Source: a virus
Reading direction: 5' to 3' (one strand)
Length of the DNA: 64,000 nucleotides
Virus record (IMG/VR): IMGVR_UViG_3300050190_000059
Coordinates: 1-64,000 of that record
Shown here: in pieces, positions 1 to 64,000 of the stretch
Position numbering within the stretch: position 1 is the first letter of the stretch
Layout of the letters: each line of letters begins with the position of its first letter
Made by a program: the position numbers and the translations under genes
Notes under the pieces: model-generated
The model's input: the letters and a program-made list of their open reading frames with translations, nothing else
The model's database searches: none
What the model was told of the DNA's origin: nothing

Positions 1-151
1 ATCACTTTGCAGGCAAACTGTGTGACAAGTGATATCACTTTGCAGGCAAACTGTGTGACAAGTGATATCACTTTGCAGGCAAACTGTGTGACAAGTGATA
101 TCACTTTGCAGGCAAACTGTGTGACAACCGATATCGCTTTGCACATCACAC
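1..151. repeat. 33-bp tandem direct repeat array (iterons). There are 4 full units and a degenerate fifth. Each unit junction forms the 14-bp palindrome AAGTGATATCACTT.
   Basis: Unit ATCACTTTGCAGGCAAACTGTGTGACAAGTGAT lies at 1-33, 34-66 and 67-99. Unit 100-132 has 2 changes. 133-151 is degenerate. The array touches the window edge and may continue upstream. Confidence 0.9.
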
Positions 152-206
152 TTATGCCCGAATGCGGCTCACGCGTTTCACGAGGATGAGCCGATAACTT
201 TTGTGC

Positions 207-236
207 TTGACAACTGATATCAGTTTGTGTTACGCT
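207..236 (+). promoter_or_regulatory. sigma70-like promoter with an operator-like palindrome in the spacer
   Basis: TTGACA (207-212), 18 nt, TACGCT (231-236). The spacer holds the perfect palindrome AACTGATATCAGTT (212-225), related to the iteron palindrome. Confidence 0.5.
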
Positions 237-254
237 CTGATTGTGAAGATTAGC

Positions 255-599
255 ATGACATCCCGAGAGTTCCAAGACCTTCGGCAGCCGTGCGTTTACG
301 TGCTGTGGCGTGATGACATCCTAGGTGATGAAGTCCTTTATGTTGGCGCGACCGCACACGGGTACAGCCGATTGTTCGTTAAGAACACAGGCGCAGATGG
401 TCCTAACAGAGGTCTTGCGTTTGACCATTGCACCAGAGTTACGGTGGAGTTTTTCTCATCGCGCAACGAGGCATTAGAGGAAGAAAAACAATTGATACAC
501 ACACATCATCCAAAATACAATTGTCGATGCGTGTTGTGCGACGGTCAATGGAACAAGTCGACCGTGACAGGCAAACCAATGTGGTACTACAAGCCATGA
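255..599 (+). CDS. GIY-YIG nuclease domain protein
   Basis: Lies in ORF 201..599. Motifs: CVYVLW...VLYVGAT (GIY/YIG), YSRL Arg, NEALEEEKQLI Glu, HPKYN Asn. ATG 255 was chosen. GTG 243 is an alternative and lies 6 nt after the -10. Confidence 0.7.
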   Translation: MTSREFQDLRQPCVYVLWRDDILGDEVLYVGATAHGYSRLFVKNTGADGPNRGLAFDHCTRVTVEFFSSRNEALEEEKQLIHTHHPKYNCRCVLCDGQWNKSTVTGKPMWYYKP

Positions 600-781
600 A
601 GCGATTCATCACCCAATTAGACGAGGTCACGCTGTCGCGCCTGCAAGCATGCGCATCAGCCACCAGCACGAGCGTCGCGCAGGTCATCCGCTTGTGCATT
701 GAGCGTCGACTGCCTATAATCGAGGCAGCAATCAAGGAACAACAGGAGAGACCATGCGAAAGTGCAAAATTTGCCAAGTAG
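596..781 (+). CDS. ribbon-helix-helix (CopG/Arc-like) DNA-binding protein
   Basis: ATGA overlap with the upstream stop. MKRFITQLDEVTLSRLQACASATSTSVAQVIRLCIERRL fits the beta-alpha-alpha RHH pattern. Confidence 0.55.
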   Translation: MKRFITQLDEVTLSRLQACASATSTSVAQVIRLCIERRLPIIEAAIKEQQERPCESAKFAK

Positions 782-1233
782 AATTAACTAAAGAAAACTC
801 ATGCCCCAGTTACGTTCGCTATAAGAATGGCGGAACATGCCACACCTGTGATCGGAAAATCGCTAAATCACGGCGTGTTCAAGACCCTTTAACTTTTATT
901 ATGTATAGGGCACGAGGCAACGCAAAGATCAGAGACATCGAGTTCGATATCACTGAGGCCGACCTTCCCACGATTCCAGAGTTTTGCCCGGTGTTCCCGT
1001 GGATTAAAATAGTATATCAAGTCGGCGAGGGTAAGTGTGATGGCAGCCTATCACTAGATCGCATCGACTCATCAAAGGGCTATATAAAAGGGAATCTCCG
1101 ATTTGTTTCTAGCAAGGCTAACAGTCTGAAAAGCGACATGAGCGACGCGCAGTTAATCGCGCTGGGAACTGATGCAGAGAAAAGGATTCGAGCGGGACTG
1201 CCGCACATCGGGGATAAATCATGTCAATCGTAA
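754..1233 (+). CDS. HNH/His-Me-finger endonuclease-like protein (DRID..GN..N..K type)
   Basis: N-terminal Cys pairs (CKIC...CHTC). C-terminal SLDRIDSSKGYIKGNLRFVSSKANSLK. Paralog of 7422..7826. GGAGAG RBS. Confidence 0.55.
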   Translation: MRKCKICQVELTKENSCPSYVRYKNGGTCHTCDRKIAKSRRVQDPLTFIMYRARGNAKIRDIEFDITEADLPTIPEFCPVFPWIKIVYQVGEGKCDGSLSLDRIDSSKGYIKGNLRFVSSKANSLKSDMSDAQLIALGTDAEKRIRAGLPHIGDKSCQS

Positions 1234-1301
1234 TCGGTCTCGCCTTGTTCTACATAATCGTGATGGGCTGCATATTCGTGCCCCGACGACGCAAGGACTA
1301 G
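1221..1301 (+). CDS. small hydrophobic peptide (26 aa)
   Basis: MSIVIGLALFYIIVMGCIFVPRRRKD, one TM segment plus a basic tail. Not in the ORF track (<60 aa). Confidence 0.3.
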   Translation: MSIVIGLALFYIIVMGCIFVPRRRKD

Positions 1302-1343
1302 TACCAACGTACCATTGACTCTACCGTGCGGACATGAGAGGAT
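1301..1343 (+). promoter_or_regulatory. promoter with GTACC upstream repeats and extended -10
   Basis: GTACC at 1301 and 1309. TTGACT (1315-1320), 17 nt, GAGGAT (1338-1343), with TG at 1335-1336. Confidence 0.55.
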
Positions 1344-1349
1344 GGATAC

Positions 1350-1571
1350 ATGGAAACCACACTATCACCGACACTGCAAGCACTGCTCGACGCAGAGCAT
1401 GCACTCAAGAGCCAGTTTCCCCGCGCGGACTCATGGGCCAAGCGACCAGAGAGCAACTCACGCAAGTTCGCGAATCATCCAATCTGGCAGCTAATCAACA
1501 ACCGTGATGGCGCGCGTCGCCTTGCGCTGCATCGCATTTATCGTGGCGATGCACCCGCACCGAGGTTCTAA
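1350..1571 (+). CDS. hypothetical protein (candidate leaderless start)
   Basis: 73-aa ORF. The ATG lies 6 nt after the predicted -10 and has no SD. Confidence 0.6.
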   Translation: METTLSPTLQALLDAEHALKSQFPRADSWAKRPESNSRKFANHPIWQLINNRDGARRLALHRIYRGDAPAPRF

Positions 1572-1578
1572 AACCAAA

Positions 1579-1613
1579 GTACTATTGACCTGAAAACGAT
1601 GTGATGGTATCAT
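1579..1613 (+). promoter_or_regulatory. promoter, extended -10
   Basis: GTACTATTGACC (-35 at 1585-1590), 17 nt, TGG TATCAT (-10 at 1608-1613). Confidence 0.55.
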
Positions 1614-1634
1614 CTTAACAGTGAGGAAAACAAA

Positions 1635-1853
1635 ATGCGAGTCAGAGTAAACAGCATCTACCGCTTCAACCCGGGTTTCATGGACCGTAACAGCGGCATC
1701 GAGGTGGGTACTCTGGTTCGCGTTATTAATCTTCACGGCTGCCCACCAGCGAACATGATGGGACAGTGCTACGTTGTCGACGTGGACAATGCGAAGGGCG
1801 ATACCAGCAACTTCGAGATGGTCGACACGCGCAGTTTGGAGGCGCGGTCATGA
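1635..1853 (+). CDS. hypothetical protein
   Basis: 72-aa ORF. RBS GTGAGGAAAA upstream. Confidence 0.65.
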   Translation: MRVRVNSIYRFNPGFMDRNSGIEVGTLVRVINLHGCPPANMMGQCYVVDVDNAKGDTSNFEMVDTRSLEARS

Positions 1854-2011
1854 ACTTCTTCAAAGTTCTTTTCACAGTTATTTTCTTCTCAATTATGTGG
1901 GCCACCTTTGGCTTCAGCATGGCTTGTACCGTCACCGTGATACAATTCATAGCAGGCTTTATCTCTGGATTCATTTGGGGCTTCTTAAACCGCATCGCGG
2001 AGACAGCATGA
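1850..2011 (+). CDS. small membrane protein
   Basis: ATGA coupling. MNFFKVLFTVIFFSIMWATFGFSMACTVTVIQFIAGFISGFIWGF gives 2 predicted TM segments. Confidence 0.55.
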   Translation: MNFFKVLFTVIFFSIMWATFGFSMACTVTVIQFIAGFISGFIWGFLNRIAETA

Positions 2012-2085
2012 GCACTATCGATATAATCTGCCTGTTCTTCATAATATTCAGTATCCGACGTATAATCGACGCATATAAATCCTAG
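2008..2085 (+). CDS. small hydrophobic peptide (25 aa)
   Basis: ATGA coupling. MSTIDIICLFFIIFSIRRIIDAYKS. Confidence 0.3.
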   Translation: MSTIDIICLFFIIFSIRRIIDAYKS

Positions 2086-2094
2086 GAGGATACA

Positions 2095-2418
2095 ATGGCA
2101 CACGAAGTTCAAGGGGCAATCATGAACTGCGAAACCTGCAAGGCCAAAATCCCTACGCTACACACGCGGCTGATGCGCGTGAATTCAGAATTATGGCAAG
2201 TCGGGTTGGAGTATTACACCACACTCGCGTATCCACTAGGCGCTGTCGAGCGCATCCTTTCTAAACACGGGTTCGCTATCTCAGATGCGCCGGACGTAAC
2301 GGTATGCGCTGGCGTCGACGGCAAACGTCACACCGAAGTCGGCGACGGCAAGTGGTTGAGTCTCACGTGGCACCGTATGGAGTCCGGACGTTTCGAAATT
2401 GTAGTATATGTGAACTAA
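2095..2418 (+). CDS. hypothetical protein
   Basis: 107-aa ORF. RBS TAGGAGGA upstream. Confidence 0.7.
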   Translation: MAHEVQGAIMNCETCKAKIPTLHTRLMRVNSELWQVGLEYYTTLAYPLGAVERILSKHGFAISDAPDVTVCAGVDGKRHTEVGDGKWLSLTWHRMESGRFEIVVYVN

Positions 2419-2419
2419 A

Positions 2420-2941
2420 ATGAGACAGAATATGTTCACAGACGCGGAAGAAAAAGTTATAACAGAATTTTATTCTGAGGGCCTATCATCTCATGACGTC
2501 GCGAAAATATGTAAATGCACATTGCAGACAGTTCTTCATATCGTCCGCAGGCAAGGCGGGGCTGTCCGTGGTAAATGGGATAATCACAAGATATATTTTC
2601 GCAACAAAGACCGCGAATGCAGTTTGCGCCAGCTTTACGATTTATCGGCAGAAGATATGGATTGGATGCACAAACATCAGAGTGGTGAGTGTTTGTGGTG
2701 CACTGCCAAACTACCAACAGACTCATTGAAGTGTGTAGTAGATCATATTGGCGGGGTAGAGACGCGCGGCGACCGTACTAAAGTTCGCGGACTTGTGTGT
2801 TCAGTCAAATGTAACTATATCGCGGGCATCGTCGAGAATGACTATATCCAGAACAAAGATTTTGGATTACTAGCGTCGTTCGTAGCACGTGTGCGCCATG
2901 TGATGAAATTTAATAAAGGGAGCCTTTCATATGTCAACTAA
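2420..2941 (+). CDS. HTH + recombination endonuclease VII-family nuclease
   Basis: N-terminal sigma-r4-like HTH (GLSSHDVAKICKCTLQTVLHIV). CLWC...VVDHIGG...VRGLVCSVKCN matches the Endo VII CxxC..DH..RGLLC..CN pattern. Confidence 0.75.
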   Translation: MRQNMFTDAEEKVITEFYSEGLSSHDVAKICKCTLQTVLHIVRRQGGAVRGKWDNHKIYFRNKDRECSLRQLYDLSAEDMDWMHKHQSGECLWCTAKLPTDSLKCVVDHIGGVETRGDRTKVRGLVCSVKCNYIAGIVENDYIQNKDFGLLASFVARVRHVMKFNKGSLSYVN

Positions 2942-3053
2942 CGCCACACTCGTTTGCGCACGCTGCGCGCGACCAGCGCAGGAGCAACACAAGATCGGTG
3001 CTTACACGTATTGCACCGACTGTGCAGAGAAGGTTCGCGAGGTGAAACCGTGA
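2931..3053 (+). CDS. small zinc-ribbon-like protein (40 aa)
   Basis: MSTNATLVCARCARPAQEQHKIGAYTYCTDCAEKVREVKP has two CxxC pairs. AAAGGGAG RBS. Below the ORF-track cutoff. Confidence 0.4.
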   Translation: MSTNATLVCARCARPAQEQHKIGAYTYCTDCAEKVREVKP

Positions 3054-3169
3054 TAGTATTCATTGTGTGGTTTATGGCATTAGTCGGGCTAATCAAGTTT
3101 ACCAAAGGCTGGACGCGCGGGCTTTTAATTGCTGCGTTCGTTTTTGGTTCGATACTGGTGATTTTATGA
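3050..3169 (+). CDS. small membrane protein
   Basis: GTGA coupling. VIVFIVWFMALVGLIKFTKGWTRGLLIAAFVFGSILVIL. The longer ORF 2954..3169 has an N-terminal part that does not look protein-like. Confidence 0.35.
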   Translation: MIVFIVWFMALVGLIKFTKGWTRGLLIAAFVFGSILVIL

Positions 3170-3342
3170 GAACCGTGCTGTTTCTCTGTGGTTCACTCGC
3201 TGTGTTCTCATTGGCAATCTTCGTTGGCGCAAACCAATCGCAAGTGACGTTGTACTACGGCTCAGCGTGCGTGGCTGTAGTTTCCATTTTAATCGTGATG
3301 TGGGCGGTATATCCTATTTGGTGTAAGGGACCACTGGCATGA
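3166..3342 (+). CDS. small membrane protein
   Basis: ATGA coupling. MRTVLFLCGSLAVFSLAIFVG...VAVVSILIVMWAVYPIW gives 2 TM segments. Confidence 0.5.
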   Translation: MRTVLFLCGSLAVFSLAIFVGANQSQVTLYYGSACVAVVSILIVMWAVYPIWCKGPLA

Positions 3343-3506
3343 GTATAGGCTATGAAAAATGTGTGTGTCATTTCTGCGGCAAGAAGAACGCCGGACACGC
3401 GCGTGCAGAGGATTCGAAACCCGGTGGCCCGTACTTCGATGCGTGTGAGGCGTGCGCGAAGAAACCGTACCCTAGTACCGAAGTACCATTGACTACACAA
3501 CCGTAG
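3339..3506 (+). CDS. small Cys-rich protein (55 aa)
   Basis: ATGA coupling. CVCHFCGKK...CEACAKK. Frame checked codon by codon to TAG 3504-3506. Confidence 0.45.
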   Translation: MSIGYEKCVCHFCGKKNAGHARAEDSKPGGPYFDACEACAKKPYPSTEVPLTTQP

Positions 3507-3517
3507 TATGAGATAGT
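3467..3517 (+). promoter_or_regulatory. promoter with three phased GTACC repeats and extended -10
   Basis: GTACC at 3467, 3475 and 3483 (8-bp phase). TTGACT (3489-3494), 17 nt, GATAGT (3512-3517), with TG at 3509-3510. Confidence 0.55.
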
Positions 3518-3536
3518 GTTAATAGAGGAAAAGAAA

Positions 3537-3824
3537 ATGTTGAGCCTGATTAGAGAGTGGGACTGGGTAAAAGAGTGTGAGCGTTGGTTCCGACCCATCC
3601 CAGTGATAGCAGTGGTTCGCCACGCTGGTGAAGAGATTGCGAAGTGCACAGATTGCCACAAGCTGTTGAAGGTTCACTACTTCAATCGCCTGATTGTGCA
3701 CCTCCGAGTGGACCACGACCTGTCCGAGAATGCGGCGATTGAGACCACCACTTGGATTATGGACCGTGTGTACCGCACCCGCATGGCAGCGACTAGGCTG
3801 GCAGGCGCGCGGGGTAAGCTGTGA
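3537..3824 (+). CDS. hypothetical protein
   Basis: Lies in ORF 3516..3824. ATG 3537 is preceded by GAGGAAAAG. Confidence 0.65.
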   Translation: MLSLIREWDWVKECERWFRPIPVIAVVRHAGEEIAKCTDCHKLLKVHYFNRLIVHLRVDHDLSENAAIETTTWIMDRVYRTRMAATRLAGARGKL

Positions 3825-3829
3825 ACCAC

Positions 3830-3937
3830 ATGAGCTATGTGGCCTACCTGCTGATTCTGGCTGTATCAGGCGCAGGGCTGCTGGCTGTCGACATCTACAT
3901 CGTAATTACGAACTGGTTTTCGAGGGAGTTAAAGTGA
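3830..3937 (+). CDS. small membrane peptide (35 aa)
   Basis: MSYVAYLLILAVSGAGLLAVDIYIVITNWFSRELK. The stop overlaps the next GTG start. Confidence 0.4.
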   Translation: MSYVAYLLILAVSGAGLLAVDIYIVITNWFSRELK

Positions 3938-4197
3938 AAGAAGCAAATCCAATGCAAGATATTCACGACTTAGCGGATTTGTTCATCGACCGCTACATTG
4001 CGGGTAACCCGGTTGCGCCCACGATGCACGTGTTCATCAATGAGGACTCAAAATATCTTCACGGCAAACTGTCATCAGGTAAAACGGTATTCCGCGACCA
4101 GATTGACGGCGCGCAAGTATTCTTAACCGAGGATGACATCGGTTTGCAAGGCACCTACTTGCCCGCGCCACACTTCTTGATTAAAGGGAGCCACTAA
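3934..4197 (+). CDS. hypothetical protein
   Basis: In frame with ORF 3694..4197. GTG 3934 follows GAGGGAG. ATG 3952 is an alternative. Confidence 0.6.
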   Translation: MKEANPMQDIHDLADLFIDRYIAGNPVAPTMHVFINEDSKYLHGKLSSGKTVFRDQIDGAQVFLTEDDIGLQGTYLPAPHFLIKGSH

Positions 4198-4430
4198 TGT
4201 TTAAAGACATTTACACTTTTCCGATAAAGGAATTAAAACTCAGCCGCTGCGAAATGATTACCACGCTGAACTACCACCGTCGGTTGGAGCGCATCGCTAA
4301 CCCCGAGGTCGACAGTTCATGCGGTCCCGTTCGTTCGATGCTGCTGGTGACCTGCGCGGAGCCTTCAAAGGCACGCTACATCGGTTACACGGTAGCAGGT
4401 AAGCAGATAATCGAGGAGGTAGCACTGTGA
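4197..4430 (+). CDS. hypothetical protein
   Basis: 77-aa ORF, TAATG coupling. Confidence 0.65.
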   Translation: MFKDIYTFPIKELKLSRCEMITTLNYHRRLERIANPEVDSSCGPVRSMLLVTCAEPSKARYIGYTVAGKQIIEEVAL

Positions 4431-4678
4431 GCGACAACTACAGCGACATCACACCGAAGGAATTCGTGACCAACGCGGCGGACACATCCGCATCGCCACG
4501 ACAGGTTCCGCAACGCGAGAACGCGCGCGAGTACGAGGCCGCGTTGCAGCATCTGGACAACGAGATATTCAGACTGCTCATTAAACGCGAGCGAGAACTG
4601 GACGCACTGCGCGCAATCAGCGAGGGACTCGCGAAACAGAACTTCGAATTGCTCAAAGAGACCGTACCGGAGTACTAG
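4427..4678 (+). CDS. hypothetical protein (coiled-coil C-terminus)
   Basis: 83-aa ORF, GTGA coupling. Confidence 0.65.
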   Translation: MSDNYSDITPKEFVTNAADTSASPRQVPQRENAREYEAALQHLDNEIFRLLIKRERELDALRAISEGLAKQNFELLKETVPEY

Positions 4679-4729
4679 GCCGAAAGTACCACGAGGTACT
4701 ATTGCATTCTCCTCTGGGTGTGATATACT
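4664..4729 (+). promoter_or_regulatory. promoter with four GTACY elements
   Basis: GTACC 4664, GTACT 4672, GTACC 4686, GTACT 4696. TTGCAT (4702-4707), 16 nt, TATACT (4724-4729), with TG at 4721-4722. Confidence 0.5.
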
Positions 4730-4735
4730 TTAAAC

Positions 4736-4936
4736 ATGGAAAACATCATAGCAATTTGTAAAGACTGCGGCAATGGCACACTGAACGGAAAGACGAACCC
4801 TCAGTTCCATATGTATGAGGGCAGGTATAACGACGTGGTCGTCTGCAACCGCTGCGATAGCAGCCATGTGGACGTAGTCTCCACCGGGGACGCGGACGAT
4901 GTTGAATTCGAGAACCGCTACGGGGTAAAGGAATAA
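4736..4936 (+). CDS. zinc-ribbon protein (candidate leaderless start)
   Basis: CKDCGNG...CNRCDS. The ATG lies 6 nt after the -10. Confidence 0.65.
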   Translation: MENIIAICKDCGNGTLNGKTNPQFHMYEGRYNDVVVCNRCDSSHVDVVSTGDADDVEFENRYGVKE

Positions 4937-5074
4937 TGGACATCCGGCGCGCAGTGATGATGGCGAAGGACTGCATGAAGGCTGCCACGGGTTCGAACTG
5001 CTGATGCTGGAAGCTGGACCGCGCGAAGGCGAAGGACGCATCGCGGCCAGCGTCAAACTACTGAAAGGGACAAA

Positions 5075-5233
5075 ATGACCGAGACACAGAACGCGTACAT
5101 AGCGATACGGGCCGCGATTCAAGACAGCCTGTACGAGGCAAAGGCGACCACCGACGCGTGGGACGAGTTTCCGCTTCTGCTCACGCTGGACATGATCGAG
5201 ACCTACGCCTTGAAAATGATGTGGACGTCATGA
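5075..5233 (+). CDS. hypothetical small protein (52 aa)
   Basis: AAAGGGA RBS. The stop overlaps the next ATG (ATGA). Below the ORF-track cutoff. Confidence 0.4.
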   Translation: MTETQNAYIAIRAAIQDSLYEAKATTDAWDEFPLLLTLDMIETYALKMMWTS

Positions 5234-5400
5234 GCACAGGCGAACGGTATCAGGTACGCGTACGAATCAGCATGCTGTACCGCGAGGCAAACCTGTTTGA
5301 GGACCGCGCGAGCGAAGCTGGCCGGATGAAGGCGGCTGAATTGCGCCGGGAAGCTAACGAACTGAACGAAGGACTCAGGATGCAGCACACGATTGGTTGA
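5230..5400 (+). CDS. hypothetical protein
   Basis: Internal ATG of ORF 5158..5400, coupled to the upstream stop. Confidence 0.5.
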   Translation: MSTGERYQVRVRISMLYREANLFEDRASEAGRMKAAELRREANELNEGLRMQHTIG

Positions 5401-5413
5401 ATGAATTATTGTC

Positions 5414-5442
5414 TTGACAAAGCCGATTAATAAGGGTACACT
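5414..5442 (+). promoter_or_regulatory. promoter
   Basis: TTGACA (5414-5419), 17 nt, TACACT (5437-5442). Confidence 0.5.
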
Positions 5443-5449
5443 GATTAAG

Positions 5450-5593
5450 ATGAAAGTCAGACGACAGTTTGACAAAGCTACCGAGGCCCGCCGCGCGGCA
5501 CGATTGCACGCGGCGAAGCCCGGGGCTACACGCAAGATCGAAGATAAGCGACGCAAGGCACCGAAGCACGCCAAGCCGTTGCAGGAGGAATAA
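5450..5593 (+). CDS. small highly basic protein (47 aa; candidate leaderless)
   Basis: MKVRRQFDKATEARRAARLHAAKPGATRKIEDKRRKAPKHAKPLQEE. The ATG lies 7 nt after the -10. Confidence 0.4.
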   Translation: MKVRRQFDKATEARRAARLHAAKPGATRKIEDKRRKAPKHAKPLQEE

Positions 5594-5594
5594 A

Positions 5595-5702
5595 ATGTTC
5601 TGGCAATTTTCGAGCACGAAGTTGGGCATTCTACTGGGTGTCGTGTTATTCATCGGGTGGGTTCTGGGCGCGTACTCAGCGGTGTTGGTGATGTTGTGGT
5701 AG
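5595..5702 (+). CDS. small membrane peptide (35 aa)
   Basis: MFWQFSSTKLGILLGVVLFIGWVLGAYSAVLVMLW. GGAGGA RBS. Confidence 0.45.
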   Translation: MFWQFSSTKLGILLGVVLFIGWVLGAYSAVLVMLW

Positions 5703-5775
5703 ACCTTTTGCTGTTGGGTGTGATGGTGGCCGGGGCTATCGTGCTGGTACTTTGTATCAAGTCGGCGAACCGCGA

Positions 5776-5922
5776 ATGAGGACCCGCCTGCGCGTGTACA
5801 CAATCGCGACGCTGCTCACCTCTGGGCTGTTCTTGGCGGTCGCCTACATCATTGTACATGCGCTTAATGTACTCTTCGGGCATCCTACGCCGAGTCATTA
5901 CAACGTGACAAAACTTTTGTAA
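5776..5922 (+). CDS. small membrane protein (48 aa)
   Basis: MRTRLRVYTIATLLTSGLFLAVAYIIVHAL... Confidence 0.45.
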   Translation: MRTRLRVYTIATLLTSGLFLAVAYIIVHALNVLFGHPTPSHYNVTKLL

Positions 5923-5948
5923 ATTGAAAAATGAAAGAGGAAAATAAT

Positions 5949-6401
5949 ATGGCAACACAATTTAAAATCGGAGACAGGGTTCGCATTCCTGAATCATTAA
6001 ACGATTGCTGGGCAGGCGAGGGCGAGGTGTACAGCCTTTATAACGAGGGGAGTACTAGCGTCGGTGTCCTCATGACCAGCGGTAACAGGGCTGGGAAGAA
6101 AGGCGGCTTTGATAAGAATAAGGTTCAGCCGCTGCCCCTGTTCAATGTGTCCGTCGAAACGACTGGAATGCAGATCACTAAGATCAAACGTAGCAGCCAG
6201 AAGACCGGGCTGAAGGTGTACGGCGTAGTCCGCAGCACCTCCGGCAAGGATTACAACTTCGCGTATATCCGCCGTTCTAATTTTCGCGGCTGGATTTGTT
6301 CTTGCGAGAACTTTTTCTTCACGATGTTCAAAAAGAACCGGAACTGCAAGCACATCAAGTTCGTGCGTCAGGAAGTCGGACGTTACGCGAGCAAGGCCTA
6401 G
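5949..6401 (+). CDS. SWIM zinc-finger protein
   Basis: WICSCENFFFTMFKKNRNCKHIKF fits the CxCx(n)CxH SWIM signature. RBS AAGAGGAAAA. Confidence 0.7.
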   Translation: MATQFKIGDRVRIPESLNDCWAGEGEVYSLYNEGSTSVGVLMTSGNRAGKKGGFDKNKVQPLPLFNVSVETTGMQITKIKRSSQKTGLKVYGVVRSTSGKDYNFAYIRRSNFRGWICSCENFFFTMFKKNRNCKHIKFVRQEVGRYASKA

Positions 6402-6443
6402 TACCAACGTACCATTGACGAGAACTTGAATCGAGTGTAGTCT
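6401..6443 (+). promoter_or_regulatory. promoter with GTACC repeats
   Basis: GTACC at 6401 and 6409. TTGACG (6415-6420), 17 nt, TAGTCT (6438-6443). 6391-6420 is 28/30 identical to 1291-1320. Confidence 0.55.
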
Positions 6444-6449
6444 GGTAAA

Positions 6450-6596
6450 GCTAGGATGTTTCTAGCAGAGTGGGACGACCAATGCGGCTTCCGTTCACGC
6501 GCCACCTTAAGCGGTGGAGCAGCGAGAGGCGGGGAGAGTCGCTAGGCGGTAGCACCCTAGGGCGAAACCGAAGGTCTAAGCCCATTCTGCTAGGCG
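6450..6596 (+). ncRNA. structured RNA leader / candidate cis-regulatory RNA (unclassified)
   Basis: 212-nt gap free of ORFs. A 13-bp closing helix pairs 6462-6474 with 6581-6593 (one G-U). Internal hairpins: 6502-6506/6513-6517 and 6542-6546/6556-6560, plus 6477-6480/6573-6576. An alternative 5' hairpin 6450-6454/6462-6466 competes for the P1 strand. Confidence 0.4.
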
Positions 6597-6612
6597 CATC
6601 GAGGAGAAAAAC

Positions 6613-6750
6613 ATGAGCAAATCATGGAAGCAACCGAAGTGGAACACTGGGACACCGCAGGCGGCTATCGACCGTCTGCGCATGCAGGACGCCAAGTCAG
6701 AAATACGCGAGGCCTTAAGACCTCCGCAGGAGGCACCACGTGGACAGTAG
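6613..6750 (+). CDS. hypothetical small protein (45 aa)
   Basis: GAGGAGAAAAAC RBS. Preferred over the overlapping ORF 6624..6962, whose translation is T/S/R-rich. Confidence 0.45.
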   Translation: MSKSWKQPKWNTGTPQAAIDRLRMQDAKSEIREALRPPQEAPRGQ

Positions 6751-6973
6751 ACAGCGACAGGACTTGGACAACTATATCACCGGGCGCTACGGCGAGGACC
6801 AGTTCCGCAGCGATTTCTGGCCCGACTTATCCGCGCACCAAGAATATTGGGAGCACCGCAATCTCTCGGACGTCTATGAATACGACCCGACCGATGACGG
6901 TCCGGAAGTCGAGATCATCACCAGCATCCGTCTTAATTGCGATTCGACTGATTTCTTTTTAGACGTAGAGTGA
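6740..6973 (+). CDS. hypothetical acidic protein
   Basis: 77-aa ORF (GTG start). Composition looks protein-like. GTGA coupling to the next gene. Confidence 0.5.
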   Translation: MDSRQRQDLDNYITGRYGEDQFRSDFWPDLSAHQEYWEHRNLSDVYEYDPTDDGPEVEIITSIRLNCDSTDFFLDVE

Positions 6974-7425
6974 AAGAGCAAGCCAAAGAACGCGCGCGCG
7001 CCAAACGGCTGATGGATAGCTACAAGCTGACCATCGCGCAGTACGATATCATCTGGAATTTTCAAGGCGGCGTGTGTTACGCCTGCCGCCAGCCTGAGCC
7101 AGTCAAGGGTCGCCGTCTGTCTGTCGACCACTGTCACACGACCGGGTTGATACGCGGGCTGTTGTGCAGCCGCTGCAACCCAATCGTCGGCAAATTGGAA
7201 AACGCGTTCAAGCGTTACGGTCTGGGCAAGGTTACCGGGCTGGATGTTCAGATATTAGCCAGTCGTATCGCCACCTACTTGTGGGAACCGCCAGCCACTA
7301 AAGCGTTGGGCTACAATCACTTCGGATACTCGGGAAAAACTGGCACCAAGGCGCATCGCAAACGCCTGCGCAAAGAACGGAAAATGAATGACACCCGAGA
7401 GACACCTTTGGGTAGACTAATATGA
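6970..7425 (+). CDS. recombination endonuclease VII-family nuclease
   Basis: CYACRQ...LSVDHCHTTGLIRGLLCSRCNPIVG. Confidence 0.8.
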   Translation: MKEQAKERARAKRLMDSYKLTIAQYDIIWNFQGGVCYACRQPEPVKGRRLSVDHCHTTGLIRGLLCSRCNPIVGKLENAFKRYGLGKVTGLDVQILASRIATYLWEPPATKALGYNHFGYSGKTGTKAHRKRLRKERKMNDTRETPLGRLI

Positions 7426-7826
7426 GCAATCTTTGTGCTGGCGGACACAACATACGCTACGCTAAGTGCGGGAAGTGTAGAGGGAGCGAAATTATCGCCA
7501 CCACGCTCTATGACCACGCTAAACATCGCGCGAAACGAAGAGGGATGCCGTTCTCTATCACGAAGAAAGAGGTGTACGAACTAGTATTTAAAACTCACGC
7601 TGTTTGTCCTATCCTCGGTATACCTTTAGCGATACACAAGGGGCGTCAAGTTGATGGCTCTCCGTCGATAGACAGAATGGTAGACAAGCTGGGCTACGTC
7701 ACCGGAAACATTCGAGTAATTTCTTGGTTAGCGAATAAGATAAAGGGTGTAGCAACCGCAGATCATCTTTTAAAGGTAGCAAATTACGTGAAGGAAATTG
7801 AGGACGCGTCAGGAGCCAGTAAATGA
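7422..7826 (+). CDS. HNH/His-Me-finger endonuclease-like protein (DRID type)
   Basis: SPSIDRMVDKLGYVTGNIRVISWLANKIKG. Paralog of 754..1233. Confidence 0.55.
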   Translation: MSNLCAGGHNIRYAKCGKCRGSEIIATTLYDHAKHRAKRRGMPFSITKKEVYELVFKTHAVCPILGIPLAIHKGRQVDGSPSIDRMVDKLGYVTGNIRVISWLANKIKGVATADHLLKVANYVKEIEDASGASK

Positions 7827-8515
7827 CCACACCAACAGAAATACAGAATATCGAAACCAAGGCTGGCGTTTGGATAACTGCGCACCACGCCGTGCTCTAC
7901 ATTCTTTTAGCTGTCGCACTCCTCGCTGGCGTTTATATCTTTGAATCCAAGTACGCGGACATCGCGACCGCGAAGGCAAACGCGGCAGAGCAGGCCTTGG
8001 CCGTCGAAAAGGACCACAGCACTCAACTGGCGAATCTTTATGCGGCCAATCAGGCGCAGCGCGACAAGGACAACGCGGCCTTCTTGCTATCTATTTCTCA
8101 AACACAGGCACAAACAAGGGTCCAGATCATTCACGACAAGGCGTTGCCCGCTCCGGATTTAGGGCACCGCATCGAGACGATAACAGGATTCAAGCAGGGT
8201 ACTATAACGCTCGATGCCTCTCAAGATTTAATCGTGCCGTTGCCGCTGGCCGTCGACATAGTCACCAGATTAGATCAGGGTATGGCGGACGCGCAAACAG
8301 TTGTGCAGCAAGCGGGCATAATTAAAAACCAAGCCGGGACAATCGCCGACCAGATCGCGATAATCGCAGAGGATAAGAAAGTTTTGACGGCGCAAATCGA
8401 CACCGACGACAGGGTATTGAAAGCAGAGAAGGCGAATGCACGCAAGGGCAAGTTGAAGTGGTTTGGTATCGGATTCGTTGCTGGATTTATTAGCCGGGAG
8501 GTTATCAAGCCATGA
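7823..8515 (+). CDS. membrane-anchored coiled-coil protein
   Basis: N-terminal TM (AVLYILLAVALLAGVYIF), a long A/Q-rich helical region and a C-terminal hydrophobic WFGIGFVAGFI. Confidence 0.65.
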   Translation: MTTPTEIQNIETKAGVWITAHHAVLYILLAVALLAGVYIFESKYADIATAKANAAEQALAVEKDHSTQLANLYAANQAQRDKDNAAFLLSISQTQAQTRVQIIHDKALPAPDLGHRIETITGFKQGTITLDASQDLIVPLPLAVDIVTRLDQGMADAQTVVQQAGIIKNQAGTIADQIAIIAEDKKVLTAQIDTDDRVLKAEKANARKGKLKWFGIGFVAGFISREVIKP

Positions 8516-10122
8516 ACGTATCAAAGGCAGAGCGCGTATCACCTGAACTCGTAGAAGCTGAGTACGAAGCGAACGGCGGCAACATCCGCGCGACGGCGGC
8601 AGCGTTAGGCATCGAGCGTTCGACAGTCCGCGCCAAGCTGGCCCTTCTAGGCAAGAAGGATAAACCGTTGGCCGCTGGCTCCGAAGAGGGAACGAAGACC
8701 GTCAAATTAAAGTTGCCAGCGAAAGGTAAGGTCTCGCGCTACATCCTGACGTCCGCGCAGAACAACACGTACGTTCACGAATCAGCGTGGGAGAATCTTC
8801 TATCACTCGCAGAACACTACGACGCCGATATCATTGTCGGCACCTTCACGTATAATCAGAACGCATACGGCAAGTTGAGTGTGAAGCGCGGCAAGGATAA
8901 GAGCGCGCAACAGACATTGTGGTATGACCCGAAGTTGACCGAATACATTCGCGACGAACGCGTCGAACTGGCGAACGGTTTGGTGTGGTGCGGCGAGATG
9001 AACATCCTGCCGACCGCCGTGAACCCGCTGGCCGGACTCGATAGTTACACGCAGCGTAAGAGCGCAATCTTCCCCCACGCGAAGTTGGCGGTGCGCAGCA
9101 TCGCAACGATGCAAGGCGAGGGCGTCAAACTGAATTACACCACGGGCACCGTTACCCAGCGCAACTACATTCAGAAACGCGAGGGCGTGATCGCCGAGTT
9201 TCATCATATCTACGGCGGCCTACTCGTCGAGGTTAACAGTGATGGTAATTGGTGGGTCCGTCAACTGAACCAAGACGGCGAGCAAGGCGCGATTCAGGAC
9301 CTAGGCGTCGTAGTGAAGGACGGCAAGGTTACCACTGGCAACCGCGTCGAGGCCATCACCTTCGGTGACCTGCACGGCACGTTCGCTGACCCGGTTGTCG
9401 TCAAGGCGTCGCTCGATATGCTCGACACGTTGCAGCCGAGGTATCAATTCCTTCATGATGTGATGGAAGGTGTCAGCATCAATCCCCACGTTCGCAAGCA
9501 CAACGATAACCACGCTAAGTTCTCCACATACCTGCGCGGGTACGGCACACTAAGCGCGGAACTGCGCGACACCGTTGCGCTGCTCGATTCATTCACGCGT
9601 AAGTTTTCCAGCACGGTCATCATCGACTCAAACCACGACGACGCGTGGATTCAAAAGTGGCTGCGTGAGTATGACTACCGGAAGGACCCGGCCAACGCAG
9701 AACTATTCTTGGATTTACAAGCTTTCATGTACATCGAACTCCGCAAAGGTAAGATGCCTCGCGACATCAGCGTAATCGAAGAGGCTATGAGTAAAATAGG
9801 TTATAAGAAGGCTAAGTTCCTCCGCGCTGATGAATCGTTCCTTATCTGTGGTCGCAAGATCGAATGCGGGATGCACGGGCACCTCGGGCCGGGTGGTCGC
9901 CGTGGTTCGCCTGAAAATCTCAGCAAAATGGGGAGACGAGCAAATACTTGCCACACGCACTCAACAGGAATTTTTAACGGTTTATATGTGGGTGGCACAA
10001 GCAGCAAGTTGCGCTGGGATTACGCGACCGGACCCAGTGCATGGACTAACACACACATCGTCACCTACCCGAACGGCAAGCGCACGCTGGTGACAATCTA
10101 CAACGGGAAGTGGAGCGCATAA
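8512..10122 (+). CDS. HTH + calcineurin-like metallophosphoesterase domain protein
   Basis: N-terminal HTH (GNIRATAAALGIERSTVRAKL). C-terminal half has FGDLHG, IIDSNHDD, GMHGHLG and CHTHS motifs. Confidence 0.65.
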   Translation: MNVSKAERVSPELVEAEYEANGGNIRATAAALGIERSTVRAKLALLGKKDKPLAAGSEEGTKTVKLKLPAKGKVSRYILTSAQNNTYVHESAWENLLSLAEHYDADIIVGTFTYNQNAYGKLSVKRGKDKSAQQTLWYDPKLTEYIRDERVELANGLVWCGEMNILPTAVNPLAGLDSYTQRKSAIFPHAKLAVRSIATMQGEGVKLNYTTGTVTQRNYIQKREGVIAEFHHIYGGLLVEVNSDGNWWVRQLNQDGEQGAIQDLGVVVKDGKVTTGNRVEAITFGDLHGTFADPVVVKASLDMLDTLQPRYQFLHDVMEGVSINPHVRKHNDNHAKFSTYLRGYGTLSAELRDTVALLDSFTRKFSSTVIIDSNHDDAWIQKWLREYDYRKDPANAELFLDLQAFMYIELRKGKMPRDISVIEEAMSKIGYKKAKFLRADESFLICGRKIECGMHGHLGPGGRRGSPENLSKMGRRANTCHTHSTGIFNGLYVGGTSSKLRWDYATGPSAWTNTHIVTYPNGKRTLVTIYNGKWSA

Positions 10123-10316
10123 TGATAAAAGGTAAACGCACAGTTGCACAAACTAAAAAGGCTTTCCAAAAAGCTATGGACCTTTTTTGGATTTATCATC
10201 CCAACGCAGACGACGAGAGATTTCAAACTTTCAGAAACAGATGGAATAAAAAATTTTTCCAAGCGAGTGATTTCACGAGCATCGGGGACTTGCTAAAAGT
10301 TGAAAATAACGCTTGA
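10122..10316 (+). CDS. hypothetical protein
   Basis: TAATG coupling. Internal ATG of ORF 10110..10316. Confidence 0.55.
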   Translation: MIKGKRTVAQTKKAFQKAMDLFWIYHPNADDERFQTFRNRWNKKFFQASDFTSIGDLLKVENNA

Positions 10317-10341
10317 CAACTCGGCAACGGCGTGGTAGTCT
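10313..10341 (+). promoter_or_regulatory. promoter, extended -10
   Basis: TTGACA (10313-10318), 17 nt, TGG TAGTCT (-10 at 10336-10341). Confidence 0.55.
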
Positions 10342-10363
10342 ATCTTACAGAGAGCGAGGAACC

Positions 10364-12271
10364 ATGAAAACGAAAACGCTACAACTGAAAGAGATCAAAC
10401 CGAACCCGTTCCGCGACTTCGAACAGAACCCGCTGGACGAGAAACAAATCGAAGGCCTAGTGGAGTCTATAGGGACCGTCGGGAAGAGGGGGATTTTGGA
10501 AGTTCGTCTTAACGATGATGATAAACCGGAGCTAGTGTCCGGCCATCATTTGTTGGAGGCTCTTAAGCGTGTTTACTCTGGCACCAAAGAACTAGATTTC
10601 GCTATCGTAGATTTTACAGACGGCAAAATGATTCAGTGGATGGCTCGCGAGAACCTGACACAGCGCGGCCCGTCCCCCGCCGAACTTTTTGAGGCGATCA
10701 AGGCAGCCGTTGCAGCGCACGGCTCCGGCAAGATCGGCAAGGACGAGATGCCCTTTCCCCCGGGTACCGACCCTAAGTTAGTTAGATTTGCTCCGAAATA
10801 TACAGCCGGGACTGCCGCAGTCCCGGTTGGAGATTCGCCAGAGGCCCGCGCAGCCCGTGCAGCATTTTCTAAAGAAATCGCCGAAAAGAACGAGCGTCAC
10901 GCATTCACTGTAGAAGCGTTGGCGAAATTTTTGGGTCTCGTAAAACAGGAGTCGCAACGTCCGAAGGACAGCTTCGTCGCCGCATTCGGCGCGCTCGAAC
11001 TCGTCTCGGAAGGGTACCTGACAGAAGCACGCACTAAGGGATTGGATGTTCGCAAACTTGGCGAGGTCGTAGCTGTTGTTAAAAAGCAGCGCGAAGCGGT
11101 TATTGCTGAATCGAAACGACTCGCAGCGGAGATCGAAGCGCGGAGACTGGAGGTTGTTCGTAAGGCCGAGGAATTGAAGAAACAGCAAGCCGAGGCAGAG
11201 GCTAAACGAGTGGCCGCTGTCGAAGCAGAGCGTCTCGCAGCGATCAAACGGGCAGAAGAGAAGGCCAAGCACGACGCGGAGGAGGCTGTCCGTCGCGCCG
11301 CAGAAGAGAAGCGCAAGAAAGCAGAGGCGGAACAACGCGCTATCGCCGAAGCCAAGCGTAAGGACGAAGAGGAGAAGTTACGCAAGGCCCGTGAAGCGCA
11401 GCGCGTCGAGGCAGAACGTCAGCGCATTGAGGCCGACCGGGTGCGGCAAATCGCGCTCGCTAAGGCTAAGAAGGAAGAGGACGAGGCCAAGGCAGAGAAG
11501 ATGCGCAAGGACGCGGAGGCCGCGAAGGTACGGGCTGAAGCAGAGGCCAAGCGAAAGGAAGAGGCCGCCCGACAGGCTGAGATCGCCGCCAAGAAACGGG
11601 AAGCAGACGAAAAGGAACGCCAAGCACAGGCCGCTAAGAAACGGGCCGAAGACGAGGCGCGTCAAGCCGCACAGCGCAAGGCGCAACAAGAGGCCGCTGC
11701 CCGTGAAGAGATAAAGCGAGTCGAGGAAGCGAGACGCAAGGCAGAGGTCGCCAAGCTGGCGGCAGCGGAGGCCGACCGTAAGAAGCAAGCGGAGATCGCC
11801 GCAGCCCAAGCCGAAGCCAAACGAAAAGATGCTGCTGCTAAGAAGGAAGAGGCCGAAAGAAAGGCCGACGCCAAAGAGGTGGCGGATAAGTTAGCGGAAG
11901 AGGCTAAACTAAAGACCACGAACCGAGATGATATCCGAGACATAGGCCGCCGCCGCGCGGAAGAAAAGGCGGCAGAGACGGGTCGTCGAGCACCGATACC
12001 CAATCCTGCGCCCCCGTCCGGAGTGGATGCGGATGAGTTTCGGAAATTTTTGGAGGATTTGAAGAAAGCGCACGCCGCTGGCACAACGGCCCGAGTTCTT
12101 CGCAATGTTCCAGAAGAGGTAGTTCAGATGGCGAAGCAGTGGGTAGAGTTCAGTTATCGAGAATTTGCAAAGAAGAAACATCCCGATCACGGGGGTACGC
12201 AGAGAGAAATGCAACTCATCAATGCGACCGCGTCGTGGTTGAGAGGCATAATAGAGGAGAAAAACAGATGA
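10364..12271 (+). CDS. ParB/Srx-like N-terminal domain + ~300-aa E/K/R/A-rich helix + C-terminal J-domain (HPD) fusion protein
   Basis: LKEIKPNPFRDFEQNPLDEKQIEGLVESIG...LVSGHHLLEAL (ParB-like). About residues 270-560 are uninterrupted AEAKRK-type charged sequence. C-terminal YREFAKKKHPDHGGTQREMQLINATASWLR is a J-domain helix II-HPD-helix III. Confidence 0.75.
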   Translation: MKTKTLQLKEIKPNPFRDFEQNPLDEKQIEGLVESIGTVGKRGILEVRLNDDDKPELVSGHHLLEALKRVYSGTKELDFAIVDFTDGKMIQWMARENLTQRGPSPAELFEAIKAAVAAHGSGKIGKDEMPFPPGTDPKLVRFAPKYTAGTAAVPVGDSPEARAARAAFSKEIAEKNERHAFTVEALAKFLGLVKQESQRPKDSFVAAFGALELVSEGYLTEARTKGLDVRKLGEVVAVVKKQREAVIAESKRLAAEIEARRLEVVRKAEELKKQQAEAEAKRVAAVEAERLAAIKRAEEKAKHDAEEAVRRAAEEKRKKAEAEQRAIAEAKRKDEEEKLRKAREAQRVEAERQRIEADRVRQIALAKAKKEEDEAKAEKMRKDAEAAKVRAEAEAKRKEEAARQAEIAAKKREADEKERQAQAAKKRAEDEARQAAQRKAQQEAAAREEIKRVEEARRKAEVAKLAAAEADRKKQAEIAAAQAEAKRKDAAAKKEEAERKADAKEVADKLAEEAKLKTTNRDDIRDIGRRRAEEKAAETGRRAPIPNPAPPSGVDADEFRKFLEDLKKAHAAGTTARVLRNVPEEVVQMAKQWVEFSYREFAKKKHPDHGGTQREMQLINATASWLRGIIEEKNR

Positions 12272-12888
12272 GCAAAAATATTCTTACGGTTCATAGTCCA
12301 GAAATCCGGCAATTCGCTCAAATTCTTTGTCCGGGCAAAACCTTGACAGCGTTCGACGTGAATCTCGCGCTGATGATTTATAAACTCAAAAGGGAGGTCG
12401 GTTCGGACCCGGGAGAGGGCACATTTACGTTTGTACAGATTGCCAAGCTACTCAACTCCAATTACCACGACGAGGGACCCAACACTAAGAAGGGACTCAA
12501 GAAGGACGTTAAGAAATACGCCGCCCGTCTAACTGATATGTCTGCAAACAGCAGGGGGCCATCAGCTATCGGGATAGTGATGTTTACTGATGAAACATAC
12601 AGCCTCTGGCGTCGGGGCGACGCGACCGTCGCGGAGGTGGTTAAAACTTACCGACCGGGATTGCCTTACACCCGGGTCGGGGTATTTGGAAACGTGAATG
12701 GTGAGTACATTCTGGGCTGGGTCGCCGTTCAACGACGCAAGGGACGGGGATTAGATAACCGGGGCATCGAGAGAGAACAAGGATTTGATGCTGCTGGTTT
12801 GCTCACCAGTGACACAAAGGAAGCTGTGGGTCGGCTTTTGGGGATTTCTGCCGCGCCGAAGTTACCCGAACTGTCCCCAGTGGATTAA
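12268..12888 (+). CDS. hypothetical protein
   Basis: ATGA coupling. 206 aa. Confidence 0.65.
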   Translation: MSKNILTVHSPEIRQFAQILCPGKTLTAFDVNLALMIYKLKREVGSDPGEGTFTFVQIAKLLNSNYHDEGPNTKKGLKKDVKKYAARLTDMSANSRGPSAIGIVMFTDETYSLWRRGDATVAEVVKTYRPGLPYTRVGVFGNVNGEYILGWVAVQRRKGRGLDNRGIEREQGFDAAGLLTSDTKEAVGRLLGISAAPKLPELSPVD

Positions 12889-12889
12889 T

Positions 12890-13165
12890 ATGGCCGAAAC
12901 CCACAATCTGAAACCTGACCCAGAAATGGTTAAGGCTCTCCCTATGATGCTCCAACTTCTCAATAACCCTTCGTTCGTCAAGCACGCGCGCGGCCAAGGG
13001 TATGAGTTCGACATACAATCCATCTGGAGGGCATACGTGAGCACACTAACGTATACGCCTACGCTACCCATTAAAACCACCGGGATACAGTCTGTCAAAC
13101 GAACTAAGCCGCGCTTGACAGCATCCGACTTCGTGATGCTTCGAGAAATGGGGATAAGATTATGA
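12890..13165 (+). CDS. hypothetical protein
   Basis: Internal ATG of ORF 12785..13165, immediately after the upstream stop. Confidence 0.6.
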   Translation: MAETHNLKPDPEMVKALPMMLQLLNNPSFVKHARGQGYEFDIQSIWRAYVSTLTYTPTLPIKTTGIQSVKRTKPRLTASDFVMLREMGIRL

Positions 13166-13353
13166 CCGAAACCCGCAAGCCGAAACGCGACATGAAACCG
13201 AAGCACGTCATCTACATCAACACCTCGTTGGCGTGCAGCCGCTGCCCGGTTGAGTGGTTCGTGGTCGACCTGAACCCCGAACTCAAGGCCGTGAAGTGCC
13301 CGCGATGCGGGGAGTATAACGACATCCGCGAAGCAATCAAGAGGGCAGCATGA
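13162..13353 (+). CDS. zinc-ribbon protein
   Basis: CSRCPVEW...CPRCGEYN. ATGA coupling. Confidence 0.65.
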   Translation: MTETRKPKRDMKPKHVIYINTSLACSRCPVEWFVVDLNPELKAVKCPRCGEYNDIREAIKRAA

Positions 13354-14045
13354 CACAACTAATCATAGGACTCGGCAACAAGGCGCGCCACGGTAAAGAC
13401 TCGTTCGCGCTCGCCATCGACATCTACTACGCCAAGATCAACGCGACCGCGCTGAAGCACAGCATGCACATGAATCCCGTAGTCGCGCAGCGTCACGCGT
13501 TCGCCGACGCGCTGTATAAGGAAGTCAACGACCAGATTAAAGATGGCGGGTCCATCTGGACCACGCGAACAGTGTACACCGCTTTTGGCACTTGCGCATT
13601 CGAGGCCACACCGTTACCAGAATGGGTTCAACCGGACCCGAATCCGGAGGTCAGCGAGCGTTCGCCATACGGCAAGCACCCGAAGCTGTTGCAATGGTGG
13701 GGCACCGAGTTCCGCCGCGCGCAGAACCCGAACTACTGGGTGGACAAGTTCGTGGCCGGGATAAATTCGAAGGCCGACATCGTGTTGGTCACTGATATGC
13801 GCTTCTTAAACGAGGCCGAAAGGATTAAGCAACTTGGCGGGTACACCGTGCAAGTGAATCGGTTAAACGCGGACGGTACGCCGTTCGTCGACACCGCGCG
13901 GCCAGCGAATCACGTGAGCGAGATTCAGTTGGACGGCTACAACTACGATTACAAGATCACCGTGAAGACCGGGGACCTGCCGCTGCTGGAAGAGTGGGCG
14001 ATCACCCTCGTCAGTTTTCTACGCGGCTGGAAAGGGAAACGATGA
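13350..14045 (+). CDS. deoxynucleoside monophosphate kinase-like P-loop protein
   Basis: IIGLGNKARHGKDSFA (degenerate Walker A), WWGTEFRR and VLVTDMRFLNEAERIKQLGGYTVQVNR resemble the phage dNMP kinase family. Confidence 0.55.
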   Translation: MTQLIIGLGNKARHGKDSFALAIDIYYAKINATALKHSMHMNPVVAQRHAFADALYKEVNDQIKDGGSIWTTRTVYTAFGTCAFEATPLPEWVQPDPNPEVSERSPYGKHPKLLQWWGTEFRRAQNPNYWVDKFVAGINSKADIVLVTDMRFLNEAERIKQLGGYTVQVNRLNADGTPFVDTARPANHVSEIQLDGYNYDYKITVKTGDLPLLEEWAITLVSFLRGWKGKR

Positions 14046-14593
14046 GCCAAGCGACGATTGTTACCTCGACTGGATTGTGTTTCGATATCCTCGAACCCAC
14101 CTTGGACATGGTGTGCATCGAGGACATCGCGCACTCGCTCAGTCAGGTCAATCGTTTCACCGGGCACGGCAAGTTCCCGTACCCAGTGAGTCAGCACTCA
14201 CGTCTCGGTAGTTACTTGGTGCCGATGAAGTACGCGCTGCGATTTCTTTTGCACGACGGCAGCGAGGCCTACATAGGCGACATGAACCGACCGCTGAAGC
14301 ACTTCACCACGGCGGGAGAAGAGTACCGCAAGGTCGAGGCACCGATTCAGTATTTGATTTACCGAAAGTTTGGGTTATCACCAGAGGACCCAGAGATAAT
14401 CCACGAGATCGACAACCAGATGTTGTACGCGGAGAAGGCTCAGATCATGCCCGCAACTGAGTGGCGAAACAAGTGGAGTACGGACCAGAAAGCCGCCGAC
14501 GTGAAGATCGTCGAGACATCCTTTCGATTGAACAAAGCACTGTTCCTCGATAGGTTTTATTTCGTTCGGAATTTCGGCGGACCACAAATTTAA
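14042..14593 (+). CDS. HD-domain phosphohydrolase (YfbR-like 5'-deoxynucleotidase)
   Basis: IAHSLSQVNRFTGH...VSQHS...LLHDGSEAYIGDMNRPLK (H..HD..D). Confidence 0.7.
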   Translation: MSQATIVTSTGLCFDILEPTLDMVCIEDIAHSLSQVNRFTGHGKFPYPVSQHSRLGSYLVPMKYALRFLLHDGSEAYIGDMNRPLKHFTTAGEEYRKVEAPIQYLIYRKFGLSPEDPEIIHEIDNQMLYAEKAQIMPATEWRNKWSTDQKAADVKIVETSFRLNKALFLDRFYFVRNFGGPQI

Positions 14594-14605
14594 AGGAGAA
14601 AGAAA

Positions 14606-14962
14606 ATGCCAATTATCGACACAGCAATTCGCAGTATCTCGTGTGACGGGCCGGAGTGTAACAAGGCCGTGTTATTCGACCGTAAGGACGAGAAGACGAC
14701 GTTTGAACTTCCCGAGAACGTGTGGTTGAGAGCGACACGGGTAACGCAAACCGCCGACGGGCGCAACAAGGTGTACTGCTCTGACGTCTGCGAAGTGAAA
14801 GGCGTAGGCACGGGCACACACAACATTCCGGAGGCACCGAAGGTAATCCCAGCCGGAAACGCCGCGACCATCATGGCCGCTGCGCATGCCGCAGCCGCCG
14901 CGAAGAACGCCGACGCAGCCATCCGCGCAGGCGAGCCAACTAAAGTCCAGTTGACCGACTAA
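14606..14962 (+). CDS. hypothetical protein
   Basis: 118-aa ORF. AAAGGAGAAAG RBS. Confidence 0.7.
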   Translation: MPIIDTAIRSISCDGPECNKAVLFDRKDEKTTFELPENVWLRATRVTQTADGRNKVYCSDVCEVKGVGTGTHNIPEAPKVIPAGNAATIMAAAHAAAAAKNADAAIRAGEPTKVQLTD

Positions 14963-15222
14963 TGTGCGGGCCGCAAAAAGATTTTGAGAAGTTCATGCCC
15001 GACGACGTAGAGGACTTCGAGAAGTGCACGCACGGTGTCAGTCTAAATAAGGACTGCCTCACGTGCGACGAGGAGTATGGCGACGACCTTATCTGCGATC
15101 ACGACACCGAACCAACTGGTGAGCGCGACGAAGAGGGCCGCAAGATCACGAAGTGCAAACACTGTTCGAAAGAGTTCGTGAAGCTGTACTCCGGAAGAAA
15201 ACGCGATGCAGCAGATAATTAA
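14962..15222 (+). CDS. Cys-rich acidic hypothetical protein
   Basis: 86-aa ORF. CLTCDEE...CKHCSKE. Confidence 0.6.
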   Translation: MCGPQKDFEKFMPDDVEDFEKCTHGVSLNKDCLTCDEEYGDDLICDHDTEPTGERDEEGRKITKCKHCSKEFVKLYSGRKRDAADN

Positions 15223-15556
15223 ATTCATCGGCAAAATCTCGTTCGAAGGGAAAATGAACGGTCTACCCCCAGAGATTTTCGGCTTCGTCACGCTCCAAGA
15301 CGCGGACAACAAAACCATCAGCGACGCGATTGCAGGCCAATTCGGACGCTACCGCGAGATGGGTGGAATGGTTTCTGAGAAGGACCAAGGCTCGCCCGTC
15401 AATCGGCAAATCACGTGGCTCGGTCACATGTACGTGCCGTTCCATTGGATTGTTAACGTTCAAGTCGCCCTCATCAACTTGAGTCAAGAAATATCTGTAC
15501 CGGACGAAAAGGGTGTCGAACGTCTTGTCGACGGCACCGAACTGGTTAAGAACTAA
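15206..15556 (+). CDS. hypothetical protein
   Basis: 116-aa ORF. The start is uncertain (ATG 15254 is an alternative). Confidence 0.55.
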   Translation: MQQIIKFIGKISFEGKMNGLPPEIFGFVTLQDADNKTISDAIAGQFGRYREMGGMVSEKDQGSPVNRQITWLGHMYVPFHWIVNVQVALINLSQEISVPDEKGVERLVDGTELVKN

Positions 15557-15590
15557 TGACACCCCTCAAACCGCTGTTGAAAGGAACACT

Positions 15591-16310
15591 ATGATCGTCG
15601 TAGGATTGGACATCGAAGCAACGGGTCTCGACAAGGTCAAGGACCGCCCAATAGAAATTGGCGTGACCTTGTGGACCACGAAATATAACCGTGGTCTAGA
15701 TACCCGCGCGCTTCTTGTCCAGTCTGACGGCGTTCCTGTCACCGAAGAAATCACTGGCATCACTGGCATCACTCAGGGCATGATCGACAGTTTTGGTTAC
15801 ACACCGGAGGAGGCCTACGACGAGGCGATGTACTTTGTGGAGCGCGCCGATGCTATCGTGGCTTTCAATGGTATCCGCTACGACATCCCGATGATGCACC
15901 AGTGGGCGAAGCGAATTCAGAAACAGTTTCCCGATAAATTAATCATCGACCCGTCTACAGATTTACCGATGCGCAGTCAAGAACTGATTACGATGTGCGC
16001 CAAGATGGGCATTTACTATGACCCGCACGAGGCGGGCGCGGACGTCGGCGCGATGCTCCGGCTAATGGGCAAGTTCGACTTCAATGGCGTACTCGCGAGA
16101 TCGAAAAGTCCTACAGTCGTGGTGCGGTCGATGCAAGGCCGCAACGAGAACGACAAGGTTAAGAGGCACAAGTTTCGTTGGAACCCAGATCATAAGATTT
16201 GGTGGAAGGCCGTGAAAGAGATCGATTTGATCGACTTGCAGCAGGCGGTCAACAACGAATTCGAGATGCAGGTCCTTGACTTGCAGCCCGAAGATTTAGA
16301 AGATCAGTAG
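15591..16310 (+). CDS. DnaQ-like DEDDh 3'-5' exonuclease
   Basis: VVGLDIEATGL (Exo I), IVAFNGIRYDIPMM (Exo II), HEAGADVGAM (Exo III). RBS GAAAGGAA. Confidence 0.8.
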   Translation: MIVVGLDIEATGLDKVKDRPIEIGVTLWTTKYNRGLDTRALLVQSDGVPVTEEITGITGITQGMIDSFGYTPEEAYDEAMYFVERADAIVAFNGIRYDIPMMHQWAKRIQKQFPDKLIIDPSTDLPMRSQELITMCAKMGIYYDPHEAGADVGAMLRLMGKFDFNGVLARSKSPTVVVRSMQGRNENDKVKRHKFRWNPDHKIWWKAVKEIDLIDLQQAVNNEFEMQVLDLQPEDLEDQ

Positions 16311-16355
16311 ACTCAAACTAACTACGTGGTAACCCCACTAAAGGAAAACCAAATC

Positions 16356-16988
16356 ATGGAAATCAGAACACAAAAGCCGTTTGAAAAACCGGAAGGTGGT
16401 TCATACATTGGTACCATCATCGACGTCACGCCGAAGGAAGTAGCCGATACCGACTACCTCACCCGTTTGCAGAAGGTCGACGGCAACGGTAAGGGCTTGA
16501 CGAAGGTTCAAGTCACCTTCACGTGGACGATGGGATTTGCCGACGGCAAGCCTGCCGTTGATTCAGAAGGTCGCGCGTTTCAGGTGTTTGAAACGTACGA
16601 CGCATACCAGAATCCAGCGAAGCCATCGAAGTTGGACAAAGCAATTACGCAGATTTTGAATACTGCCGCTCCACTTCTCTCGAACACCGATCAGTTGGAA
16701 CCACTGTTGCTCGGAAGGTCCAACGAGTTGTTCATCACCAAGACCCCGAAGGTCAATAACCCGAACGAAATGACTGTTAAGGTTATTGGTCACTCACCGC
16801 TGAAACCCGGACAAATTGCCCCGGTTGTACCAGTGGGCTTCGTCCGCTTCAAGGACCGAGTCAAGACCGTAGCTGGACCGCAAGGTCGTCCCGTGCAGAC
16901 GTACGAGGCTCCCCTGCAGACCCAACAGCCAGCGCAGAATGTGTCGCTCAACGCGGGCGCACCAGCGGGCACCCCAGAAGCATTCTAA
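16356..16988 (+). CDS. hypothetical protein (possible ssDNA-binding protein by position only)
   Basis: Sits between the exonuclease and primase genes. P/Q-rich tail ends in ..TPEAF. No diagnostic motif was recognised. Confidence 0.6.
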   Translation: MEIRTQKPFEKPEGGSYIGTIIDVTPKEVADTDYLTRLQKVDGNGKGLTKVQVTFTWTMGFADGKPAVDSEGRAFQVFETYDAYQNPAKPSKLDKAITQILNTAAPLLSNTDQLEPLLLGRSNELFITKTPKVNNPNEMTVKVIGHSPLKPGQIAPVVPVGFVRFKDRVKTVAGPQGRPVQTYEAPLQTQQPAQNVSLNAGAPAGTPEAF

Positions 16989-17023
16989 TCTTCCTCAAAC
17001 GGGAAAGCCACCGCACATAAGGC

Positions 17024-17052
17024 TTGACACCACGGAGAGCACGTGGTATAAT
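17024..17052 (+). promoter_or_regulatory. near-consensus promoter, extended -10
   Basis: TTGACA (17024-17029), 17 nt, TGG TATAAT (-10 at 17047-17052). Confidence 0.7.
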
Positions 17053-17068
17053 ATTTGAGGAGTAAAGA

Positions 17069-17686
17069 ATGCCACATCAGAAACAGTTAGGAAGTCATCT
17101 ATCTAAAGAGTTTCGCCGCGCTTTACGAAAACAGCGCGAGAGCGATGGCTTTTGTAGCCAATGTGGTGAAGTAGTAGAAAAAGACCTTAAGAACCGCGTC
17201 ACAGGAAAACTCCGTAGAATGTGTCGCGCTTGTCTGCGAAAGCACGCGGATAAAACTAGCCAAGTAAGAAAATCCCGATCAACTCAAAATCTTTGTGAAC
17301 GCTGCGGTCAAAGACCGCCCAAAGATGGTGTTAAAAGTTGCGCCGAGTGTACACGATATCTCTCTGAAAACCAAAGGAAATATAGGCACGCTCGATTTTT
17401 CGATAACAGGGCGCGCACTCTAGGAACTTACTCAGTAGGGTTTGCGAAAGAGTTATGTTTTCTTTGGAAACGTCAGCGTGGAAAGTGTGCCCTTACCGGG
17501 CGTCGACTGAGCCGAGATAACTCTGAAATAGATCACATAGTCCCGCTTTCTAGAGGCGGCAGTGATGAAATTTCCAATCTGCGATGGCTGCACAAGGATG
17601 TAAATCAAGCCAAGAGAAGTTTATCAGACGATGAATTTATTACGATGTGTTCGGAAGTAGCGTGGGCAGCGCGAGGGCAGAAATGA
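17069..17686 (+). CDS. HNH endonuclease
   Basis: Multiple CxxC pairs N-terminally. EIDHIVPLSRGGSDEISNLRWLHKDVNQAKR is a canonical HNH motif. Confidence 0.85.
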   Translation: MPHQKQLGSHLSKEFRRALRKQRESDGFCSQCGEVVEKDLKNRVTGKLRRMCRACLRKHADKTSQVRKSRSTQNLCERCGQRPPKDGVKSCAECTRYLSENQRKYRHARFFDNRARTLGTYSVGFAKELCFLWKRQRGKCALTGRRLSRDNSEIDHIVPLSRGGSDEISNLRWLHKDVNQAKRSLSDDEFITMCSEVAWAARGQK

Positions 17687-19722
17687 ATTTTCTTGAGAAA
17701 GCCACACCGACCGCAGTTAAAGGAGTTGCGGTAATTCGTTTGCGTCCGAATGCTAAAGCGGCCATAGATGTCGGCTGGCCCCAGCTTGCGACTACAGATA
17801 TTGAAACTTTGAAAAAGTGGAACGAAGAGACACCGGACGCAAACTGCGGAGCCGTTGCTACCCCGGGTGGCGTGTGGTATTGGGAAGTCGATTCGCCTGA
17901 TGTAATTCCTCGCCTACAAAAAGAAACCGGGCAACAGGTACCAGAGACCTTTAAGGTCAGATCAAGAAAAGGTCGCGGCCACTTTTACTGGAAGTCGACC
18001 GAAGCCAGCCGCGCAATGGGGAACCTATCTCAGAGCTATGTCATAGGTCAGGATTGGTCTGCTCGTGTAAACAACGCTTACGTCGTGGCACAAAACTCTC
18101 TCCACCCAGACACTGGACTCCCATATACAGCTTTAAATCCCGATGCAGAAATCGTTGAAGCACCGGATTGGCTAGTGCAGTGGCTGGTATCCCAAAAGAT
18201 TCAGAAGATAACCCCCCAAGGCGCGGATGCGACCCCGCGCGATTTCAATAATAAAGTGCCCCACGGTTCGATACATGGTTTTCTTCTCTCCACAGCGGGC
18301 CGTCTCAGAGCCGCAGGTTTAACCCAAGACGAGATTGAGGTGGCTCTCGTTCGTATCGCAGAAGAACAGTGCGCCCCACCTGTCGATTTTTCGAAAGTGC
18401 GGACGATGGCGAAGTCGATTTGCAACTTCCCTCCGGGCCAGCAGGGCCACAGCATCGCGCTGTCGCAGCCGCCGCAGTCAGCGGCGACCGAGGTAGCAGA
18501 GGATGCGCCGGAGTTCGTGACCATCGAGTATCCGCTGTTCCCACGCCACGTGATGTTTGGCACCAGCATTTACGATGGATTCATCAAACCATATTGCGAA
18601 AACAGTTCACGCATCGATTACTTCATGTTTATACCGACCGCTGCGCTGATGATGAACTACCTTGGCACCAAGGTCACCGTTCCGTTCTCTTCGTGGAAGC
18701 CAAGTTTTTATATTGTGCTGATTGGTAAGAAGGCGCGCACGCACAAGACATCGTCTATCAAGGACGCGATGAAGTTTTTGGAGTATGGCAGTAGCTTGGC
18801 AATGTATTCGAAGAATGTCAAGAACGCTGATGGAAAATCTTTAGTGTGGCAGGTAGGTTCGCCGGAAGGTCTCGGCACCGATATGATGCGCACCAACTGC
18901 AAGAACGCGGTTCTCTCTTACGGCGAGCTATCTACGCTGGTAGGAAAGGCCCGCATCGAGGGCAGCAGCATGAAGAGCGCGCTGCTGGATTTGTACGAGT
19001 CAGACAACTTCTCCAACTCGATTAAGACCAAGAAGGACACGTTCAGCATCGACCCGGGCAGCTACGTGACGACGCTCATTACGGCCACGACCGACAAAAA
19101 GTTCACTGAACTGTGGTCACAACTTGCCGGAGAAGACAGCGGATTAAACGACCGCTTCACGTGGGTATTGGAGCCTCAGACGTTGCCAGAGAAGAAATTG
19201 GAGAACACGGTAAACTATAACGAGGCCGCGCTGGCGACCCGCCGCATCATGGACAACGCCGTCCAGAAGGGCAAGTATGAGTTCTTCGATAAGACCCCGT
19301 TGCAGCGCATCTTATTAGTGTACGGCCCTCGCCAAGTGGCCCGCGCGGAGAAATGGGCGTTGTACTTCGCGATTGATTTGCAGCTTGACGAGATCGATGA
19401 GGACTGTGTAGCACGCGGCATCGAGATGGTGAAGTACGAAGAGGCCGTCAAGGATTACTTGCTGACTTTCGAAGCGAAAAACGATGAGTCGGCGATTCAG
19501 CAGGGTGTGGTGCGCCTGCTTAAGAAGAACGGCGGATTGATGGAGAAGCGCGACATCGTGCGCGCGCTGAACGCGAACAAGTACGGCGGCACCATCTGGG
19601 ACCGTTCTTACAACTGGCTCGTGAACTCCGGCCACATAGTTCAGTACGGTAAGGGCATTAAAGGCGACCCGTGCATGGTCAAGCTGTTGCGCGACATGTC
19701 TTTTGGAAGGGACGACGATTAA
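17683..19722 (+). CDS. bifunctional primase-polymerase (Prim-Pol) / helicase-like replication protein
   Basis: N-terminus has LRPNAKAAIDVGW, GRGHFYW and AYVVAQNSLHPDTGLPY (prim-pol motifs). The centre has LIGKKARTHKTS (Walker A-like, DUF3987-type). Confidence 0.75.
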   Translation: MNFLEKATPTAVKGVAVIRLRPNAKAAIDVGWPQLATTDIETLKKWNEETPDANCGAVATPGGVWYWEVDSPDVIPRLQKETGQQVPETFKVRSRKGRGHFYWKSTEASRAMGNLSQSYVIGQDWSARVNNAYVVAQNSLHPDTGLPYTALNPDAEIVEAPDWLVQWLVSQKIQKITPQGADATPRDFNNKVPHGSIHGFLLSTAGRLRAAGLTQDEIEVALVRIAEEQCAPPVDFSKVRTMAKSICNFPPGQQGHSIALSQPPQSAATEVAEDAPEFVTIEYPLFPRHVMFGTSIYDGFIKPYCENSSRIDYFMFIPTAALMMNYLGTKVTVPFSSWKPSFYIVLIGKKARTHKTSSIKDAMKFLEYGSSLAMYSKNVKNADGKSLVWQVGSPEGLGTDMMRTNCKNAVLSYGELSTLVGKARIEGSSMKSALLDLYESDNFSNSIKTKKDTFSIDPGSYVTTLITATTDKKFTELWSQLAGEDSGLNDRFTWVLEPQTLPEKKLENTVNYNEAALATRRIMDNAVQKGKYEFFDKTPLQRILLVYGPRQVARAEKWALYFAIDLQLDEIDEDCVARGIEMVKYEEAVKDYLLTFEAKNDESAIQQGVVRLLKKNGGLMEKRDIVRALNANKYGGTIWDRSYNWLVNSGHIVQYGKGIKGDPCMVKLLRDMSFGRDDD

Positions 19723-20915
19723 TGGTAGAAGTGCATATCGACTTCGAATCACGCAACCCCCTCGTTGGACCAAGCGACGTAGGATTGCACAACTACATCT
19801 TCTCCCCGGAGACGGAGCCGTTATTCCTTTGGTACAAGATAGGCGAGGGCGAATATAAGCGTGTGTCCTTTTATCTTGGCGAGATCATTGAACAGTCATC
19901 AGAACTTCATATGGCGTTGATGAATCCGAATGTGGCGTTCGTTGCGTTCAATAGCGCGTTCGAGCGTTACATGTTCCAGAAGCTAAACTACATCATCCCG
20001 GCCAGTCGTTTCATCGACCCGCAGGTCGGCGGTCGGTATCTGTCGCTCCCGGCCAGCTTGGAAGTGCAAGGCAAGGTGCTGGGACTGCCGCCGAGTTTGG
20101 CGAAGCAAGAGGGCGACCTTGTACAGTTCTTTTGCAAACACCAGATCGTAAAGGCCACCAAGAAGCGCGAGGGCCGCGCGTACTACAACGATTGGAACTC
20201 TCACCCGAAAGAGTGGGCCGAGTTCCTCGAATACGGTAGACAGGACGTGGTCGCAGAGGGCGAGCTACTCCGTCGCATGCGAATACTGGGCGCGCTGCCG
20301 CTGCCGGAATTCGAACAACAGGTGTGGATTCTCGACCAGAAGATTAATGATCGCGGGATGCCCGTGGACGTCGAGTTCGTTCGCAAGATGTACAACCTTG
20401 GTCTCCGCGCGAAGGCTGAAGCTAAGAAGAACTTTGAAGATTTTACAGGCGTGAAGAACGCCAACTCACCAGCGCAGGTCAAAGCGTGGGCGAAGCCACA
20501 AGGCTACCCGTTCGACACCTTGAAGAAAGACACCGTCGCCTCGGTGCTTAAGGACCCCGAAATAAAACTCACTGATGCGTGCCGCGCTGCGCTAAAGATG
20601 CGCGCAGAGGCCGCCAGCACTAGCTACCAGAAACTCGGGAAGATTCTCGAATGCGTTTCATCAGATGGGAGAGTTCATGGTCAATTCATCTTTATGGGTT
20701 CAAGCCGTTGCGGTCGTTGGTCTGGGAACGCAGTCCAGCTTCATAACTTTGCTCGTCCGACGCTCGTGGGTGGGTATGATTTTGAAGATCAAAAAGTTGT
20801 TAAAGAAGCCAGAGAGTTCATTTATCGAGAAGATTACGACGGCATAAAACAGAAGTATGGGTCAGTCCTATTAGTAGTGAAATCTCTCATTCGAACAGTC
20901 TTTGTCGCGCCATGA
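19722..20915 (+). CDS. family A DNA polymerase, N-terminal fragment (3'-5' exo domain + N-terminal part of the pol domain)
   Basis: HIDFESRN (Exo I), FVAFNSAFERYMF (Exo II), YGRQDVVAE (Exo III), GSSRCGRWSGNAVQLHNFARP. The ORF stops just before motif A. Confidence 0.8.
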   Translation: MVEVHIDFESRNPLVGPSDVGLHNYIFSPETEPLFLWYKIGEGEYKRVSFYLGEIIEQSSELHMALMNPNVAFVAFNSAFERYMFQKLNYIIPASRFIDPQVGGRYLSLPASLEVQGKVLGLPPSLAKQEGDLVQFFCKHQIVKATKKREGRAYYNDWNSHPKEWAEFLEYGRQDVVAEGELLRRMRILGALPLPEFEQQVWILDQKINDRGMPVDVEFVRKMYNLGLRAKAEAKKNFEDFTGVKNANSPAQVKAWAKPQGYPFDTLKKDTVASVLKDPEIKLTDACRAALKMRAEAASTSYQKLGKILECVSSDGRVHGQFIFMGSSRCGRWSGNAVQLHNFARPTLVGGYDFEDQKVVKEAREFIYREDYDGIKQKYGSVLLVVKSLIRTVFVAP

Positions 20916-21334
20916 AAAATAAATCCTGCAAACACGGCAAACAGAAGGGACACTGTCGCAAATGTAACCCTAAGAAGTTTTGTGCGCACGAAGTTCATCG
21001 CAGCCATTGCCGTGTTTGCAGTCCTCGTGGTTGGGCATCTGGTATTCTATCAGTTGCAAGGGGCGCTGCTCATCGTCGCAATTATGCAGCACCACAAATA
21101 ACTCCAGAGGATTTAGTTCGTTTGATGTCAAAAAGTGATGAGTGCGTGATGTGCGGGAGTGGACTAGTTTGGACTAAACCAAGACCGCATCTTCATCACG
21201 ACCATAAGACAGGTGAAGTAAAAGGTTTTAGTCATCCTAATTGTAATTTCGCAGAGGGTATGCTGTCAAAGATGTCCGACGTGGAAAGAAAAACATTTAT
21301 TCGAGAAGTATTTCCCGAGGTTTTGGCACAATGA
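20912..21334 (+). CDS. free-standing HNH/Endo VII-like homing endonuclease inserted in the polymerase gene
   Basis: CVMCGSGL...HLHHDHKTGEVKGFSHPNCN. ATGA overlaps at both ends. Paralog of 46430..46870. Confidence 0.8.
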   Translation: MKNKSCKHGKQKGHCRKCNPKKFCAHEVHRSHCRVCSPRGWASGILSVARGAAHRRNYAAPQITPEDLVRLMSKSDECVMCGSGLVWTKPRPHLHHDHKTGEVKGFSHPNCNFAEGMLSKMSDVERKTFIREVFPEVLAQ

Positions 21335-22425
21335 GTACTCGCTTCAACGTATGTGACCTCAATGCTATAGAAACGCGGGTAGGTGCTTGGTTAGCAAATT
21401 GTACAGACCTTATGAGCGTGTTCGTGCCGTACACCGACGTGTTTGGTGTTTACCAGCGCAACGGTCGCGACCCGTACCTCGCGTTCGCGTGTAAGATGTT
21501 TGGTCTGACGTACGATGTCCTTTACGCCGACTATAAGGGTAGAAACGGCAAAGAGCGCAAGGCTGCCGCGAAGCGTATGCGACAAGTCGCGAAGCCGGGA
21601 GTGCTGGGAGCCATCTACCGTCTCGCTGGCGGCATACTTATACGCATCCACACAGATGAGTGCAAGCTGGCGCAATCGAAGGGAGAGATAAAGGCCGACG
21701 AATGCGGCTGCCCCAAGGGTAAGACGGGTCTCTGGGACTACGCGGATAAGATGGGCGTCGAGATGTCCCAGAAACAATCGCACGAGGTGGTGGACATCTT
21801 CCGCAACTCGTACCCAGAAATATGTGACCCGAAGGTTGGAATTTGGAAGCAGTTGGAACTCGCGGTCGCCGACGTGATGCACCCGAACCACCCGGCCACG
21901 GTTCGTTATATCGGCCCGGGCAACTGTGTGAAGATCGACCGCATCAACTTCATTGACCCAGTGACGGGTGAGCAAGAGCGTCACCCAATGATGAGGATGC
22001 AATTACCGAGTGGCCGTTACCTGCACTATTTAGACGCGCGTCTCGAATCAACGATGATGCCGTGGAAGGGACAAGACGACGATGGAAACGAAATTGACGT
22101 TTACCGTGACAGCCTCATTTACGCCGGAACAAATCAGAAGACTAAGCAGTGGGATATCTGGATTTCCACCCACGGCGGGAAACTCTTTGAAAATCTCGTC
22201 CAAGGAATCGCAAGAGATATTCTGGCCTACTGTCTTCTCCAATTTGAAGAGCAAGAAATGCCCGTGGTGGGCCACGTTCACGACGAGGGCCTTACGTTGG
22301 TTGAAGACGATATTCTCTCGCCTACGTACCACGACATGGTCGAGATAATGAGTACGCCCATTAACTGGGCACCGGGTCTGTTGCTGGGCGCGGATGGATA
22401 TGAGGAGACGTACTACCACAAATGA
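21331..22425 (+). CDS. family A DNA polymerase, C-terminal fragment (motifs A, B, C)
   Basis: CDLNAIETRVGAWLA (motif A), RQVAKPGVLGAIYRLAGG (motif B), VGHVHDEGL (motif C). Confidence 0.8.
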   Translation: MSTRFNVCDLNAIETRVGAWLANCTDLMSVFVPYTDVFGVYQRNGRDPYLAFACKMFGLTYDVLYADYKGRNGKERKAAAKRMRQVAKPGVLGAIYRLAGGILIRIHTDECKLAQSKGEIKADECGCPKGKTGLWDYADKMGVEMSQKQSHEVVDIFRNSYPEICDPKVGIWKQLELAVADVMHPNHPATVRYIGPGNCVKIDRINFIDPVTGEQERHPMMRMQLPSGRYLHYLDARLESTMMPWKGQDDDGNEIDVYRDSLIYAGTNQKTKQWDIWISTHGGKLFENLVQGIARDILAYCLLQFEEQEMPVVGHVHDEGLTLVEDDILSPTYHDMVEIMSTPINWAPGLLLGADGYEETYYHK

Positions 22426-22553
22426 GCGATAAACCTAACTGTCCGAACTCAGATATAGCCCAGAAGGTGCATCACAACTGTATTCAAAAGATTGTCAATG
22501 GTCGCCCCGCGTGGGTCTGTCCACTGTGTTGGAAAATTGTATACATAAAGTGA
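22422..22553 (+). CDS. small zinc-ribbon protein (43 aa)
   Basis: ATGA coupling. CPNS...HHNC...CPLC. Below the ORF-track cutoff. Confidence 0.45.
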   Translation: MSDKPNCPNSDIAQKVHHNCIQKIVNGRPAWVCPLCWKIVYIK

Positions 22554-22560
22554 GGACAAA

Positions 22561-22716
22561 ATGAGATTACAAACAGACGACCGTTGCATGATTTGCGGAC
22601 AAGACGAACCGGGAGAACTCTCGTGGTGCACGTACTGCGGGCTGGGACTTTGTTTCGATTGTGTCGTCGACCACGAAGAGTATTGCGATGACAATGACGC
22701 GGACGGTCGGTCATAA
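22561..22716 (+). CDS. small Cys-rich zinc-binding protein (51 aa)
   Basis: GAGGA RBS. CMICGQ...CTYCG..CFDC...HEEYC. Confidence 0.5.
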   Translation: MRLQTDDRCMICGQDEPGELSWCTYCGLGLCFDCVVDHEEYCDDNDADGRS

Positions 22717-22725
22717 AAATAATGC

Positions 22726-22755
22726 TTGACAAAGGTACTAGGACTATGGTACTGT
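22726..22755 (+). promoter_or_regulatory. promoter
   Basis: TTGACA (22726-22731), 18 nt, TACTGT (22750-22755), with TG at 22747-22748. GTACT at 22735 and 22749. Confidence 0.45.
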
Positions 22756-22771
22756 TAATTATGGAGACACC

Positions 22772-24091
22772 ATGAGCAAAAAACAGCTAGTTATTCAGCA
22801 CGATTTATCGAAGTTAGACGCACCCACGCTGGCGCAGTATCTGCGCGACGTCAGCGAGTTTATTGGGCTGGACCCAGACCTGAACGCACTCGACACCATC
22901 TGGATGCAGAACGAGAACGGCCCCGGCCAGTCGCTGGTAGTGTACGCGCGCCGTGGCACCGCAGAGATTCTCCGCAATAAGCTGGGCATCCAAGTAACCT
23001 CGCTGACTTCTGCCGTCACCCAAGGCTCGATTGTCTTCACCGCAGCGGGTAACATAGATTTTCACGATGAGACCAAACGACACGAGATCGCGGTCGGTTC
23101 GAAGTACATCACAGGATTAACGGGCAAGGCGTTGGATGACGCGATTATGACCGCGAGCACCCGCGCGCTACGCCGTCTAACGATGCAATTCACCACGCTG
23201 GGTCTGCTCGACGAGAGCGAGGTCAAGTCGACCGTGGGCGACACCGTCAACCTCGCCGCTGCCGTGACACTCGCGGGCAGCGCGATGGTAATCCCGCCGC
23301 AGCCAGCCACCGTCAACAACGCGCCGGGTAAAGACGTCACAGGAATCGTCGCGGTGGGCGGCGGTTCGACCGGGGTGAGTACGGGGGGAGTAGGAATCAC
23401 CACTATACTCAAGCCGACGATGCAAGAAATGCGCGACGAGGCCACCGCTTTCCTTGCGGCAAAACCAGCGGCGAAACAACCGGACATTAATCCGGCCATT
23501 TCACCAGAACAACCTGTTTCAACATCCGTTGAATCAACGACTTCCAGTGAAACTGAACCGGACAAACAAGTGGACAAACCATCGGCAGAAACATCGGCAA
23601 AACCGAAGCGCGCACGTAAGGCGAAGAACAGCGTATCTTTGGAGACGAGTGGCCCGGAACCGGAGATCGTTACCAAACCAGACCTGCCGAGTCCGGGTGC
23701 CCTGTCTCTGGCACCTATTAACCCGAACACGTTTGCCCCGGTTGTCGCAGCCCCGATTAACACGCAAAGCCTCACCATGACCGCCCCGTTGCCAGCAACG
23801 GCCCCCGTGGCACCCGCCAGCGTCGCCGACTTCGCCGGGAAACCGTCCGCCGAACAAATGGCCGACTACCGCAAGAAGGTTTCGGTATTCACGTCCCAAC
23901 TCCCGTCCAGCGAAAATCTAGGAAGCGTCCAAAAGATGCGCGCCTTTATCACTAAGATGTCCGGTCACACGCCACAATTCATGACAACCGAACAATGGGA
24001 AGAAACGCTGGCTTGGTTCGAGTTCTTCGTAGGACGCAACCAGATCAAAGGCCTTGTCACCTACATCAACGACACCCTTGGGGTCAAGTGA
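22772..24091 (+). CDS. hypothetical protein; possible single-strand annealing protein with a long P/A/T/S-rich linker
   Basis: The N-terminal ~170 aa contain GKALDDAIMTASTRALRRLTMQF, which resembles the conserved helix of Rad52/Sak-type SSAPs (weak). Residues ~175-330 are low-complexity. Confidence 0.7.
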   Translation: MSKKQLVIQHDLSKLDAPTLAQYLRDVSEFIGLDPDLNALDTIWMQNENGPGQSLVVYARRGTAEILRNKLGIQVTSLTSAVTQGSIVFTAAGNIDFHDETKRHEIAVGSKYITGLTGKALDDAIMTASTRALRRLTMQFTTLGLLDESEVKSTVGDTVNLAAAVTLAGSAMVIPPQPATVNNAPGKDVTGIVAVGGGSTGVSTGGVGITTILKPTMQEMRDEATAFLAAKPAAKQPDINPAISPEQPVSTSVESTTSSETEPDKQVDKPSAETSAKPKRARKAKNSVSLETSGPEPEIVTKPDLPSPGALSLAPINPNTFAPVVAAPINTQSLTMTAPLPATAPVAPASVADFAGKPSAEQMADYRKKVSVFTSQLPSSENLGSVQKMRAFITKMSGHTPQFMTTEQWEETLAWFEFFVGRNQIKGLVTYINDTLGVK

Positions 24092-25716
24092 GCCTAGACC
24101 TAAATCCCGAACAGCAGACGGCGGTCGATGCCGTGGACGGCGACGTGGTAGTGATCGCGGGACCCGGCGCGGGGAAAACGCGCGTGCTGGTAGAGCGTTA
24201 CCTTAAGATGCGCATGAAGGGGATTCCCGACCGCGACATATTAAACCTGACGTTCACCAGTTCCGCCGCGAAAGAAATGGTGGAGCGTGTCGGGCTGATG
24301 AACTCTGACGACGTTTTTCGCACCTTCCATTCGTTCTCTCTGAATCTGATGAAGCAAGAGCGCGCTCACGTCCCGTTCCCGTTGTGCCCCGCGATTATCC
24401 CAGTGCGCGGCGAACAGTTCATGCTGATGAAGGACCTATTGAAGACGTACCCGCCCATCACCTCGTTCTTCGCGTTACGTGACGCGATCTCGAAGTGGAA
24501 GGCCGAGAACGTGGACCCGGAGCAGGCGATGGAAGAGGAGTTCGACTCCGGCATCAGATACTTCTACGCGATGGCGTACCGCGACTACGAGAGAAAATGC
24601 CGCGAGCAAGGCTGGCTGGATTTTGATTCGCTGATGAAAGAGACTGTCGCATTATTGGAGACCAACAATGCTGTCCGTGAACGAAGCAGGCGAAAGTACA
24701 TCGCTGTCGACGAGTGTCAAGACACCGATACTACCCAGTTCCAACTCCTCAGACTCTTGTACAATGGAAATATTTTTGTCGTTGGTGATGAGAACCAGCT
24801 TATCTACGAATGGCGCAGTGCTCAATCAGGAAACTTATCGAATTTCTCGAAAAGTTACGTCGGAGCAAGGACGCTGTATCTGGGTCAGAATTATCGCAGC
24901 ACTCAGAGGCTGGTAGATTTCTTCAAAAAGATTATCCCGGTCGACAACGGGCTGGCGAGTCACATGATCTCGATGCGGCCAGAGGGTGAGCCTGTTCGAA
25001 TCATCAACTACCTGCACGAGGATGAAGAGGCCAACGAGGTCTTGAATGACATCTTGAAGCGCAACGTGGCGGACGCGGCGGACAACTCAGCAATCTTGGC
25101 GCGCACCAATCGTCAGCTACAACTGATTCAACGGCGCGCGATGAGCCGCAACATCAAGGCTGAAATTCTCGGTAAGAAAAACGTGTGGCAGGAGAACGAG
25201 GTCAAGCACCTGATTGAACTCACCAAAGAAAGTTTTAAGGATTCTCGTCCGGCAGCGGTCGTGATGAAGAACCTGATTCATAGTCACAACATGGTGTACC
25301 GTTACACCAACACCAAGGGCAATCCTATGGATAAAGACCCTATCGAAAACATGAACGACATCGTTCGCATGGCGGGCCGCAAGAGCAAGGCGACCGGGCA
25401 GCCGTTGACCGTGCTCGAATTCCTCGACTGGATGCGCAAGATCACGCACATGCGCCGTACTAAGACGGAGCCAATCTTGACGCTCTCGACGGTGCACCAA
25501 GCGAAGGGCCGGGAGTGGAAGTACGTCTACGTGGTCGGATGCAACCAAGGCACGATGCCGCATATCAACGGTGAGATAATGGAAGAGAGCCGCATATTCT
25601 TCGTAGCGTGTAGCCGCGCGGCGGACGAGTTACAAATCAGCTACTCCAAAGTTCGCAGTCAGTTCTTGAATGACTTCGTGCAAGACATCGAAACTTTTGG
25701 TGAAGACGATGAATAG
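24088..25716 (+). CDS. UvrD/Rep-family SF1 helicase
   Basis: AGPGAGKT (I), TFTSSAAKEM (Ia), VDECQDT (II), VGDENQLIYEWRSA (III), QNYRS (IV), VHQAKGREW (VI). GTGA-coupled GTG start. Confidence 0.85.
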   Translation: MSLDLNPEQQTAVDAVDGDVVVIAGPGAGKTRVLVERYLKMRMKGIPDRDILNLTFTSSAAKEMVERVGLMNSDDVFRTFHSFSLNLMKQERAHVPFPLCPAIIPVRGEQFMLMKDLLKTYPPITSFFALRDAISKWKAENVDPEQAMEEEFDSGIRYFYAMAYRDYERKCREQGWLDFDSLMKETVALLETNNAVRERSRRKYIAVDECQDTDTTQFQLLRLLYNGNIFVVGDENQLIYEWRSAQSGNLSNFSKSYVGARTLYLGQNYRSTQRLVDFFKKIIPVDNGLASHMISMRPEGEPVRIINYLHEDEEANEVLNDILKRNVADAADNSAILARTNRQLQLIQRRAMSRNIKAEILGKKNVWQENEVKHLIELTKESFKDSRPAAVVMKNLIHSHNMVYRYTNTKGNPMDKDPIENMNDIVRMAGRKSKATGQPLTVLEFLDWMRKITHMRRTKTEPILTLSTVHQAKGREWKYVYVVGCNQGTMPHINGEIMEESRIFFVACSRAADELQISYSKVRSQFLNDFVQDIETFGEDDE

Positions 25717-26668
25717 CTGGGCAGAAAGAATGAGGAAAGTAAGTGCAAAGGTCGAAAGGGAGTATCTAATGACACCTGAACCTAAAAAAGAAAAGAACTA
25801 CACCCACTGGGCGAAGCGTAAAGACCGTTTCTACCCGACGTTAGTGACTCACGACCTTATACCCAGCGCGGTATACGAGAGCCGAGAGGACTCAGAGGGC
25901 AACACGTACCTGCGCAAGATCGCGTTCCCATCTGACGACCTGCTGCTGATTCCCGGGACGCCTGTGGACTACGTGCTCAACCAGATCGAAGAGTTCTGGG
26001 GTCGAGAGGAGTTCTTCAAAGAGCTAGGCCTCGTGTACAAGCGCGGCGTGCTCTTCTACGGCCCCGCTGGCTGCGGTAAGACCAGCATCATCCGCCTGTT
26101 GTGCACCGAGATCATCAAGCGCGATGGTCTGGTACTCTCTATCACCGACTTGGAGCATGACCAAGACATTCTGTTGAAGGTGCGCGAGGTGGAACCCGAC
26201 CGCCCAATCATGTGCATCTTCGAAGACATTGAGAAGCTGACCGAGAATAAGGAAACCGAGAGTGACCTACTATCCTTCCTAGACGGTGAGAAACAAATCG
26301 GCAACGTCATCAACGTGGCGACCACCAATAAGCCGGACATCTTAGAAGAGCGTTTGATAAAACGTCCGGGCCGATTTGACCTCGTGATCGGACTCAATCC
26401 GCCAGTGGTAGAGGCACGCGCCACTTACCTGACCAAGCTGTTTAAGGATAAGACGGTAGAAGAGATCGCACACTACGCAGCAGAGACAGATGGTCTCGGC
26501 ATGGCCCACCTCCGCGAGTTGGCCGTCTCGATGCTGGCCTTCAACCACACCTTCGAGGCCACCGTGGCCCGCATGAAGGGCAATGTCAAGGAAGTCTTCC
26601 GCATGAGCAAGGTCGGGGAGAAGATGGGGAACGTCGGATTCACCATCGGCTTCAAAGGCCACAAATAA
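25709..26668 (+). CDS. AAA+ ATPase (classic AAA clade)
   Basis: LFYGPAGCGKTS (Walker A), IMCIFEDIEKL (Walker B), ATTNKPDILEERLIKRPGRFD (SRH). Alternative start ATG 25769 has an AAAGGGAG RBS. Confidence 0.8.
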   Translation: MNSWAERMRKVSAKVEREYLMTPEPKKEKNYTHWAKRKDRFYPTLVTHDLIPSAVYESREDSEGNTYLRKIAFPSDDLLLIPGTPVDYVLNQIEEFWGREEFFKELGLVYKRGVLFYGPAGCGKTSIIRLLCTEIIKRDGLVLSITDLEHDQDILLKVREVEPDRPIMCIFEDIEKLTENKETESDLLSFLDGEKQIGNVINVATTNKPDILEERLIKRPGRFDLVIGLNPPVVEARATYLTKLFKDKTVEEIAHYAAETDGLGMAHLRELAVSMLAFNHTFEATVARMKGNVKEVFRMSKVGEKMGNVGFTIGFKGHK

Positions 26669-27885
26669 TGGCCTTCCTTTACATAAACACGAAGGGACAA
26701 CCGTGGCGCAAGCACTCGTACAGCGCAGGCAATCTGTTCGACCACTGCCCGTTCGCCTATAAGATGCAAAAGATTCACGGGTGGAAGGAAAAGAATTTGA
26801 AGGCGCGCTTCGAGTTGGGACGCGCGTTCGAGTCTGCGGTCCAGTATTTTCACGAGAACAGCGGAGACACCGCCGCCGCGATTAAGCATTTCCTCGCGCA
26901 GTGGGAGACGTGCCACACCACAACGGGACTGCAATATACGAAGGTCGAGAGGGACTGGGACACGTGCGCGCGCATCGGAACCGACTGGCTGAAGTTGTAC
27001 GCTATCCGTCGGCCATCTCTGCCAATCCCGCTGGGCGGGCAGGTTTTGTTTCAACGTCAGTACGAGAAAGAAGTATTTCCGGGAGACCCAAACTATGGAG
27101 AAATTCTCGACATCGGTAAACTTGACATTGTGGCCTTTGTGGAACCGAACCATCCTCTATTACCCAAACTCAATTGGCTCCCAGAGTACGGAGCGTTCCG
27201 GCCTGTCATCATCGACATTAAGACGGCAGGATCGGATTTTCCAGAGGCTTATGGAATTGCAGCGTTCGATCCGCAACTTCGCCGCTATTCATGGCTCTCT
27301 GGAATCCGTGACGTTGCACTTCTGTGGTTCGTCAAGAAAGGCCTCAAAATCCAAAAAGGTTATTCGGTAACCCTCTTGGAGGACGCCGGATTCATGAAGG
27401 CCGGACAGGAGGCCGTGGTCGCGCAGTGCGACGGCGAAGACATCTGGTTGCTCGCGAACGACTTCATGGTCGAAGAGATGGAGCGCGTTCAAGGCAAGAA
27501 GACAGATAAGAAGGGCGTAGTGAAGACGGACCAGACCGACGCGGCAAAGGAACGCCGCGACAAGTGGTTGAAAGAGAACGGGACCAACGTCGACGAGGAC
27601 ATGATTACCAAGCAGCGTCTGCAATTCAACGCGGGCTTCGTGACCGTGGAGTCGGCGGACGATGCTGGCAAGATCGCGCAACGCCAGATCATCAACATCG
27701 TAAACTCGTGGCACTCCGGCAACTGGGAGAACAAGTTTGGCGTGCGCTACCCGCACGACGACCGCTCCGACCCGTACTTCCGCGCCTTCGTTTTAAATGA
27801 GGTAGGCTTCAAGGACCAGAATTTTGAAAAGTCGGACGAGGATGTTGATATCTTCGCCGACGAAGACACCGAAGGGGAATTATGA
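26668..27885 (+). CDS. PD-(D/E)XK (Cas4/RecB-like) nuclease
   Basis: YSAGNLFDHCPFAYKMQKIHGW at the N-terminus. GKLDIVAF...VIIDIKTAG core (D..D/E-x-K). Confidence 0.65.
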   Translation: MAFLYINTKGQPWRKHSYSAGNLFDHCPFAYKMQKIHGWKEKNLKARFELGRAFESAVQYFHENSGDTAAAIKHFLAQWETCHTTTGLQYTKVERDWDTCARIGTDWLKLYAIRRPSLPIPLGGQVLFQRQYEKEVFPGDPNYGEILDIGKLDIVAFVEPNHPLLPKLNWLPEYGAFRPVIIDIKTAGSDFPEAYGIAAFDPQLRRYSWLSGIRDVALLWFVKKGLKIQKGYSVTLLEDAGFMKAGQEAVVAQCDGEDIWLLANDFMVEEMERVQGKKTDKKGVVKTDQTDAAKERRDKWLKENGTNVDEDMITKQRLQFNAGFVTVESADDAGKIAQRQIINIVNSWHSGNWENKFGVRYPHDDRSDPYFRAFVLNEVGFKDQNFEKSDEDVDIFADEDTEGEL

Positions 27886-28148
27886 ATAAGATAAAATGCA
27901 GCGGCAAAAACTGCATGGCAACATTTGATACATTCGAGCCGCTCCACCGAGACGCGAAGTACACATGCCGGGAACACACAGCGAAGGGCAGCGATAAGGT
28001 TCGCTTCCAAGCGAGCCAGTTTGATAAAGAACTGAGCCGCGCGGGAACTCCCATCGGCACATCGCATATACCGAGACGGATAGGCGCGGCACAGCCTACA
28101 GGCCTTCGACCCGCCAGCGTACTCGCAGAGGAGGAGGATGATGGCTAA
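27882..28148 (+). CDS. hypothetical protein
   Basis: 88-aa ORF, ATGA coupling. Confidence 0.6.
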   Translation: MNKIKCSGKNCMATFDTFEPLHRDAKYTCREHTAKGSDKVRFQASQFDKELSRAGTPIGTSHIPRRIGAAQPTGLRPASVLAEEEDDG

Positions 28149-28572
28149 CTCCGACACGTTCAAAGAACTACGCGGATACCTAGACGGCCAAGACACCTTC
28201 ATGACAGGCGGCCATCAGGTCATCAAGCCGCGTCGCAGTGATCGTCAGACGCCGGACTGGGCGGCCACCAATAAAAGCATCCAGATCATTCTTTTGCGCT
28301 CGTTCCCCAATCTGAAGACCAACCTGACACAACGAAAGAGGGCAGCCCGTTGGGCAGAAATCATTCAACTGTATTACCGTATGCATATATCGAAGAGGCA
28401 GATTTCGGAACAGCTAAAGTTAAACTACAACACAGTACAAATGCTAGTTAGAAACATTAAGCGGGCTGCGAACGGAAAAAGGGCAGACGGCACGGGATTT
28501 TTAACTGGTAAACCAAAAGGACGGCCAAGAAAGAATGACACCCATCAAACCGCTTTGGGAGTTCAAAAATGA
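28138..28572 (+). CDS. sigma-70 region-4-like HTH protein with AT-hook tail
   Basis: RAARWAEIIQLYYRMHISKRQISEQLKLNYNTVQMLVRNIKR. C-terminal KPKGRPRKN. Confidence 0.6.
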   Translation: MMANSDTFKELRGYLDGQDTFMTGGHQVIKPRRSDRQTPDWAATNKSIQIILLRSFPNLKTNLTQRKRAARWAEIIQLYYRMHISKRQISEQLKLNYNTVQMLVRNIKRAANGKRADGTGFLTGKPKGRPRKNDTHQTALGVQK

Positions 28573-29210
28573 TTTCACGCGTACACCACTGCGTCGGGCA
28601 GATAGATGTAGCAGAAGGAAGGAAGGAACCGCCAGCCCCGAGTTGCAGATGCAGAAAATTTATTTCGATTGAGAAGGCGACCGAGTTCGTCAAACTGGGC
28701 GAGGTAAGCTGGGTGGTCATTGGCCGCACCCGTGGCCTCGCGCAAGTGGTCTGCAAACTGTGCGGGGGCGACAAGAGCATCAAAAACTGTGCAGAGTGTC
28801 GCGGCAAAGGCCTCGCGCCAGTGCCCGTTACTTGGGACGAGTACAACAACGATATCGTGCTGGTTAGCCAGTTGCCAGAAGACAAGACGGAGAAGAAACG
28901 CAGTTCGGTTTTGAAAAAGAAGACGCCGCGCGTCGCCACAATCGAGGCACCTCACATCGAGCGCGCCTACGTGTACGGCAAAAAAGAGGCGCAACAGCGC
29001 ATCGAGCAGTACGGCGAGATGGTCGCGTGGGGGCTGCAAGAACTAGGCGCGGAAATAAACATTAGTTGTAAGTATTGTGGTCTTTTGCGCGGATGTCGAT
29101 GCGTGGGCGACCGTAAGACCGGGAAAGTTATTATGGAGGGTAGGCCGGAACCAAAGAACGACGCGAAGAAAGGTTTGGGCCGCGACCATGACTGGGGTCG
29201 CTGCGTATAA
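28569..29210 (+). CDS. Cys-rich protein with a DnaJ-type CxxCxGxG zinc-finger-like segment
   Basis: CKLCGGDKSIKNCAECRGKG. Additional CKYCGLLRGCRC. Confidence 0.6.
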   Translation: MISRVHHCVGQIDVAEGRKEPPAPSCRCRKFISIEKATEFVKLGEVSWVVIGRTRGLAQVVCKLCGGDKSIKNCAECRGKGLAPVPVTWDEYNNDIVLVSQLPEDKTEKKRSSVLKKKTPRVATIEAPHIERAYVYGKKEAQQRIEQYGEMVAWGLQELGAEINISCKYCGLLRGCRCVGDRKTGKVIMEGRPEPKNDAKKGLGRDHDWGRCV

Positions 29211-29512
29211 TGGGCATAAGCTACATTTCGAGCAGAGATAAAGATCGCTGTATGCGAGCCAACACTCTTGCTCGTAAAAGAAATCAGGCTTACGTTTCGC
29301 AAGACAAAGAGCGCGGATGTCAGCAGTGTGGTGAAACGCACCCTAGGTGCCTCGACTATCATCACAGAGATAGGGCTACCAAACATTTAGCGATAAGTGT
29401 TTTAAAGAGCCGCTCTTATTCTTTGGAGATTCTCAAAGCAGAAATAGAAAAGTGCGATTTGCTTTGCGCTAACTGCCACAGGAAATTGGAAGATTCATTG
29501 GAGAAACCATGA
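29210..29512 (+). CDS. HNH endonuclease
   Basis: CQQCGE...LDYHHRD...LLCANCHRKLE. Confidence 0.8.
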   Translation: MGISYISSRDKDRCMRANTLARKRNQAYVSQDKERGCQQCGETHPRCLDYHHRDRATKHLAISVLKSRSYSLEILKAEIEKCDLLCANCHRKLEDSLEKP

Positions 29513-30072
29513 CCGACGAACTCACACCAGACCCGTTCGTAACCACGCCGGAGTTACAAGCTGCAATTGACGCGGCCTTGGCTGCGGTTCTAAACCGTCC
29601 GTACGCTGCGCGCAACCCGCAGTTAGGCAAGATGATTAACTGTCAAGTGTGCCGATCACGCCACCGCAAGAACGAAAAGCAGTGCGAGCAGGTCTTCACA
29701 CACCGGGTAGATCACGACAACTACGAGTTACTACGAGAGAACGACAATGGTGAACTCGTACCGGACTACCGCACCTGTACGAAGGAAGGCGAGCGTCCGA
29801 CGATGAAACAGCTTATGGGCGCGTCGGCATTCAACAAGAAACGTTTCCACCCGCACCCATCGAAAATCAAACTGCTACTTATCGAGTATACCCGCGAGGC
29901 CTTTACTGCTCTCGGTTTCCCTCTCGATAACAAGGCAGCGGATTTTGAAAAGAACCTGCAACGCGCCCGTGTCGTGGCCGCCCGTCGTATCCGCAAGGAA
30001 CGCCGACTGCGTACCCGTGCGACGAACCGTCAAAGAGACAAGGCAAAACGCATCAACAAGGGGCTGCTATGA
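29509..30072 (+). CDS. hypothetical protein with basic C-terminus
   Basis: 187-aa ORF, ATGA coupling. Confidence 0.65.
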   Translation: MTDELTPDPFVTTPELQAAIDAALAAVLNRPYAARNPQLGKMINCQVCRSRHRKNEKQCEQVFTHRVDHDNYELLRENDNGELVPDYRTCTKEGERPTMKQLMGASAFNKKRFHPHPSKIKLLLIEYTREAFTALGFPLDNKAADFEKNLQRARVVAARRIRKERRLRTRATNRQRDKAKRINKGLL

Positions 30073-30326
30073 GCAGAGAGTTGAGAAAGACCGTGGAGAA
30101 AATCATTCTGACCGACTGGCCGAAGATGAAGTACATGGAGGCCAACTATCGCGGCATGGAGACGGATGATTTGTTAAAATACCGTAGCCGTATATATCAT
30201 TTGATGATGATGGACGACAGTGAAACCGCAGGCGGCTGGGTTGTGAACATCAACATCGAGGGTATCGTCGATGAACTCAAATTTCGAAAAGCCCTTCCAA
30301 AGAATGATGGATGGGGCGATGCTTGA
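30069..30326 (+). CDS. hypothetical protein
   Basis: 85-aa ORF, ATGA coupling. Confidence 0.6.
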   Translation: MSRELRKTVEKIILTDWPKMKYMEANYRGMETDDLLKYRSRIYHLMMMDDSETAGGWVVNINIEGIVDELKFRKALPKNDGWGDA

Positions 30327-31086
30327 AAATATCACCATCCTAATCCCGACCTTCCACCGACGCGGTTACCTCTGCGACTGTTTGATGGGAATCGCCGAGA
30401 ATCTACCCGAGTGTTCGGTGTTGGTTGCCTCGGATGACGGCCTTCCTCCAGAGCGCGCTTGGCTCACAGATGGCATCCTCAGAGATAGCTGGTTCACGAT
30501 GTCTTATGATGTAGGCTTGACCGCGAAGCGGAATCTATTAGTACAAGGGACACTGACGCGGTACGCGCTGATGGGGTCGGACGACTTCGACTTCTCCACA
30601 CCAGAGGCGCGCGAAGGTATCATTAGGATGGCTCAACTATTCAAGGCTTCAGATTTAACTTTTATGGAGGTTGACGTCGCGTGCGGACGGGTCAACAACC
30701 GACCGTACGAGGGTCATCTTGAGTACGTTCCCGGCCAATATATTAAAGAGCACCGTATCGGGCCACGGCAGGCCGCGAGGGTAACCGGAATCGACATCGC
30801 GGCAAATTACTTTCTCGCCCGCGCTGACTTCCTTAGAAAGTTCCCTTGGGACGAGACCATCCGGCCTATCGGTGGGGAGCACGCGGACTGGTTCTTAGAC
30901 TTGAAGGCGGCGGGCAGAAAGGTCGTGTTCGTCCCCGGCGTGAACATCAACGAACTTCCGAAGGACCGCAGTAAAGAGCATCCCGACTACCGCACGTTCC
31001 GCAATCGATGCTGGGAAGGCCACGCGATCTTCATGAAAAAGCGCGGCATCAAGAAGTATTACGGATTCGATGAAGACGTACAATAG
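30319..31086 (+). CDS. glycosyltransferase, GT-A fold (GT2-like)
   Basis: ITILIPTFHRRGYL...VLVASDDG...LMGSDDFDF. The start is uncertain (30304-30319). Confidence 0.65.
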   Translation: MLENITILIPTFHRRGYLCDCLMGIAENLPECSVLVASDDGLPPERAWLTDGILRDSWFTMSYDVGLTAKRNLLVQGTLTRYALMGSDDFDFSTPEAREGIIRMAQLFKASDLTFMEVDVACGRVNNRPYEGHLEYVPGQYIKEHRIGPRQAARVTGIDIAANYFLARADFLRKFPWDETIRPIGGEHADWFLDLKAAGRKVVFVPGVNINELPKDRSKEHPDYRTFRNRCWEGHAIFMKKRGIKKYYGFDEDVQ

Positions 31087-31096
31087 GAGAACTAAA

Positions 31097-31291
31097 ATGG
31101 CAAAACAAAAGGTAGCAAAGGCAATTCAAATTGGTTCGGTGGTTCAGTTCAAGAGTGGCGGGCCGCTCATGACCGTAGTCAAAGGCGTATCAGGGGGCGA
31201 CAGCACCATTCTAACGGTGTTGTGGATAGCAGAAGAACGCTATCTTCAAAAGGCCGAAGTCGCCATCCAAGCGTTCAAACTGATACGCTAA
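31097..31291 (+). CDS. YodC/DUF2158-like small protein
   Basis: VVQFKSGGPLMTVV...LWIAEERYLQKAEVAIQAFKL. TAGGAGAA RBS. Confidence 0.6.
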   Translation: MAKQKVAKAIQIGSVVQFKSGGPLMTVVKGVSGGDSTILTVLWIAEERYLQKAEVAIQAFKLIR

Positions 31292-32244
31292 TGGACCTGA
31301 TAATCTACCACGGAAATTGTCCCGACGGCTGGGCCGCAGCGTACATCTGCAAGCTGAAGTACCCGGAGGCCGAGTTCATGCCCCTCAATCATGGTCTGAC
31401 AGACGAGGCATTGGAAGACCTATTTGCGATGGTCGACAATAAACACGTCATCATGGTCGACTATTCGCTGCGCACTCGCGAGTTGAACGACAAGTTAGCC
31501 GCACTCGCGAACACGTTCCGTATTCTCGACCATCACAAGACAGCGCAGGCCGTGTTGGAGGGCGCACCGTACGCGATCTTCGATATGAAACGCTCAGGCG
31601 CTGGCATGGCGTGGGATTATCTGTTCGGCAAGGACGCGTATTTGGAGGGCGACGGATACTTAGAACGACCATTCTGGATTTCGTACACCGAGGACCAAGA
31701 TTTGTGGAACTGGGTGTTGCCGCACTCCCAAGAGATCAACGCCTATTTGATGGTGCAACCGCGCACCGTTGAAGTGTGGGATAAAATAATTGAGATGAGT
31801 GCCGCTGATGCTGAGAAAAGAGGTAAAGGCGTCCGCTCGTACATCGAATACTACACCCGCTCCGTCCTCGCAGAGGTACAAGAGGGCGTTCTATTTTTCC
31901 AGACGGGCACAATCGAGTCAGAGGACGAGACCATCACCCTTCCCGTTTATACCAGTTACCGCACCGGGGTCCTCAACATCCCGTACGTGGGAGTCAGCGA
32001 GGCTGGCGCGGCATTAGTCGAGAGTGGATTCGACATCGGCCTCGCGTGGTTCGAGCGCGGCGACGGTCTGATTCAGTTCTCTTTGCGTAGCAAAAAGGGC
32101 GGCCCAATCGACGTCGCCGCAATCGCAAAGACCTACGGCGGCGGCGGCCACAACAACGCGGCAGGTTTTCAAGTTAGTCTCAGAGAGGGTCGCGACATCG
32201 TCGACGGCATCATAGGGAGACTCAGTTATGAAAAATCGAATTGA
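31291..32244 (+). CDS. DHH/DHHA1-family phosphoesterase
   Basis: IIYHGNCPDGWAAAY, RILDHHKT (DHH), GGGGHNNAAGF (DHHA1 GGGH). Confidence 0.8.
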   Translation: MDLIIYHGNCPDGWAAAYICKLKYPEAEFMPLNHGLTDEALEDLFAMVDNKHVIMVDYSLRTRELNDKLAALANTFRILDHHKTAQAVLEGAPYAIFDMKRSGAGMAWDYLFGKDAYLEGDGYLERPFWISYTEDQDLWNWVLPHSQEINAYLMVQPRTVEVWDKIIEMSAADAEKRGKGVRSYIEYYTRSVLAEVQEGVLFFQTGTIESEDETITLPVYTSYRTGVLNIPYVGVSEAGAALVESGFDIGLAWFERGDGLIQFSLRSKKGGPIDVAAIAKTYGGGGHNNAAGFQVSLREGRDIVDGIIGRLSYEKSN

Positions 32245-32572
32245 CATCATAGAGTTCCCTGTCTTCTCCGACTTCATCGTCCACGTTGAAGTGACAAAGA
32301 ACTTACAAAAGACTACGATGAAGTATCCAAGTGTCGCGTGTTCGGCGGACGAGATCGATAACAACACAGACGCGGTCACGTTGTACGCTAACGGAAAGGT
32401 CTGTTTCATATTCTTACAACCCGATGCTTCTGCTGGAACAGTGGCCCACGAGGCCTTTCACGCCGTCGAGAATATGATGAGCTATTTCGATATGGACTTG
32501 GGCGGGGAGACTTCGGCGTATCACATCGGGTATATAGTGAACCGTGCATTCAAATTGTTGAGGAAACGATGA
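32228..32572 (+). CDS. small HExxH metallopeptidase-like protein
   Basis: GTVAHEAFHAVENMM. 114 aa. Confidence 0.5.
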   Translation: MKNRIDIIEFPVFSDFIVHVEVTKNLQKTTMKYPSVACSADEIDNNTDAVTLYANGKVCFIFLQPDASAGTVAHEAFHAVENMMSYFDMDLGGETSAYHIGYIVNRAFKLLRKR

Positions 32573-33267
32573 CACTACTTATCGCAGTTAAGAGTTGCCG
32601 TGCAGACCTAGATCGCGGGTGTCATGACGTGATTCGCTCGACGTGGGGGCTAGCCTTGCGCGGTAAGGCGATGGTGCGTTTCTTCGTCGGCCACACGGCC
32701 AGCGACTACTTCATGGCCCACCCAAAGGCCGACGCGAGAACATTCTCAAACGACGAGGTTGTGGTGGACGCACCCGACGATTATCAGTCACTGCCACATA
32801 AGACTCGCGCCATCTGCGGCTGGGCGATCACTAAGAACGTCAGCCACGTGTTCCTCTGCGACAACGACACTTATGTGAACGCGGCGAAGCTACTCTCTTG
32901 CGGGTACGAGGGCTACGACTACGTAGGCAAGATCGACAAGCCGTTGGGAGAAACCTTCCCTTACGACGCGGTTGACCGCAATGGAATAATGGAGCACATC
33001 CCCTTCTGTTACCCGTGGGCCAGCGGCGGCTTCGGCTACTTCCTGTCTCGCAACGCGGCCTTCGAGGTGGCAGACAGCTATCCGAAGACGTGGGCAGAGG
33101 ATTTGTGGGTTGGTCAAGTTCTGGGACGAGAGATCGCAAAGAAAGAAATGTCGGCACTCAGTCTCCCGGCACGTAGTTACTCTGAGCACTTTCCGTCCGC
33201 ACAATTCAAACAGGGATACGACCCGAAACTGAAGTGGATGGAAAAGATGCACGCGGAGAACAAGTGA
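32569..33267 (+). CDS. GT31/Fringe-like glycosyltransferase (beta-1,3-Gal/GlcNAc-transferase family)
   Basis: LLIAVKSCRADLDRGCHDVIRSTWG, DDYQSLPHKTRAICGWA, FLCDNDTYVN (DxD), ASGGFGYFLSRNAA, EDLWVGQVLG. Confidence 0.65.
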   Translation: MTLLIAVKSCRADLDRGCHDVIRSTWGLALRGKAMVRFFVGHTASDYFMAHPKADARTFSNDEVVVDAPDDYQSLPHKTRAICGWAITKNVSHVFLCDNDTYVNAAKLLSCGYEGYDYVGKIDKPLGETFPYDAVDRNGIMEHIPFCYPWASGGFGYFLSRNAAFEVADSYPKTWAEDLWVGQVLGREIAKKEMSALSLPARSYSEHFPSAQFKQGYDPKLKWMEKMHAENK

Positions 33268-33956
33268 AGACCGCGCTCTTAGTCATTGCAACTGGGGAGA
33301 AGTACCACAAGTATATTCAGCCGCTGCTCCAATCGGCCAGAACCTATTTCGTCCCCCACACCCCGGTCGTCTTCTCCGACGCCAACAATATCGGCTTGGG
33401 AGAACGTCCTTACATGGTGATCGACCACGAGGCGTGGCCCGGTCCCACGCTACACCGATATCATACGTTTTTGAAGGCGAAAGAATATCTGGGATGTTTC
33501 GACCAGCTATTTTATATCGACGTCGACATGCTGTTCGTCGCACCAGTTGGGGACGAGATATTCTCCCACGGTCTTACTGCCGTGCTCCATCCCGGCTACG
33601 TCGGCATGAACAGCACTTCCGGTACTCCCGAAAGACGGAGAGAGTCCGCCGCGTTCACCCCACATAATACGGCCTATTATTGCGGAGGCTTTCAAGGTGG
33701 GGATACAGAAACATATTTGAGGGCGATGGAGTATATGGCTGCTGGAATTAAACTTGATGAGACGCGAGGAATAACTGCGGTGTGGCACGATGAGTCTCAC
33801 TGGAACGCCTTCTTGTCGACTATCGAAAGACCGACAAAGGTTTTTGGACCAGATTATTGTTACCCCGATGTACCCGGCGACTACTACCGCAATAAATGGC
33901 GCGCGGCGGGGCTGACGGTCACCCCAAAGATTTTGGCACTCACGAAAGAATCATGA
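33264..33956 (+). CDS. GT6-family glycosyltransferase (ABO / alpha-1,3-Gal(NAc)-transferase-like)
   Basis: LLVIATGEKYHKY...VVFSD, YIDVDMLFVAPVGDEI (DVD), LHPGYVG, ERRRESAAF, YYCGGFQGG, AVWHDESHWNAF. These are collinear with the vertebrate GTA/GTB motifs VDVDMEF, HPGFYG, YYLGGFFGG and AVWHDESHLNKY. Confidence 0.85.
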   Translation: MKTALLVIATGEKYHKYIQPLLQSARTYFVPHTPVVFSDANNIGLGERPYMVIDHEAWPGPTLHRYHTFLKAKEYLGCFDQLFYIDVDMLFVAPVGDEIFSHGLTAVLHPGYVGMNSTSGTPERRRESAAFTPHNTAYYCGGFQGGDTETYLRAMEYMAAGIKLDETRGITAVWHDESHWNAFLSTIERPTKVFGPDYCYPDVPGDYYRNKWRAAGLTVTPKILALTKES

Positions 33957-34681
33957 TTACCATTAAACTGATGGGAGGATTAGGAAATCAACTTTTCCAG
34001 CGGGCCTTCGGGCTGGCGTTAGAGGGCCGAGGTTACACAGTTCGATACGACTTGTTCGCGTTGAAAGAGGGCACTCACCGCGAGTACTCGCTTGGATACT
34101 TCAGCGACCTGCCAATCAGCCGTCAAGAGGGGCCGATTGTCAAGGAGGAGGGCGCGGGTTTTAACGCGGCCTATCTCAATCCGCCCGACACGTGCACCAT
34201 GACCGGGTATTGGCAATCGGAGAAATACTTCCTCCCGGTTGCGTACGAGGTTAACGAGGCATTCAGGTTTCGAGGGCCGCGTCCGCTACTGCCCGACTGT
34301 ATAGCGGTTCACGTGCGCCGGGGGGACTATGTCGATTTGCAACAGTTTCACGGCATGCCTGACATTAAGTATTATACAGAGGGCGTTGAGCACATCCGTC
34401 GCCGCGTGGGGGAACCTCTTAAGGTTTTAGTGCTATCGGATGACCGCCAGTGGTGTAGGGAAAATCTCCCCTCTGATTTCACAGTCGTAGAGGGTGCGAA
34501 CAAGTACGAGGACATGAAGATCATAGCTGCGTGCGGGTTCGCGGTGATCGCCAACAGCAGCTTCAGTTGGTGGGGCGCGTGGCTGGGAAGACAGCGGATA
34601 ATAGTTGCACCGAAGCAGTGGTTCACAGAGCCGTCAATGGATTCTAAGGATATCGTACCGGAGCGATGGAGAACACTATGA
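33953..34681 (+). CDS. GT11-family alpha-1,2-fucosyltransferase
   Basis: LMGGLGNQLFQRAFGLAL, HVRRGDYVD, VLSDDRQWC, NSSFSWWGAWL (the four GT11 motifs). Confidence 0.85.
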   Translation: MITIKLMGGLGNQLFQRAFGLALEGRGYTVRYDLFALKEGTHREYSLGYFSDLPISRQEGPIVKEEGAGFNAAYLNPPDTCTMTGYWQSEKYFLPVAYEVNEAFRFRGPRPLLPDCIAVHVRRGDYVDLQQFHGMPDIKYYTEGVEHIRRRVGEPLKVLVLSDDRQWCRENLPSDFTVVEGANKYEDMKIIAACGFAVIANSSFSWWGAWLGRQRIIVAPKQWFTEPSMDSKDIVPERWRTL

Positions 34682-35091
34682 GAGTATACTTAGGCGGCAC
34701 CTTTGACATCATTCATCCCGGCCACATCAAGCTGTTCCGATGGGCGAAATTTACCTTCGGTGAGGTGATAGTCGCGCTCAACACCGACGAGTTTATCCTG
34801 CGGTATAAGGGCAAGGCCCCGGCGATGACCTTCGAGCAGCGTGCGGACGTTCTCAGAGAGCTTCGTTCGGTGGACCGCGTTGTCACGAACACGGGCGACG
34901 AGGACTCAAGGCCATCGATTATCGAAGCCCGCCCGCAAGTCATCGCGGTAGGCTCCGACTGGACGAGAGATCGCATTTTGAAGCAACTGAATATCACTGA
35001 GGGATTCTTACTGCAATACAGCATCAACCTTGTGATCTACGGCAACTCTGACCCGATACACTCATCAGACATCAAGAAGAGAATGGCATGA
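34678..35091 (+). CDS. cytidylyltransferase-fold nucleotidyltransferase (TagD-like glycerol-3-phosphate cytidylyltransferase)
   Basis: GGTFDIIHPGHIKLF, NTDEF, RELRSVDRV, VGSDW, SSDIKKR. Collinear with TagD. Confidence 0.75.
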   Translation: MRVYLGGTFDIIHPGHIKLFRWAKFTFGEVIVALNTDEFILRYKGKAPAMTFEQRADVLRELRSVDRVVTNTGDEDSRPSIIEARPQVIAVGSDWTRDRILKQLNITEGFLLQYSINLVIYGNSDPIHSSDIKKRMA

Positions 35092-35726
35092 TAATCGAGG
35101 CGTTCATTCCGGATTGGGCAAGCCCCCGGGCGCACGCGGGGGCGTTGGCCGAGGCACTTGAGCCTTTTTGCAAGACGACTATCTTGAGTTCCTTCGACGT
35201 GCCTTTTTCAGTTCAGTGGGAGGAAGCAGTTTCTAAGTTCACTGGCGACATATTTTTGTGGGCGATGGCGGACATCGGATTTCGGGACCCTGTTGAAGAC
35301 ATCTTTGTTTCAATGTACCGCGCCTACTCGCGCGGCGACGTCGCTATGTACGCCCCCAACTTGGACTACACCGCGATGGTGTATGATACGAGCAAGTTAC
35401 GGCAGGTCGATCTTGGGCTGTTCGAAGTCGCGGGAACGGATTTAATCTTTGTTAGCCTGCACCGGGACCTGTTGGAATTGCTGCCCCCGCTGGGCTGCAA
35501 TACCCATGCGTGGGCCTATGATTATCTGATGACGCACATCGCGCACAGCAAACTCGGCAAGAAGGTCGTACGCGACTACAATTTCATGATCGCTCACCCG
35601 TACGGGAAAGCGTATAGTGAACCAGAAGCTATAGCGCAGCAAAACGAGTGGATACACCATCTGTCTTTTGTACACCAGATGGGCATCCGAGAACAGCAAG
35701 CGATTCAAGAAAGAACCCATGCTTAA
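35088..35726 (+). CDS. hypothetical protein in the glycosylation island
   Basis: 212-aa ORF, ATGA coupling. No diagnostic motif. Confidence 0.65.
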   Translation: MIIEAFIPDWASPRAHAGALAEALEPFCKTTILSSFDVPFSVQWEEAVSKFTGDIFLWAMADIGFRDPVEDIFVSMYRAYSRGDVAMYAPNLDYTAMVYDTSKLRQVDLGLFEVAGTDLIFVSLHRDLLELLPPLGCNTHAWAYDYLMTHIAHSKLGKKVVRDYNFMIAHPYGKAYSEPEAIAQQNEWIHHLSFVHQMGIREQQAIQERTHA

Positions 35727-36501
35727 GTTATTCACTTTCGTGAGCACGAACCCCGCGCTGCTCGAACTTCAGTACAACAGCTTTCTGCGACACATGAGGG
35801 AGCCGTTCGAGTTCGTCGTTATAAACAACGGCGCGCTCACGGACCACGACAAGTACATTGAGATTGCCAAAGAGTGCATGCGCCTCCACCTTCGGTTCAT
35901 AAGTGTGATGTACGACCCTATCCTCGCAGACCGACTGCGCAATTTAGGCGGCCACCGAGTGCTCGTCGGTAATATGTATGCTAACATGACTGCGGCCTGC
36001 GGATACGGGGTCGCGTGGGCGTGGGAGAACGTGATCTCGAAACAGCGCGGCACCGTCTGTCTGATGCACCACGACATGCTGATGGTGCGCGACGCCGTTC
36101 TGTCAGATCAGATGGAGGATGCTGACTTGGTATTTGTCCCGCAATCCCGTGAGGGCGTGCCCGTGCACTTGTGGGAGGGGTTCGTTCTCGCCAACATCGA
36201 CCGCATACCTGTGATGGACGCAGCGTGTTGGTGGTACGGTGAGATCGGTGATGTCAATGTGGACGTCGGAGGGATGTCACACTACTGGTTTCAAGCGCAC
36301 CCGCACCTGCGTTGGAAGGGAATTCCTACAGTCTCAGTCGAGGATACGCCCGACGTGAGTTTTCACCCAGCGGTATTTGAGCATCTGTATCTCGATGGCG
36401 AACCAACAATTCTACACTACCGCGCGGCATCCGACTGGATGAAGCTGGGGCCAGAGTACCACGAAAAGAAGATGCTGTGGCTAAGGGAGCAACTGCGATG
36501 A
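35719..36501 (+). CDS. hypothetical protein, possibly a GT-A-like glycosyltransferase
   Basis: FTFVSTNPALLELQYNSFLRHM..FEFVVINNG resembles a GT-A N-terminus (weak). Confidence 0.6.
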   Translation: MLKLFTFVSTNPALLELQYNSFLRHMREPFEFVVINNGALTDHDKYIEIAKECMRLHLRFISVMYDPILADRLRNLGGHRVLVGNMYANMTAACGYGVAWAWENVISKQRGTVCLMHHDMLMVRDAVLSDQMEDADLVFVPQSREGVPVHLWEGFVLANIDRIPVMDAACWWYGEIGDVNVDVGGMSHYWFQAHPHLRWKGIPTVSVEDTPDVSFHPAVFEHLYLDGEPTILHYRAASDWMKLGPEYHEKKMLWLREQLR

Positions 36502-37358
36502 TCGCAGGAAAAGTAAACATAGTTATCCCGCTCTACAATCAAGAGCAGTACATCACTCAGTGTGTCAATTCAGCCCTCGCTCAAACGTATCCGAATTTCG
36601 ACGTGACCATCGTTAATGATGGTTCAACCGACTATTCGAGACAGGTGTTACAGGAAGCGATTGACGCTTATTTGAACGTAGACAGCGTCAAGAGGGATGA
36701 ATTTTATAAGATAGTAGAAGAGAAAGGTCTAGAGACCAAGCGAACCAGCGATGGCATGTTTCCGGACCACGAAGAAAAATGGGCCTTGTGGGCGAGTTAT
36801 TTTCCGAACGGTGAGCGCGTCGCACCTCTCGTGATCGACCAACCGAATAAAGGTCTTTCCGAGTCCCGGAATATCGGGATTAGAAGCGGGGACGGGGAGT
36901 TTATTTTACCGCTTGACAGCGACGACTGGATTGATGTAGACTATCTAAGTAGGACCGTGCCCAAGATGGCGGACCCGAAGGTGGGCATCGTCTCCACCGA
37001 TATGCAGTACGAGGGGCTGTTGCGCAACCGCATCGCACCGCGCGGTCTAACGTTAGCGCATCAGATGAACTGCAATGACCTTCCAATCTGCTCGCTGATT
37101 AGACGAGAGGCGTGGGAGCAAACCCCCGGGTACGAGACCATCTTCGTTGACGTGGCAGGCAGCACGAAGGTTCTCGGTTATGAGGACTGGAATATGTGGA
37201 TTGATATTTTGAAGCGCGGCTGGACCGTGGCGGTCGTCAACGAGCCGCTGTTCCACTACCGCGTGAAACCAGTTTCGATGATAACGCAGGCGAAATCGAA
37301 GCACAACGGACTGGTGCGCGTGATTCATCTTCTGCATCCGGATTTGTGGAGACAATAG
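36498..37358 (+). CDS. GT2-family glycosyltransferase
   Basis: VNIVIPLYNQEQYITQCVNSALAQTYPNFDVTIVNDGSTD, LPLDSDDW (DxD). Confidence 0.85.
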   Translation: MIAGKVNIVIPLYNQEQYITQCVNSALAQTYPNFDVTIVNDGSTDYSRQVLQEAIDAYLNVDSVKRDEFYKIVEEKGLETKRTSDGMFPDHEEKWALWASYFPNGERVAPLVIDQPNKGLSESRNIGIRSGDGEFILPLDSDDWIDVDYLSRTVPKMADPKVGIVSTDMQYEGLLRNRIAPRGLTLAHQMNCNDLPICSLIRREAWEQTPGYETIFVDVAGSTKVLGYEDWNMWIDILKRGWTVAVVNEPLFHYRVKPVSMITQAKSKHNGLVRVIHLLHPDLWRQ

Positions 37359-38011
37359 TGAGGATAACTTTTATCGGCGACGTGCACGGGAAGACCGACC
37401 AGTACCAGAAAAAGCTGCGCCAGAAATTCGCCGGGAAGCGCACCTTCCAGATCGGGGACATGGGCGTTGGCTTCAAAGGCACCCCGGGTCTTCATAAAGA
37501 CATCATGACCAGCGGCGACCACAAGTGGATTCGCGGGAACCACGATGACCCGGCGAAGTGCCGACAGCAGTACGGATACGCGGGCGAGTACGGCTACCTG
37601 CCGGGGGACAAGCTGTTCTTCCTCGGTGGCGCGTTCTCCATCGACCGCGCGTGGCGCACCCCCGGCGTATCGTGGTGGGGCGACGAGGAACTCAGTTGGC
37701 CGGAACTCGCGAAGGCCGTCGACTTGTACATCGCGACGAAGCCTGAGATCGTGGCAACGCACGACTGCCCCAGCCGCATCTCAGAATACATGCTGACCGT
37801 GGTGCTCCCCAGCTTCCGACCGGAGAAACTGGACTGCATGTCCAGCCGCACCGCAGCCGCGTTGCAGCAGATGCTCGACATTCATCGCCCGAAAGAGTGG
37901 GTCTTCGGTCACTACCATATTGATACCTCTTTCGAGTGGCAGGGCGTAAAATTCACTTGCATCGCTGAACTTTCGGAGTATACTATAACTGACGAGGTGG
38001 TGACGCTGTGA
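37346..38011 (+). CDS. calcineurin-like metallophosphoesterase
   Basis: FIGDVHG, QIGDMG, IRGNHDD, ATHDCP, FGHYH. GTG start (37346 or 37358). Confidence 0.8.
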   Translation: METIVRITFIGDVHGKTDQYQKKLRQKFAGKRTFQIGDMGVGFKGTPGLHKDIMTSGDHKWIRGNHDDPAKCRQQYGYAGEYGYLPGDKLFFLGGAFSIDRAWRTPGVSWWGDEELSWPELAKAVDLYIATKPEIVATHDCPSRISEYMLTVVLPSFRPEKLDCMSSRTAAALQQMLDIHRPKEWVFGHYHIDTSFEWQGVKFTCIAELSEYTITDEVVTL

Positions 38012-38187
38012 AATACGAGTACATAAGATTAGAACTTAACATGGGCGACCTGACCGCGCTCAACGGTTTGTCGTCCGTGGGTTTCCGTGTCGTGGCCGTT
38101 TTGAGCGAACCACGGTATGTCGCCGTGGACGACTTCGCGGGTATGGTGCCGATAAATTACGCCTTGCTCGAAAGGCCTATACCATGA
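38008..38187 (+). CDS. DUF4177-like small protein (59 aa)
   Basis: VKYEYIRLELNMG...LNGLSSVGFRVVAV...LLERP. GTGA and ATGA coupling at both ends. Replaces the antisense ORF 38029..38238. Confidence 0.5.
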   Translation: MKYEYIRLELNMGDLTALNGLSSVGFRVVAVLSEPRYVAVDDFAGMVPINYALLERPIP

Positions 38188-38858
38188 ACGTTTATCTGAT
38201 AGCCGACACGCATCTGAAACACGAGGCCATGAAGACATACTGTCTACGCCCGCCCAACTTCACAGAACTCATACATAAGAACGTGATGAACACAGTGAAG
38301 GCAGAAGATACGCTGATACATTTAGGCGACGTGGGCATAGGTAAACACGCGGATTGGACGTGGATGGTGCGCGCATGGCCGGGTCGTAAAATACTGATAC
38401 GTGGTAATCACGATAGGGCACACTCTTGTGGATGGTGGGCAGAAACAGGCGGCTTTGATTTCGCGTGCGACTCGATGGTCTTCCGCAACGTGCTACTCAC
38501 CCACGAGCCAGCGAACGCGATCATAAAATCTGACGGCCATCGTCCGTACGGCGCGCTGGAAGAGGGTCTGCCGCAAGACTGCGAACTGAACGTGCACGGG
38601 CACCTTCACAACATCTGGGACGGATTCGCCAGCGAAGGACGTTTGGAGCGCGACAAGGAACTGCTCGGAATAGACTTCACCAAACGACTAAAGCACTCGT
38701 GGCAGCGGCTGTTCGCCGTGGAGTACACGAACTACATGCCAGTTGAATTCAACAAGTTTATATCGCAGCCGGACAAGTATCAGGCGAGAGGACCTAAACC
38801 GAAACATTTTTCGGAACTCCGCGATCAACTGATACTTCCAGCAACAGAGGAGAAATAA
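38184..38858 (+). CDS. calcineurin-like metallophosphoesterase
   Basis: LIADTHL, HLGDVG, IRGNHDR, LTHEP, VHGHLHN. Confidence 0.8.
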   Translation: MNVYLIADTHLKHEAMKTYCLRPPNFTELIHKNVMNTVKAEDTLIHLGDVGIGKHADWTWMVRAWPGRKILIRGNHDRAHSCGWWAETGGFDFACDSMVFRNVLLTHEPANAIIKSDGHRPYGALEEGLPQDCELNVHGHLHNIWDGFASEGRLERDKELLGIDFTKRLKHSWQRLFAVEYTNYMPVEFNKFISQPDKYQARGPKPKHFSELRDQLILPATEEK

Positions 38859-39385
38859 TGGCAGACTTTAATCAGGCAGTTCAGAAGACGTTAATACACG
38901 AGGGCGGGTATCAGAACCGTCCGCTGGACAAAGGCAACTGGTACAACGGAATCAACTACGGCACGAAGTACGGCATCACTGCCACCGACGTAGCGCATTA
39001 CTTTCCTACGCTCATTTCGGACTTGAACTGCGTTCGTAATCTGACGACGGCACAGGCCACGATAGTCTACAAGGGCGGGTACTGGAAAGACCTTTACTCC
39101 CAGATCAACGCGCAACTGGTCGCGGAGAAGCTGTTCGACATGGGCGTGCTGATGGGCGTGGGGACTGCGGTGAAACAATTGCAGATCACTTTGAAGAACG
39201 CGATTGCGATTGTGCCGGACGGCGTGTTCGGCCCCCAGACCTTGGCCGACGTTAACCAGCAGGACGGTACTCAACTATTAGCTAATTACCGCACCACGCT
39301 CATTCAACACGCGATCAACATCGTGAACAACAACCCGAACGACGCCGAAGACATCCAAGGCTGGATAACCCGCATCAACAGTTAA
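38858..39385 (+). CDS. endolysin: GH108 N-acetylmuramidase + PG_binding_3 domain
   Basis: TLIHEGGYQNRPLDKGNWYNGINYGTKYGIT (GH108 EGGY motif). C-terminal LQITLKNAIAIVPDGVFGPQTLADVN (peptidoglycan-binding). Confidence 0.8.
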   Translation: MADFNQAVQKTLIHEGGYQNRPLDKGNWYNGINYGTKYGITATDVAHYFPTLISDLNCVRNLTTAQATIVYKGGYWKDLYSQINAQLVAEKLFDMGVLMGVGTAVKQLQITLKNAIAIVPDGVFGPQTLADVNQQDGTQLLANYRTTLIQHAINIVNNNPNDAEDIQGWITRINS

Positions 39386-39393
39386 AGGCTCCC

Positions 39394-39723
39394 ATGATAA
39401 AAAAGTGGGTGATGACAAGGTTCATAGAGTGGGCTCCGGGGGAAAAACATCCGGCGACCCCGGTTAAGGTATTCAGGAATGTTCACGACTGCGATAAGAT
39501 TCGCCGCGTTCTGCTGGCGCGGTGCAACATCTGCAACTATGTCGTATCTCGCGACCCGATAGCGGTGAAGGAACTGCTTTATAAGTGCGACAACAAACGG
39601 TGCTGTTTGATAAGTCCCGGGCTGCACCAAGTGTGTGACGTTTGTTACTGGATGTGGCGCGCGTTGTACGCGAATCTAGGATTGAAAGACCAGAGGTACT
39701 TCAAAGAGGGAGGAGAGTTATGA
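39394..39723 (+). CDS. Cys-rich hypothetical protein
   Basis: 109-aa ORF. CNICNY...CDNKRCC...CDVC. Confidence 0.6.
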   Translation: MIKKWVMTRFIEWAPGEKHPATPVKVFRNVHDCDKIRRVLLARCNICNYVVSRDPIAVKELLYKCDNKRCCLISPGLHQVCDVCYWMWRALYANLGLKDQRYFKEGGEL

Positions 39724-39950
39724 GACACAAAATCAGCACGGTAGTATTTTCACAAGGTTGGCTGGACGGCCAGATTGAGAGCATGCTGGCGAACACCGCA
39801 GCCCATCAAAATGAGGACCCGACCGGGCACTTGGTCGTATCCCAGATCGCGGAACAGTGGGCCATCATCACCGCTGCGCTGGACGACCTGATTAAAGAGA
39901 ACGGCGAATTGAAGCGCAAGCTGTCTGTGGTTGAGAGCGCGTTTTTATGA
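39720..39950 (+). CDS. hypothetical protein
   Basis: ATGA-coupled internal ATG of ORF 39642..39950. Confidence 0.55.
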   Translation: MRHKISTVVFSQGWLDGQIESMLANTAAHQNEDPTGHLVVSQIAEQWAIITAALDDLIKENGELKRKLSVVESAFL

Positions 39951-40129
39951 ACATCCGCGAGTGCAGACAGTGCCACCGGATGGTCGACTTCGACGAACCG
40001 TGGTGCGCCCACGAGACGATGGAAGAGAGCGCGTGGATAGACATTCGCGAACGAGCCGCCGCCTTCGGTAGAGACGCAGCCGTGATAGACGACATCGTAG
40101 AGCAAGCGGCGAAAGACCTAATCAAGTGA
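39947..40129 (+). CDS. hypothetical protein
   Basis: 60-aa ORF, ATGA coupling. Confidence 0.55.
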   Translation: MNIRECRQCHRMVDFDEPWCAHETMEESAWIDIRERAAAFGRDAAVIDDIVEQAAKDLIK

Positions 40130-40653
40130 ACCTAAAGTGGAACGCGTCGCTCAGTCGTTTCGAAGCCGAGTTCTCGGACTTCCACGGGGACCTTGCTGCC
40201 GTGAAGGCGGCGGGTTTCAAAACGGATGGTCGCCCGGACTGGATTTGGTACACATACAAGGCCGAACCGTTGAACAAACTCCGCGAGACCCGACCCGCCA
40301 GTGGTCTCACAATCACCCCGGACGCAAAGCAGCAATTTGCCGTGCTGTACGCGGTCGAAGAACGCAACGCGAAGACGAAGGCCGAATTCGCGGAGCACAC
40401 AAAGGCCTTGAAAAAGAAGATTAAGGAAGAGACCCACGAGGGGACGACCCTAGTAATCGTCCCCGCGAAGGGCTACATCGAGGCCAGCGACCTCCCGCCG
40501 TTCACCCCCGTTTGTACGCAGTTCAACCCCCCAAACAAGCCGTCCACTGTGTGCATCATCTGCGGGGACCCTGTCTATTTTTACGAGCAGCAAAATCCGC
40601 CCGTGTGTCTGTGGTGTTCGAAAATAGTTCTTGACAACCCCGACGGAATATGA
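40126..40653 (+). CDS. hypothetical protein with C-terminal zinc ribbon
   Basis: 175-aa ORF. CIICGDPV...CLWCSK. Confidence 0.65.
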   Translation: MNLKWNASLSRFEAEFSDFHGDLAAVKAAGFKTDGRPDWIWYTYKAEPLNKLRETRPASGLTITPDAKQQFAVLYAVEERNAKTKAEFAEHTKALKKKIKEETHEGTTLVIVPAKGYIEASDLPPFTPVCTQFNPPNKPSTVCIICGDPVYFYEQQNPPVCLWCSKIVLDNPDGI

Positions 40654-40659
40654 GATGAT
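40631..40659 (+). promoter_or_regulatory. promoter, extended -10 (TGAGATGAT class)
   Basis: TTGACA (40631-40636), 17 nt, GATGAT (40654-40659), with TG at 40651-40652. Confidence 0.55.
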
Positions 40660-40676
40660 GTTTTTGGAGGATACAC

Positions 40677-40895
40677 ATGTCGAAATCATCAGATGATTTA
40701 GCTACGTTGTTCGGGAAATTTGTCGGTGCCCTTATTCTCGGTGCCGCGCTCTCTGTTCTGTTCGCGTGGGTCACCGGATATATCGTGAACCACTTATTCA
40801 CCGCTCAGTTTCTGACCCTCGTGTTCGGGCACCAAATTTCGTTTTGGCAGGCCTTCTGGCTTAACATTCTTATTGGTTTCGGAACCCGCCGATGA
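40677..40895 (+). CDS. two-TM small membrane protein (holin candidate, weak)
   Basis: FVGALILGAALSVLFAWVTGYIV and FWQAFWLNILIGFG. GGAGGA RBS. Confidence 0.6.
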   Translation: MSKSSDDLATLFGKFVGALILGAALSVLFAWVTGYIVNHLFTAQFLTLVFGHQISFWQAFWLNILIGFGTRR

Positions 40896-40999
40896 GATTC
40901 GACGACGGAGACGAATCCGCACCGACGTTTGTGGAACTGTTCATTTTGTACATACTCGGGATGGCCCCTCCTGAAGTCGAGGACACGCCGCCCCAGTGA
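40892..40999 (+). CDS. small acidic peptide (35 aa)
   Basis: ATGA and GTGA coupling at both ends. Below the ORF-track cutoff. Confidence 0.3.
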   Translation: MRFDDGDESAPTFVELFILYILGMAPPEVEDTPPQ

Positions 41000-41190
41000 G
41001 CCACAACTGCAAACTGACGGACAAGGACGGGTTCTACACCTTCACCTGCTCCCGCTGTCGAGCCTGTTACGTTTGCAAGCACAAGGCGGTTTATTTCGAC
41101 GAGGCAGGTAAGTGGATGTGGAAGTGCAAAACTGGAAAATTTGTTGAGGTGATCTTAGATGGTAGAATTCAATCGGGCAGCGTACGATAA
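40996..41190 (+). CDS. Cys-rich hypothetical protein
   Basis: 64-aa ORF. CSRCRACYVCKH... Confidence 0.5.
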   Translation: MSHNCKLTDKDGFYTFTCSRCRACYVCKHKAVYFDEAGKWMWKCKTGKFVEVILDGRIQSGSVR

Positions 41191-41623
41191 AAAATATTAT
41201 AGCCGAAACCGCGAAAGGATACTCGTTGTTGCAGCAGAATATCGTAAACAAAATAAGGAAGCAATCAACGAGCGTCTTCGTAAATGGTACCAAAACGGAG
41301 GAAGAGATGTTAAGAGGGCGTGGCGGTGGGCGGTTGAATACGGTTTGTCAGCCGTGGAAGTCGGCTCTTTGTTTTTGTTTCAGAAAAGCCGATGTGCGAT
41401 ATGCGGAAGTAAGACCAGTTTAGAGGGCCGTTGGAAATCTTTGAATATCGACCACGAACACGGCGGATTTAACAGAGTCAGGGGCCTTCTTTGCACCCTC
41501 TGTAATCAGATGCTCGGGTCACTGGAGAGACGGCCAAAACTTTTGAAGTTGTGTAAACCGTTTTGGGATTATATCAGTAATCCGCCAGCACGAAAATTGA
41601 AAATCGGAGGATGGAAATCATGA
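41159..41623 (+). CDS. recombination endonuclease VII-family nuclease
   Basis: CAICGSK...NIDHEHGGFNRVRGLLCTLCNQMLG. Confidence 0.8.
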   Translation: MVEFNRAAYDKKYYSRNRERILVVAAEYRKQNKEAINERLRKWYQNGGRDVKRAWRWAVEYGLSAVEVGSLFLFQKSRCAICGSKTSLEGRWKSLNIDHEHGGFNRVRGLLCTLCNQMLGSLERRPKLLKLCKPFWDYISNPPARKLKIGGWKS

Positions 41624-42027
41624 GCGACAAACAGAAGCACAAGAATCCACGCACCAGACAACCGCAAAAGGCATCGGCCCCGCTCACAGCGGAAGAGCAG
41701 GCCAAGATTATCGCCGCCCGGGAACAAGCGGAGAAGGAAGCGAACGAGGAAGCCGCGCGCCTTCAACTCTACGGCAGGTCCGTCGAGAAGATGTCGCACC
41801 GTCAACTCCGTTCCGAACTCGTGAAGACGATTAAGCGTGAAAACGCGGGCCGCCCACCGGAGCCAATCCCGGGTTTAACGGTTGCCTTCGCGTCCGTCCT
41901 GTTGCTGGTGTTGGACAACACGCGCACCAGCCCCGTATTTGACACGGACAAAAACGGCAAGCCGACCCGCGTCGCCCGGTTGGACCAGATTAACCAACTC
42001 GGCAGGCTGCACCCGTACCCGCTATGA
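41620..42027 (+). CDS. hypothetical protein
   Basis: ATGA-coupled. Basic N-terminus. Confidence 0.6.
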   Translation: MSDKQKHKNPRTRQPQKASAPLTAEEQAKIIAAREQAEKEANEEAARLQLYGRSVEKMSHRQLRSELVKTIKRENAGRPPEPIPGLTVAFASVLLLVLDNTRTSPVFDTDKNGKPTRVARLDQINQLGRLHPYPL

Positions 42028-42254
42028 TAATCAAACCGAACTATGAACACCGCAACCTTTCTACGCTGCTCTCGTTCGTGGCGTTCTGTTACAAGAATCC
42101 GAAACTTCGATTCTGGCAGGCATTGGTAGTTTGGGCAAACTACGGCGAGATCGATGCGGTGCCAGTAACGGAGGACACGAAGTACGGACGTACACCAGTG
42201 GAACTGCACATCGACACCTTCTACTGGGAAGGACGCAGCGGCAACAATGTTTGA
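42024..42254 (+). CDS. hypothetical protein
   Basis: 76-aa ORF, ATGA coupling. Confidence 0.6.
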   Translation: MIIKPNYEHRNLSTLLSFVAFCYKNPKLRFWQALVVWANYGEIDAVPVTEDTKYGRTPVELHIDTFYWEGRSGNNV

Positions 42255-42333
42255 ATTCTTGTTTTGCCCCGTTCACGGTATCGTGCCCTTCGTGGTCCGG
42301 TACCTTAGCGCGGTGGACCCGCAACTTTTGTAC

Positions 42334-42362
42334 TTGACATTGAAGTCGTATTATGAGAGGAT
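42334..42362 (+). promoter_or_regulatory. promoter, extended -10 (TGAGAGGAT, identical to the 1335-1343 block)
   Basis: TTGACA (42334-42339), 17 nt, GAGGAT (42357-42362), with TG at 42354-42355. Confidence 0.55.
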
Positions 42363-42368
42363 AACAAA

Positions 42369-42575
42369 ATGAACGGCATAAACGAAAAGAATCACCGCGA
42401 TAAAAAGAACGAGACCAGCGCAGAGAACTTCCGCAAGGAAAAGAGAGCGCGCAACGACGCGCGCGGCAAACAGAAGTGGGTCCCAAGTTCGTTCACGGGA
42501 ACCTTAGAAGAACTCGATAAGTTATCTGACGCAAAGGTACGGGCAATTGTCCCGGCGCACTGGGAGAGATCATGA
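42369..42575 (+). CDS. small basic protein upstream of RtcB (candidate leaderless)
   Basis: 68-aa ORF rich in K/R/N/E. The ATG lies 6 nt after the -10. ATGA-coupled to rtcB. Confidence 0.55.
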   Translation: MNGINEKNHRDKKNETSAENFRKEKRARNDARGKQKWVPSSFTGTLEELDKLSDAKVRAIVPAHWERS

Positions 42576-43903
42576 GTTTACCAAACAAGAAAATGATTCA
42601 GAAGAATTACAACGTGCTCGCGACCGTGGGCGCGCCAATCAAAATGTGGAACAAGCACGTCAAGATCGAAGACAAGGCCATCGAGCAACTACATCAGGTC
42701 GCCGCGATGCCCTTCGTGAAGCCGTGGGTTGCCGCTATGCCAGACACCCACTGGGGCATGGGCGCGACCGTTGGCTCTGTCATCCCTGCGGTGGGCGCTG
42801 TGATGCCTGCGGCGGTCGGAGTGGACATCGGGTGCGGCATGATGGCTGTGCGCACCAACTTAAAGTTTCGAGAGAAAAGTCTTCACGACCAGCGCGACCC
42901 AATGCAGTTCTACTTCGAGGAAATCTCCGCAGCGGTTCCGCACGGTCGCACTAACGACGGCGGAAACGGTGACCGTGGCGCGTGGGGTGAAGTGCCAGAA
43001 GACATTCAGAAGGCTTGGGGACGAGAGTTTACGTCGTACATTTACGGTGAGAACAGAGGTTTATTTGATAGACATCCCGGCGCGTTGTCGAAGAACGCGG
43101 AGAAGCAACTCGGCACACTCGGAACCGGAAACCACTTCATCGAGGTGTGCACCGAGATCGACAATCCCGACTCGAATCTCTGGGTCGTAATTCACTCGGG
43201 TTCACGTGGCTTCGGCAACCGCATCGGTACGTACTTCACGAAGCTAGCAGGCGACCTATGTAAGAAGTGGGGCGTTCAACTTCCGAATCGCGATCTCGGC
43301 TACCTTCCGGTAGGAACTCCTGAATACGACGACTACATGTCTGCCGTGAGGCTGGCGCAGAAGTTCGCTTGGGTCAACCGTGTGGTCATGATGAACCGCG
43401 TGTTGACTGCAATCGGCGCGGAGTCAGACACGGATTGGACACACCACACTGATGTGGAGCCGAATCTCGTCGTTCACAATCCAGTGCCGTCTTTGATTCA
43501 CGTGCACCACAACTACATGACTCAGATTCGTTTCCAGAATCTCGACATCAACCTGACCCGCAAGGGCGCGGTGGACGCGAGCGAGGGCAACTGGGTCATC
43601 ATCCCCGGCTCGATGGGCGCGAAAACGTACATCGGGAAGGGACTCGGGAACAGGGACTCGTTTTTCTCTTGCTCTCACGGCGCGGGCCGCGCGATGAGCC
43701 GAACCCAGGCTCTTAAGATTTTCTCAGTGGAAGACCACACCAAAGCAACGGATGGTGTCTACTGCGATAAAACGACCGCTGTGCTCGACGAAACCCCCGG
43801 GGCTTATAAAGATATTGACCAAGTTATGGAGAGCCAAAGGGACCTTGTTGAGCCTGTGCTCAAGATTCGGCAACTCGTTTGTGTAAAAGGTTTGAGTGAC
43901 TAA
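42572..43903 (+). CDS. rtcB: RtcB 3'-phosphate/5'-hydroxyl RNA ligase
   Basis: MPDTHWGMGATVGS, GVDIGCGM, GTGNHFIE, HSGSRGFG, HHNY, IPGSMGAKTY, CSHGAGR. Confidence 0.9.
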   Translation: MSLPNKKMIQKNYNVLATVGAPIKMWNKHVKIEDKAIEQLHQVAAMPFVKPWVAAMPDTHWGMGATVGSVIPAVGAVMPAAVGVDIGCGMMAVRTNLKFREKSLHDQRDPMQFYFEEISAAVPHGRTNDGGNGDRGAWGEVPEDIQKAWGREFTSYIYGENRGLFDRHPGALSKNAEKQLGTLGTGNHFIEVCTEIDNPDSNLWVVIHSGSRGFGNRIGTYFTKLAGDLCKKWGVQLPNRDLGYLPVGTPEYDDYMSAVRLAQKFAWVNRVVMMNRVLTAIGAESDTDWTHHTDVEPNLVVHNPVPSLIHVHHNYMTQIRFQNLDINLTRKGAVDASEGNWVIIPGSMGAKTYIGKGLGNRDSFFSCSHGAGRAMSRTQALKIFSVEDHTKATDGVYCDKTTAVLDETPGAYKDIDQVMESQRDLVEPVLKIRQLVCVKGLSD

Positions 43904-44202
43904 TGTTGAACGGAGACTGGCGAGTTAACAGATCGTTCACGAGAACGGAAGGCCAAGCCAACGCCAAGATTGCTAACGCGAAGGGCGACGCTGAGTCACA
44001 GTTAATCGTGGCGCGCGCTAAGGCAGAAGCACAGCGTCTGCAAGTTAGCAACATCACACCCGAACTGCTTCAACTTCGCACCATCGAGTTGATGCACGAC
44101 AGATGGGATGGCACGTTCCCGACAACGTTCATGGGTGGGTCTAGTCCAGCGAGTCTGTTGATTCAACCCCCGGCCCACGTAGCGAAGGCAGCGAAAGAGT
44201 AA
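43903..44202 (+). CDS. SPFH/band-7 C-terminal-like fragment protein
   Basis: EGQANAKIANAKGDAESQLIVARAKAEAQRLQ...LQLRTIELM resembles only the C-terminal helical part of HflK/C-prohibitin. Confidence 0.5.
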   Translation: MLNGDWRVNRSFTRTEGQANAKIANAKGDAESQLIVARAKAEAQRLQVSNITPELLQLRTIELMHDRWDGTFPTTFMGGSSPASLLIQPPAHVAKAAKE

Positions 44203-44391
44203 ATGACCAACCGTTACACGGTCGACGGCATCCTCGTGGAGGCCACCAAAAGTATCGGTGGTCTCTTCTACGAGGTGACTGCTGTGAAGACGGGACAGAC
44301 GATACGTGTTCTCGTCAAGGCATTTGAAAGTGTAGCGAAACCAGTACCAGAGATCATGAGTTCGACAGCAGACCCGGAGGCAGCGACATGA
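44203..44391 (+). CDS. hypothetical protein
   Basis: 62-aa ORF directly after the stop. Confidence 0.55.
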   Translation: MTNRYTVDGILVEATKSIGGLFYEVTAVKTGQTIRVLVKAFESVAKPVPEIMSSTADPEAAT

Positions 44392-44480
44392 ATATAACAA
44401 GCACAGACGAGAGACGGATTTGGGCCACTTTTTACATCGTCGCAGTAATCACGGCGTTGATAATGATTATTTCGCGATGA
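44388..44480 (+). CDS. small TM peptide (30 aa)
   Basis: MNITSTDERRIWATFYIVAVITALIMIISR. ATGA coupling at both ends. Confidence 0.3.
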   Translation: MNITSTDERRIWATFYIVAVITALIMIISR

Positions 44481-44779
44481 TAGTCGCATTCCAACCCGGG
44501 GGCAACATACGTGCCGCGCGCGTGGTGCTAAAGCCGGACGAGACGGTTCCAACGCGGTACAACACGCCGGAGGCCATCGTTTACCGAGAGGGCGAAAACG
44601 GCGGCCCTTGGATTTTAGTGAAGCCGCAGTACACGGTTATACCAGCGGATTCCCCGCTACTGTCGCAGCCAGTGCTGCCGGACATCACTCTGCCCGTAGA
44701 GCCAGAGGGTAGCGCATTTGACCATACAGACATCATTCGAATGGATGACGATTATGATAATTCACAAAGAGAGGAATAA
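44477..44779 (+). CDS. hypothetical protein
   Basis: Internal ATG of ORF 44420..44779, coupled to the upstream stop. Confidence 0.55.
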   Translation: MIVAFQPGGNIRAARVVLKPDETVPTRYNTPEAIVYREGENGGPWILVKPQYTVIPADSPLLSQPVLPDITLPVEPEGSAFDHTDIIRMDDDYDNSQREE

Positions 44780-44780
44780 A

Positions 44781-45815
44781 ATGAAAAAGCAATATATCGG
44801 TCTCATCAGAGACCACAGCGCGTCGATGAATCACTTGACGAGCGCAGCAAAAGACGATTACAACAATGTGATCGCCGCAATCAAGGATGCATCATTTAAG
44901 GAAGACATCGACACCATCGTTTCTGTCGTGAAGTGCGGGGCAGGTGGAATCGGCGGGACCGTGGTGCGGGAGTTCGTCAATTCCAGTGTCTCTCGTTTGA
45001 AGCCGCTCCAAAGTTATGTGGCGGACGGCAGTTCCACCCCGCTGTTCGACTCAGTCGGCGAGATCATCGACATCTTGGAGAAGTCCCCAGATGCCTACGA
45101 CTCCGACGTCACCTTCCTTGTGATGGTCGTAACGGACGGCTACGAAAACGGTTCCAAAAAGTGGGATGGCCGTCAGATCGGCGACCGCATCACCCGCTTG
45201 ATGGGTAGCGACCGCTGGACCTTCACCTTCCGCGTGCCTTACGGCTCCAAGGGCAGCTTGACCCGTCTCGGCATTCCTTCCGGCAACATCGAAGAGTGGG
45301 AGCAGAATGAGCGTGACATGGAACGCAGCGGCGTCTTGACCACACAATGTGTCTCGAACTACTTCGGCGGCGTCACTCGTGGCGTATGTTCCACCAACAG
45401 CTTCTACGCAGACATGTCGACCAACGTCTCTTCCGAAGTTCGCGTTTGGCCCGTAACAAAACAAGATCAGAACAAGGGACCGTTAGACCGTAACGGATAT
45501 CGCGTTGCAGAGATCGCTCCCTTCGTTGAGAAAAAGACCGGGACACCCTACCAGCGCGGTTCCGCATTCTACGAACTCGTGAAGACGGAAAAAGCCGTGC
45601 AGGCAACCAAGTTGATCGTGATTCGCTCTCGCAAAGACGGTGCCGTATACGCGGGACAAAGCGCGCGTGACCTACTAAATCTGCCGACCCAAGGCACCAT
45701 CAAATTGTCCCCCGGCGACCACGGCGACTGGGAGATTTTCATCCAGTCGACCAGTTCCAACCGTCACCTGCCAGTAGGCTCGAAGGTGTTGTACTGGAAG
45801 AACGCGGGACGCTAA
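44781..45815 (+). CDS. von Willebrand factor A (vWA) domain protein
   Basis: GLIRDHSASM (DxSxS MIDAS), DGSSTPL and VVTDGYENGS. GAGGAATAAA RBS. Confidence 0.75.
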   Translation: MKKQYIGLIRDHSASMNHLTSAAKDDYNNVIAAIKDASFKEDIDTIVSVVKCGAGGIGGTVVREFVNSSVSRLKPLQSYVADGSSTPLFDSVGEIIDILEKSPDAYDSDVTFLVMVVTDGYENGSKKWDGRQIGDRITRLMGSDRWTFTFRVPYGSKGSLTRLGIPSGNIEEWEQNERDMERSGVLTTQCVSNYFGGVTRGVCSTNSFYADMSTNVSSEVRVWPVTKQDQNKGPLDRNGYRVAEIAPFVEKKTGTPYQRGSAFYELVKTEKAVQATKLIVIRSRKDGAVYAGQSARDLLNLPTQGTIKLSPGDHGDWEIFIQSTSSNRHLPVGSKVLYWKNAGR

Positions 45816-46255
45816 TGCGACTACGAACCAAAATCGGACTGACCATTCTGTCGGCGGTCCTTTGGTTTGCCGGATGCGAGGGGCTGGACCGCGTCCATCC
45901 CCGCGTTTCCAATAAGTCCGACGGCTGCATTACTTCCGTCTCCCAAGCACGACTCCAAGAGTGGTACCAAGACGCGAACAAAGATTACTTCGATGACCAA
46001 CTGCCTCACGACACCTTGATCGTGTGGGAAAATTTGCGATACAAGAAGGCGATGGCCGACACCGTGTGCAACGAGCAAGGCTGCAAAATGCGTTTAGACC
46101 CGTACGTGAACATCGCCCCGGTCACGGCGCAGTTAAGTGAGTATCACGAAATGTGCCACGTCGCGACCCGAGATGTGGACCTTATGCACGGCCCCGAATT
46201 CCAGAAGTGCATCCGAATGCTCTTCGATAAGGGAGCGTTGGACGGACTAATTTAG
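45815..46255 (+). CDS. SprT-like zinc metallopeptidase, predicted lipoprotein
   Basis: Signal peptide and lipobox-like LWFAGC. LQEWYQDANKDYFDDQLP...SEYHEMCHV...HGPEFQ follows the SprT pattern. Confidence 0.65.
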   Translation: MRLRTKIGLTILSAVLWFAGCEGLDRVHPRVSNKSDGCITSVSQARLQEWYQDANKDYFDDQLPHDTLIVWENLRYKKAMADTVCNEQGCKMRLDPYVNIAPVTAQLSEYHEMCHVATRDVDLMHGPEFQKCIRMLFDKGALDGLI

Positions 46256-46264
46256 GAGGATAAC

Positions 46265-46429
46265 ATGCGTGATTTAACGAGGGATTGGCCCACGTGGCGC
46301 GCCCCGGGGTATAAAATGATGAGTATGGACCAAGTTAGGGAAGAGCAGTTGAAACAACAGCGAGACGACGCACGACTTAAGCACTTGCGCGACATCGAGT
46401 TTGTGAACCAGAACGAGAGGGGAAAATAG
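46265..46429 (+). CDS. hypothetical small protein (54 aa)
   Basis: TAGGAGGATAAC RBS. Replaces the antisense ORF 46252..46461. Confidence 0.5.
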   Translation: MRDLTRDWPTWRAPGYKMMSMDQVREEQLKQQRDDARLKHLRDIEFVNQNERGK

Positions 46430-46870
46430 ATGTTGTGTGGTGAGAAATCAGTTCGCCACACATTTCCTTGCGGCTGTTCGGGAACATTATCTATTAATCG
46501 GAGTAAATTTATCGACGTAAGAAATCATCGAGGTGGGAGAAAGTCTGCCCATTGTCGCGTGATGGCAATATTGAGTGCCTCGCAACAAAGAGCCAAAAAG
46601 TATAAATATACTCCAGTCAATCGAGACACGCTACATTCTCTAGTTAGGAAGTTAATGAGAGTCAAAGAGTGCTGGCGTTGCAGACAACCGCTAGAGTGGG
46701 TCTTCGGTCGCGGAAAGACGCCGCACCTCCACCACGACCACGAAACCGGAGAGGTTCATGGTTTCACACACCCAAGCTGCAATCCAAAGGCGTTGCTACA
46801 CGAGATTGATGATTTGAGAAAAGAACTCGCTATTTTAAAAATTTCACTTGACAAGACTCTCCAATCATGA
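46430..46870 (+). CDS. HNH/Endo VII-like endonuclease
   Basis: CWRCRQPL...HLHHDHETGEVHGFTHPSCN. Paralog of 20912..21334. Confidence 0.8.
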   Translation: MLCGEKSVRHTFPCGCSGTLSINRSKFIDVRNHRGGRKSAHCRVMAILSASQQRAKKYKYTPVNRDTLHSLVRKLMRVKECWRCRQPLEWVFGRGKTPHLHHDHETGEVHGFTHPSCNPKALLHEIDDLRKELAILKISLDKTLQS

Positions 46871-46876
46871 GATGCT
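46848..46876 (+). promoter_or_regulatory. promoter, extended -10, embedded in the 3' end of the HNH gene
   Basis: TTGACA (46848-46853), 17 nt, GATGCT (46871-46876), with TG at 46868-46869. Confidence 0.5.
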
Positions 46877-46896
46877 TTGGATACGGAGAAACGCAT

Positions 46897-47769
46897 ATGA
46901 CTTTTCGAGAACAGGCTGAGAAATATATGCTTGAGATCGCTAATCGAAAGGGTGCCCCAGCGAGAGCTACCACCCTTCACGTCTATCGCTCCGTTCTCGA
47001 TGCCCGCGTACTTCCCGCTATCGGCGGGGCAGATATGGCGGCCATTAACAATAAAACCGTCAAGATGCTCGTCGGTCGTCTCGCAGAGGCCCGATTGAGT
47101 CCTGCCACCATATCCTTGACGGTCGCACTTGTGAAACAGATCGTCGCGTCCGCCACGGATGACGAGGGTACCTACCTGTACCCGGTGAAATGGAACCCCA
47201 AGTTTATAGACGCTCCCCGGGTCGACCCAGCCTCCCAGACCACGCCTATTGCCTCGGTTGCTGCCATTACGGCTGCATTACAGACGACATCGGGCGAAGT
47301 TGGGGTATTGGTAGCCTTATTGGCTGGAACGGGCCTACGGGTCGGGGAAGCCCTCGCCTTGAAGGCATCTGACTGGGACCGGGACGCGGGCACCCTCCGA
47401 ATTCACTCCACGATGGTCAAGGGCCAAGTCCAGCCGGACCCGAAAACGAAGGCCGGGAACCGGGTGGTCGACCTAGACCCCTCGCTGAATCGATTCCTTA
47501 GCGCGCTGCTTCCGACCGAGGGCCGCCTGTTTTCATCCCCGGAGCGCACCCTGCACTTCCGCCTTGCGAAGCTGGGCATCCACGGGTTCCACAGTTTGCG
47601 CAGATTTCGCATCACGTATTTGCAAGGCACGGCAATCCCGCCTACGCTGGTGAAGTTCTGGGCGGGTCACGCGGCGGGAGACATCACGGAGCGTTACACA
47701 AAATTCGGAGCACAAATTCAAGAGAGGAAGGTCTGGTCGGAGAAGGCCGGATTAGGGTTCTCGTTGTGA
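46897..47769 (+). CDS. int: tyrosine recombinase / phage integrase
   Basis: TGLRVGEALAL (Arg I), HGFHSLRRF (H-x-x-R), WAGHAAGDITERY (His and catalytic Tyr). GGAG RBS. Confidence 0.85.
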   Translation: MTFREQAEKYMLEIANRKGAPARATTLHVYRSVLDARVLPAIGGADMAAINNKTVKMLVGRLAEARLSPATISLTVALVKQIVASATDDEGTYLYPVKWNPKFIDAPRVDPASQTTPIASVAAITAALQTTSGEVGVLVALLAGTGLRVGEALALKASDWDRDAGTLRIHSTMVKGQVQPDPKTKAGNRVVDLDPSLNRFLSALLPTEGRLFSSPERTLHFRLAKLGIHGFHSLRRFRITYLQGTAIPPTLVKFWAGHAAGDITERYTKFGAQIQERKVWSEKAGLGFSL

Positions 47770-47845
47770 TGTTCCACATCTACAAATGGATTTTCGTCCT
47801 CACTGGGAACCAGTGGGCATGGGACAAGTTACAGGAGAAACGCCG

Positions 47846-48028
47846 ATGACCAATTTACACATTAAGATGATTTTGTTTGGCGTGGTGTTGTTCATGATAT
47901 CCACGATACTGACGGTCGATTTAATAAACCGCCAGTGCCACGGCCAGTGCTTTCAGAAACACGACAAGGGTTGTCAAGCGCGCTGCTTCGACCGGGGCGT
48001 GTGCCCGATGTCTGGGGGAGACCAGTAG
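47846..48028 (+). CDS. TM-anchored Cys-rich small protein
   Basis: MILFGVVLFMISTILTV, then CHGQCFQKHDKGCQARCFDRGVC. AGGAGAAA RBS. Confidence 0.5.
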   Translation: MTNLHIKMILFGVVLFMISTILTVDLINRQCHGQCFQKHDKGCQARCFDRGVCPMSGGDQ

Positions 48029-48216
48029 TGCCCGGTAAGGACATCCCGGCAATCGAGTGGAAGACCTTCTTGGACGCCGACCACGTCGCACACGTCGGCC
48101 CCGCGCTAGAGGGAAGAATGATGGCGGGGCATAAACTAACTCTAGCCTGCGACTGCGGGCCGAAGGTGGACCGGACGCGCTACGCCTTAATCGTTGTGCA
48201 CAACATCATTCACTAG
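48028..48216 (+). CDS. hypothetical protein
   Basis: GTG start overlapping the upstream stop (TAGTG). Lies in ORF 47935..48216. Confidence 0.45.
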   Translation: MPGKDIPAIEWKTFLDADHVAHVGPALEGRMMAGHKLTLACDCGPKVDRTRYALIVVHNIIH

Positions 48217-48225
48217 GAGAACAAT

Positions 48226-48498
48226 ATGAGAGAACACTGGAAGGGACAAGCTGATGGTTTTCACGACGGAGAACCCGTCTGGGACAACGACGGGCACTAC
48301 ACGTGGCCGAGAATCAGGTACGTCGAACCGCTGGAATTCACGGCGGAACTTATCGTTAAAATCTTCGACAAGGATGGGAACTGGATTGGGACTCACGAGC
48401 GGCGGGTTATGACAAAAGAAGAATTTATGAAGATGTATCCGGACTTTAGACAAAGTGAGAGCGAAAAGTATCAGGACGAGTTGGAGCCCCTACCGTAA
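48226..48498 (+). CDS. hypothetical protein
   Basis: 90-aa ORF. TAGGAGAA RBS. The 3' end overlaps a convergent gene by 9 nt. Confidence 0.65.
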   Translation: MREHWKGQADGFHDGEPVWDNDGHYTWPRIRYVEPLEFTAELIVKIFDKDGNWIGTHERRVMTKEEFMKMYPDFRQSESEKYQDELEPLP

Positions 48499-49275
48499 GG
48501 GCGCGTACGGTTCGAAATCCTTGGCGTACTGATCTCGGTTCGAAGTCGTAGCCATAATCTCCCTCGCGCGCTGTATCCTCGTTCCTAAATCCAATCCGTA
48601 GTTCTTGTAAATATCCAAACTGTCGTAAGCCCGGAAACCGATGTGCGCGCAAACCGGAGCCTTCGGGTACACGGGCAGCCAGTTATTTTGGCGCATCGTA
48701 TTCCGAACGAGACCATCATCAAGTTGGGTGATTTCGTGCCATGCCCCGAACGTACGGTCTAGATATCCACGCATGTCTTGAAAGTAGGCGTCGCAAATAT
48801 GCGGCACCAATGCGTCAAGTAGGGGGCGTTTCAAACACGCGCCCGGATTTGTGTAAAGGTGTCGGAACTTCCACCGACCGTCGTGGTGGTATCTACCGCA
48901 ACTGGCAACCGCAGTTTGGCTGCGATGCCAAGAAAAATAATAGGGATAGCAGAGTACATCTTCCTCCAATAAATAAACAGCCGATGCCCCTGTTTTATAT
49001 CCGGATTTAATGGCGTGCAAAATATTCCAACTGCCAGAGGGGGCTTTGACGTGAGGTCGGGCGTGGAAAATTTGCGCTCTAGGAAGGTACGCATCTCGAA
49101 CCCAGCCCACTTCGGCCACCCGCTGCTCCGAAGATGTATCCAGAAAAATTCGAACGTCATCAGGAGCATCAACAATTTGTCCTAGTTTTTCAAGTGTCAA
49201 CGCCAGCAGTTCTGGGCGAGCAAAAGTTGGTATAACAACGACCTCGTTCAGTGACGTTTTCCGTGTAGTGGACAT
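48490..49275 (-). CDS. GT-A fold glycosyltransferase-like protein
   Basis: VVVIPTFARPELLALTLEKL...IFLDTSS...YLLEEDV. AAGGAA RBS. Confidence 0.6.
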   Translation of the reverse strand: MSTTRKTSLNEVVVIPTFARPELLALTLEKLGQIVDAPDDVRIFLDTSSEQRVAEVGWVRDAYLPRAQIFHARPHVKAPSGSWNILHAIKSGYKTGASAVYLLEEDVLCYPYYFSWHRSQTAVASCGRYHHDGRWKFRHLYTNPGACLKRPLLDALVPHICDAYFQDMRGYLDRTFGAWHEITQLDDGLVRNTMRQNNWLPVYPKAPVCAHIGFRAYDSLDIYKNYGLDLGTRIQRAREIMATTSNRDQYAKDFEPYAPLR

Positions 49276-49712
49276 TTTTCCTTGGTTCCTTTACCACCCG
49301 GCCCGTTGCAATTATTACAAAGAACTTGATATCCCTTCGGGTAGTTATTTTTCTTGAGGAAATTAAAAAGTGCACAACTGCTGAGTCTGCGACCGTTCTT
49401 CCCTAGATGGCTGTGACCGTCGCCTTTGATGTGGTCTAATTGTAAAAAGCCAAAATACGTGGTTCGACAACCTGAACACATGCATCGCAATTTGCCTTTA
49501 CTGTAGTACATGAGCACATCTAAACGCAATTTTGCGGCGGCCTTTCGGGTCGATTCACAAAGGAGTTTTCTATCTTCGGGATTCTTCCAACGCTCTCGCA
49601 TTCGTAAACGTCCGTATTCTCTGCTACGGTAGAGAACGCAATCGTCACAATACTTTTTACCGTTGTGATAACTCTTCTTAAACGATTTTCCGCATCTGAG
49701 ACATTTCATCAT
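49248..49712 (-). CDS. HNH endonuclease
   Basis: CLRCGK..CDDC.., LQLDHIKGDGH...VLCNNCN. Confidence 0.8.
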   Translation of the reverse strand: MMKCLRCGKSFKKSYHNGKKYCDDCVLYRSREYGRLRMRERWKNPEDRKLLCESTRKAAAKLRLDVLMYYSKGKLRCMCSGCRTTYFGFLQLDHIKGDGHSHLGKNGRRLSSCALFNFLKKNNYPKGYQVLCNNCNGPGGKGTKEKCPLHGKRH

Positions 49713-49737
49713 TTTCCTTTCTCCAGAATAGAAAGTA

Positions 49738-49766
49738 GGCCGGGAATGATTCTGGCACCCCCGGCC
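49738..49766 (-). terminator. candidate hairpin (weak terminator/attenuator) between two minus-strand genes
   Basis: 7-bp GC stem 49738-49744/49760-49766 with a 15-nt loop. The downstream tract (minus strand) TACTTTCTATTCT is only moderately U-rich. Confidence 0.25.
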
Positions 49767-49790
49767 CGTTGTTTCGAAACAAAGTCGATG

Positions 49791-49994
49791 TTACCTACCG
49801 CGTTTGCGGGCTTTTCCAGTGTAAGCACGGGACGCGGGTGCAACTTTCTTGTCCGGGGCATTGTTCAGCTTTGGACCGCTATCTTCGCCGAAAATACTAT
49901 CCCAGCGTTCTTGACTTACGTTGTTGACCCCCCACGTGGCCTTGATCGCGCCTCGTGCGAGTTTGTCTCCACTTCCGATATCACCTAGTGTCAT
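49791..49994 (-). CDS. hypothetical protein
   Basis: Internal ATG of ORF 49791..50048, preceded by AAGGGAGAAG. Confidence 0.55.
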   Translation of the reverse strand: MTLGDIGSGDKLARGAIKATWGVNNVSQERWDSIFGEDSGPKLNNAPDKKVAPASRAYTGKARKRGR

Positions 49995-50169
49995 TGTCTT
50001 CTCCCTTGTAATCCGGGTGTTGCAATTCTTTTGGAATGTCCGCCTCAAGTTCTGCGGGCAGAGGCTTATTGGGGTCCGCTCCCGGCCAATTGGTCCGGAC
50101 GTAGTTCTCCCGCGTTACCGGGGTGCCCTTCTTTTTCAAGTAGTCCAGAACGTAATCCATAAGTCTCAT
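49981..50169 (-). CDS. hypothetical protein (candidate leaderless)
   Basis: 62-aa ORF. The ATG lies 6 nt downstream of the minus-strand -10. Confidence 0.55.
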   Translation of the reverse strand: MRLMDYVLDYLKKKGTPVTRENYVRTNWPGADPNKPLPAELEADIPKELQHPDYKGEDNDTR

Positions 50170-50175
50170 CCTTTT

Positions 50176-50204
50176 ATCGTAGCATTTTCTACTGGGGTTG
50201 TCAA
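50176..50204 (-). promoter_or_regulatory. minus-strand promoter, extended -10
   Basis: On the minus strand: TTGACA (50204-50199), 17 nt, TGC TACGAT (-10 at 50181-50176). Confidence 0.55.
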
Positions 50205-50212
50205 GCCTTATT

Positions 50213-51187
50213 TTAACTGTTCGACGCGTTAATGAGCGCGGGCGTAAAGTTTATGTTGGAGAGGTTCGTGTTGGAGACGACCACGTACGCTCTGCGGAGG
50301 TACACCCGCACGTTCGCCGGGTCCGTTGCCTCGATGATGTACTCGCCAACAGGAACTGTAAACGAGTAATTTCCGTTCGCGTCGCTGATCGTAAACAAGG
50401 TTTGAGTTTTAGAACTATCGACGCGAGTCGGCGTCATTTGAATCAAAATATTCGAGAAGCTAACGCTCCCGGACACGTTAACAGACCCCGCCGTCAAGCT
50501 ACAGATATCAACTGGCGGCTGGGTTGCGCCAGCGGGACACGGTGTAAGTAGCGACCCGTTCCCTGTATCACCGTTCGACAAAGTATTTCCGTTTCCCGAA
50601 CTATCAAGTGTAAGATTGTCCCCACAAAACTTCCACCACCCTACTAGGTTATTAGAACTTGGCGTACCGCCTAAAGCGACGGACGCTATCTGCGAGTCAG
50701 AGAGCACGGTATTGTAGATGCGTAGGTCGGAGAGTTCACCGTCGTACTGGTTGGTGCCGCCGTCGTTACCGATATATGCAAACCCGGCTGTGTCGTTTTT
50801 CGGAGTCTGCCCCGTTGGTACCGTGGCCTCCGCAGCGTAAGTGATCTCCGCGCCGTTCCGGTAGAGTTTCAAAGGACCGCCGTCCACTATATCGAATGAC
50901 ATAGTGTAGTGGAACCAAGTACCCAGTGTGAGAAGGTTGGTTAAGGAATCTGATGTCGCGGGACCAGATGGGTTGTACTTTATCTTGACGCCCATTTGTC
51001 CGCTTGAACTAATCCAGCAGACATCTGTGTAGACACTGGCCGGGGCCTTCACGAACATAGCTGGCTGGGAGTTCGGATATGACAAGGGCTTGACCCACAT
51101 GCAGATAGTCCCTTTACCAAGATTCCCGTATGCCGTAGACCCCGGTGCCGTCAGTCCCGATGTGGTGCCGTTTGTTCGTACGCTCAT
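50213..51187 (-). CDS. tail fibre / receptor-binding protein: LamG (concanavalin-like) domain + CarboxypepD_reg-like C-terminal module
   Basis: GTICMWVKP...GTWFHYTMSF...LKLYRNG...YDGELSDLRIYNTVLS (LamG pattern). C-terminal SKTQTLFTISDANGNYSFTVPVGEYIIEA. Confidence 0.7.
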   Translation of the reverse strand: MSVRTNGTTSGLTAPGSTAYGNLGKGTICMWVKPLSYPNSQPAMFVKAPASVYTDVCWISSSGQMGVKIKYNPSGPATSDSLTNLLTLGTWFHYTMSFDIVDGGPLKLYRNGAEITYAAEATVPTGQTPKNDTAGFAYIGNDGGTNQYDGELSDLRIYNTVLSDSQIASVALGGTPSSNNLVGWWKFCGDNLTLDSSGNGNTLSNGDTGNGSLLTPCPAGATQPPVDICSLTAGSVNVSGSVSFSNILIQMTPTRVDSSKTQTLFTISDANGNYSFTVPVGEYIIEATDPANVRVYLRRAYVVVSNTNLSNINFTPALINASNS

Positions 51188-53779
51188 TTAGTTTCCGTTC
51201 CATGAGTTCACAGCCGATGGCGTGAGATTAATATCCGTGTTGGCGTTCACGCCGTCTACCACCACGAGGACTTGAAGTCTATACACGAAACCCGACGCCC
51301 ATGCGCCGATGTAGTATCTCCCGACAGGCAGATTGGAGAAGCTGTAATTGCCAGAAGAGTCTGAGAGGGTAGTGAAAATCTGAGTTTTGCTGCTGTCAAA
51401 GTGATCGCTGACACACTCGACCAGCGCGCCAGTTTTGACAACATTTCCTGAGATGGCCCCAGAAGTAGGAACAGGAATGCCCGTCACAAAGTTCACCGTT
51501 GAGCCGGGGGCTAACAAGGTTCCAGCGGCTGGATTAGAACTGATAACGAGACCGCCCGAACCAGTTATTGTACCAACTGCGAAACCTTCACTGATTAACA
51601 GTGCTATGGCCTGCGCTTGAGTTAAACCAATCAAACTCGACGAGAGAACAAGGCCCGTATTGCCGCCCGCCCATAAACTGATCTGTGCATCAGTGAGGGC
51701 AATCGTGTTATTGATCTGAATTCCGGGGAATCCGGATGTGATCGAGGCAGCGTAATCCTGCGCTTGCAGAATCAGGAACCCGTTCTGGTAAACCGACAAG
51801 ACAATGCTGCCGTCACTTCCTTGGGTGGATGCAAGCCTGATGACATCACCAACTTGCACAGTAAGGTTGTTAGGGGTTGCGTTTGGATTAGAGAGAACAG
51901 TTCCTACGTTGTTGACTGACTTTCCGATTTGGAAATCTACGCCACCTGTAATTGTGCCTGTCGGCGAAGTGAGTTGTGCGTAGTAATAAGTGTGTGTCGC
52001 GACTTGTCCCAAAACAAGCGGGAGTATGAACTGAGCCGTACGTCCACCCACCATAGCGTGTACCGTTATCTCACTGTATTGGTTTACACCAAAAGATGCT
52101 CCAGTGTATAAGCCTACGCAGCGGCTTCCGGCAGTAGTTGTTGCTTCAACAAATGGTCCGGCAACAATTTTTAAAGCACCAGCCGTAGCCTGGGTGGTCC
52201 AGTTAGCAGATAAAGGCCCCACCCCGCTTGTGAACGCATCCACCGCAACTTGGGTGGTACCGTCTTCGTTCGTTGATACAATCGCGGCCAAGGTAGAGCC
52301 TACGGGAGCAAGAGCTAGGCCGCCTTGATAAACTTGTGGCCCGGTCGAGTCACCCGGCGAACCGACATAGTACATACCGACACGGTTCAACGTTGGCATG
52401 TAAAGTACCGACGTGGCGTAAGCACCTGATTCCGTTGAATTCAAAGACTCCCATAATCCGGAACGGTGAATAGAGTGATGAACGAGCGTCCAGTTAATCA
52501 AGTCGGTGGAACTGTAAAGTACGGTCTCAAGCGGGTCGAAGTTAGGGGCTGATGGGTTTCCTTGTCCCGGTTGGTTGGCGGTTCCGTACATGTAGTAGGT
52601 CGAGCCAATTTTGAGAACGCTGCAATCCATCCCGAAGACGTTTGCTAGAACAGGATTGCCTGAGTTCTGCATCGCCCACGTAATACCGTCGGCTGAAGTT
52701 GCGAGGTAGGTGTTTGGCGCACTACCTGTTCCGTTCAATGCTGAGAACAAGGCATAAAATATTCCAGCGATGACATCAGCGATCACTAGATAATAAACAT
52801 TGGGATACGTCCCACCTGTAGGGAGGTTCGTTGCAGTCTGAGCCGACCAGTGTATCCCGTCCGCGCTGGTGGACATGTAAGCCGTGGCAGAACCTATAGA
52901 AGCGGCTGGTTGGCCCCAGTGATAGTAAATTCCATTGTACTTGAAGACCTGACCGTTAGCGTACGCGCTGATGACTGGATTTGATGAATAGCGTGTCCAG
53001 CTTATACCGTCTGCCGACTCAGCGTAATTGACCCCGTTGAGATTAGTAAACCAGCCCTTGTATACGCTAGGACCAGCCAGAATCTGCGGATTGGTGTCGT
53101 AGATAACGCCCTGCATCCCCGTTACGCCAGTCCCGAAGTTACCACCCGAGGCCACTTCCGCAGCGGTGGGCGCGAAGATTACGCCCTGCTTTGTCCAGAT
53201 ACCATCTTGTTGAACGGAATTATAACCGCGCCACGATGCAACTTGGGAATTCACGACTGCGTTGGTTGCTGATTGGAAGAACCCCGGTGCGCCACCGGAC
53301 GGAAAAGTTGCGTCTCCGATATAGAAAATTCGGGTGCCGTTCTGATAAACAGCAATGACCGCCCCGAGTGCAGAGAGTGACCACACGTCACCGGAAGCAA
53401 TAGTTAACCCGGAAACCGTAGAACCAAGTTGGGTTGCAGACCCAGCAGTAATCTTTTGTACAATGAGAGTGGCAACGCCGCTGGCGTGAGTGATGGCAGC
53501 TTGGTATCCACTATTTCCCGACGTATAACGAACACCCAAAGTAAGCACGTTCGTTCCGGTCGTATTTAGTGATTGAATTGTAACTTCCGAAATCTGATCG
53601 TTGCCCCAAGTCAAGGCCGTCCACAATTGTCCGCAAGAGGTATTTATAGCGGTAGGTTCGGCGTAGAAGGGAGACCCAGCGGTAATCGCGGACTCTGCTA
53701 GGTTCGGCCACGCAGACCACCCCGCAGCGAGACTGCCGGATGCGAAATTGTCAGATGCTAGTAGGGTGTTGTTTGCCAT
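51188..53779 (-). CDS. large tail fibre/spike: jelly-roll modules + beta-propeller glycosidase-like region + PASTA domain + CarboxypepD_reg-like C-terminus
   Basis: Repeated SADGI(S/H/T)W blades (about aa 190-470). PASTA-like LIGLTQAQAIALLISEGFAVGTITGSGGLVISSNPAAGTLLAPGSTVNFV (about 51482-51634). The C-terminus is homologous to that of 50213..51187. Confidence 0.7.
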   Translation of the reverse strand: MANNTLLASDNFASGSLAAGWSAWPNLAESAITAGSPFYAEPTAINTSCGQLWTALTWGNDQISEVTIQSLNTTGTNVLTLGVRYTSGNSGYQAAITHASGVATLIVQKITAGSATQLGSTVSGLTIASGDVWSLSALGAVIAVYQNGTRIFYIGDATFPSGGAPGFFQSATNAVVNSQVASWRGYNSVQQDGIWTKQGVIFAPTAAEVASGGNFGTGVTGMQGVIYDTNPQILAGPSVYKGWFTNLNGVNYAESADGISWTRYSSNPVISAYANGQVFKYNGIYYHWGQPAASIGSATAYMSTSADGIHWSAQTATNLPTGGTYPNVYYLVIADVIAGIFYALFSALNGTGSAPNTYLATSADGITWAMQNSGNPVLANVFGMDCSVLKIGSTYYMYGTANQPGQGNPSAPNFDPLETVLYSSTDLINWTLVHHSIHRSGLWESLNSTESGAYATSVLYMPTLNRVGMYYVGSPGDSTGPQVYQGGLALAPVGSTLAAIVSTNEDGTTQVAVDAFTSGVGPLSANWTTQATAGALKIVAGPFVEATTTAGSRCVGLYTGASFGVNQYSEITVHAMVGGRTAQFILPLVLGQVATHTYYYAQLTSPTGTITGGVDFQIGKSVNNVGTVLSNPNATPNNLTVQVGDVIRLASTQGSDGSIVLSVYQNGFLILQAQDYAASITSGFPGIQINNTIALTDAQISLWAGGNTGLVLSSSLIGLTQAQAIALLISEGFAVGTITGSGGLVISSNPAAGTLLAPGSTVNFVTGIPVPTSGAISGNVVKTGALVECVSDHFDSSKTQIFTTLSDSSGNYSFSNLPVGRYYIGAWASGFVYRLQVLVVVDGVNANTDINLTPSAVNSWNGN

Positions 53780-56700
53780 TTATTTTGCCCCGTGAAGATT
53801 CAGGTACTTGCTCTTCAAAACTGGCATATCGCCCAAGTTGGCGACGCCCGATTTCTGGGTGTTGTCCGGTTTTAGAGTGGCAGGTTTTTCCGCGTTCTCG
53901 GCTATTTGTTCACGAGCGGTCTTCGCGTACGCGCTGACTTGCTGTTGCGCCTGTGACTGAGTGATCTTGCCGTCCTTGTACTTGCCCCAGATGTCATCAA
54001 TTGCCGTGCGATGGGCTGGGCTGGACTTCAGTTCCGCTGGGAAGTTCTTACGAACCTGTTCCCACGTGATCGATTGTAGCTGGCGCGGTTGTATACCGAG
54101 TTCCGCAGCGGCTTGACGGTAGGCCTCGGCATGGACGGCGTACGTGCCCTTCAATCCTGTGGCGGCGACGCTCAGTCTCCCGAAGTTGTCTAGTACCTCT
54201 GGGTCCTTTCCACTCAGCGGACGCTGGTGGCCCGCAGCCACGGCGTGCGTGTCGATGGTAACATGGCCGCCCGGGTTATTCGGGTCCACGATGTTGTTGT
54301 AAAAGTTTCGAACCTTGTGCGACCCGCCTAGGTTGCGGCTGATGTTTTCACGGGAACCGTCGTCGAGAATGTTCACGGCCTTCGCAATTTCATTCAACGC
54401 GCCCCAAGCAATCTTGGAATTGGAACCGTCGTTGTTGGTCATCGTGTGCGTGTAATCGCCCGTGCCCGGGTCTACGTACTTAAACGAACGGTCGTTGTGT
54501 GTCTCATCCCAGATACGAATGAACGCGGCCTTCTCCAACGGCTCGGTAAGCTGGTTCAATGTCTTGTCGCCAATCGCGTCGGCCATCCCACCCAGACCAA
54601 TCTCTCCGGCCTTCTTGTGGGCCTCTGGTGCCAACGAGTCGTCCGCATGCTGGTGGTAGATGTCGGTTGTGCGTTCGGCCAGCCCGACGTTCATGTTCCA
54701 ATCTTTTTGAGGCGACATCGCAGCTAACACGCCCGCGCCCTGCTTGGTGCTCTTGCCGTACTTGGAAGCGATGCGGTCGCCGATCTTGTTCGCGCTCTCG
54801 TACCACTTCGCGGTCGCGTCACGCGTCTCTTTCGGAACTTGGTTGTAAAGGTCCTTCAAGTTATTCTTAAACTGATCGATATATTTGCTGATGACCTTCT
54901 GCGGGTCTTTCAGTCCGTCCGGAATTCTCATCCCGGGCATCTCGCGAATCTTGTTCGCAATCTTCACCGCAGCCTCGGGTGTGACCGAGTGCATGCCAAT
55001 GTGGACGTTCTCGGTGTGCGGGTCGGCTATCGCCTTCGTGCCAGTGGGAACCGCAGTCGAGATGATTCCCTTCTGCTGGTCTTCGGTGCCTTCCGCGTTC
55101 TTACCGAAATTAAAATCCTCGCCACCCGTGCCCTCTCCGGTGCCGCCAGTTGGGATAGTCTCACCGCTGCCTAAGTGGTAGATCGCCTTCTGGTTCGCGT
55201 CCTGACCCGCCGCAACTGCGGCGTCACGGTCTGTGTGCAGCTTGGTGATATCCAGTACCGACTTCCCGGTGTCCGGGTCCTTCCACGTTCCCACGGCGCG
55301 GTCGCCCTGCGATAGCAGGTCCGCGTTGTCGGCCTTGAATTTTGCTAGAACTTCCGGAGTCAGCTTGTCGACTGACAGGGTACGGTCTGGGTGCGCGCCG
55401 ACCGAGTACAAGTCCTTACCAGCGAGGTTCTCGCCCTCTGGCGTGAAGGTAGAGCCGCCGTTAGCCTCGTGCGCGGCCACTTGATCGGTCTTGTCGACGT
55501 TCGACTGCTCCAACGCCTGAATCTTTTGCAGCATCGGCTTCACGTCGCTGGCACTTGGAAATTCCTTTTCGGTTGAAAGGGTGTTGCGGGTTTCTGGAGA
55601 GATATCCGCGCGCTCCATGCGCAGCAGCCCATTGCGGTCACCGTTCGCACCGAACGAACGTTGCATGGCATCAGCTTGCGCTGCGCTCACGCCGCCCTCT
55701 GGCACAGAGAATGCCAAGACCTTGCCGCCGCGTTCTTGTGTCTTATGAACACGAACTGTTCCGGTGTCATTAATGAAGTCGCGACGGTTATCCTTTTCAC
55801 CGTTCGCTGGTGCCCCGCCGTGCTCCTCAATTGCATCTTGGTGGTTGGACGGCAAGTCTATGTGACGTCCGTCTGATGTAATAAATCCCGCGTTGCGTTC
55901 CATCTTCGGGTCATCGTGGACACCGTACGCGCGCTTGATGTTGTCTAGGACTTCGTCGTGATTAATGTTCGACTGCTCCGTCTTCGGTTTGTCCGCAGCC
56001 GCGTACTGAGCACGGGACGCGCGTAACTTTTCAGCGGTAGCCTCTGGTGTGACGGTTTCCTTCGGTGAGAATCCAAGCGTGGTCCCAGACTCGGGGTCGT
56101 GGAACATGCGAACGTGGTTCTCCGCGTCCATCGTCATGCGCCCGCCCGGGACGCCGCCGCCCTTCTTGATGGCCTCGTCGTCCCCCGCGTTGCCCGTGGA
56201 ACGTTCCGGTGGGACACTCGGTGTCTTCTTTACTTCGCTGATTTCTGTTCCTTTTCCTGCTGCTGGCTTTGCGCTTTCATCAGCTTTTCGTGCTTCTTCG
56301 GCAGGTGCTTTTTCAACCCGTCCATTCTGTTCTTTTCCTTCTGCTCCGGCGTTATCGGATTCTCCTTCAAGTAATCCTCCATCGGGACCCCCTGAAAGAA
56401 CTCCTGCGGTGGTTGGTGTGTTGGCATTGTATGCTCCCTTTAGTTTTTTAGCGTACTCTTTCATACGAGTCGGACTCATATGGTACTCTTTGTCCAGACC
56501 CTCTTCACGCAGTCCCAAGTTTGCTCGAACTACGGCGAGTGCATCTGGATTCGACACGTGCTCCTTGGCTCTCTCGTACAACTCATTGAAGACCTTGTTA
56601 ACTTCGTCTGGGGTGTAGCCGCCTTCCTCACGCAGAATCTGGCGCGCGCGAGCGACGTCACCCCGTGCGCCAGAGTTTTGCTTCCAAGGCATGTTGTGGT

Positions 56701-59353
56701 GAACTTCATCAAAGGCAGGACCACCTAAGATACCAACAACGCGCTGATCGATTCCTTCCGACCCCGGCTTCGCACCAGAAACGTCCGTCTGTATCGCCGC
56801 CGCTGCTGGCCCGCCCTTTGCATTTCTCGCGTCCTCGTGGTGTTCCGATAGGAACTGAAATGGTTCCAATCCCTCGGCAACGTTAGCCATAACGTGACCG
56901 CCAGCCTCGTGTCCGTGGATTTGTTCGGAGGTATGACCTGACACGCCGCCGATCTCCATCGCTGGTTCGGTGGCATCCGCAAACAGTCCATGTGCAACGG
57001 CCTCGTTGCTCATGATGTCTTGTTTCTTTTGGTCCCTATCTGTATTAGATTGTTCCGTGGCCTTCTGTTCTTCCTCGATCTTCTCTTTCGCCGCCTTGCG
57101 AGACGTCTGCGCGTTCTCTATTTCAGCCTCGCCAATCCGCTCGTGCAGCTTTACGTCAGAGGCGTATTCGGGCAGTTTCAGAAGGCCGTACTTTCTTTTG
57201 ATGGCGTAGTCTGACAAGAACTTCGCTTCCTGCTTCGCGTACGACCCCGGCGTCGGTAGCTCGCCGCTGTACGCGGCTATGCTCGCGTGCAATTCAGTCA
57301 TGTCGTTCGGATGAACTGGCTCGGGCGGTTCCGAAACATCTGGTGGCAACTCGAACGCAGGCGGATTGCTCGGTTGATTACCAGTAGTTTCCAGATGAGG
57401 AACTTCGCCGGAAGTGTGGTTAACATCTAACGAGCGTTTGATTTGTTGAGAGCGAGTCAACTCGCCCGGAGCTAACTTTCCCGCAGCCGCATCACCGACT
57501 GCGCCCATCGCCATCGCCCCAGCCTCTGGGGCACCCGGAATCCCCGTAGCTACACCAGCCGCTGCTCCTGCGCCGATGCCAGCCTTCTTAGCGGCCCAAG
57601 CCAGACCCTTTCTAACGGAGCCGACTTCGTTACTTCCGCGCATCGTGGTGTCTGGTTTATTAATCATGCGTCCAGCGGCGTTCTTGACGCGGATGGCCGA
57701 CGCTTCCAAATTGCGTAGCTGCGCAGCATTCGCAACGCCCTTGTTTTCCAAGAGTCCGTACGTGCCTTCGCGAATAATTCTAGCTAGCTCGTAACGGCCT
57801 GCAAATTCTGGATTCGTCGCACGGGCTGTTGCAACATCCATGCGGTCCTTTTGCAGTAGGCCACGGTTGTCGTCGTTCAATGCCTTGCGTATTCTCTCGG
57901 CTTCGGAGATAGTTGGGTCCGTGGTGTTCTCATAATTTTCGAGAACCGCCAAAGCCTTCTCAGTGAATCCCGGTCTGACCTTCTCATCATCGGCCAACGC
58001 TTCTACCATTCTCTGTTTTATACTGGCGGGCGTTCCATCGTCATTCGTTCCTAGGCTCGGATGCTCGTCCTTGTACTTTTCAAGCCACGGTGCTAGCTCG
58101 GCCTCCATACGGTCTTGGTGGCTCTGCATAGAATCGTGAACCGCTTGAGGGCTATCGACCGGATTGCCAGTTGCGTGACTATTCTCCAACAACGGACGAA
58201 CCTTTTCCCGATCTTCGGACGAGACTGCAGACTTGCCGGGACCAGATGGAATAGCTTGTTCAAGGTCTTCCTTGGACTTCTTAATATCTTCCGCTGTTCC
58301 AATCTTACGTTTCGGTTTCGCCTTCTCTTTTGCAGCATTATCCAAATCACGCTGTGCCATCTCAACTTTCGCGGCGGCCTTAGCCTTATTCTCTGCGGCG
58401 TCCCTAACTGACTCGCCAGTGCGTTGTAAATTGGCGGTGGCCTCTGTTAGATTAGTTTGGGCTGCAACGGTTTGCTCTCTCGTGCCCTGCCCCGCTGTCT
58501 CGTTTTGGGAAGCAAGTTCTGCTCGGTGCTGGGCCTCAGTTACTTGGTTCATAGCTACTTGATGACCATCCGTTACGATCTTATGAATGGTATCAGCCGC
58601 GTTATGCTCAACCATCGCGCCGTTTAGTTTGTTTAGACGAACCTTAGCCGCAGACGGGTGCGCTTGGATGTACTCGTGTATGTATTCCGGAACCAGCGTT
58701 TGTCCAATGATGGACGTTACGTCTCCCGCTAACGCTCCCCAGTTTTTGTTCACAGTGTCCGTTGTCGCATTTTCTGCTGACTCGCCAATGAATGGCACGC
58801 TTGAAACAAGAGTATGTGCAGCCGCAAAAGCGGCCTTGCCAACGTTGGCACCAACCGGACCACCCTTTCCGATATTTTCACCAGCTTCGACCGCTTCGTG
58901 CGCGTCGTTGTACACGTTTCCCGCAACGCGTTTCGCGTATCCCCACAAACCTGTTGCCGCATCCACTGCGGCTCCCCCTGTCGGGTCTAGCGCATGAATC
59001 GCTAAACTCTTCTTCGAAGCCGCGTCCGCAGCAGCCGCTCGATACTCTTCTTTGTTCTTCGGCAAACCGAAACCCTCTAAGTTACGAGAGGTGAATGTAG
59101 GTTTTTCCGAAGGAGGAGCTAACGGATGTGCTGGCGATGAATCAAACGTCACGCCCGGGGGAACGCCTTGTGGCGCAGCTAACGGTCTCGCTGGTGATGA
59201 GTCAAACGTCACGCCAGCGGGAATGCCTGATGTCTGTGGTGCTCCCGCAGCATTGGGGCCGTTCGTCGCTTCTGCTTCTGGCAGATTGTCAGAGTCGTCC
59301 CGTGGGTCGAATGTCACGCCCGCTGGTGCGCCTGTCGGCTTTTCGTTAGCCAT
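53780..59353 (-). CDS. giant virion-associated protein (1857 aa; internal/ejection or polyvalent-type)
   Basis: Uninterrupted 5.6-kb ORF immediately upstream of the tail fibres. N-terminal 3x (P)xGVTFD repeats. Mid-region shows FtsH(M41)-like spacing with HEAGGH. Function not established. Confidence 0.75.
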   Translation of the reverse strand: MANEKPTGAPAGVTFDPRDDSDNLPEAEATNGPNAAGAPQTSGIPAGVTFDSSPARPLAAPQGVPPGVTFDSSPAHPLAPPSEKPTFTSRNLEGFGLPKNKEEYRAAAADAASKKSLAIHALDPTGGAAVDAATGLWGYAKRVAGNVYNDAHEAVEAGENIGKGGPVGANVGKAAFAAAHTLVSSVPFIGESAENATTDTVNKNWGALAGDVTSIIGQTLVPEYIHEYIQAHPSAAKVRLNKLNGAMVEHNAADTIHKIVTDGHQVAMNQVTEAQHRAELASQNETAGQGTREQTVAAQTNLTEATANLQRTGESVRDAAENKAKAAAKVEMAQRDLDNAAKEKAKPKRKIGTAEDIKKSKEDLEQAIPSGPGKSAVSSEDREKVRPLLENSHATGNPVDSPQAVHDSMQSHQDRMEAELAPWLEKYKDEHPSLGTNDDGTPASIKQRMVEALADDEKVRPGFTEKALAVLENYENTTDPTISEAERIRKALNDDNRGLLQKDRMDVATARATNPEFAGRYELARIIREGTYGLLENKGVANAAQLRNLEASAIRVKNAAGRMINKPDTTMRGSNEVGSVRKGLAWAAKKAGIGAGAAAGVATGIPGAPEAGAMAMGAVGDAAAGKLAPGELTRSQQIKRSLDVNHTSGEVPHLETTGNQPSNPPAFELPPDVSEPPEPVHPNDMTELHASIAAYSGELPTPGSYAKQEAKFLSDYAIKRKYGLLKLPEYASDVKLHERIGEAEIENAQTSRKAAKEKIEEEQKATEQSNTDRDQKKQDIMSNEAVAHGLFADATEPAMEIGGVSGHTSEQIHGHEAGGHVMANVAEGLEPFQFLSEHHEDARNAKGGPAAAAIQTDVSGAKPGSEGIDQRVVGILGGPAFDEVHHNMPWKQNSGARGDVARARQILREEGGYTPDEVNKVFNELYERAKEHVSNPDALAVVRANLGLREEGLDKEYHMSPTRMKEYAKKLKGAYNANTPTTAGVLSGGPDGGLLEGESDNAGAEGKEQNGRVEKAPAEEARKADESAKPAAGKGTEISEVKKTPSVPPERSTGNAGDDEAIKKGGGVPGGRMTMDAENHVRMFHDPESGTTLGFSPKETVTPEATAEKLRASRAQYAAADKPKTEQSNINHDEVLDNIKRAYGVHDDPKMERNAGFITSDGRHIDLPSNHQDAIEEHGGAPANGEKDNRRDFINDTGTVRVHKTQERGGKVLAFSVPEGGVSAAQADAMQRSFGANGDRNGLLRMERADISPETRNTLSTEKEFPSASDVKPMLQKIQALEQSNVDKTDQVAAHEANGGSTFTPEGENLAGKDLYSVGAHPDRTLSVDKLTPEVLAKFKADNADLLSQGDRAVGTWKDPDTGKSVLDITKLHTDRDAAVAAGQDANQKAIYHLGSGETIPTGGTGEGTGGEDFNFGKNAEGTEDQQKGIISTAVPTGTKAIADPHTENVHIGMHSVTPEAAVKIANKIREMPGMRIPDGLKDPQKVISKYIDQFKNNLKDLYNQVPKETRDATAKWYESANKIGDRIASKYGKSTKQGAGVLAAMSPQKDWNMNVGLAERTTDIYHQHADDSLAPEAHKKAGEIGLGGMADAIGDKTLNQLTEPLEKAAFIRIWDETHNDRSFKYVDPGTGDYTHTMTNNDGSNSKIAWGALNEIAKAVNILDDGSRENISRNLGGSHKVRNFYNNIVDPNNPGGHVTIDTHAVAAGHQRPLSGKDPEVLDNFGRLSVAATGLKGTYAVHAEAYRQAAAELGIQPRQLQSITWEQVRKNFPAELKSSPAHRTAIDDIWGKYKDGKITQSQAQQQVSAYAKTAREQIAENAEKPATLKPDNTQKSGVANLGDMPVLKSKYLNLHGAK

Positions 59354-59362
59354 GTTTTCCTC

Positions 59363-61774
59363 TTACTGACCCGGCATTGGTGCTAAAGGCTTGTTGTTTA
59401 TGTCCATGTAGTACCACTTCTTGTCTGAGCCTTGCTTGAACCCGGTCGTCCCCTTCGGACGATTGTGTTCATTGTCTTGAACGCCGGGTGGTAGATCGCT
59501 CTTCGGGGCCGCTTGAACCGTCTTGCTGCCAACCTTCTGTGTCGGTGGATTAATCGGGTCGCTGAACGAAGTGAGTTCGTTCGGCTTTTTAATCGCGTCA
59601 ACGTCCACGCCAAACTGACGGAGTATGCGCTCGCTGTCTGGTTGCAGCAGACCCGGAATGGACGCGTCCTTGCCGCCCATGATTTTGTTGTAACGTCCGT
59701 TCATACCCTTACCACGGGCAGCAACTAGCTCAGCCATCGAACGGAAAGTATTTTGCAGTTCGGCTGGTGTTCTGTCTCTGTTTACCGTAGCGGCTATGCG
59801 CTCTTCTTCATCACTCGGAGGAACGAACCCATTATTGATAAAGTTCAAGAACTCACCCTTAACAGTCTCGGCCTTAATCATGAAAGCCTGCGCTTCCGGG
59901 AAACCTTCCATCCCGGCCTTTAGTTTGTTCAAAGGCATATTTACAGCCGGAGAACCCGTGTTACGAAGGTCTCCGATTGCACGGTTGGCCGCCCCGGTGT
60001 GGAACGCGAAGCGGTTCAAGCTGTCAACTTGGCCGCCCATGCTCTTCGGTGTATCCTTCGCTAAATCCATATTCATGTTGTAGCGTTGCTTGTATTCTGC
60101 CTCGCTCCAGTGAATGCCTTGCTTGTCTGCCTCTCTGAACATCTCGGCGTCAAATCTGGCGCGAGTGTTCTTACGCATCGTGAACAACTGATTCGGGTCA
60201 ACGTCATAAGCAAAAGCGTGCTTGATAAGGACGGGAACGTCGTCTTCATCGATAGCGTTGCTTGCTTCTTGTTTATTCTTTTCCGTCGTTGTCTTGAAAT
60301 CTTGGCTAGCCTTTGCAGCAGCGGTGGTCTGAGTGATGATACCCTTCATCTCCGCTTTCTGTTTATCTGTATACTCTGCCTTCGGGTCATCCAATCTTGC
60401 CTGAACCGATGCTGCCATTCCCGCAGCGTCCTCGCCGTGCGCGCCGTCCGCTTTCTTCTGCAAATCTGCAATCATTGTACCAAAGTCGTCGCTCTTTTTG
60501 GTATACTCGTTAACTTGCTTCTCGGTGAACGCGTCTGCCGCGAATTGCTTCAACTTCTCATGCTCTTCCTGCACGTCCGCAAGCTGGCTCTTTGCCCAAT
60601 CGTACGCAGGCTGGTTTTTCTGCGCTTGTGCATCGGCCATCTGTTTTTGGTATTCGGCGACATGCTGGTTACCGTTCGCAATCTGTTCTTGGACCCCGCC
60701 GTACGGGTCCCCCGGTTTGTGCGAGATGGCGGCCTGAATCGTCGGGTCCGTCAAGGCTGGTCTCAGCGTTTTAATTTCATCGGCTGACAACGGCTTCTCC
60801 CTACCGTTATTCAAGTGGTTGACGGCCATTCTGTCCGCCTGCATGGTCGTGTCCATCGCGACGAACTGTCCCGTGGTCAACTTCGTGCCCACAGGCATTT
60901 TGGTGCCGTAGAAATTCTCCATGTGGGCAGACATAGCTGCGTCAACCGCGTGGTCATCTGGCGCACCGTCTTTGGTCGCCTTATCAATGATGGTGTAGCG
61001 AGGAGTTGTGACCGGGTTTCCGTACTTGTCCTTCTGCGGCTTACCGTTTGCATCCGACATTGGGTCACTGGCAATCTCGCGAACGTAGTGCTCTTGCGCA
61101 AATTTCGGGTCCTTCATCTTCTTTTGCACTTCGTCAAAACTAGCTTCGACATTGTTGTGGTTCAAATCCATGATATCGTTGAAGTGCTGGTTACCCTTGT
61201 GGAACTCTTCGGCATCTGCTTGACTTTGACGGAACGCGTTACGGTGCAGCGCGATGGTCTCGGCCTGAGTCTTCGCCATCAAGACGTCGTCTTTCTTCGC
61301 TTGCGCGAGACGCTGATTGCGCGCGTTCAAAGTGTTTGCAACTCCACTCAACCATCCGCCCTTGGTATCCCCCGCGTGTGCGGCATCGCCAAATCCGGCT
61401 GCAACTTCACCGACCGCACTCGACAACTTACCGCCGAAGGAACCGGGACGCGGCTGGTCGCCGCCCGCTGGTGCTGGCGCTGGCGCATCAGGGTCTACCG
61501 CTGGCTTCGTTGTGTCCACAGGGGCCGCGTCCTTCGCAGCCTTCGCGTCCCGAATGGCTTTGGTCTGTTGACCTAAGGGTGAATTCGCCTGCACCTCTGT
61601 GATGTGCTGCAAATAGCCCGCTACGATACCGTCTAAACCCGAACCAGCGAGGATGCCGCCGCCCACAGCGGCTGGTGAGGCCGGAGGCGCGGTCCCTTGG
61701 GTATCCGCAGCTTGAGTCGGGGCCTGCTGTACGCCAGCGAGTGCGCTCGGAATCTGGTTGTCGTTTTCAGTCAT
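59363..61774 (-). CDS. large virion protein (803 aa; internal core-like by position)
   Basis: Long ORF with the gp15-like position of podovirus gene order. No diagnostic motif. Confidence 0.7.
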   Translation of the reverse strand: MTENDNQIPSALAGVQQAPTQAADTQGTAPPASPAAVGGGILAGSGLDGIVAGYLQHITEVQANSPLGQQTKAIRDAKAAKDAAPVDTTKPAVDPDAPAPAPAGGDQPRPGSFGGKLSSAVGEVAAGFGDAAHAGDTKGGWLSGVANTLNARNQRLAQAKKDDVLMAKTQAETIALHRNAFRQSQADAEEFHKGNQHFNDIMDLNHNNVEASFDEVQKKMKDPKFAQEHYVREIASDPMSDANGKPQKDKYGNPVTTPRYTIIDKATKDGAPDDHAVDAAMSAHMENFYGTKMPVGTKLTTGQFVAMDTTMQADRMAVNHLNNGREKPLSADEIKTLRPALTDPTIQAAISHKPGDPYGGVQEQIANGNQHVAEYQKQMADAQAQKNQPAYDWAKSQLADVQEEHEKLKQFAADAFTEKQVNEYTKKSDDFGTMIADLQKKADGAHGEDAAGMAASVQARLDDPKAEYTDKQKAEMKGIITQTTAAAKASQDFKTTTEKNKQEASNAIDEDDVPVLIKHAFAYDVDPNQLFTMRKNTRARFDAEMFREADKQGIHWSEAEYKQRYNMNMDLAKDTPKSMGGQVDSLNRFAFHTGAANRAIGDLRNTGSPAVNMPLNKLKAGMEGFPEAQAFMIKAETVKGEFLNFINNGFVPPSDEEERIAATVNRDRTPAELQNTFRSMAELVAARGKGMNGRYNKIMGGKDASIPGLLQPDSERILRQFGVDVDAIKKPNELTSFSDPINPPTQKVGSKTVQAAPKSDLPPGVQDNEHNRPKGTTGFKQGSDKKWYYMDINNKPLAPMPGQ

Positions 61775-61786
61775 TTTATTAGTCCT

Positions 61787-62404
61787 TTATTTATGCGCCC
61801 CGTATATGCTTGCAGCAGAACCCGCGAGCGCGGTAATGCCGCCTGCGATGTCTTGACCCATCTGGTTGTTTTCCTGCGTGATCTGAGATGCTTGACCGAA
61901 GGCGTTTTGGTTCTCGCCGATTGCACCACTCTGCGCACCGTTTGGGTTGTAGTCTTGAGCCAACGCCTGCATGCCGCCCAACGCGGTATTGTAGTTTCGG
62001 TTGCCTTGCTCTTCGTCCGCGAGAGCGATGTTGCCCTCTTGACCCGCCAGCGCGTTCGCCGCGCCAGAGCCGATCTGGGACTGAATCTGTTTTGTGATGC
62101 CAGTCGTCAGGCCGCTGCCCGCTCCGCCGCCCTGTCCCGCGCCGTACGTACGGGCCGCCTGTTGCGCTGCCGTGTTAGCCCCGCCAGCGGCATTGATCGC
62201 CTTAGTTTCCAAGGCCGATCTCTCCGCACCACTAAAACCGTTCTGGCTCGGTCCCGCAGCGAGAGTCGGAGACAGCGTTTTGTTGAGCACGTCCAGCACG
62301 CCTCCTTGTCCAGCGAACAGTTTGGCGTAATTCCCTTGCAGTTGATTTGCAAACGCTTGGCTCGATGCTTGGAGCGACTTTTCGTCTGATGATGGTCCGC
62401 ACAT
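61787..62404 (-). CDS. G/A/Q/N-rich small virion protein (internal virion protein-like)
   Basis: 205-aa ORF with a low-complexity G/A/Q composition. TAATG coupling. Confidence 0.6.
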   Translation of the reverse strand: MCGPSSDEKSLQASSQAFANQLQGNYAKLFAGQGGVLDVLNKTLSPTLAAGPSQNGFSGAERSALETKAINAAGGANTAAQQAARTYGAGQGGGAGSGLTTGITKQIQSQIGSGAANALAGQEGNIALADEEQGNRNYNTALGGMQALAQDYNPNGAQSGAIGENQNAFGQASQITQENNQMGQDIAGGITALAGSAASIYGAHK

Positions 62405-62832
62405 TATTTTTGTACCTCAAAATCCAGTTGGTAATCGTCGTCTTCCACTGGTTTAAAACCTAAACGTTTACACATGAACGCCACTAAAGTCGGGCTGACT
62501 GAGTTGAATATCATGCCCTTCTTACTTGGTGGTAATTTGAAAATTTCAATCAGCTTCTCCATGCACGCCAGCATCCCAACAACCAGTCTGCGCTTGGAGA
62601 CTACTGTATCTGGCGCGAACTGGGTGTGGATGCGGACATACTCGCCTTCGTTATCCAGTCGAACGTAGGTCAGGGGTCCACGTTCATCCATCAAACAGAA
62701 GGCGAGTAAACTGTTTTCCGCCCCGGTCAACCACCACTCGGGCTGTCCGAGGTGGAAGTGATAAGGGTCGTACTGAATCCACTCAGTGAGTTGTTCCAAG
62801 TCATCATTGGTGGACGGAGAGAAATTAATCAT
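62404..62832 (-). CDS. hypothetical protein (possible GNAT-like fold, weak)
   Basis: TAATG-coupled internal ATG of ORF 62404..62931. 142 aa. Confidence 0.55.
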   Translation of the reverse strand: MINFSPSTNDDLEQLTEWIQYDPYHFHLGQPEWWLTGAENSLLAFCLMDERGPLTYVRLDNEGEYVRIHTQFAPDTVVSKRRLVVGMLACMEKLIEIFKLPPSKKGMIFNSVSPTLVAFMCKRLGFKPVEDDDYQLDFEVQK

Positions 62833-64000
62833 TACATTGCCTCTAGCTTCAAGTGCACTTCGTATTGCATCGCCGTCCCCGTCGAGGCATAAGCAACAGC
62901 GTACTGAATTGGACCGCCTGCTGCCACCCACACAATCATGCTGCCAGTGAGTACGGAAACCGTTGTGTTTATAGAGTTCAACGTGACTGCCGCACCTGTC
63001 TCATCGGCCATCAGCATGACGTTGCTCTGGGCGACTGAGTCGGTTCCGTCTGTATACGTTATCGTCAGTGGTCCCAGCGTAGAAGTGGTGCCCGCTGTCG
63101 TTACCTTCAAATAAGCAGAAATACGATACATCCTAGTCAAAGGTGGATTAATGAGAGATGTAGGCCCTAGTGCGGTGGTCTGCGCAGTCAGATCGACGGT
63201 AGCTTTCTCAAGAGCAACTCCGGCACCAGCTAAGTCCGCAGCCGAGATCGTGCCAACCGTAAACGCACCACCGACGGTGGTCTGCTTTACGAAATCCCCA
63301 GTTCCGCCCGTCGCACCGAGGTTCGCCCCGGTTCCGCCAGAGAACGTCGATAGAACTCCCTGACTGTTACTAAGATTTATAGGCGCGGGAGTGCGAAATC
63401 TTGGGATGCCAGCGACCAAAGTTGTAGTTGAAATTTCCAACACTTCAACATTCGCGAGAACCGACGCTAGACCATAAATTCCGCCGTCTTGAAGGTAGAC
63501 CTGAATTGTGAGGGTCTCCGCTCCCGCTAGCGTGTTTGGCAACAACCAAACAGTGCTTTGAGCGTTCGACAAAAACGATTGTTCGAATCCGGTGTACGAG
63601 TCCGCGATGAAAATCGGAGTAAGACCCTGAGTGTCTGATATGCTATACCCGGTTTTGGCGATGCCGTTAGGATTGGAAGCAGTTACAACCGCGCGAAAAA
63701 TTAACAGCAACGCGTGTCCGGCCCCGGTAGGAGCCAGCGTCACAGTAATCTGTGATGTACCGCCGTTACTTCCGCTAGCACTTTGATAAACCGTCGGAAG
63801 TGGTCCCGCAAAGATAGCGATGTTGGTTGCCCAGCTTGCGTTGTTTGCTGTGACAGCACCCTCGGTTGCGACGGCACCAACCCCGGCGACCATCGCCTGT
63901 TCCATGATCGGATTAGTTGTGGTATGTCCCGGTAGCGCAGTCCAGCCTACGGGGTCCGATGCGAAAGACCCAGCAGTTATGGTGCCGACGTACAATGCCC
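62832..64000 (-). CDS. structural (fibre/tail-like) protein, probably 5'-truncated by the window edge
   Basis: The frame is open to position 64000. The track start at 63995 is a TTG. T/S/G/A-rich beta-type composition. Confidence 0.6.
   Translation of the reverse strand, partial: ALYVGTITAGSFASDPVGWTALPGHTTTNPIMEQAMVAGVGAVATEGAVTANNASWATNIAIFAGPLPTVYQSASGSNGGTSQITVTLAPTGAGHALLLIFRAVVTASNPNGIAKTGYSISDTQGLTPIFIADSYTGFEQSFLSNAQSTVWLLPNTLAGAETLTIQVYLQDGGIYGLASVLANVEVLEISTTTLVAGIPRFRTPAPINLSNSQGVLSTFSGGTGANLGATGGTGDFVKQTTVGGAFTVGTISAADLAGAGVALEKATVDLTAQTTALGPTSLINPPLTRMYRISAYLKVTTAGTTSTLGPLTITYTDGTDSVAQSNVMLMADETGAAVTLNSINTTVSVLTGSMIVWVAAGGPIQYAVAYASTGTAMQYEVHLKLEAM

What the first reader, a model, noticed from the sequence alone, without database searches (positions are those of the whole stretch)
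10364..12271. ParB-like domain, ~300-residue charged single-helix spacer and J-domain in one protein
Seen:
- The N-terminus has the ParB/sulfiredoxin-fold signature (KPNPFR...QIEGLVESI...VSGHHLLEAL). The usual GxxR arginine is replaced (GHHL).
- About 290 residues consist of almost only A/E/K/R (AEAKRK, EEARRKAE and similar). That composition is typical of stable single alpha-helices or very long coiled coils. It corresponds to about 11130-11910 and also produces four spurious antisense ORFs.
- The last ~55 residues are a J-domain core, with the invariant HPD in KKKHPDHGG (12177-12196).

Established: J-domains recruit and activate Hsp70/DnaK. ParB-family proteins bind palindromic DNA sites.

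Inference: this could be a DNA-anchored tether that delivers host DnaK to the phage genome, origin or partition complex. That would be functionally analogous to lambda P/DnaJ-DnaK remodelling or to viral T-antigen J-domains. I do not recognise this domain combination as described.
Basis: partly seen in the sequence, partly recalled or inferred. Interest (0 to 1): 0.65.

Follow-up and report, generated by a model that had tools for sequence, protein, structure and literature searches.

The report
Phage ParB–long helix–J-domain co-chaperone
A phage accessory gene encodes a ParB-type DNA-binding module joined by a roughly 40-nm charged single helix to a divergent J-domain (the element that switches on the host chaperone DnaK), and it always travels with one unknown partner gene, a combination I could not find described.

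Summary
Window 10364-12271 (+) is one intact 635-aa gene with three parts.

- **Residues 1-240:** a ParB N-domain plus a ParB-type helical domain. The AF2 model has pLDDT 88.5. Foldseek matches Noc/ParB/KorB at probability 1.0, and the family profile hits Spo0J at 3e-10. The box-II arginine is lost (GHHL).
- **Residues 241-519:** a Pro/Gly-free A/E/K/R helix with an ER/K single-helix signature (i+4 salt-bridge z = 6.7, no heptad periodicity).
- **C-terminus:** a divergent J-domain. An exhaustive search found 41 relatives, all with invariant HPD. Their profile hits T-antigen, Sis1 and DnaJ J-domains (best 4.5e-6), and 34 of 41 hit Pfam DnaJ. No member I scanned reaches Pfam's cut-off for either domain.

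New findings:
- The architecture recurs in rare metagenomic phage proteins, with spacers of about 0, 123 or 294-332 residues.
- A translationally coupled ~200-aa partner gene is conserved beside it in five lineages.
- The gene has its own early-type promoter.
- The cassette sits in an insertion hotspot and is absent from all 62 related phage loci.
- No ParA is present.

I read it as an accessory, probably DNA-tethered class-C J-protein that directs host DnaK. An origin or partition role is unlikely. It is a new variant of a known kind.

The parts
10313..10341 (+). Sigma-70-type promoter: TTGACA (10313-10318), 17-nt spacer, TG at 10333-10334, TAGTCT (10336-10341)
   Evidence: The -10 hexamer and spacing are the same as in the repeated early-promoter element at 6415. 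The generic scan did not list it, because TAGTCT matches only 3 of 6 positions of TATAAT.
10364..12271 (+). ParB-helix-J gene, 635 aa (RBS GAGG at 10356-10359; stop TGA at 12269-12271)
   Evidence: The identical protein is found in independent assemblies.
10364..10717 (+). ParB N-terminal (ParB/Srx, 'CTPase-fold') domain, residues 1-118. Box II is GHHL (residues 60-63); box III is RENLTQR.
10718..11083 (+). Basic helical middle domain, residues 119-240 (pI 9.2). It superposes on the HTH DNA-binding domain of ParB/Noc/KorB. It carries a ~21-aa insertion not seen in relatives.
11084..11920 (+). ER/K-type charged helix, residues 241-519 (the Pro/Gly-free stretch is 234-527). As a straight helix it would be about 42 nm long.
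11921..11938 (+). Conserved NRDDIR motif directly after the spacer (residues 520-525)
   Evidence: NRDDIR, TRKDIR, NRDDIN or SRDEIK is present in six family members.
11984..12028 (+). Pro-rich flexible linker RRAPIPNPAPPSGVD (residues 541-555)
   Evidence: pLDDT below 50 at the start of the C-terminal model
12095..12268 (+). Divergent J-domain core, residues 578-635. Helix II is 584-605, HPD is 606-608 (nt 12179-12187), and helix III is 613-634.
12268..12888 (+). Partner gene, 206 aa, function unknown, pI 9.5. Its ATG overlaps the upstream stop codon (ATGA); RBS GAGGAG at 12255-12260.
   Evidence: Homologues lie directly downstream of ParB-J genes in L065, L067/L068, L069 and L071/L072.
10122..10316 (+). 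64-aa ORF inside the variable cassette. It is not conserved next to other family members.

Best explanation
This is an accessory, early-expressed, two-gene phage cassette. Its large product is a class-C (type III) J-domain co-chaperone with a ParB-type targeting module.

Proposed mechanism:
1. The N-terminal ParB N-domain plus HTH-like domain anchors the protein on DNA or a nucleoprotein complex. This step is inferred from fold only.
2. A rigid ER/K single alpha-helix of about 280 residues (about 42 nm), followed by a short Pro-rich hinge, holds the C-terminal J-domain away from the anchor.
3. The invariant HPD loop triggers ATP hydrolysis in host DnaK, so that DnaK clamps onto clients within that radius. 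This step is inferred from homology.
4. The translationally coupled ~200-aa partner is either the client or cofactor that DnaK acts on, or the effector that is delivered.

The cassette has its own host-type promoter and sits in a hotspot that carries DNA-hypermodification genes in a sister phage. I therefore think it serves host takeover or the phage-host conflict, not core replication or partition.
For: ParB fold plus second domain: profile hit to Spo0J at 3.3e-10; AF2 pLDDT 88.5; Foldseek probability 1.0 to Noc, ParB, pNOB8 ParB-N and KorB over 240-265 aligned columns; matches to phage ParB-like proteins.

J-domain: 41 homologues carry the domain at the extreme C-terminus with HPD invariant. 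The profile's top PDB hits are J-domains: polyomavirus T antigen at 4.5e-6, then Sis1, SV40 large and small T, DNAJC5, Tim14, DnaJ and CbpA. 34 of 41 members hit Pfam DnaJ, best 9e-7. In the AF2 model HPD sits exactly between two long helices.

Single-helix signature.

Recurrent architecture with variable spacer.

Conserved, overlapping partner.

Own promoter.

Accessory status and hotspot.

Precedent: phage RB43 Rki is an early-expressed J-protein that acts through host DnaK (PMC3486835).
Against: No biochemical step has been shown.
- On its own the protein is below the Pfam cut-offs (DnaJ 13.4 bits vs 27.8; ParB_N 13.5 bits vs 26.3).
- The family profile also hits histone H2B through an HPD-containing motif at E of about 3e-4, so part of the signal comes from a short motif.
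- The single-sequence AF2 model of the C-terminus (pLDDT 69) gave no significant structural match.
- Helix IV of a canonical J-domain seems to be absent.
- The box-II arginine needed for nucleotide binding in ParB is lost (GHHL), and no dimerisation domain or binding site was identified, so DNA anchoring is uncertain.
- The long spacers are more conserved (65-68% identity) than the ParB module (49-51%), which is unexpected for a passive ruler.
- The host is unknown.
Confidence: 0.5

Rival explanations
1. DnaK hijacking or sequestration, as with Rki. The J-domain's role is to divert or titrate host DnaK globally, for example to stabilise sigma-32 and raise chaperone levels, or to blunt DnaJ/DnaK-dependent host functions or defence sensing. 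In this reading the ParB-helix part is only a scaffold or localisation device, and no local client is remodelled on DNA.
For: Rki of phage RB43 is an early J-protein that works this way (PMC3486835). A bacterial defence protein senses phage through DnaJ (PMC12169576). The cassette is accessory, has an early-type promoter, and lies in a host-conflict hotspot. The same J-subfamily is fused to many unrelated N-termini.
Against: It does not explain why a two-domain ParB module and a partner gene are conserved with the J-domain across five lineages. It also does not explain why the long spacer is so well conserved.
Confidence: 0.2
2. A core replication-origin or partition factor. ParB binds phage iterons or a parS-like site and brings DnaK to remodel an initiator or partition complex.
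For: The ParB fold. 33-bp iterons exist at window 1-165. There are precedents for DnaK acting at lambda and P1 origins (established knowledge).
Against: The gene is absent from a ~90% identical sister phage and from 62 related loci. There is no ParA-type Walker A protein in the 64 kb and no ParA-binding motif. There is no C-terminal dimerisation domain. The box-II arginine is lost. No exact iteron match was found in the viral collection, so the link could not be tested.
Confidence: 0.1
3. The C-terminal domain is not a working J-domain. The HPD-containing helix hairpin has another role, for example binding the partner. The protein would then be an orphan phage ParB-like DNA-binding or nucleotide-switch protein with a structural helix, as is proposed for many phage ParB-fold fusions in anti-defence.
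For: Pfam scores are sub-threshold for every family member that I scanned individually. The profile cross-hits histone H2B. The structural search was uninformative. Helix IV is missing.
Against: HPD is invariant in 42 of 42 sequences, together with the J-typical Y-R-x-L-A-x-K-x-HPD-x-G-G pattern and helix-III positions. J-domains dominate the profile's PDB hits, with alignments that span helices II-III. 34 of 41 members hit Pfam DnaJ and no other family recurs.
Confidence: 0.12
4. An assembly or frameshift artefact that joins two genes across a repetitive spacer.
For: Low-complexity coding DNA is prone to such errors.
Against: There is no tandem DNA repeat. The identical protein occurs in six independent contigs. 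Homologues have the same architecture. The spacer is conserved position by position.
Confidence: 0.01

Closest known systems
Rki (ORF 057w) of T4-like phage RB43, the only characterised phage J-domain protein I found (PMC3486835)
   Same: It is phage-encoded, transcribed early from a TTGACA-type promoter, has a J-domain with HPD that acts through host DnaK, has a poorly conserved helix IV, and is an accessory ORFan-like gene.
   Different: Rki's J-domain is N-terminal and its remainder is unique. It has no ParB module, no long helix and no described partner gene. tblastn of our protein against GenBank phages, the collection where T4-like phage genomes would be held (I did not check that RB43 is in it), gave no match.
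Polyomavirus large T antigen (J-domain plus origin-binding domain plus helicase)
   Same: It is a viral protein that combines a DNA-binding module with a J-domain that recruits the host Hsp70. Its J-domain (1faf) is the best PDB hit of our family profile, sharing the HPD-K-G-G-S...M-Q-x-L-N pattern.
   Different: It is a eukaryotic virus protein. The J-domain is N-terminal, the DNA-binding fold is different, a helicase is present, and there is no single-helix spacer. It is essential for replication, whereas our gene is accessory.
Orphan and fused phage ParB-CTPase-fold proteins (survey in PMC12704722)
   Same: They share the ParB N-domain fold, occur on mobile elements without ParA, are fused to lineage-specific domains, and are proposed to act in phage-host conflict.
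   Different: No DnaJ or J-domain fusion is reported in that survey's text or held supplements. Our family is below the Pfam cut-offs, so a Pfam-based survey would not detect it. In this protein the box-II arginine is lost.
ER/K single alpha-helix (SAH) spacers, for example in myosin VI/X and caldesmon (from established knowledge)
   Same: They have the same composition, the same i/i+4 Glu-Lys/Arg pattern and no hydrophobic seam. They act as rigid spacers that set the effective concentration between the domains they connect.
   Different: At about 280-330 residues this one is unusually long, sits in a phage protein, and is more conserved in sequence than the flanking globular domain.
Tim14/Pam18-type membrane-tethered J-proteins and bacterial DjlA (class-C J-proteins)
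   Same: They have a short C-terminal J-domain with HPD-x-G-G-S, whose job is to localise Hsp70 activity to one site. Tim14 is among the profile hits.
   Different: Their anchor is a membrane segment, not a DNA-binding ParB module.

Membership tests
J-domain proteins (Hsp40/DnaJ co-chaperones, Pfam PF00226) | Invariant His-Pro-Asp in the loop between helices II and III | tested here: met
   HPD is at residues 606-608. It is invariant in 42 of 42 family sequences. In the AF2 model it lies between helix 584-605 and helix 613-634.
J-domain proteins (Hsp40/DnaJ co-chaperones, Pfam PF00226) | Profile-level sequence similarity across helices II-III to known J-domains | tested here: met
   Profile of family alignment A1 against the PDB: T antigen 4.5e-6, Sis1 about 1e-4, then DNAJC5, Tim14, DnaJ and CbpA. 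34 of 41 members hit Pfam DnaJ, best 9e-7. Caveat: histone H2B also scores at about 3e-4.
J-domain proteins (Hsp40/DnaJ co-chaperones, Pfam PF00226) | This protein itself passes Pfam's gathering score for DnaJ | tested here: not met
   13.4 bits against a cut-off of 27.8, E = 0.084. There was no hit when the whole protein or the 118-aa C-terminus was scanned. The relatives scanned individually are also sub-threshold.
J-domain proteins (Hsp40/DnaJ co-chaperones, Pfam PF00226) | Four-helix J-fold (helices I-IV) | tested here: inconclusive
   The single-sequence AF2 model has pLDDT 69. Foldseek gave no hit with E below 2. The protein ends 11 residues after the conserved WLR, so helix IV is probably missing.
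J-domain proteins (Hsp40/DnaJ co-chaperones, Pfam PF00226) | HPD-dependent stimulation of Hsp70/DnaK ATPase | not testable with these tools
   This needs biochemistry or genetic complementation.
ParB/Srx superfamily (ParB N-terminal 'CTPase' fold) | ParB N-domain fold | tested here: met
   Profile against the PDB: Spo0J 3.3e-10, Noc 3e-9. AF2 pLDDT 88.5. Foldseek probability 1.0 to Noc, ParB, KorB and sulfiredoxin.
ParB/Srx superfamily (ParB N-terminal 'CTPase' fold) | Box II GxxR arginine (nucleotide phosphate binding) | tested here: not met
   GHHL aligns with GERR of Spo0J. Most relatives have GHHR, while P0028 and P0036 have GHHT.
ParB/Srx superfamily (ParB N-terminal 'CTPase' fold) | Box III ENLxR motif | tested here: met
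   RENLTQR is present. E96 is invariant and N97 nearly invariant in the family alignment. The motif aligns with VENLQRE of Spo0J.
Canonical partition ParB (ParABS) | HTH DNA-binding domain after the N-domain | tested here: inconclusive
   Foldseek alignments to two-domain ParB, Noc and KorB cover 240-265 columns, but with low TM-scores (0.3-0.5) because the domain orientation differs. The domain is basic, pI 9.2. DNA binding itself was not tested.
Canonical partition ParB (ParABS) | N-terminal ParA-binding motif and a neighbouring ParA | tested here: not met
   The protein has no (L/F/I)G(K/R)G(L/F/I) motif, and no deviant Walker A ORF occurs in the 64 kb.
Canonical partition ParB (ParABS) | C-terminal dimerisation domain | tested here: not met
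   The C-terminal half is the charged helix plus the J-domain.
ER/K single alpha-helix (SAH) domains | E/K/R-rich composition with i to i+3 and i+4 opposite charges and no hydrophobic heptad | tested here: met
   87% A/E/K/R/Q/D; z = 5.7 (i+3) and 6.7 (i+4) against shuffles; depletion at i+1, i+6 and i+7; no 3.5-residue hydrophobic periodicity; no Pro or Gly over 294 residues.
ER/K single alpha-helix (SAH) domains | Monomeric, stable helix in solution | not testable with these tools
   This needs CD, AUC or SAXS. The first ~60 residues (241-300) have more hydrophobic residues and could pair.
Rki-like phage J-proteins | N-terminal J-domain with the Rki-specific C-terminal region | tested here: not met
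   Here the J-domain is C-terminal. tblastn against 50,697 GenBank phage records gave no match.

The most novel reading that the evidence does not exclude
The ParB-type module loads onto DNA, possibly the incoming phage genome of this T5-like, A1-encoding phage. It uses a conserved ~40-nm single helix as a molecular ruler to place DnaK activity at a defined distance along or around the DNA. DnaK would then strip or remodel DNA-bound host proteins (nucleoid or defence complexes), or activate the co-encoded partner on DNA. This would be a DNA-tethered Hsp70-recruitment system, a mechanism not known in bacteria or phages.
Probability: 0.12. Interest if true: 0.85.

Novelty: new variant of a known kind. 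Interest (0 to 1): 0.58.

Why it matters
Only one phage J-domain protein (Rki) turned up as characterised in my literature search, and how phages redirect the host Hsp70 system is largely unexplored. This family joins three well-understood modules in a way that makes a clear, testable prediction: DnaK activity is directed to a ParB-bound site, at a distance set by a rigid helix.

The family also supplies natural length variants (spacers of about 0, 123 and 300 residues) and a conserved candidate client or cofactor. It adds a fusion class to the ParB-fold repertoire that Pfam-based surveys cannot detect, because both domains score below threshold. It also flags a J-domain subfamily of mobile elements that is fused to several different N-terminal modules.

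Tried and rejected
- Full-length Pfam and PHROG scans found nothing. I rescanned the parts separately.
- megablast and tblastn against GenBank phages found no match.
- The word-indexed homologue search with the C-terminus found nothing. Only the exhaustive representative search found the family.
- phmmer of the C-terminus against the PDB gave no J-domain hit. The family profile was needed.
- Foldseek with the single-sequence C-terminal model was uninformative.
- Searching the 62 A1-linked relatives for any of the three families found nothing. This turned into the evidence that the cassette is accessory.
- Direct scans of the viral, genome and metagenome collections for the protein or the family found either nothing or only truncated ParB-like fragments without a J-domain.
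- The close fragments P0001 and P0002 are truncated remnants in bacterial-looking contigs and say nothing about architecture.
- The exact-match iteron search in viral contigs returned nothing, so the iteron-ParB link could not be tested.
- The partner protein has no Pfam, PHROG, NCBIfam, PADLOC or PDB hit and no further homologues.
- The idea that other N-termini of the J-subfamily are HTH modules could not be confirmed against the PDB.
- I rejected the coiled-coil reading (no heptad signal) and the frameshift artefact.
Full report
**What is there**

The region holds one long ORF, 10313-12271 on the + strand. The real start is ATG 10364, preceded by GAGG at 10356-10359. The 'TTG' at 10313 is the -35 hexamer of a sigma-70-type promoter: TTGACA, 17 nt, then TG-n-TAGTCT at 10336-10341. 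The same -10 hexamer and spacing occur in a repeated early-promoter element at 6415. Independent gene callers also give 635 aa. The identical protein is found on four Logan contigs and two JGI contigs of up to 105 kb. There is no DNA tandem repeat in the gene. A frameshift or assembly artefact is therefore excluded.

The window is a large lytic-type phage genome. It encodes a T5 A1-like 'DNA transfer protein' (8512-10122), a dNMP kinase, a primase-helicase, a split DNA polymerase and RtcB. It has no relative among GenBank phages.

**N-terminal module (residues 1-240)**

Alone, the protein gives only weak ParB signals:
- Pfam ParB_N E = 0.079, though the match runs end to end on the profile.
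- PHROG ParB-like 1.3e-3.
- PDB Spo0J 0.017.

A 12-sequence family alignment (A2) gives much stronger hits: Spo0J 3.3e-10, Noc 3e-9, and further ParB, serine kinase and sulfiredoxin matches. An AF2 model built on that alignment is confident (pLDDT 88.5, pTM 0.84). It matches Noc, ParB, pNOB8 ParB-N and KorB at probability 1.0 over 240-265 columns, which covers both the N-domain and the following helical DNA-binding domain. It also matches many phage ParB-like proteins.

Box III (RENLTQR) is conserved. Box II is GHHL, where ParB has GERR and most relatives have GHHR. The middle domain is basic, with pI 9.2. There is no ParA-binding motif, no ParB C-terminal dimerisation domain, and no ParA-type Walker A ORF anywhere in the 64 kb.

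**Spacer (residues 241-519)**

The spacer is 28% Ala, 20% Glu, 16% Lys and 13% Arg. There is no Pro or Gly from residue 234 to 527. Opposite-charge pairs are strongly enriched at i+3 and i+4 (z = 5.7 and 6.7) and depleted at i+1, i+6 and i+7. There is no 3.5-residue hydrophobic periodicity. This is the signature of an ER/K single alpha-helix rather than a coiled coil. At 0.15 nm per residue it would span about 42 nm. The purine-rich codons explain the several spurious antisense ORFs.

**C-terminal domain**

Plain searches failed. An exhaustive phmmer search of 1.84 billion representatives with the last 93 residues found 41 other proteins. In every case the domain sits at the extreme C-terminus. 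HPD is invariant in all 42 sequences, inside the consensus G-Y-R-x-L-A-k-k-x-HPD-x-G-G-s-x-e-x-M-Q-x-L-N-a-A-x-x-W-L-R.

A profile of this alignment hits J-domains in the PDB:
- murine polyomavirus T antigen at 4.5e-6;
- Sis1 at about 1e-4;
- SV40 large and small T, DNAJC5, Tim14, DnaJ and CbpA.

The alignments span helices II-III. 34 of 41 members hit Pfam DnaJ individually, with a best E of 9e-7, and no other family recurs.

Four caveats apply:
- This protein scores only 13.4 bits against a Pfam cut-off of 27.8.
- The ten relatives I scanned as whole proteins are also sub-threshold for both DnaJ and ParB_N.
- The profile also picks up histone H2B through an HPD-containing motif.
- The single-sequence AF2 model (pLDDT 69) places HPD between two long helices but gave no significant Foldseek match.

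Helix IV appears to be absent. I rate 'functional J-domain' at about 0.8.

**The family and its partner**

The whole architecture recurs. P0028 (653 aa), P0013 (588 aa), P0012 (458 aa) and P0007 (435 aa) have the ParB module, a charged helix and the HPD domain. P0010, P0036, P0008, P0011 and P0014 have the ParB module and the HPD domain with no long helix.

Pro/Gly-free helix lengths fall into three classes:

| Class | Members | Length (residues) |
|---|---|---|
| Long | this protein, P0013, P0028 | 294, 297, 332 |
| Medium | P0007, P0012 | 123, 124 |
| None | short-linker members | 42 or fewer |

The long spacers are homologous position by position. They are 65-68% identical over about 261 residues, with z = 31-41 against composition-matched shuffles. 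That is more conserved than the ParB module, at 49-51%. This is unexpected for a passive linker. A conserved NRDDIR motif follows the spacer.

Immediately downstream, overlapping by ATGA, lies a 206-aa gene at 12268-12888. Homologues of it occupy the same position next to ParB-J genes in four other phage contigs. The pairwise comparison with L065 gives E = 9e-14. The partner profile scores 1e-29 and 7e-27 on the partners of the short-linker members in L069 and L071. No other neighbour is conserved. The partner has no detectable relatives or domains.

**Accessory status**

Using the A1-like neighbour as a handle, I retrieved 62 related phage loci. The closest, L003, is about 90% identical in DNA on both sides. 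In L003, window 10122-12923 is replaced by about 2.5 kb of unrelated genes, among them a TET-associated glycosyltransferase (Pfam TAGT, 2.4e-44). Where the dNMP-kinase homologue can be located, the gap after the A1-like gene ranges from 12 nt to about 3 kb. None of the 62 loci contains a member of the ParB-J, J or partner families. The cassette is therefore cargo in an insertion hotspot that elsewhere carries anti-restriction functions. It is not a core gene.

**Interpretation**

*Shown here:*
- a single gene with a ParB-fold two-domain module, an ER/K-type helix and a J-like domain with invariant HPD;
- a recurring architecture;
- a conserved, coupled partner gene;
- its own promoter;
- accessory status.

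*Inferred:*
- DNA anchoring, from fold and charge;
- DnaK activation, from homology and HPD invariance;
- the ruler function of the helix.

The best reading is a phage class-C J-protein that localises host DnaK action to a ParB-bound site, with the partner as client or cofactor, used in host takeover or phage-host conflict (confidence 0.5). The rivals are:
- global DnaK hijacking of the Rki type (0.2);
- an origin or partition role (0.1);
- a non-functional J-like domain (0.12);
- an artefact (0.01).

**Comparison with what is known, and novelty**

Three kinds of precedent exist: Rki of RB43 (PMC3486835), polyomavirus T antigens, and the many ParB-fold fusions surveyed in PMC12704722. I found no description of a ParB plus J-domain fusion in full-text searches, or in that survey's text and held supplements. 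Its Pfam-based method would miss this family.

I class the finding as a new variant of a known kind. The family is rare: about ten ParB-J proteins among 1.84 billion representatives. All are metagenomic and the host is unknown.

Noticed in passing
window 1-165: An array of at least four 33-bp direct repeats (ATCACTTTGCAGGCAAACTGTGTGACAAGTGAT), each with 7-bp inverted ends (ATCACTT...AAGTGAT). The array starts at the very beginning of the window and decays in a fifth copy. It could be an iteron, terminal-repeat or injection-stop-like element of this A1-encoding phage. There is no exact match in IMG/VR.
   Followed up: partly
window 1291-1319, 1561-1589, 3465-3493, 6391-6419: A conserved 29-nt element (…CTAGTACCAACGTACCATTGAC) that ends in a -35-like TTGAC, with a -10-like hexamer 17-19 nt downstream in three of the four copies (none found downstream of the 1291 copy). 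It is probably a family of early promoters with an upstream element.
   Followed up: partly
window 10122-12923 compared with L003 9611-12175: There is an insertion hotspot between the A1-like gene and the dNMP-kinase block. The gap ranges from 12 nt to about 3 kb among relatives. The sister phage L003 carries a TET-associated glycosyltransferase (TAGT) and three unknown ORFs there, which points to DNA hypermodification in that lineage.
   Followed up: partly
P0023, P0025-P0027, P0034, P0037, P0039, P0041-P0043, P0045, P0046: A second recurrent architecture for this J-subfamily: small proteins of about 100-180 aa with an N-terminal MPFGK(Y/H)(R/K)G…(Y)LxWL motif followed by the HPD domain. From memory the motif resembles DUF3820 / the ExoX C-terminal region; I did not test this.
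   Followed up: no
P0016, P0021, P0022, P0024, P0029, P0030: Other members of the J-subfamily have N-termini that look like helix-turn-helix DNA-binding modules (for example …GIPRRTAYWWIDKYE, …LSRKTAERYISAYKEV). This hints at a general 'DNA binder plus C-terminal J-domain' theme on mobile elements. PDB sequence searches did not confirm it.
   Followed up: partly
P0044 (342 aa): This protein has three HPD-containing J-like repeats in one polypeptide (…KKFHPDHGG…, …KIYHPDCGG…, …RKHHPDHGG…).
   Followed up: no
L001 6254-6682, L002 194-1048, L073, L075-L080: Truncated copies of the family-specific ParB/middle domain, without a J-domain, lie in contigs that look bacterial. They have TonB, PEP-CTERM and CarboxypepD_reg neighbours, and one is in a Gemmatimonadetes MAG. 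They may be decayed prophage remnants and could hint at soil Acidobacteria or Gemmatimonadetes-like hosts.
   Followed up: partly
window 19671-20915, 20912-21334, 21331-22425: The DNA polymerase is split into two ORFs, with a 140-aa ORF between them. That ORF could be a homing endonuclease or other mobile insertion.
   Followed up: no
window 42572-43903: An RtcB-type RNA ligase (PHROG 1.7e-126) is present, although ARAGORN finds no tRNA gene in the 64-kb window. This may be a counter-measure against host anticodon nucleases.
   Followed up: no
window 51188-61774 (- strand): Three very large minus-strand ORFs of 863, 1857 and 803 aa. The 863- and 803-aa ORFs have no PHROG match; the 1857-aa ORF was not scanned. 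The 1857-aa ORF contains a 57-nt imperfect tandem duplication at 59112-59228.
   Followed up: no

What the first reader, a model, noticed from the sequence alone, without database searches (positions are those of the whole stretch)
30319..37358. 7-kb phage-borne glycosylation island with no membrane, flippase or priming components
Eleven consecutive coupled genes make up the island:
- GT2-like (30319)
- YodC-like
- DHH phosphoesterase
- HExxH mini-protein
- GT31-like
- GT6
- GT11
- TagD-like cytidylyltransferase
- two unknowns, one with a GT-A-like N-terminus
- GT2 (36498)

Another GT-A gene sits at 48490..49275 (-). None of the products has an obvious TM segment. I saw no Wzx/Wzy, GtrA/B, undecaprenyl-phosphate priming transferase or sugar-nucleotide synthesis gene other than the cytidylyltransferase.

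Inference:
- The acceptor is unclear. It could be the host LPS/LOS core or a capsule intermediate on the cytoplasmic face (lysogenic conversion would fit the integrase), virion proteins, or phage DNA.
- Five to seven transferases in one phage locus would build a multi-sugar epitope rather than add a single decoration.
Basis: partly seen in the sequence, partly recalled or inferred. Interest (0 to 1): 0.7.

Follow-up and report, generated by a model that had tools for sequence, protein, structure and literature searches.

The report
Phage island of soluble glycosyltransferases
An uncultured ~100-kb phage carries seven membrane-free glycosyltransferase genes in a row, three of them the enzyme types that make human ABO/H blood-group sugars, but what the resulting fucosylated glycan is attached to remains unknown.

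Summary
Window 30319-37358 is one run of eleven overlapping + strand genes in a phage genome.

Profile and fold searches confirm or sharpen every assignment:
- g1 is GT12-like (B4GALNT1 profile E=8e-21).
- g5 is GT31, g6 is GT6 (DVD motif, A-transferase-like donor residues), g7 is GT11 and g11 is GT2.
- g8 is a TagD-like nucleotidyltransferase.
- Both "unknowns" (g9, g10) are GT-A folds of undescribed families.

That makes seven transferases, plus an eighth GT-A gene at 48490-49275(-). None has a TM segment. The window encodes no multi-pass membrane protein, and no Wzx/Wzy, Gtr or priming-transferase Pfam family was on record.

New findings:
- GT31+GT11+GT6 is the histo-blood-group A/B triad.
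- The cassette sits at a fixed hot spot in a lineage of ~100-kb phages (ten members examined).
- Its content varies, from one GT31 gene to cassettes that also carry deoxy-sugar synthesis genes.
- DUF2158 and DHH are more likely backbone genes than part of the pathway, and the HExxH gene has no assigned role.
- No enzyme that would make a glycosylatable DNA base was found.

Best guess (0.4): the glycan is built in the cytoplasm on a host-primed lipid-linked acceptor, and host machinery exports it. Virion or protein glycosylation (0.3) is not excluded. This is a new variant of a known kind, of moderate interest.

The parts
30319..31086 (+). g1: GT-A glycosyltransferase, GT12-like (B4GALNT1-like), DXD motif = SDDFDF
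   Evidence: phmmer against PDB hits B4GALNT1 at E=4.7e-5. A family profile of 28 sequences hits it at E=7.7e-21 over 190 residues. Many homologues carry PF00535, and two are fused to a Galactosyl_T domain. The metagenome gene call starts at 30271.
31070..31291 (+). g2: DUF2158 (YodC-like) small protein; likely backbone rather than pathway member
   Evidence: Pfam PF09926, E=3.4e-7. Recurs in relatives L004, L005/L049, L048 and L106.
31291..32244 (+). g3: DHH/DHHA1 phosphoesterase; backbone gene
   Evidence: DHHA1 E=1e-5. phrog_4771 E=5e-65. Retained in L107, which lacks nearly all GTs.
32228..32572 (+). g4: 114-aa protein with HEAFH motif; function unknown; variable among relatives
   Evidence: Sequence. 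phrog_1365, unknown function, E=4e-9. The DHH-to-GT31 gap leaves no room for it in L048, L106 or L107.
32569..33267 (+). g5: GT31 beta-1,3-glycosyltransferase-like; the only GT found in all ten lineage members examined
   Evidence: PF01762 E=4.2e-11, 43 bits against a cut-off of 23. Beta3GT-type motifs IRSTWG, DDYQSLPHKT, CDNDTYV, SGGFGYFLS and EDLWVG read directly from the translation. Orthologue matrix.
33234..33956 (+). g6: GT6 retaining alpha-1,3-Gal/GalNAc transferase; minimal-domain DXD clade; A-transferase-like donor residues
   Evidence: PF03414 E=5e-27. PDB hits BoGT6a at 7.5e-26 and human GTA at 4e-23. The alignment shows DVD = D211-D213, LHPGYVG (H233, G235), YYCGGF (L266 replaced by C, G268 kept) and WHDESH (E303).
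33953..34681 (+). g7: GT11 alpha-1,2-fucosyltransferase-like
   Evidence: PF01531 E=1e-25. phrog_2644 E=3e-44. GGLGNQLFQ and HVRRGDY motifs in the translation. The metagenome gene call starts at 33896.
34666..35091 (+). g8: small HxGH nucleotidyltransferase (TagD / RfaE-domain-II-like); substrate unassigned; always immediately upstream of g9
   Evidence: PF01467 E=7e-19. rfaE_dom_II 4e-19 and TagD 4.5e-17, both far below equivalog cut-offs. Best PDB hits are TagD 1coz at 1e-13 and ECT at 7e-13. The g8-g9 adjacency is seen in the window, L004, L025 and L110.
35088..35726 (+). g9: minimal GT-A glycosyltransferase of an undescribed family
   Evidence: No Pfam, NCBIfam or PHROG hit. AF2 pLDDT 95. 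Foldseek against PDB: STIV A197 at E=1.9e-7 (TM 0.54/0.59), then AvpGT, WrtF, B4GALNT1, GalNAc-Ts and TarP.
35719..36501 (+). g10: GT-A glycosyltransferase of an undescribed family, GT8/GT24/GT6-like (retaining type)
   Evidence: No family hit. 29 homologues share invariant D119 in a DSD/HHD motif. AF2 pLDDT 93. Foldseek: LARGE1, UGGT, BoGT6a, glycogenin and LgtC at E~1e-5. Co-occurs with GT6/GT11 in phages and in cellular MAGs.
36498..37358 (+). g11: GT2 inverting glycosyltransferase with an insertion after the nucleotide-binding half
   Evidence: PF00535 E=7e-27 in two stretches. NCBIfam TuaG-, EpsD/E-, PglI- and WcaA-like hits, all below equivalog cut-offs.
48490..49275 (-). Eighth GT-A-type glycosyltransferase; last gene of the late (structural/tail) operon
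   Evidence: Own Pfam hit only E=0.028. 216 homologues found. Of 30 scanned, 13 hit Glyco_tranf_2_3, 8 Glycos_transf_2 and 3 GNT-I. E104-x-D106 is conserved. Position downstream of the tail-like genes. Conserved in L046 at 77%.
37346..38858 (+). Downstream flank: two calcineurin-like metallophosphoesterases and a 59-aa ORF; backbone, not cassette
   Evidence: PF00149 and PF12850. Retained in L107 next to the single GT31 gene.
38858..39385 (+). GH108 endolysin with PG_binding_3; marks the downstream edge of the hot spot
   Evidence: PF05838 E=2.7e-14 and PF09374 E=1.8e-7. Syntenic in all relatives.

Best explanation
**Shown**
- The cassette encodes seven soluble, cytoplasmic glycosyltransferases: GT12-like g1, GT31 g5, GT6 g6, GT11 g7, two undescribed GT-A families g9 and g10, and GT2 g11.
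- It also encodes one small nucleotidyltransferase, g8.
- All are translationally coupled inside the replication-to-lysis operon of an uncultured ~100-kb phage.

**Inferred from the characterised activities of the families**
- GT31 lays down a beta-1,3-linked galactose-type residue.
- GT11 adds alpha-1,2-fucose to it, giving an H-like determinant.
- GT6 caps the same galactose with alpha-1,3-GalNAc. Its DXD motif and its Gly at the positions of human GTA residues 235 and 268 look A-type.
- The product would be a branched, histo-blood-group-A-like terminus.
- g1, g11, g9 and g10 would build the underlying or neighbouring residues.
- g8 with g9 would add one extra substituent from a donor that g8 activates.
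- Except for that donor, the nucleotide sugars (UDP-Gal, UDP-GalNAc, GDP-Fuc) would come from the host.

**Inferred, least certain**
- The acceptor is a host-primed lipid-linked glycan at the inner face of the cytoplasmic membrane. That means Und-PP-HexNAc made by a WecA-type enzyme, or lipid A-core.
- The phage supplies only the soluble elongating enzymes.
- The host's flippase and ligase would display the new oligosaccharide on the cell surface.
- This would change or mask receptors during infection, or in a lysogen.
For: **Enzyme identities**
-.
- The GT6 belongs to the minimal-domain DXD clade. The one assayed member of that clade, PaGT6, transfers GalNAc only to fucosylated (H-type) acceptors (PMC3516806).
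- In E. coli O86 a beta-1,3-GalT, a GT11 and a GT6 act in this order on an Und-PP-linked unit (PMC4202792).

**Linkage of the genes**
- GT6 and GT11 lie adjacent or close together in eight other viral contigs recovered with the GT6 query.
- g10 homologues sit beside GT6 or GT11 in phage loci and in cellular MAG loci.
- g1-type and GT31 domains occur fused in two metagenome proteins.

**Support for a glycan-building role**
- Relatives carry deoxy-sugar genes inside the cassette: FnlA-like, RmlD-like, GMD-type dehydratases and a sugar C-methyltransferase.

**Support for a pre-existing host acceptor**
- All characterised GT31, GT11 and GT6 enzymes act on sugar acceptors. This rests on family knowledge, not on a test here.
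- One lineage member keeps only the GT31 gene. That gene must then act on something the phage does not make.
- No priming enzyme is encoded, and soluble GTs are the norm for O-unit assembly.
- NCBIfam neighbours of g11 are all lipid-linked polysaccharide GTs.
- A tyrosine recombinase is present.
Against: - No direct evidence for any acceptor. The host is unknown.
- The cassette is embedded in a lytic-cycle operon, with no promoter or terminator of its own above chance. This is unlike classical seroconversion morons.
- Known seroconverting phages use one to three genes, including membrane proteins. Seven GTs is a large investment for receptor masking.
- Display would depend on a tolerant host Wzx and WaaL.
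- No integrated prophage copy was found in representative genomes of 185,579 species. The scan used a g10-family pattern, and the only close hit was a ~100-kb phage-sized contig.
- An eighth GT ends the structural operon. One relative has a collagen-like GXT-repeat protein inside the cassette. Both hint at protein acceptors.
- Donor and linkage assignments rest on family membership and a few residues, not on assays.
Confidence: 0.4

Rival explanations
1. Autonomous protein (virion) glycosylation. One GT-A enzyme (g9, g11 or the late-operon GT at 48490-49275) puts the first sugar on Ser/Thr of a phage structural or secreted protein in the cytoplasm. GT31, GT11 and GT6 then extend it into a mucin-type, blood-group-A-like O-glycan. 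The process would be independent of any lipid carrier, as in chloroviruses, mimiviruses and mycobacteriophages.
For: - All enzymes are soluble and no lipid-carrier machinery is present.
- The cassette is co-expressed with lytic genes, with no sign of moron-type autonomy.
- A GT-A gene is the last gene of the structural/tail operon.
- The best structural match of g9 is the STIV viral GT A197. g9 also resembles polypeptide GalNAc-transferases.
- GT31 includes core-1 synthase, which acts on GalNAc-Ser/Thr (PMC4202792).
- Relative L025 has a collagen-like GXT-repeat protein inside the cassette.
- Relatives carry rare-sugar genes. From general knowledge, giant-virus fibril-glycosylation clusters do too.
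- Virion glycosylation by phage GTs has a precedent in mycobacteriophages (cited in PMC12619734).
Against: - No candidate acceptor protein was identified in this phage.
- The L025 collagen-like protein has a signal peptide, so it is not an obvious virion part.
- L107 keeps only a GT31 gene, which would lack a sugar acceptor on an unglycosylated protein.
- The characterised bacterial relatives of GT6 and GT11 make LPS.
- Fold matches for g9 and g10 have modest TM-scores (0.4-0.6) and do not indicate the acceptor type.
Confidence: 0.3
2. DNA hypermodification. The GTs attach an oligosaccharide to a hydroxylated or hydroxymethylated pyrimidine in phage DNA, protecting it from restriction and CRISPR.
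For: - The cassette lies among replication and nuclease genes, and a ParB-like protein lies upstream.
- Phage GT-A enzymes resembling TarP, followed by GT8-like second GTs, build mono- to trisaccharides on 5hmC. Such clusters often neighbour ParB, helicase and polymerase genes (bioRxiv 10.1101/2023.12.21.572611).
- TarP is among the fold matches of g9, and GT8 enzymes are among those of g10.
- There are weak dNMP-kinase-like and 5'-deoxynucleotidase-like hits at 13350-14593.
Against: - Every known route needs a ThyA homologue or a C5-methyltransferase plus a 5mYOX/TET enzyme.
- None is on record or found for genes from about window 3,350 to the window end, in the ~9 kb beyond it, or in 10 kb upstream of TerL in a close relative.
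- The capsid-proximal block was screened with PHROGs only.
- GT6, GT11 and GT31 have never been shown to act on DNA-linked sugars.
- Seven GTs exceed any known DNA glycan.
- Relatives carry Mom or DNA methyltransferases instead.
Confidence: 0.07
3. A cytoplasmic or other host target. The enzymes would glycosylate host proteins before export (for example flagellin, pilin or an autotransporter-type receptor), or a small molecule, or would make a free oligosaccharide. The purpose would be takeover or exclusion.
For: - All enzymes are soluble and the expression context is the lytic cycle.
- Fold neighbours of g10 include glycogenin and UGGT, which act on proteins.
- From general knowledge, cytoplasmic glycosylation before Sec export is known for AIDA-I/TibA and HMW1.
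Against: - No specific evidence supports it.
- The GT31-GT11-GT6 triad and the cellular homologue clusters point to surface-type glycans.
- This hypothesis was not tested here.
Confidence: 0.13

Closest known systems
E. coli O86 (and O127/O128) O-antigen blood-group pathway: beta-1,3-GalT, then GT11 fucosyltransferase (WbwK/WbiQ/WbsJ), then GT6 WbnI; also Bacteroides ovatus BoGT6a
   Same: The same GT11 and GT6 families are paired. The order of action is the same: beta-1,3-Gal, alpha-1,2-Fuc, then alpha-1,3-Gal/GalNAc. The enzymes are soluble and work at the cytoplasmic face (PMC4202792; PMC3516806).
   Different: - The bacterial clusters include Wzx, Wzy and sugar-nucleotide genes. Here there are none.
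- The bacterial beta-1,3-GalTs are GT2. Here it is a GT31, as in animals.
- Bacterial GT6 enzymes have NXN and a C-terminal membrane-binding domain. This one has DXD and a minimal domain.
- This cassette sits in a phage lytic operon.
GT6 genes of cyanomyoviruses (P-SSM2, S-CAM9 and others) and the multi-GT 'cell-wall' gene sets of cyanophages such as S-SCSM2R
   Same: - The same GT6 clade: minimal domain, DXD, 30-38% identity (PMC3516806).
- Phages with many soluble GTs, a TagD-like gene and epimerases, whose target is unknown (PMC12801897).
   Different: - A different phage lineage: ~100 kb, with no tail-tube or tape-measure hit among the structural genes screened. Its closest cultured TerL is only 27% identical.
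- The GTs here form one coupled cassette at a fixed hot spot, together with GT12-like and GT31 members and two undescribed GT-A families.
Seroconverting prophage systems (GtrABC of P22/Sf phages) and prophage TarP of S. aureus
   Same: A phage-encoded change of a host surface glycopolymer. TarP is a soluble GT-A acting on a host polymer at the cytoplasmic face, and is among the fold matches of g9 (described).
   Different: - Gtr systems need membrane proteins GtrA, GtrB and GtrC, and add one sugar in the periplasm. No such proteins are present here.
- Those systems have one to three genes and are expressed from the prophage. Here there are seven GTs in a lytic operon.
Virus-autonomous virion glycosylation (mycobacteriophage capsid/tail glycosylation; chlorovirus and mimivirus GT clusters; STIV A197)
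   Same: Soluble virus-encoded GT-A enzymes, and in relatives rare-sugar synthesis genes next to the GTs. A197 is the best fold match of g9.
   Different: No glycosylated virion protein is known or predicted here. Most GTs sit in the replication-to-lysis operon, not beside the capsid genes.
Phage DNA glycan hypermodification gene clusters (C5-MT/5mYOX- or ThyA-dependent)
   Same: Multi-GT clusters with TarP-like and GT8-like GT-A enzymes next to replication and ParB genes.
   Different: The base-activating enzyme that defines these clusters was not found. The GT6/GT11/GT31 content is foreign to them.

Membership tests
CAZy GT6 (g6, 33234-33956) | Match to the family model above the curated threshold | tested here: met
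   PF03414, 94.9 bits against a cut-off of 25. NCBIfam Gltr_6 gives E=3e-39, but its 134.8 bits fall below the subfamily cut-off of 250.
CAZy GT6 (g6) | Catalytic and substrate residues: DXD (or NXN), His233/Gly-Ser235 region, 266/268 donor-selecting pair, Glu303 | tested here: met
   Alignment to human GTA 1lz0 shows DVD, LHPGYVG, YYCGGF and WHDESH. The motifs recur in related phage GT6s.
CAZy GT6 (g6) | Alpha-1,3-Gal/GalNAc transfer to a Fuc-alpha-1,2-Gal acceptor | not testable with these tools
   Needs an enzyme assay. The only assayed member of this clade, PaGT6, does this (PMC3516806).
CAZy GT11 (g7, 33953-34681) | Family model above threshold and the HxRRxD motif | tested here: met
   PF01531, 91 bits against a cut-off of 23.9. 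HVRRGDY and GGLGNQLFQ are in the translation.
CAZy GT31 (g5, 32569-33267) | Family model above threshold and the conserved beta3GT motifs including DxD | tested here: met
   PF01762, 43.4 bits against a cut-off of 23. The motifs were read from the translation and compared with beta3GT motifs from memory. There is no PDB sequence hit.
CAZy GT12 (g1, 30319-31086) | Sequence homology to B4GALNT1/2 across the catalytic GT-A domain with DXD | tested here: met
   Profile A3 against PDB 9h6j gives E=7.7e-21 over 190 residues, with DDF aligned to DDDF. g1 has no hit in any Pfam-A family. Formal CAZy assignment (dbCAN) could not be run.
CAZy GT2 (g11, 36498-37358) | Family model above threshold, DXD | tested here: met
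   PF00535, 94.8 bits against a cut-off of 23.3. DSDD is in the translation.
Glycerol-3-phosphate cytidylyltransferase TagD (g8) | HxGH nucleotidyltransferase fold | tested here: met
   PF01467, 68.7 bits against a cut-off of 21. GTFDIIHPGH aligns to TagD 1coz at E=1e-13.
Glycerol-3-phosphate cytidylyltransferase TagD (g8) | Equivalog-level match that would fix the substrate | tested here: not met
   TIGR01518 scores 62 bits against a cut-off of 165. rfaE_dom_II scores 69 bits against 181.5. ECT and PEP-mutase-associated enzymes score similarly. The substrate is left open.
GT-A fold glycosyltransferases (g9, g10) | Rossmann-like GT-A fold with an acidic motif after beta-4 | tested here: met
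   AF2 pLDDT 95 and 93. Top Foldseek PDB hits are GT-A glycosyltransferases at probability 1.0, with some nucleotidyltransferases among the lower hits for g9. D62 (g9) and D119 (g10) are invariant. No existing Pfam, NCBIfam or PHROG family matches.
Wzx/Wzy-dependent O-antigen or capsule locus | Flippase, polymerase and polyprenyl-phosphate priming transferase (multi-pass membrane proteins) | tested here: not met
   No ORF with eight or more hydrophobic segments anywhere in the window. No such Pfam family is on record for called genes from about window 3,350 onward.
Gtr-type seroconversion cluster | GtrA (small 4-TM flippase), GtrB (GT2 with C-terminal TMs), GtrC | tested here: not met
   g11 has only a weak N-terminal phrog_841 match (E=5e-7) and no TM segment. 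There is no GtrA- or GtrC-like membrane protein.
Phage DNA-glycosylation gene cluster | Enzyme that makes the acceptor base (ThyA homologue, or C5-MT plus 5mYOX/TET) | tested here: not met
   None is on record or found by Pfam for called genes from about window 3,350 to about 9 kb past the window end, or upstream of TerL in a close relative. The capsid-proximal block was screened with PHROGs only. About 10 kb of the genome was not seen.
Virion glycosylation system (mycobacteriophage type) | GT genes associated with structural genes and glycans on capsid or tail proteins | tested here: inconclusive
   One GT-A gene ends the late operon. The other seven do not. The glycan on virions is not testable here.

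The most novel reading that the evidence does not exclude
The cassette is a self-contained, lipid-carrier-independent O-glycosylation pathway of a bacterial virus. A polypeptide-GalNAc-transferase-like GT-A enzyme would start the chain, followed by a core-1-synthase-like GT31, a GT11 fucosyltransferase and a GT6 A-transferase. The pathway would put a mucin-type, blood-group-A-like glycan on phage structural or secreted proteins in the bacterial cytoplasm. It would be a prokaryotic counterpart of chlorovirus and mimivirus glycosylation. The virion glycan might serve as a ligand for host lectins or as a shield. The phage DXD-type GT6/GT11/GT31 set would also be a plausible reservoir for the horizontal transfers already proposed between prokaryotes and vertebrates for GT6.
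Probability: 0.25. Interest if true: 0.85.

Novelty: new variant of a known kind. Interest (0 to 1): 0.5.

Why it matters
Phage genomes, cyanophages above all, are full of soluble glycosyltransferases whose targets nobody has established.

**A compact and tractable case**
- Seven GTs sit in 7 kb, and three of them predict a defined, antibody- and lectin-detectable product (an H/A-like determinant).
- The cassette could be expressed as a block in E. coli and the acceptor question answered directly.

**What the comparison adds**
- It defines two GT-A families with no Pfam, NCBIfam or PHROG model. These are g9, always paired with a small nucleotidyltransferase, and g10, which tracks GT6/GT11 in phages, Dependentiae, Chlamydiae and gut bacteria.
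- It shows a glycan-diversifying hot spot in an uncultured ~100-kb phage lineage.

**If the glycan ends up on host LPS**
- This would be seroconversion without any membrane component.

**If it ends up on virions**
- This would extend autonomous viral glycosylation to phages of an apparently Gram-negative host. That host type is only inferred from the endolysin.

**Wider relevance**
- The DXD-type, minimal-domain GT6 next to animal-type GT31 and GT12-like enzymes bears on the debated prokaryote-to-vertebrate transfer of ABO-family genes.

Tried and rejected
1. **Close phage relatives.** Megablast of 30000-38000 against 50,697 phage records found no match. Pseudanabaena phage Pan1, the best hit of the A1-like 'DNA transfer protein', has no GT cassette and is not a close relative. 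Tunturiibacter phage Tunturi_3 is the closest cultured TerL at 27% identity. It has a similar genome size, but no GT is annotated in the half examined.
2. **Host identification.**
   - There are no tRNAs.
   - A genome-collection scan with the g10 family found only distant cellular homologues (20-24% identity) and one phage-sized contig binned as 'uncultured archaeon'.
   - The host remains unknown. A Gram-negative host is only suggested by the GH108/PG_binding_3 endolysin.
3. **Own transcription unit.** Sigma-70 and terminator scans over 24000-42000 were not above shuffled expectation. They cannot prove or exclude internal promoters.
4. **Structured RNAs.** The Rfam gathering-threshold scan of the whole window found nothing.
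5. **Single-sequence PDB searches** for g9, g10, g5 and the 48490 gene gave nothing useful. A profile search for g10 also failed. Only structure prediction plus Foldseek, or homologue-by-homologue Pfam scanning, resolved them. hhalign of the 48490 protein against the g9 and g10 alignments found no relation.
6. **DHH, DUF2158, HExxH and the metallophosphoesterases as sugar-phosphate processing enzymes of the pathway.** Rejected for DHH and the metallophosphoesterases, which persist where the GTs are lost. The question stays open for the HExxH protein.
7. **Fixing the substrate of g8.** TagD, RfaE domain II and ECT score about equally, and all fall far below equivalog cut-offs.
8. **The AT-skew peak at 10-12 kb as a possible Ser/Thr-rich glycoprotein.** It is a ParB-like, K/A/E-rich coiled-coil protein.

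Full report
**What is there**

The window matches a 104,988-bp metagenome contig (IMG 3300050133, Ga0500025_000038), and the contig is a phage.
- The + strand of the window runs from small early genes through several functional blocks:
  - an A1-like 'DNA transfer protein' and a ParB-like coiled-coil protein;
  - a primase-helicase and a split PolA;
  - a UvrD helicase, an AAA ATPase and a PDDEXK nuclease;
  - then the glycosyltransferase run, two metallophosphoesterases, a GH108 endolysin, RtcB and a tyrosine recombinase.
- The minus strand from 63995 down to 48490 holds very large tail-like proteins. TerL and portal lie just beyond the window.
- No cultured phage is close. Megablast finds nothing, and the best cultured TerL is 27% identical.

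**Checking the observation**

From 30319 to 37358 eleven ORFs follow one another, and every stop overlaps the next start by 1-34 nt. GC content is the same as in the rest of the window.

Pfam confirms six calls:
- DUF2158 (g2)
- DHH/DHHA1 (g3)
- Galactosyl_T/GT31 (g5, E=4e-11)
- GT6 (g6, 5e-27)
- GT11 (g7, 1e-25)
- CTP_transf_like (g8, 7e-19) and GT2 (g11, 7e-27)

The genes without a Pfam hit were resolved in other ways.
- **g1.** It hits human B4GALNT1 (GT12) at E=4.7e-5 on its own. As a 28-sequence profile it hits at 7.7e-21.
- **g9 and g10.** These have no hit in Pfam, NCBIfam or PHROGs. Alignments of their homologues gave AlphaFold models with pLDDT 95 and 93.
  - g10 matches retaining GT-A enzymes (LARGE1, UGGT, BoGT6a, glycogenin, LgtC).
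  - g9 matches a minimal viral GT-A (STIV A197, E=2e-7), then WrtF, B4GALNT1, polypeptide GalNAc-transferases and TarP.
- **The gene at 48490-49275(-).** It is weak alone (E=0.028). Of 30 homologues scanned, 13 hit Glyco_tranf_2_3, 8 hit Glycos_transf_2 and 3 hit GNT-I. An E-x-D motif is conserved.

The total is therefore seven transferases in the run and an eighth at the end of the late operon.

Membrane components are absent.
- No island protein has a TM-like segment.
- No ORF in the window looks like a multi-pass membrane protein.
- No Wzx/Wzy, Gtr or priming-transferase family is on record for the called genes from about window 3,350 onward.

**What the enzymes imply**

The GT6 aligns with human A-transferase at four diagnostic sites:
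- the metal-binding DVD motif;
- LHPGYVG, covering His233 and Gly235;
- YYCGGF, where Leu266 is Cys and Gly268 is kept;
- WHDESH, covering Glu303.

It is 240 aa long and has no C-terminal membrane-binding domain.
- This places it in the "minimal domain, DXD" clade defined for cyanophage P-SSM2 and Parachlamydia PaGT6.
- PaGT6, the one assayed member, is metal-dependent. It transfers GalNAc only to fucosylated H-type acceptors (PMC3516806).

The GT11 has the GGLGNQ and HVRRGDY motifs of alpha-1,2-fucosyltransferases. The GT31 has the beta-1,3-transferase motifs.

GT31, then GT11, then GT6 is the order that makes blood-group A/B determinants. E. coli O86 uses the same GT11 and GT6 families on an Und-PP-linked unit, but its beta-1,3-GalT is a GT2 (PMC4202792). 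These donor and linkage assignments are inferences from family membership, not assays.

g8 cannot be assigned a substrate. TagD, RfaE domain II and ethanolamine-phosphate cytidylyltransferase score alike, all far below equivalog cut-offs. g8 always sits immediately upstream of g9. This suggests a donor-maker and transferase pair.

**Relatives**

Ten members of one lineage were compared. They are the window, L004, L049, L048, L050, L025, L024, L106, L107 and L110. Most come from contigs of 64-102 kb. They share the UvrD-AAA-PDDEXK genes upstream of the cassette and the phosphoesterase/GH108 genes downstream, at roughly 42-80% protein identity.

The space in between is a hot spot.
- Most members have g1, GT31, GT6, GT11, GT2 and g10, in varying order.
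- Three members other than the window (L004, L025, L110) have g8 and g9.
- L106 has two GT6 genes and no g10.
- L024 and L049 add RmlD-like, FnlA-like and GMD-type enzymes. L049 also adds a sugar C-methyltransferase.
- L025 adds a secreted collagen-like GXT-repeat protein.
- L107 keeps only a g5-type GT31 gene.
- DHH and the metallophosphoesterases stay in L107, so they are backbone and not pathway genes.

Outside the lineage, GT6 and GT11 lie adjacent or close together in eight other viral contigs. g10 homologues sit beside GT6 or GT11 in MAGs of Dependentiae, Chlamydiae, Gastranaerophilaceae, Muribaculaceae and Pseudomonadota. g1-type and GT31 domains occur fused. The GT genes therefore form a coherent glycan-building module.

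**The acceptor**

*DNA.*
- Every known glycosylated base needs a ThyA homologue or a methyltransferase plus a TET-like oxygenase.
- None is on record or found by Pfam from about window 3,350 to about 9 kb past the window end, or in the 10 kb upstream of TerL in a close relative.
- The capsid-proximal block was screened with PHROGs only.
- Relatives carry Mom or DNA methyltransferases instead.
- I rate DNA at about 0.07.

*Host lipid-linked glycan against phage protein.* The evidence is indirect on both sides.

For a host acceptor:
- GT31, GT11 and GT6 enzymes are only known to act on sugars.
- A relative with the GT31 gene alone must use an acceptor that the phage does not make.
- No priming enzyme is encoded.
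- Soluble GTs are normal in O-unit assembly.
- WecA, Wzx and WaaL could in principle prime, flip and ligate a foreign unit without Wzy. This rests on general knowledge.

Against it, and for a protein acceptor:
- The cassette is coupled into the lytic replication-to-lysis operon, with no promoter or terminator signal above chance.
- No integrated copy was seen.
- A GT gene ends the structural operon.
- g9 resembles a viral GT and the polypeptide GalNAc-transferases.
- GT31 includes core-1 synthase.
- One relative carries a collagen-like protein in the cassette.

I put the host-glycolipid route at 0.4, protein or virion glycosylation at 0.3, and other cytoplasmic targets at about 0.13.

**Comparison with known systems and novelty**

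- Phage GT6 genes and multi-GT phage genomes are known.
- So are seroconversion, virion glycosylation and DNA glycosylation by phage GTs.
- This cassette fails the defining tests of Wzx/Wzy loci, of Gtr clusters and of DNA-hypermodification clusters. The test for virion glycosylation systems was inconclusive.
- It is best described as a new variant of phage glycan-synthesis islands.
- It has four distinctive features: a complete blood-group-type triad of animal-like families (GT12-like, GT31, GT11, DXD-type GT6), two undescribed GT-A families, no membrane or priming parts, and a fixed hot spot in an uncultured lineage.
- Interest is moderate (0.5). The product is predictable and testable by heterologous expression, but the host and the acceptor are unknown.

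Noticed in passing
window 19671-22425: DNA polymerase A is split into two ORFs (19671-20915 and 21331-22425). They match consecutive parts of the same PHROG profile. The 140-aa ORF between them (20912-21334) has Cys pairs and an HHDH...N motif, like a free-standing HNH/EndoVII homing endonuclease. No Rfam intron was found.
   Followed up: partly
window 10313-12271: A 652-aa protein with a ParB-like N-terminus, about 350 aa of K/A/E-rich coiled coil and a C-terminal 'KKHPDHGG' J-domain-like HPD motif. It has no Pfam or PHROG hit. It explains the AT-skew peak at 10-12 kb.
   Followed up: partly
window 6970-7425, 17069-17686, 41159-41623, 49248-49712: Several Endonuclease VII / HNH genes are scattered through the genome, and more occur in relatives. 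This suggests heavy homing-endonuclease load.
   Followed up: no
window 13350-14593: Two adjacent ORFs have weak hits to dNMP kinase (DNMK, E=0.0026) and YfbR-like 5'-deoxynucleotidase (E=0.0017). Both are below threshold. This may be nucleotide-pool handling.
   Followed up: no
L025:10863-11762: A relative's GT cassette contains a gene for a signal-peptide-bearing PEGA-domain protein with collagen-like GXT repeats (GPTGATGSTGATG...). It is a conceivable O-glycosylation substrate. The window has no counterpart.
   Followed up: partly
L049:7762-9538 and 13708-15863; L024:8199-13372: Relatives carry FnlA-like (Polysacc_synt_2), RmlD-like and GMD-type dehydratase genes inside the cassette, and L049 also a sugar C-methyltransferase gene. 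They would make their own 6-deoxy or branched sugars. The window phage has none of these genes.
   Followed up: partly
proteins P0028/P0029; loci L032-L042, L109: g10-family homologues in Dependentiae, Babeliae and Chlamydiae MAGs lie next to GT6 or GT11 genes. P0028 and P0029 have an N-terminal hydrophobic anchor, as Golgi-type GTs do. This may bear on the evolution of GT6 in amoeba-associated bacteria.
   Followed up: no
window 46867-47769 versus L046: The tyrosine recombinase is 100% identical at protein level in the close relative. GT6 is only 86% identical and the late-operon GT 77%. This points to mosaic exchange within the lineage.
   Followed up: no
window 50213-59353 (-): Tail-like proteins with unusual domains: an 1857-aa DUF7178 protein, an 863-aa protein with weak GH43, PASTA and CarboxypepD_reg hits, and a 324-aa Laminin_G_3 protein. 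A 1437-aa Ice_binding-domain protein lies just beyond the window end. Possible glycan-binding or glycan-degrading receptor-recognition parts.
   Followed up: no
proteins P0146, P0160: Metagenome proteins fuse a g1-type GT domain to a Galactosyl_T (GT31) domain. This Rosetta-stone link supports g1 and g5 acting in one pathway.
   Followed up: no
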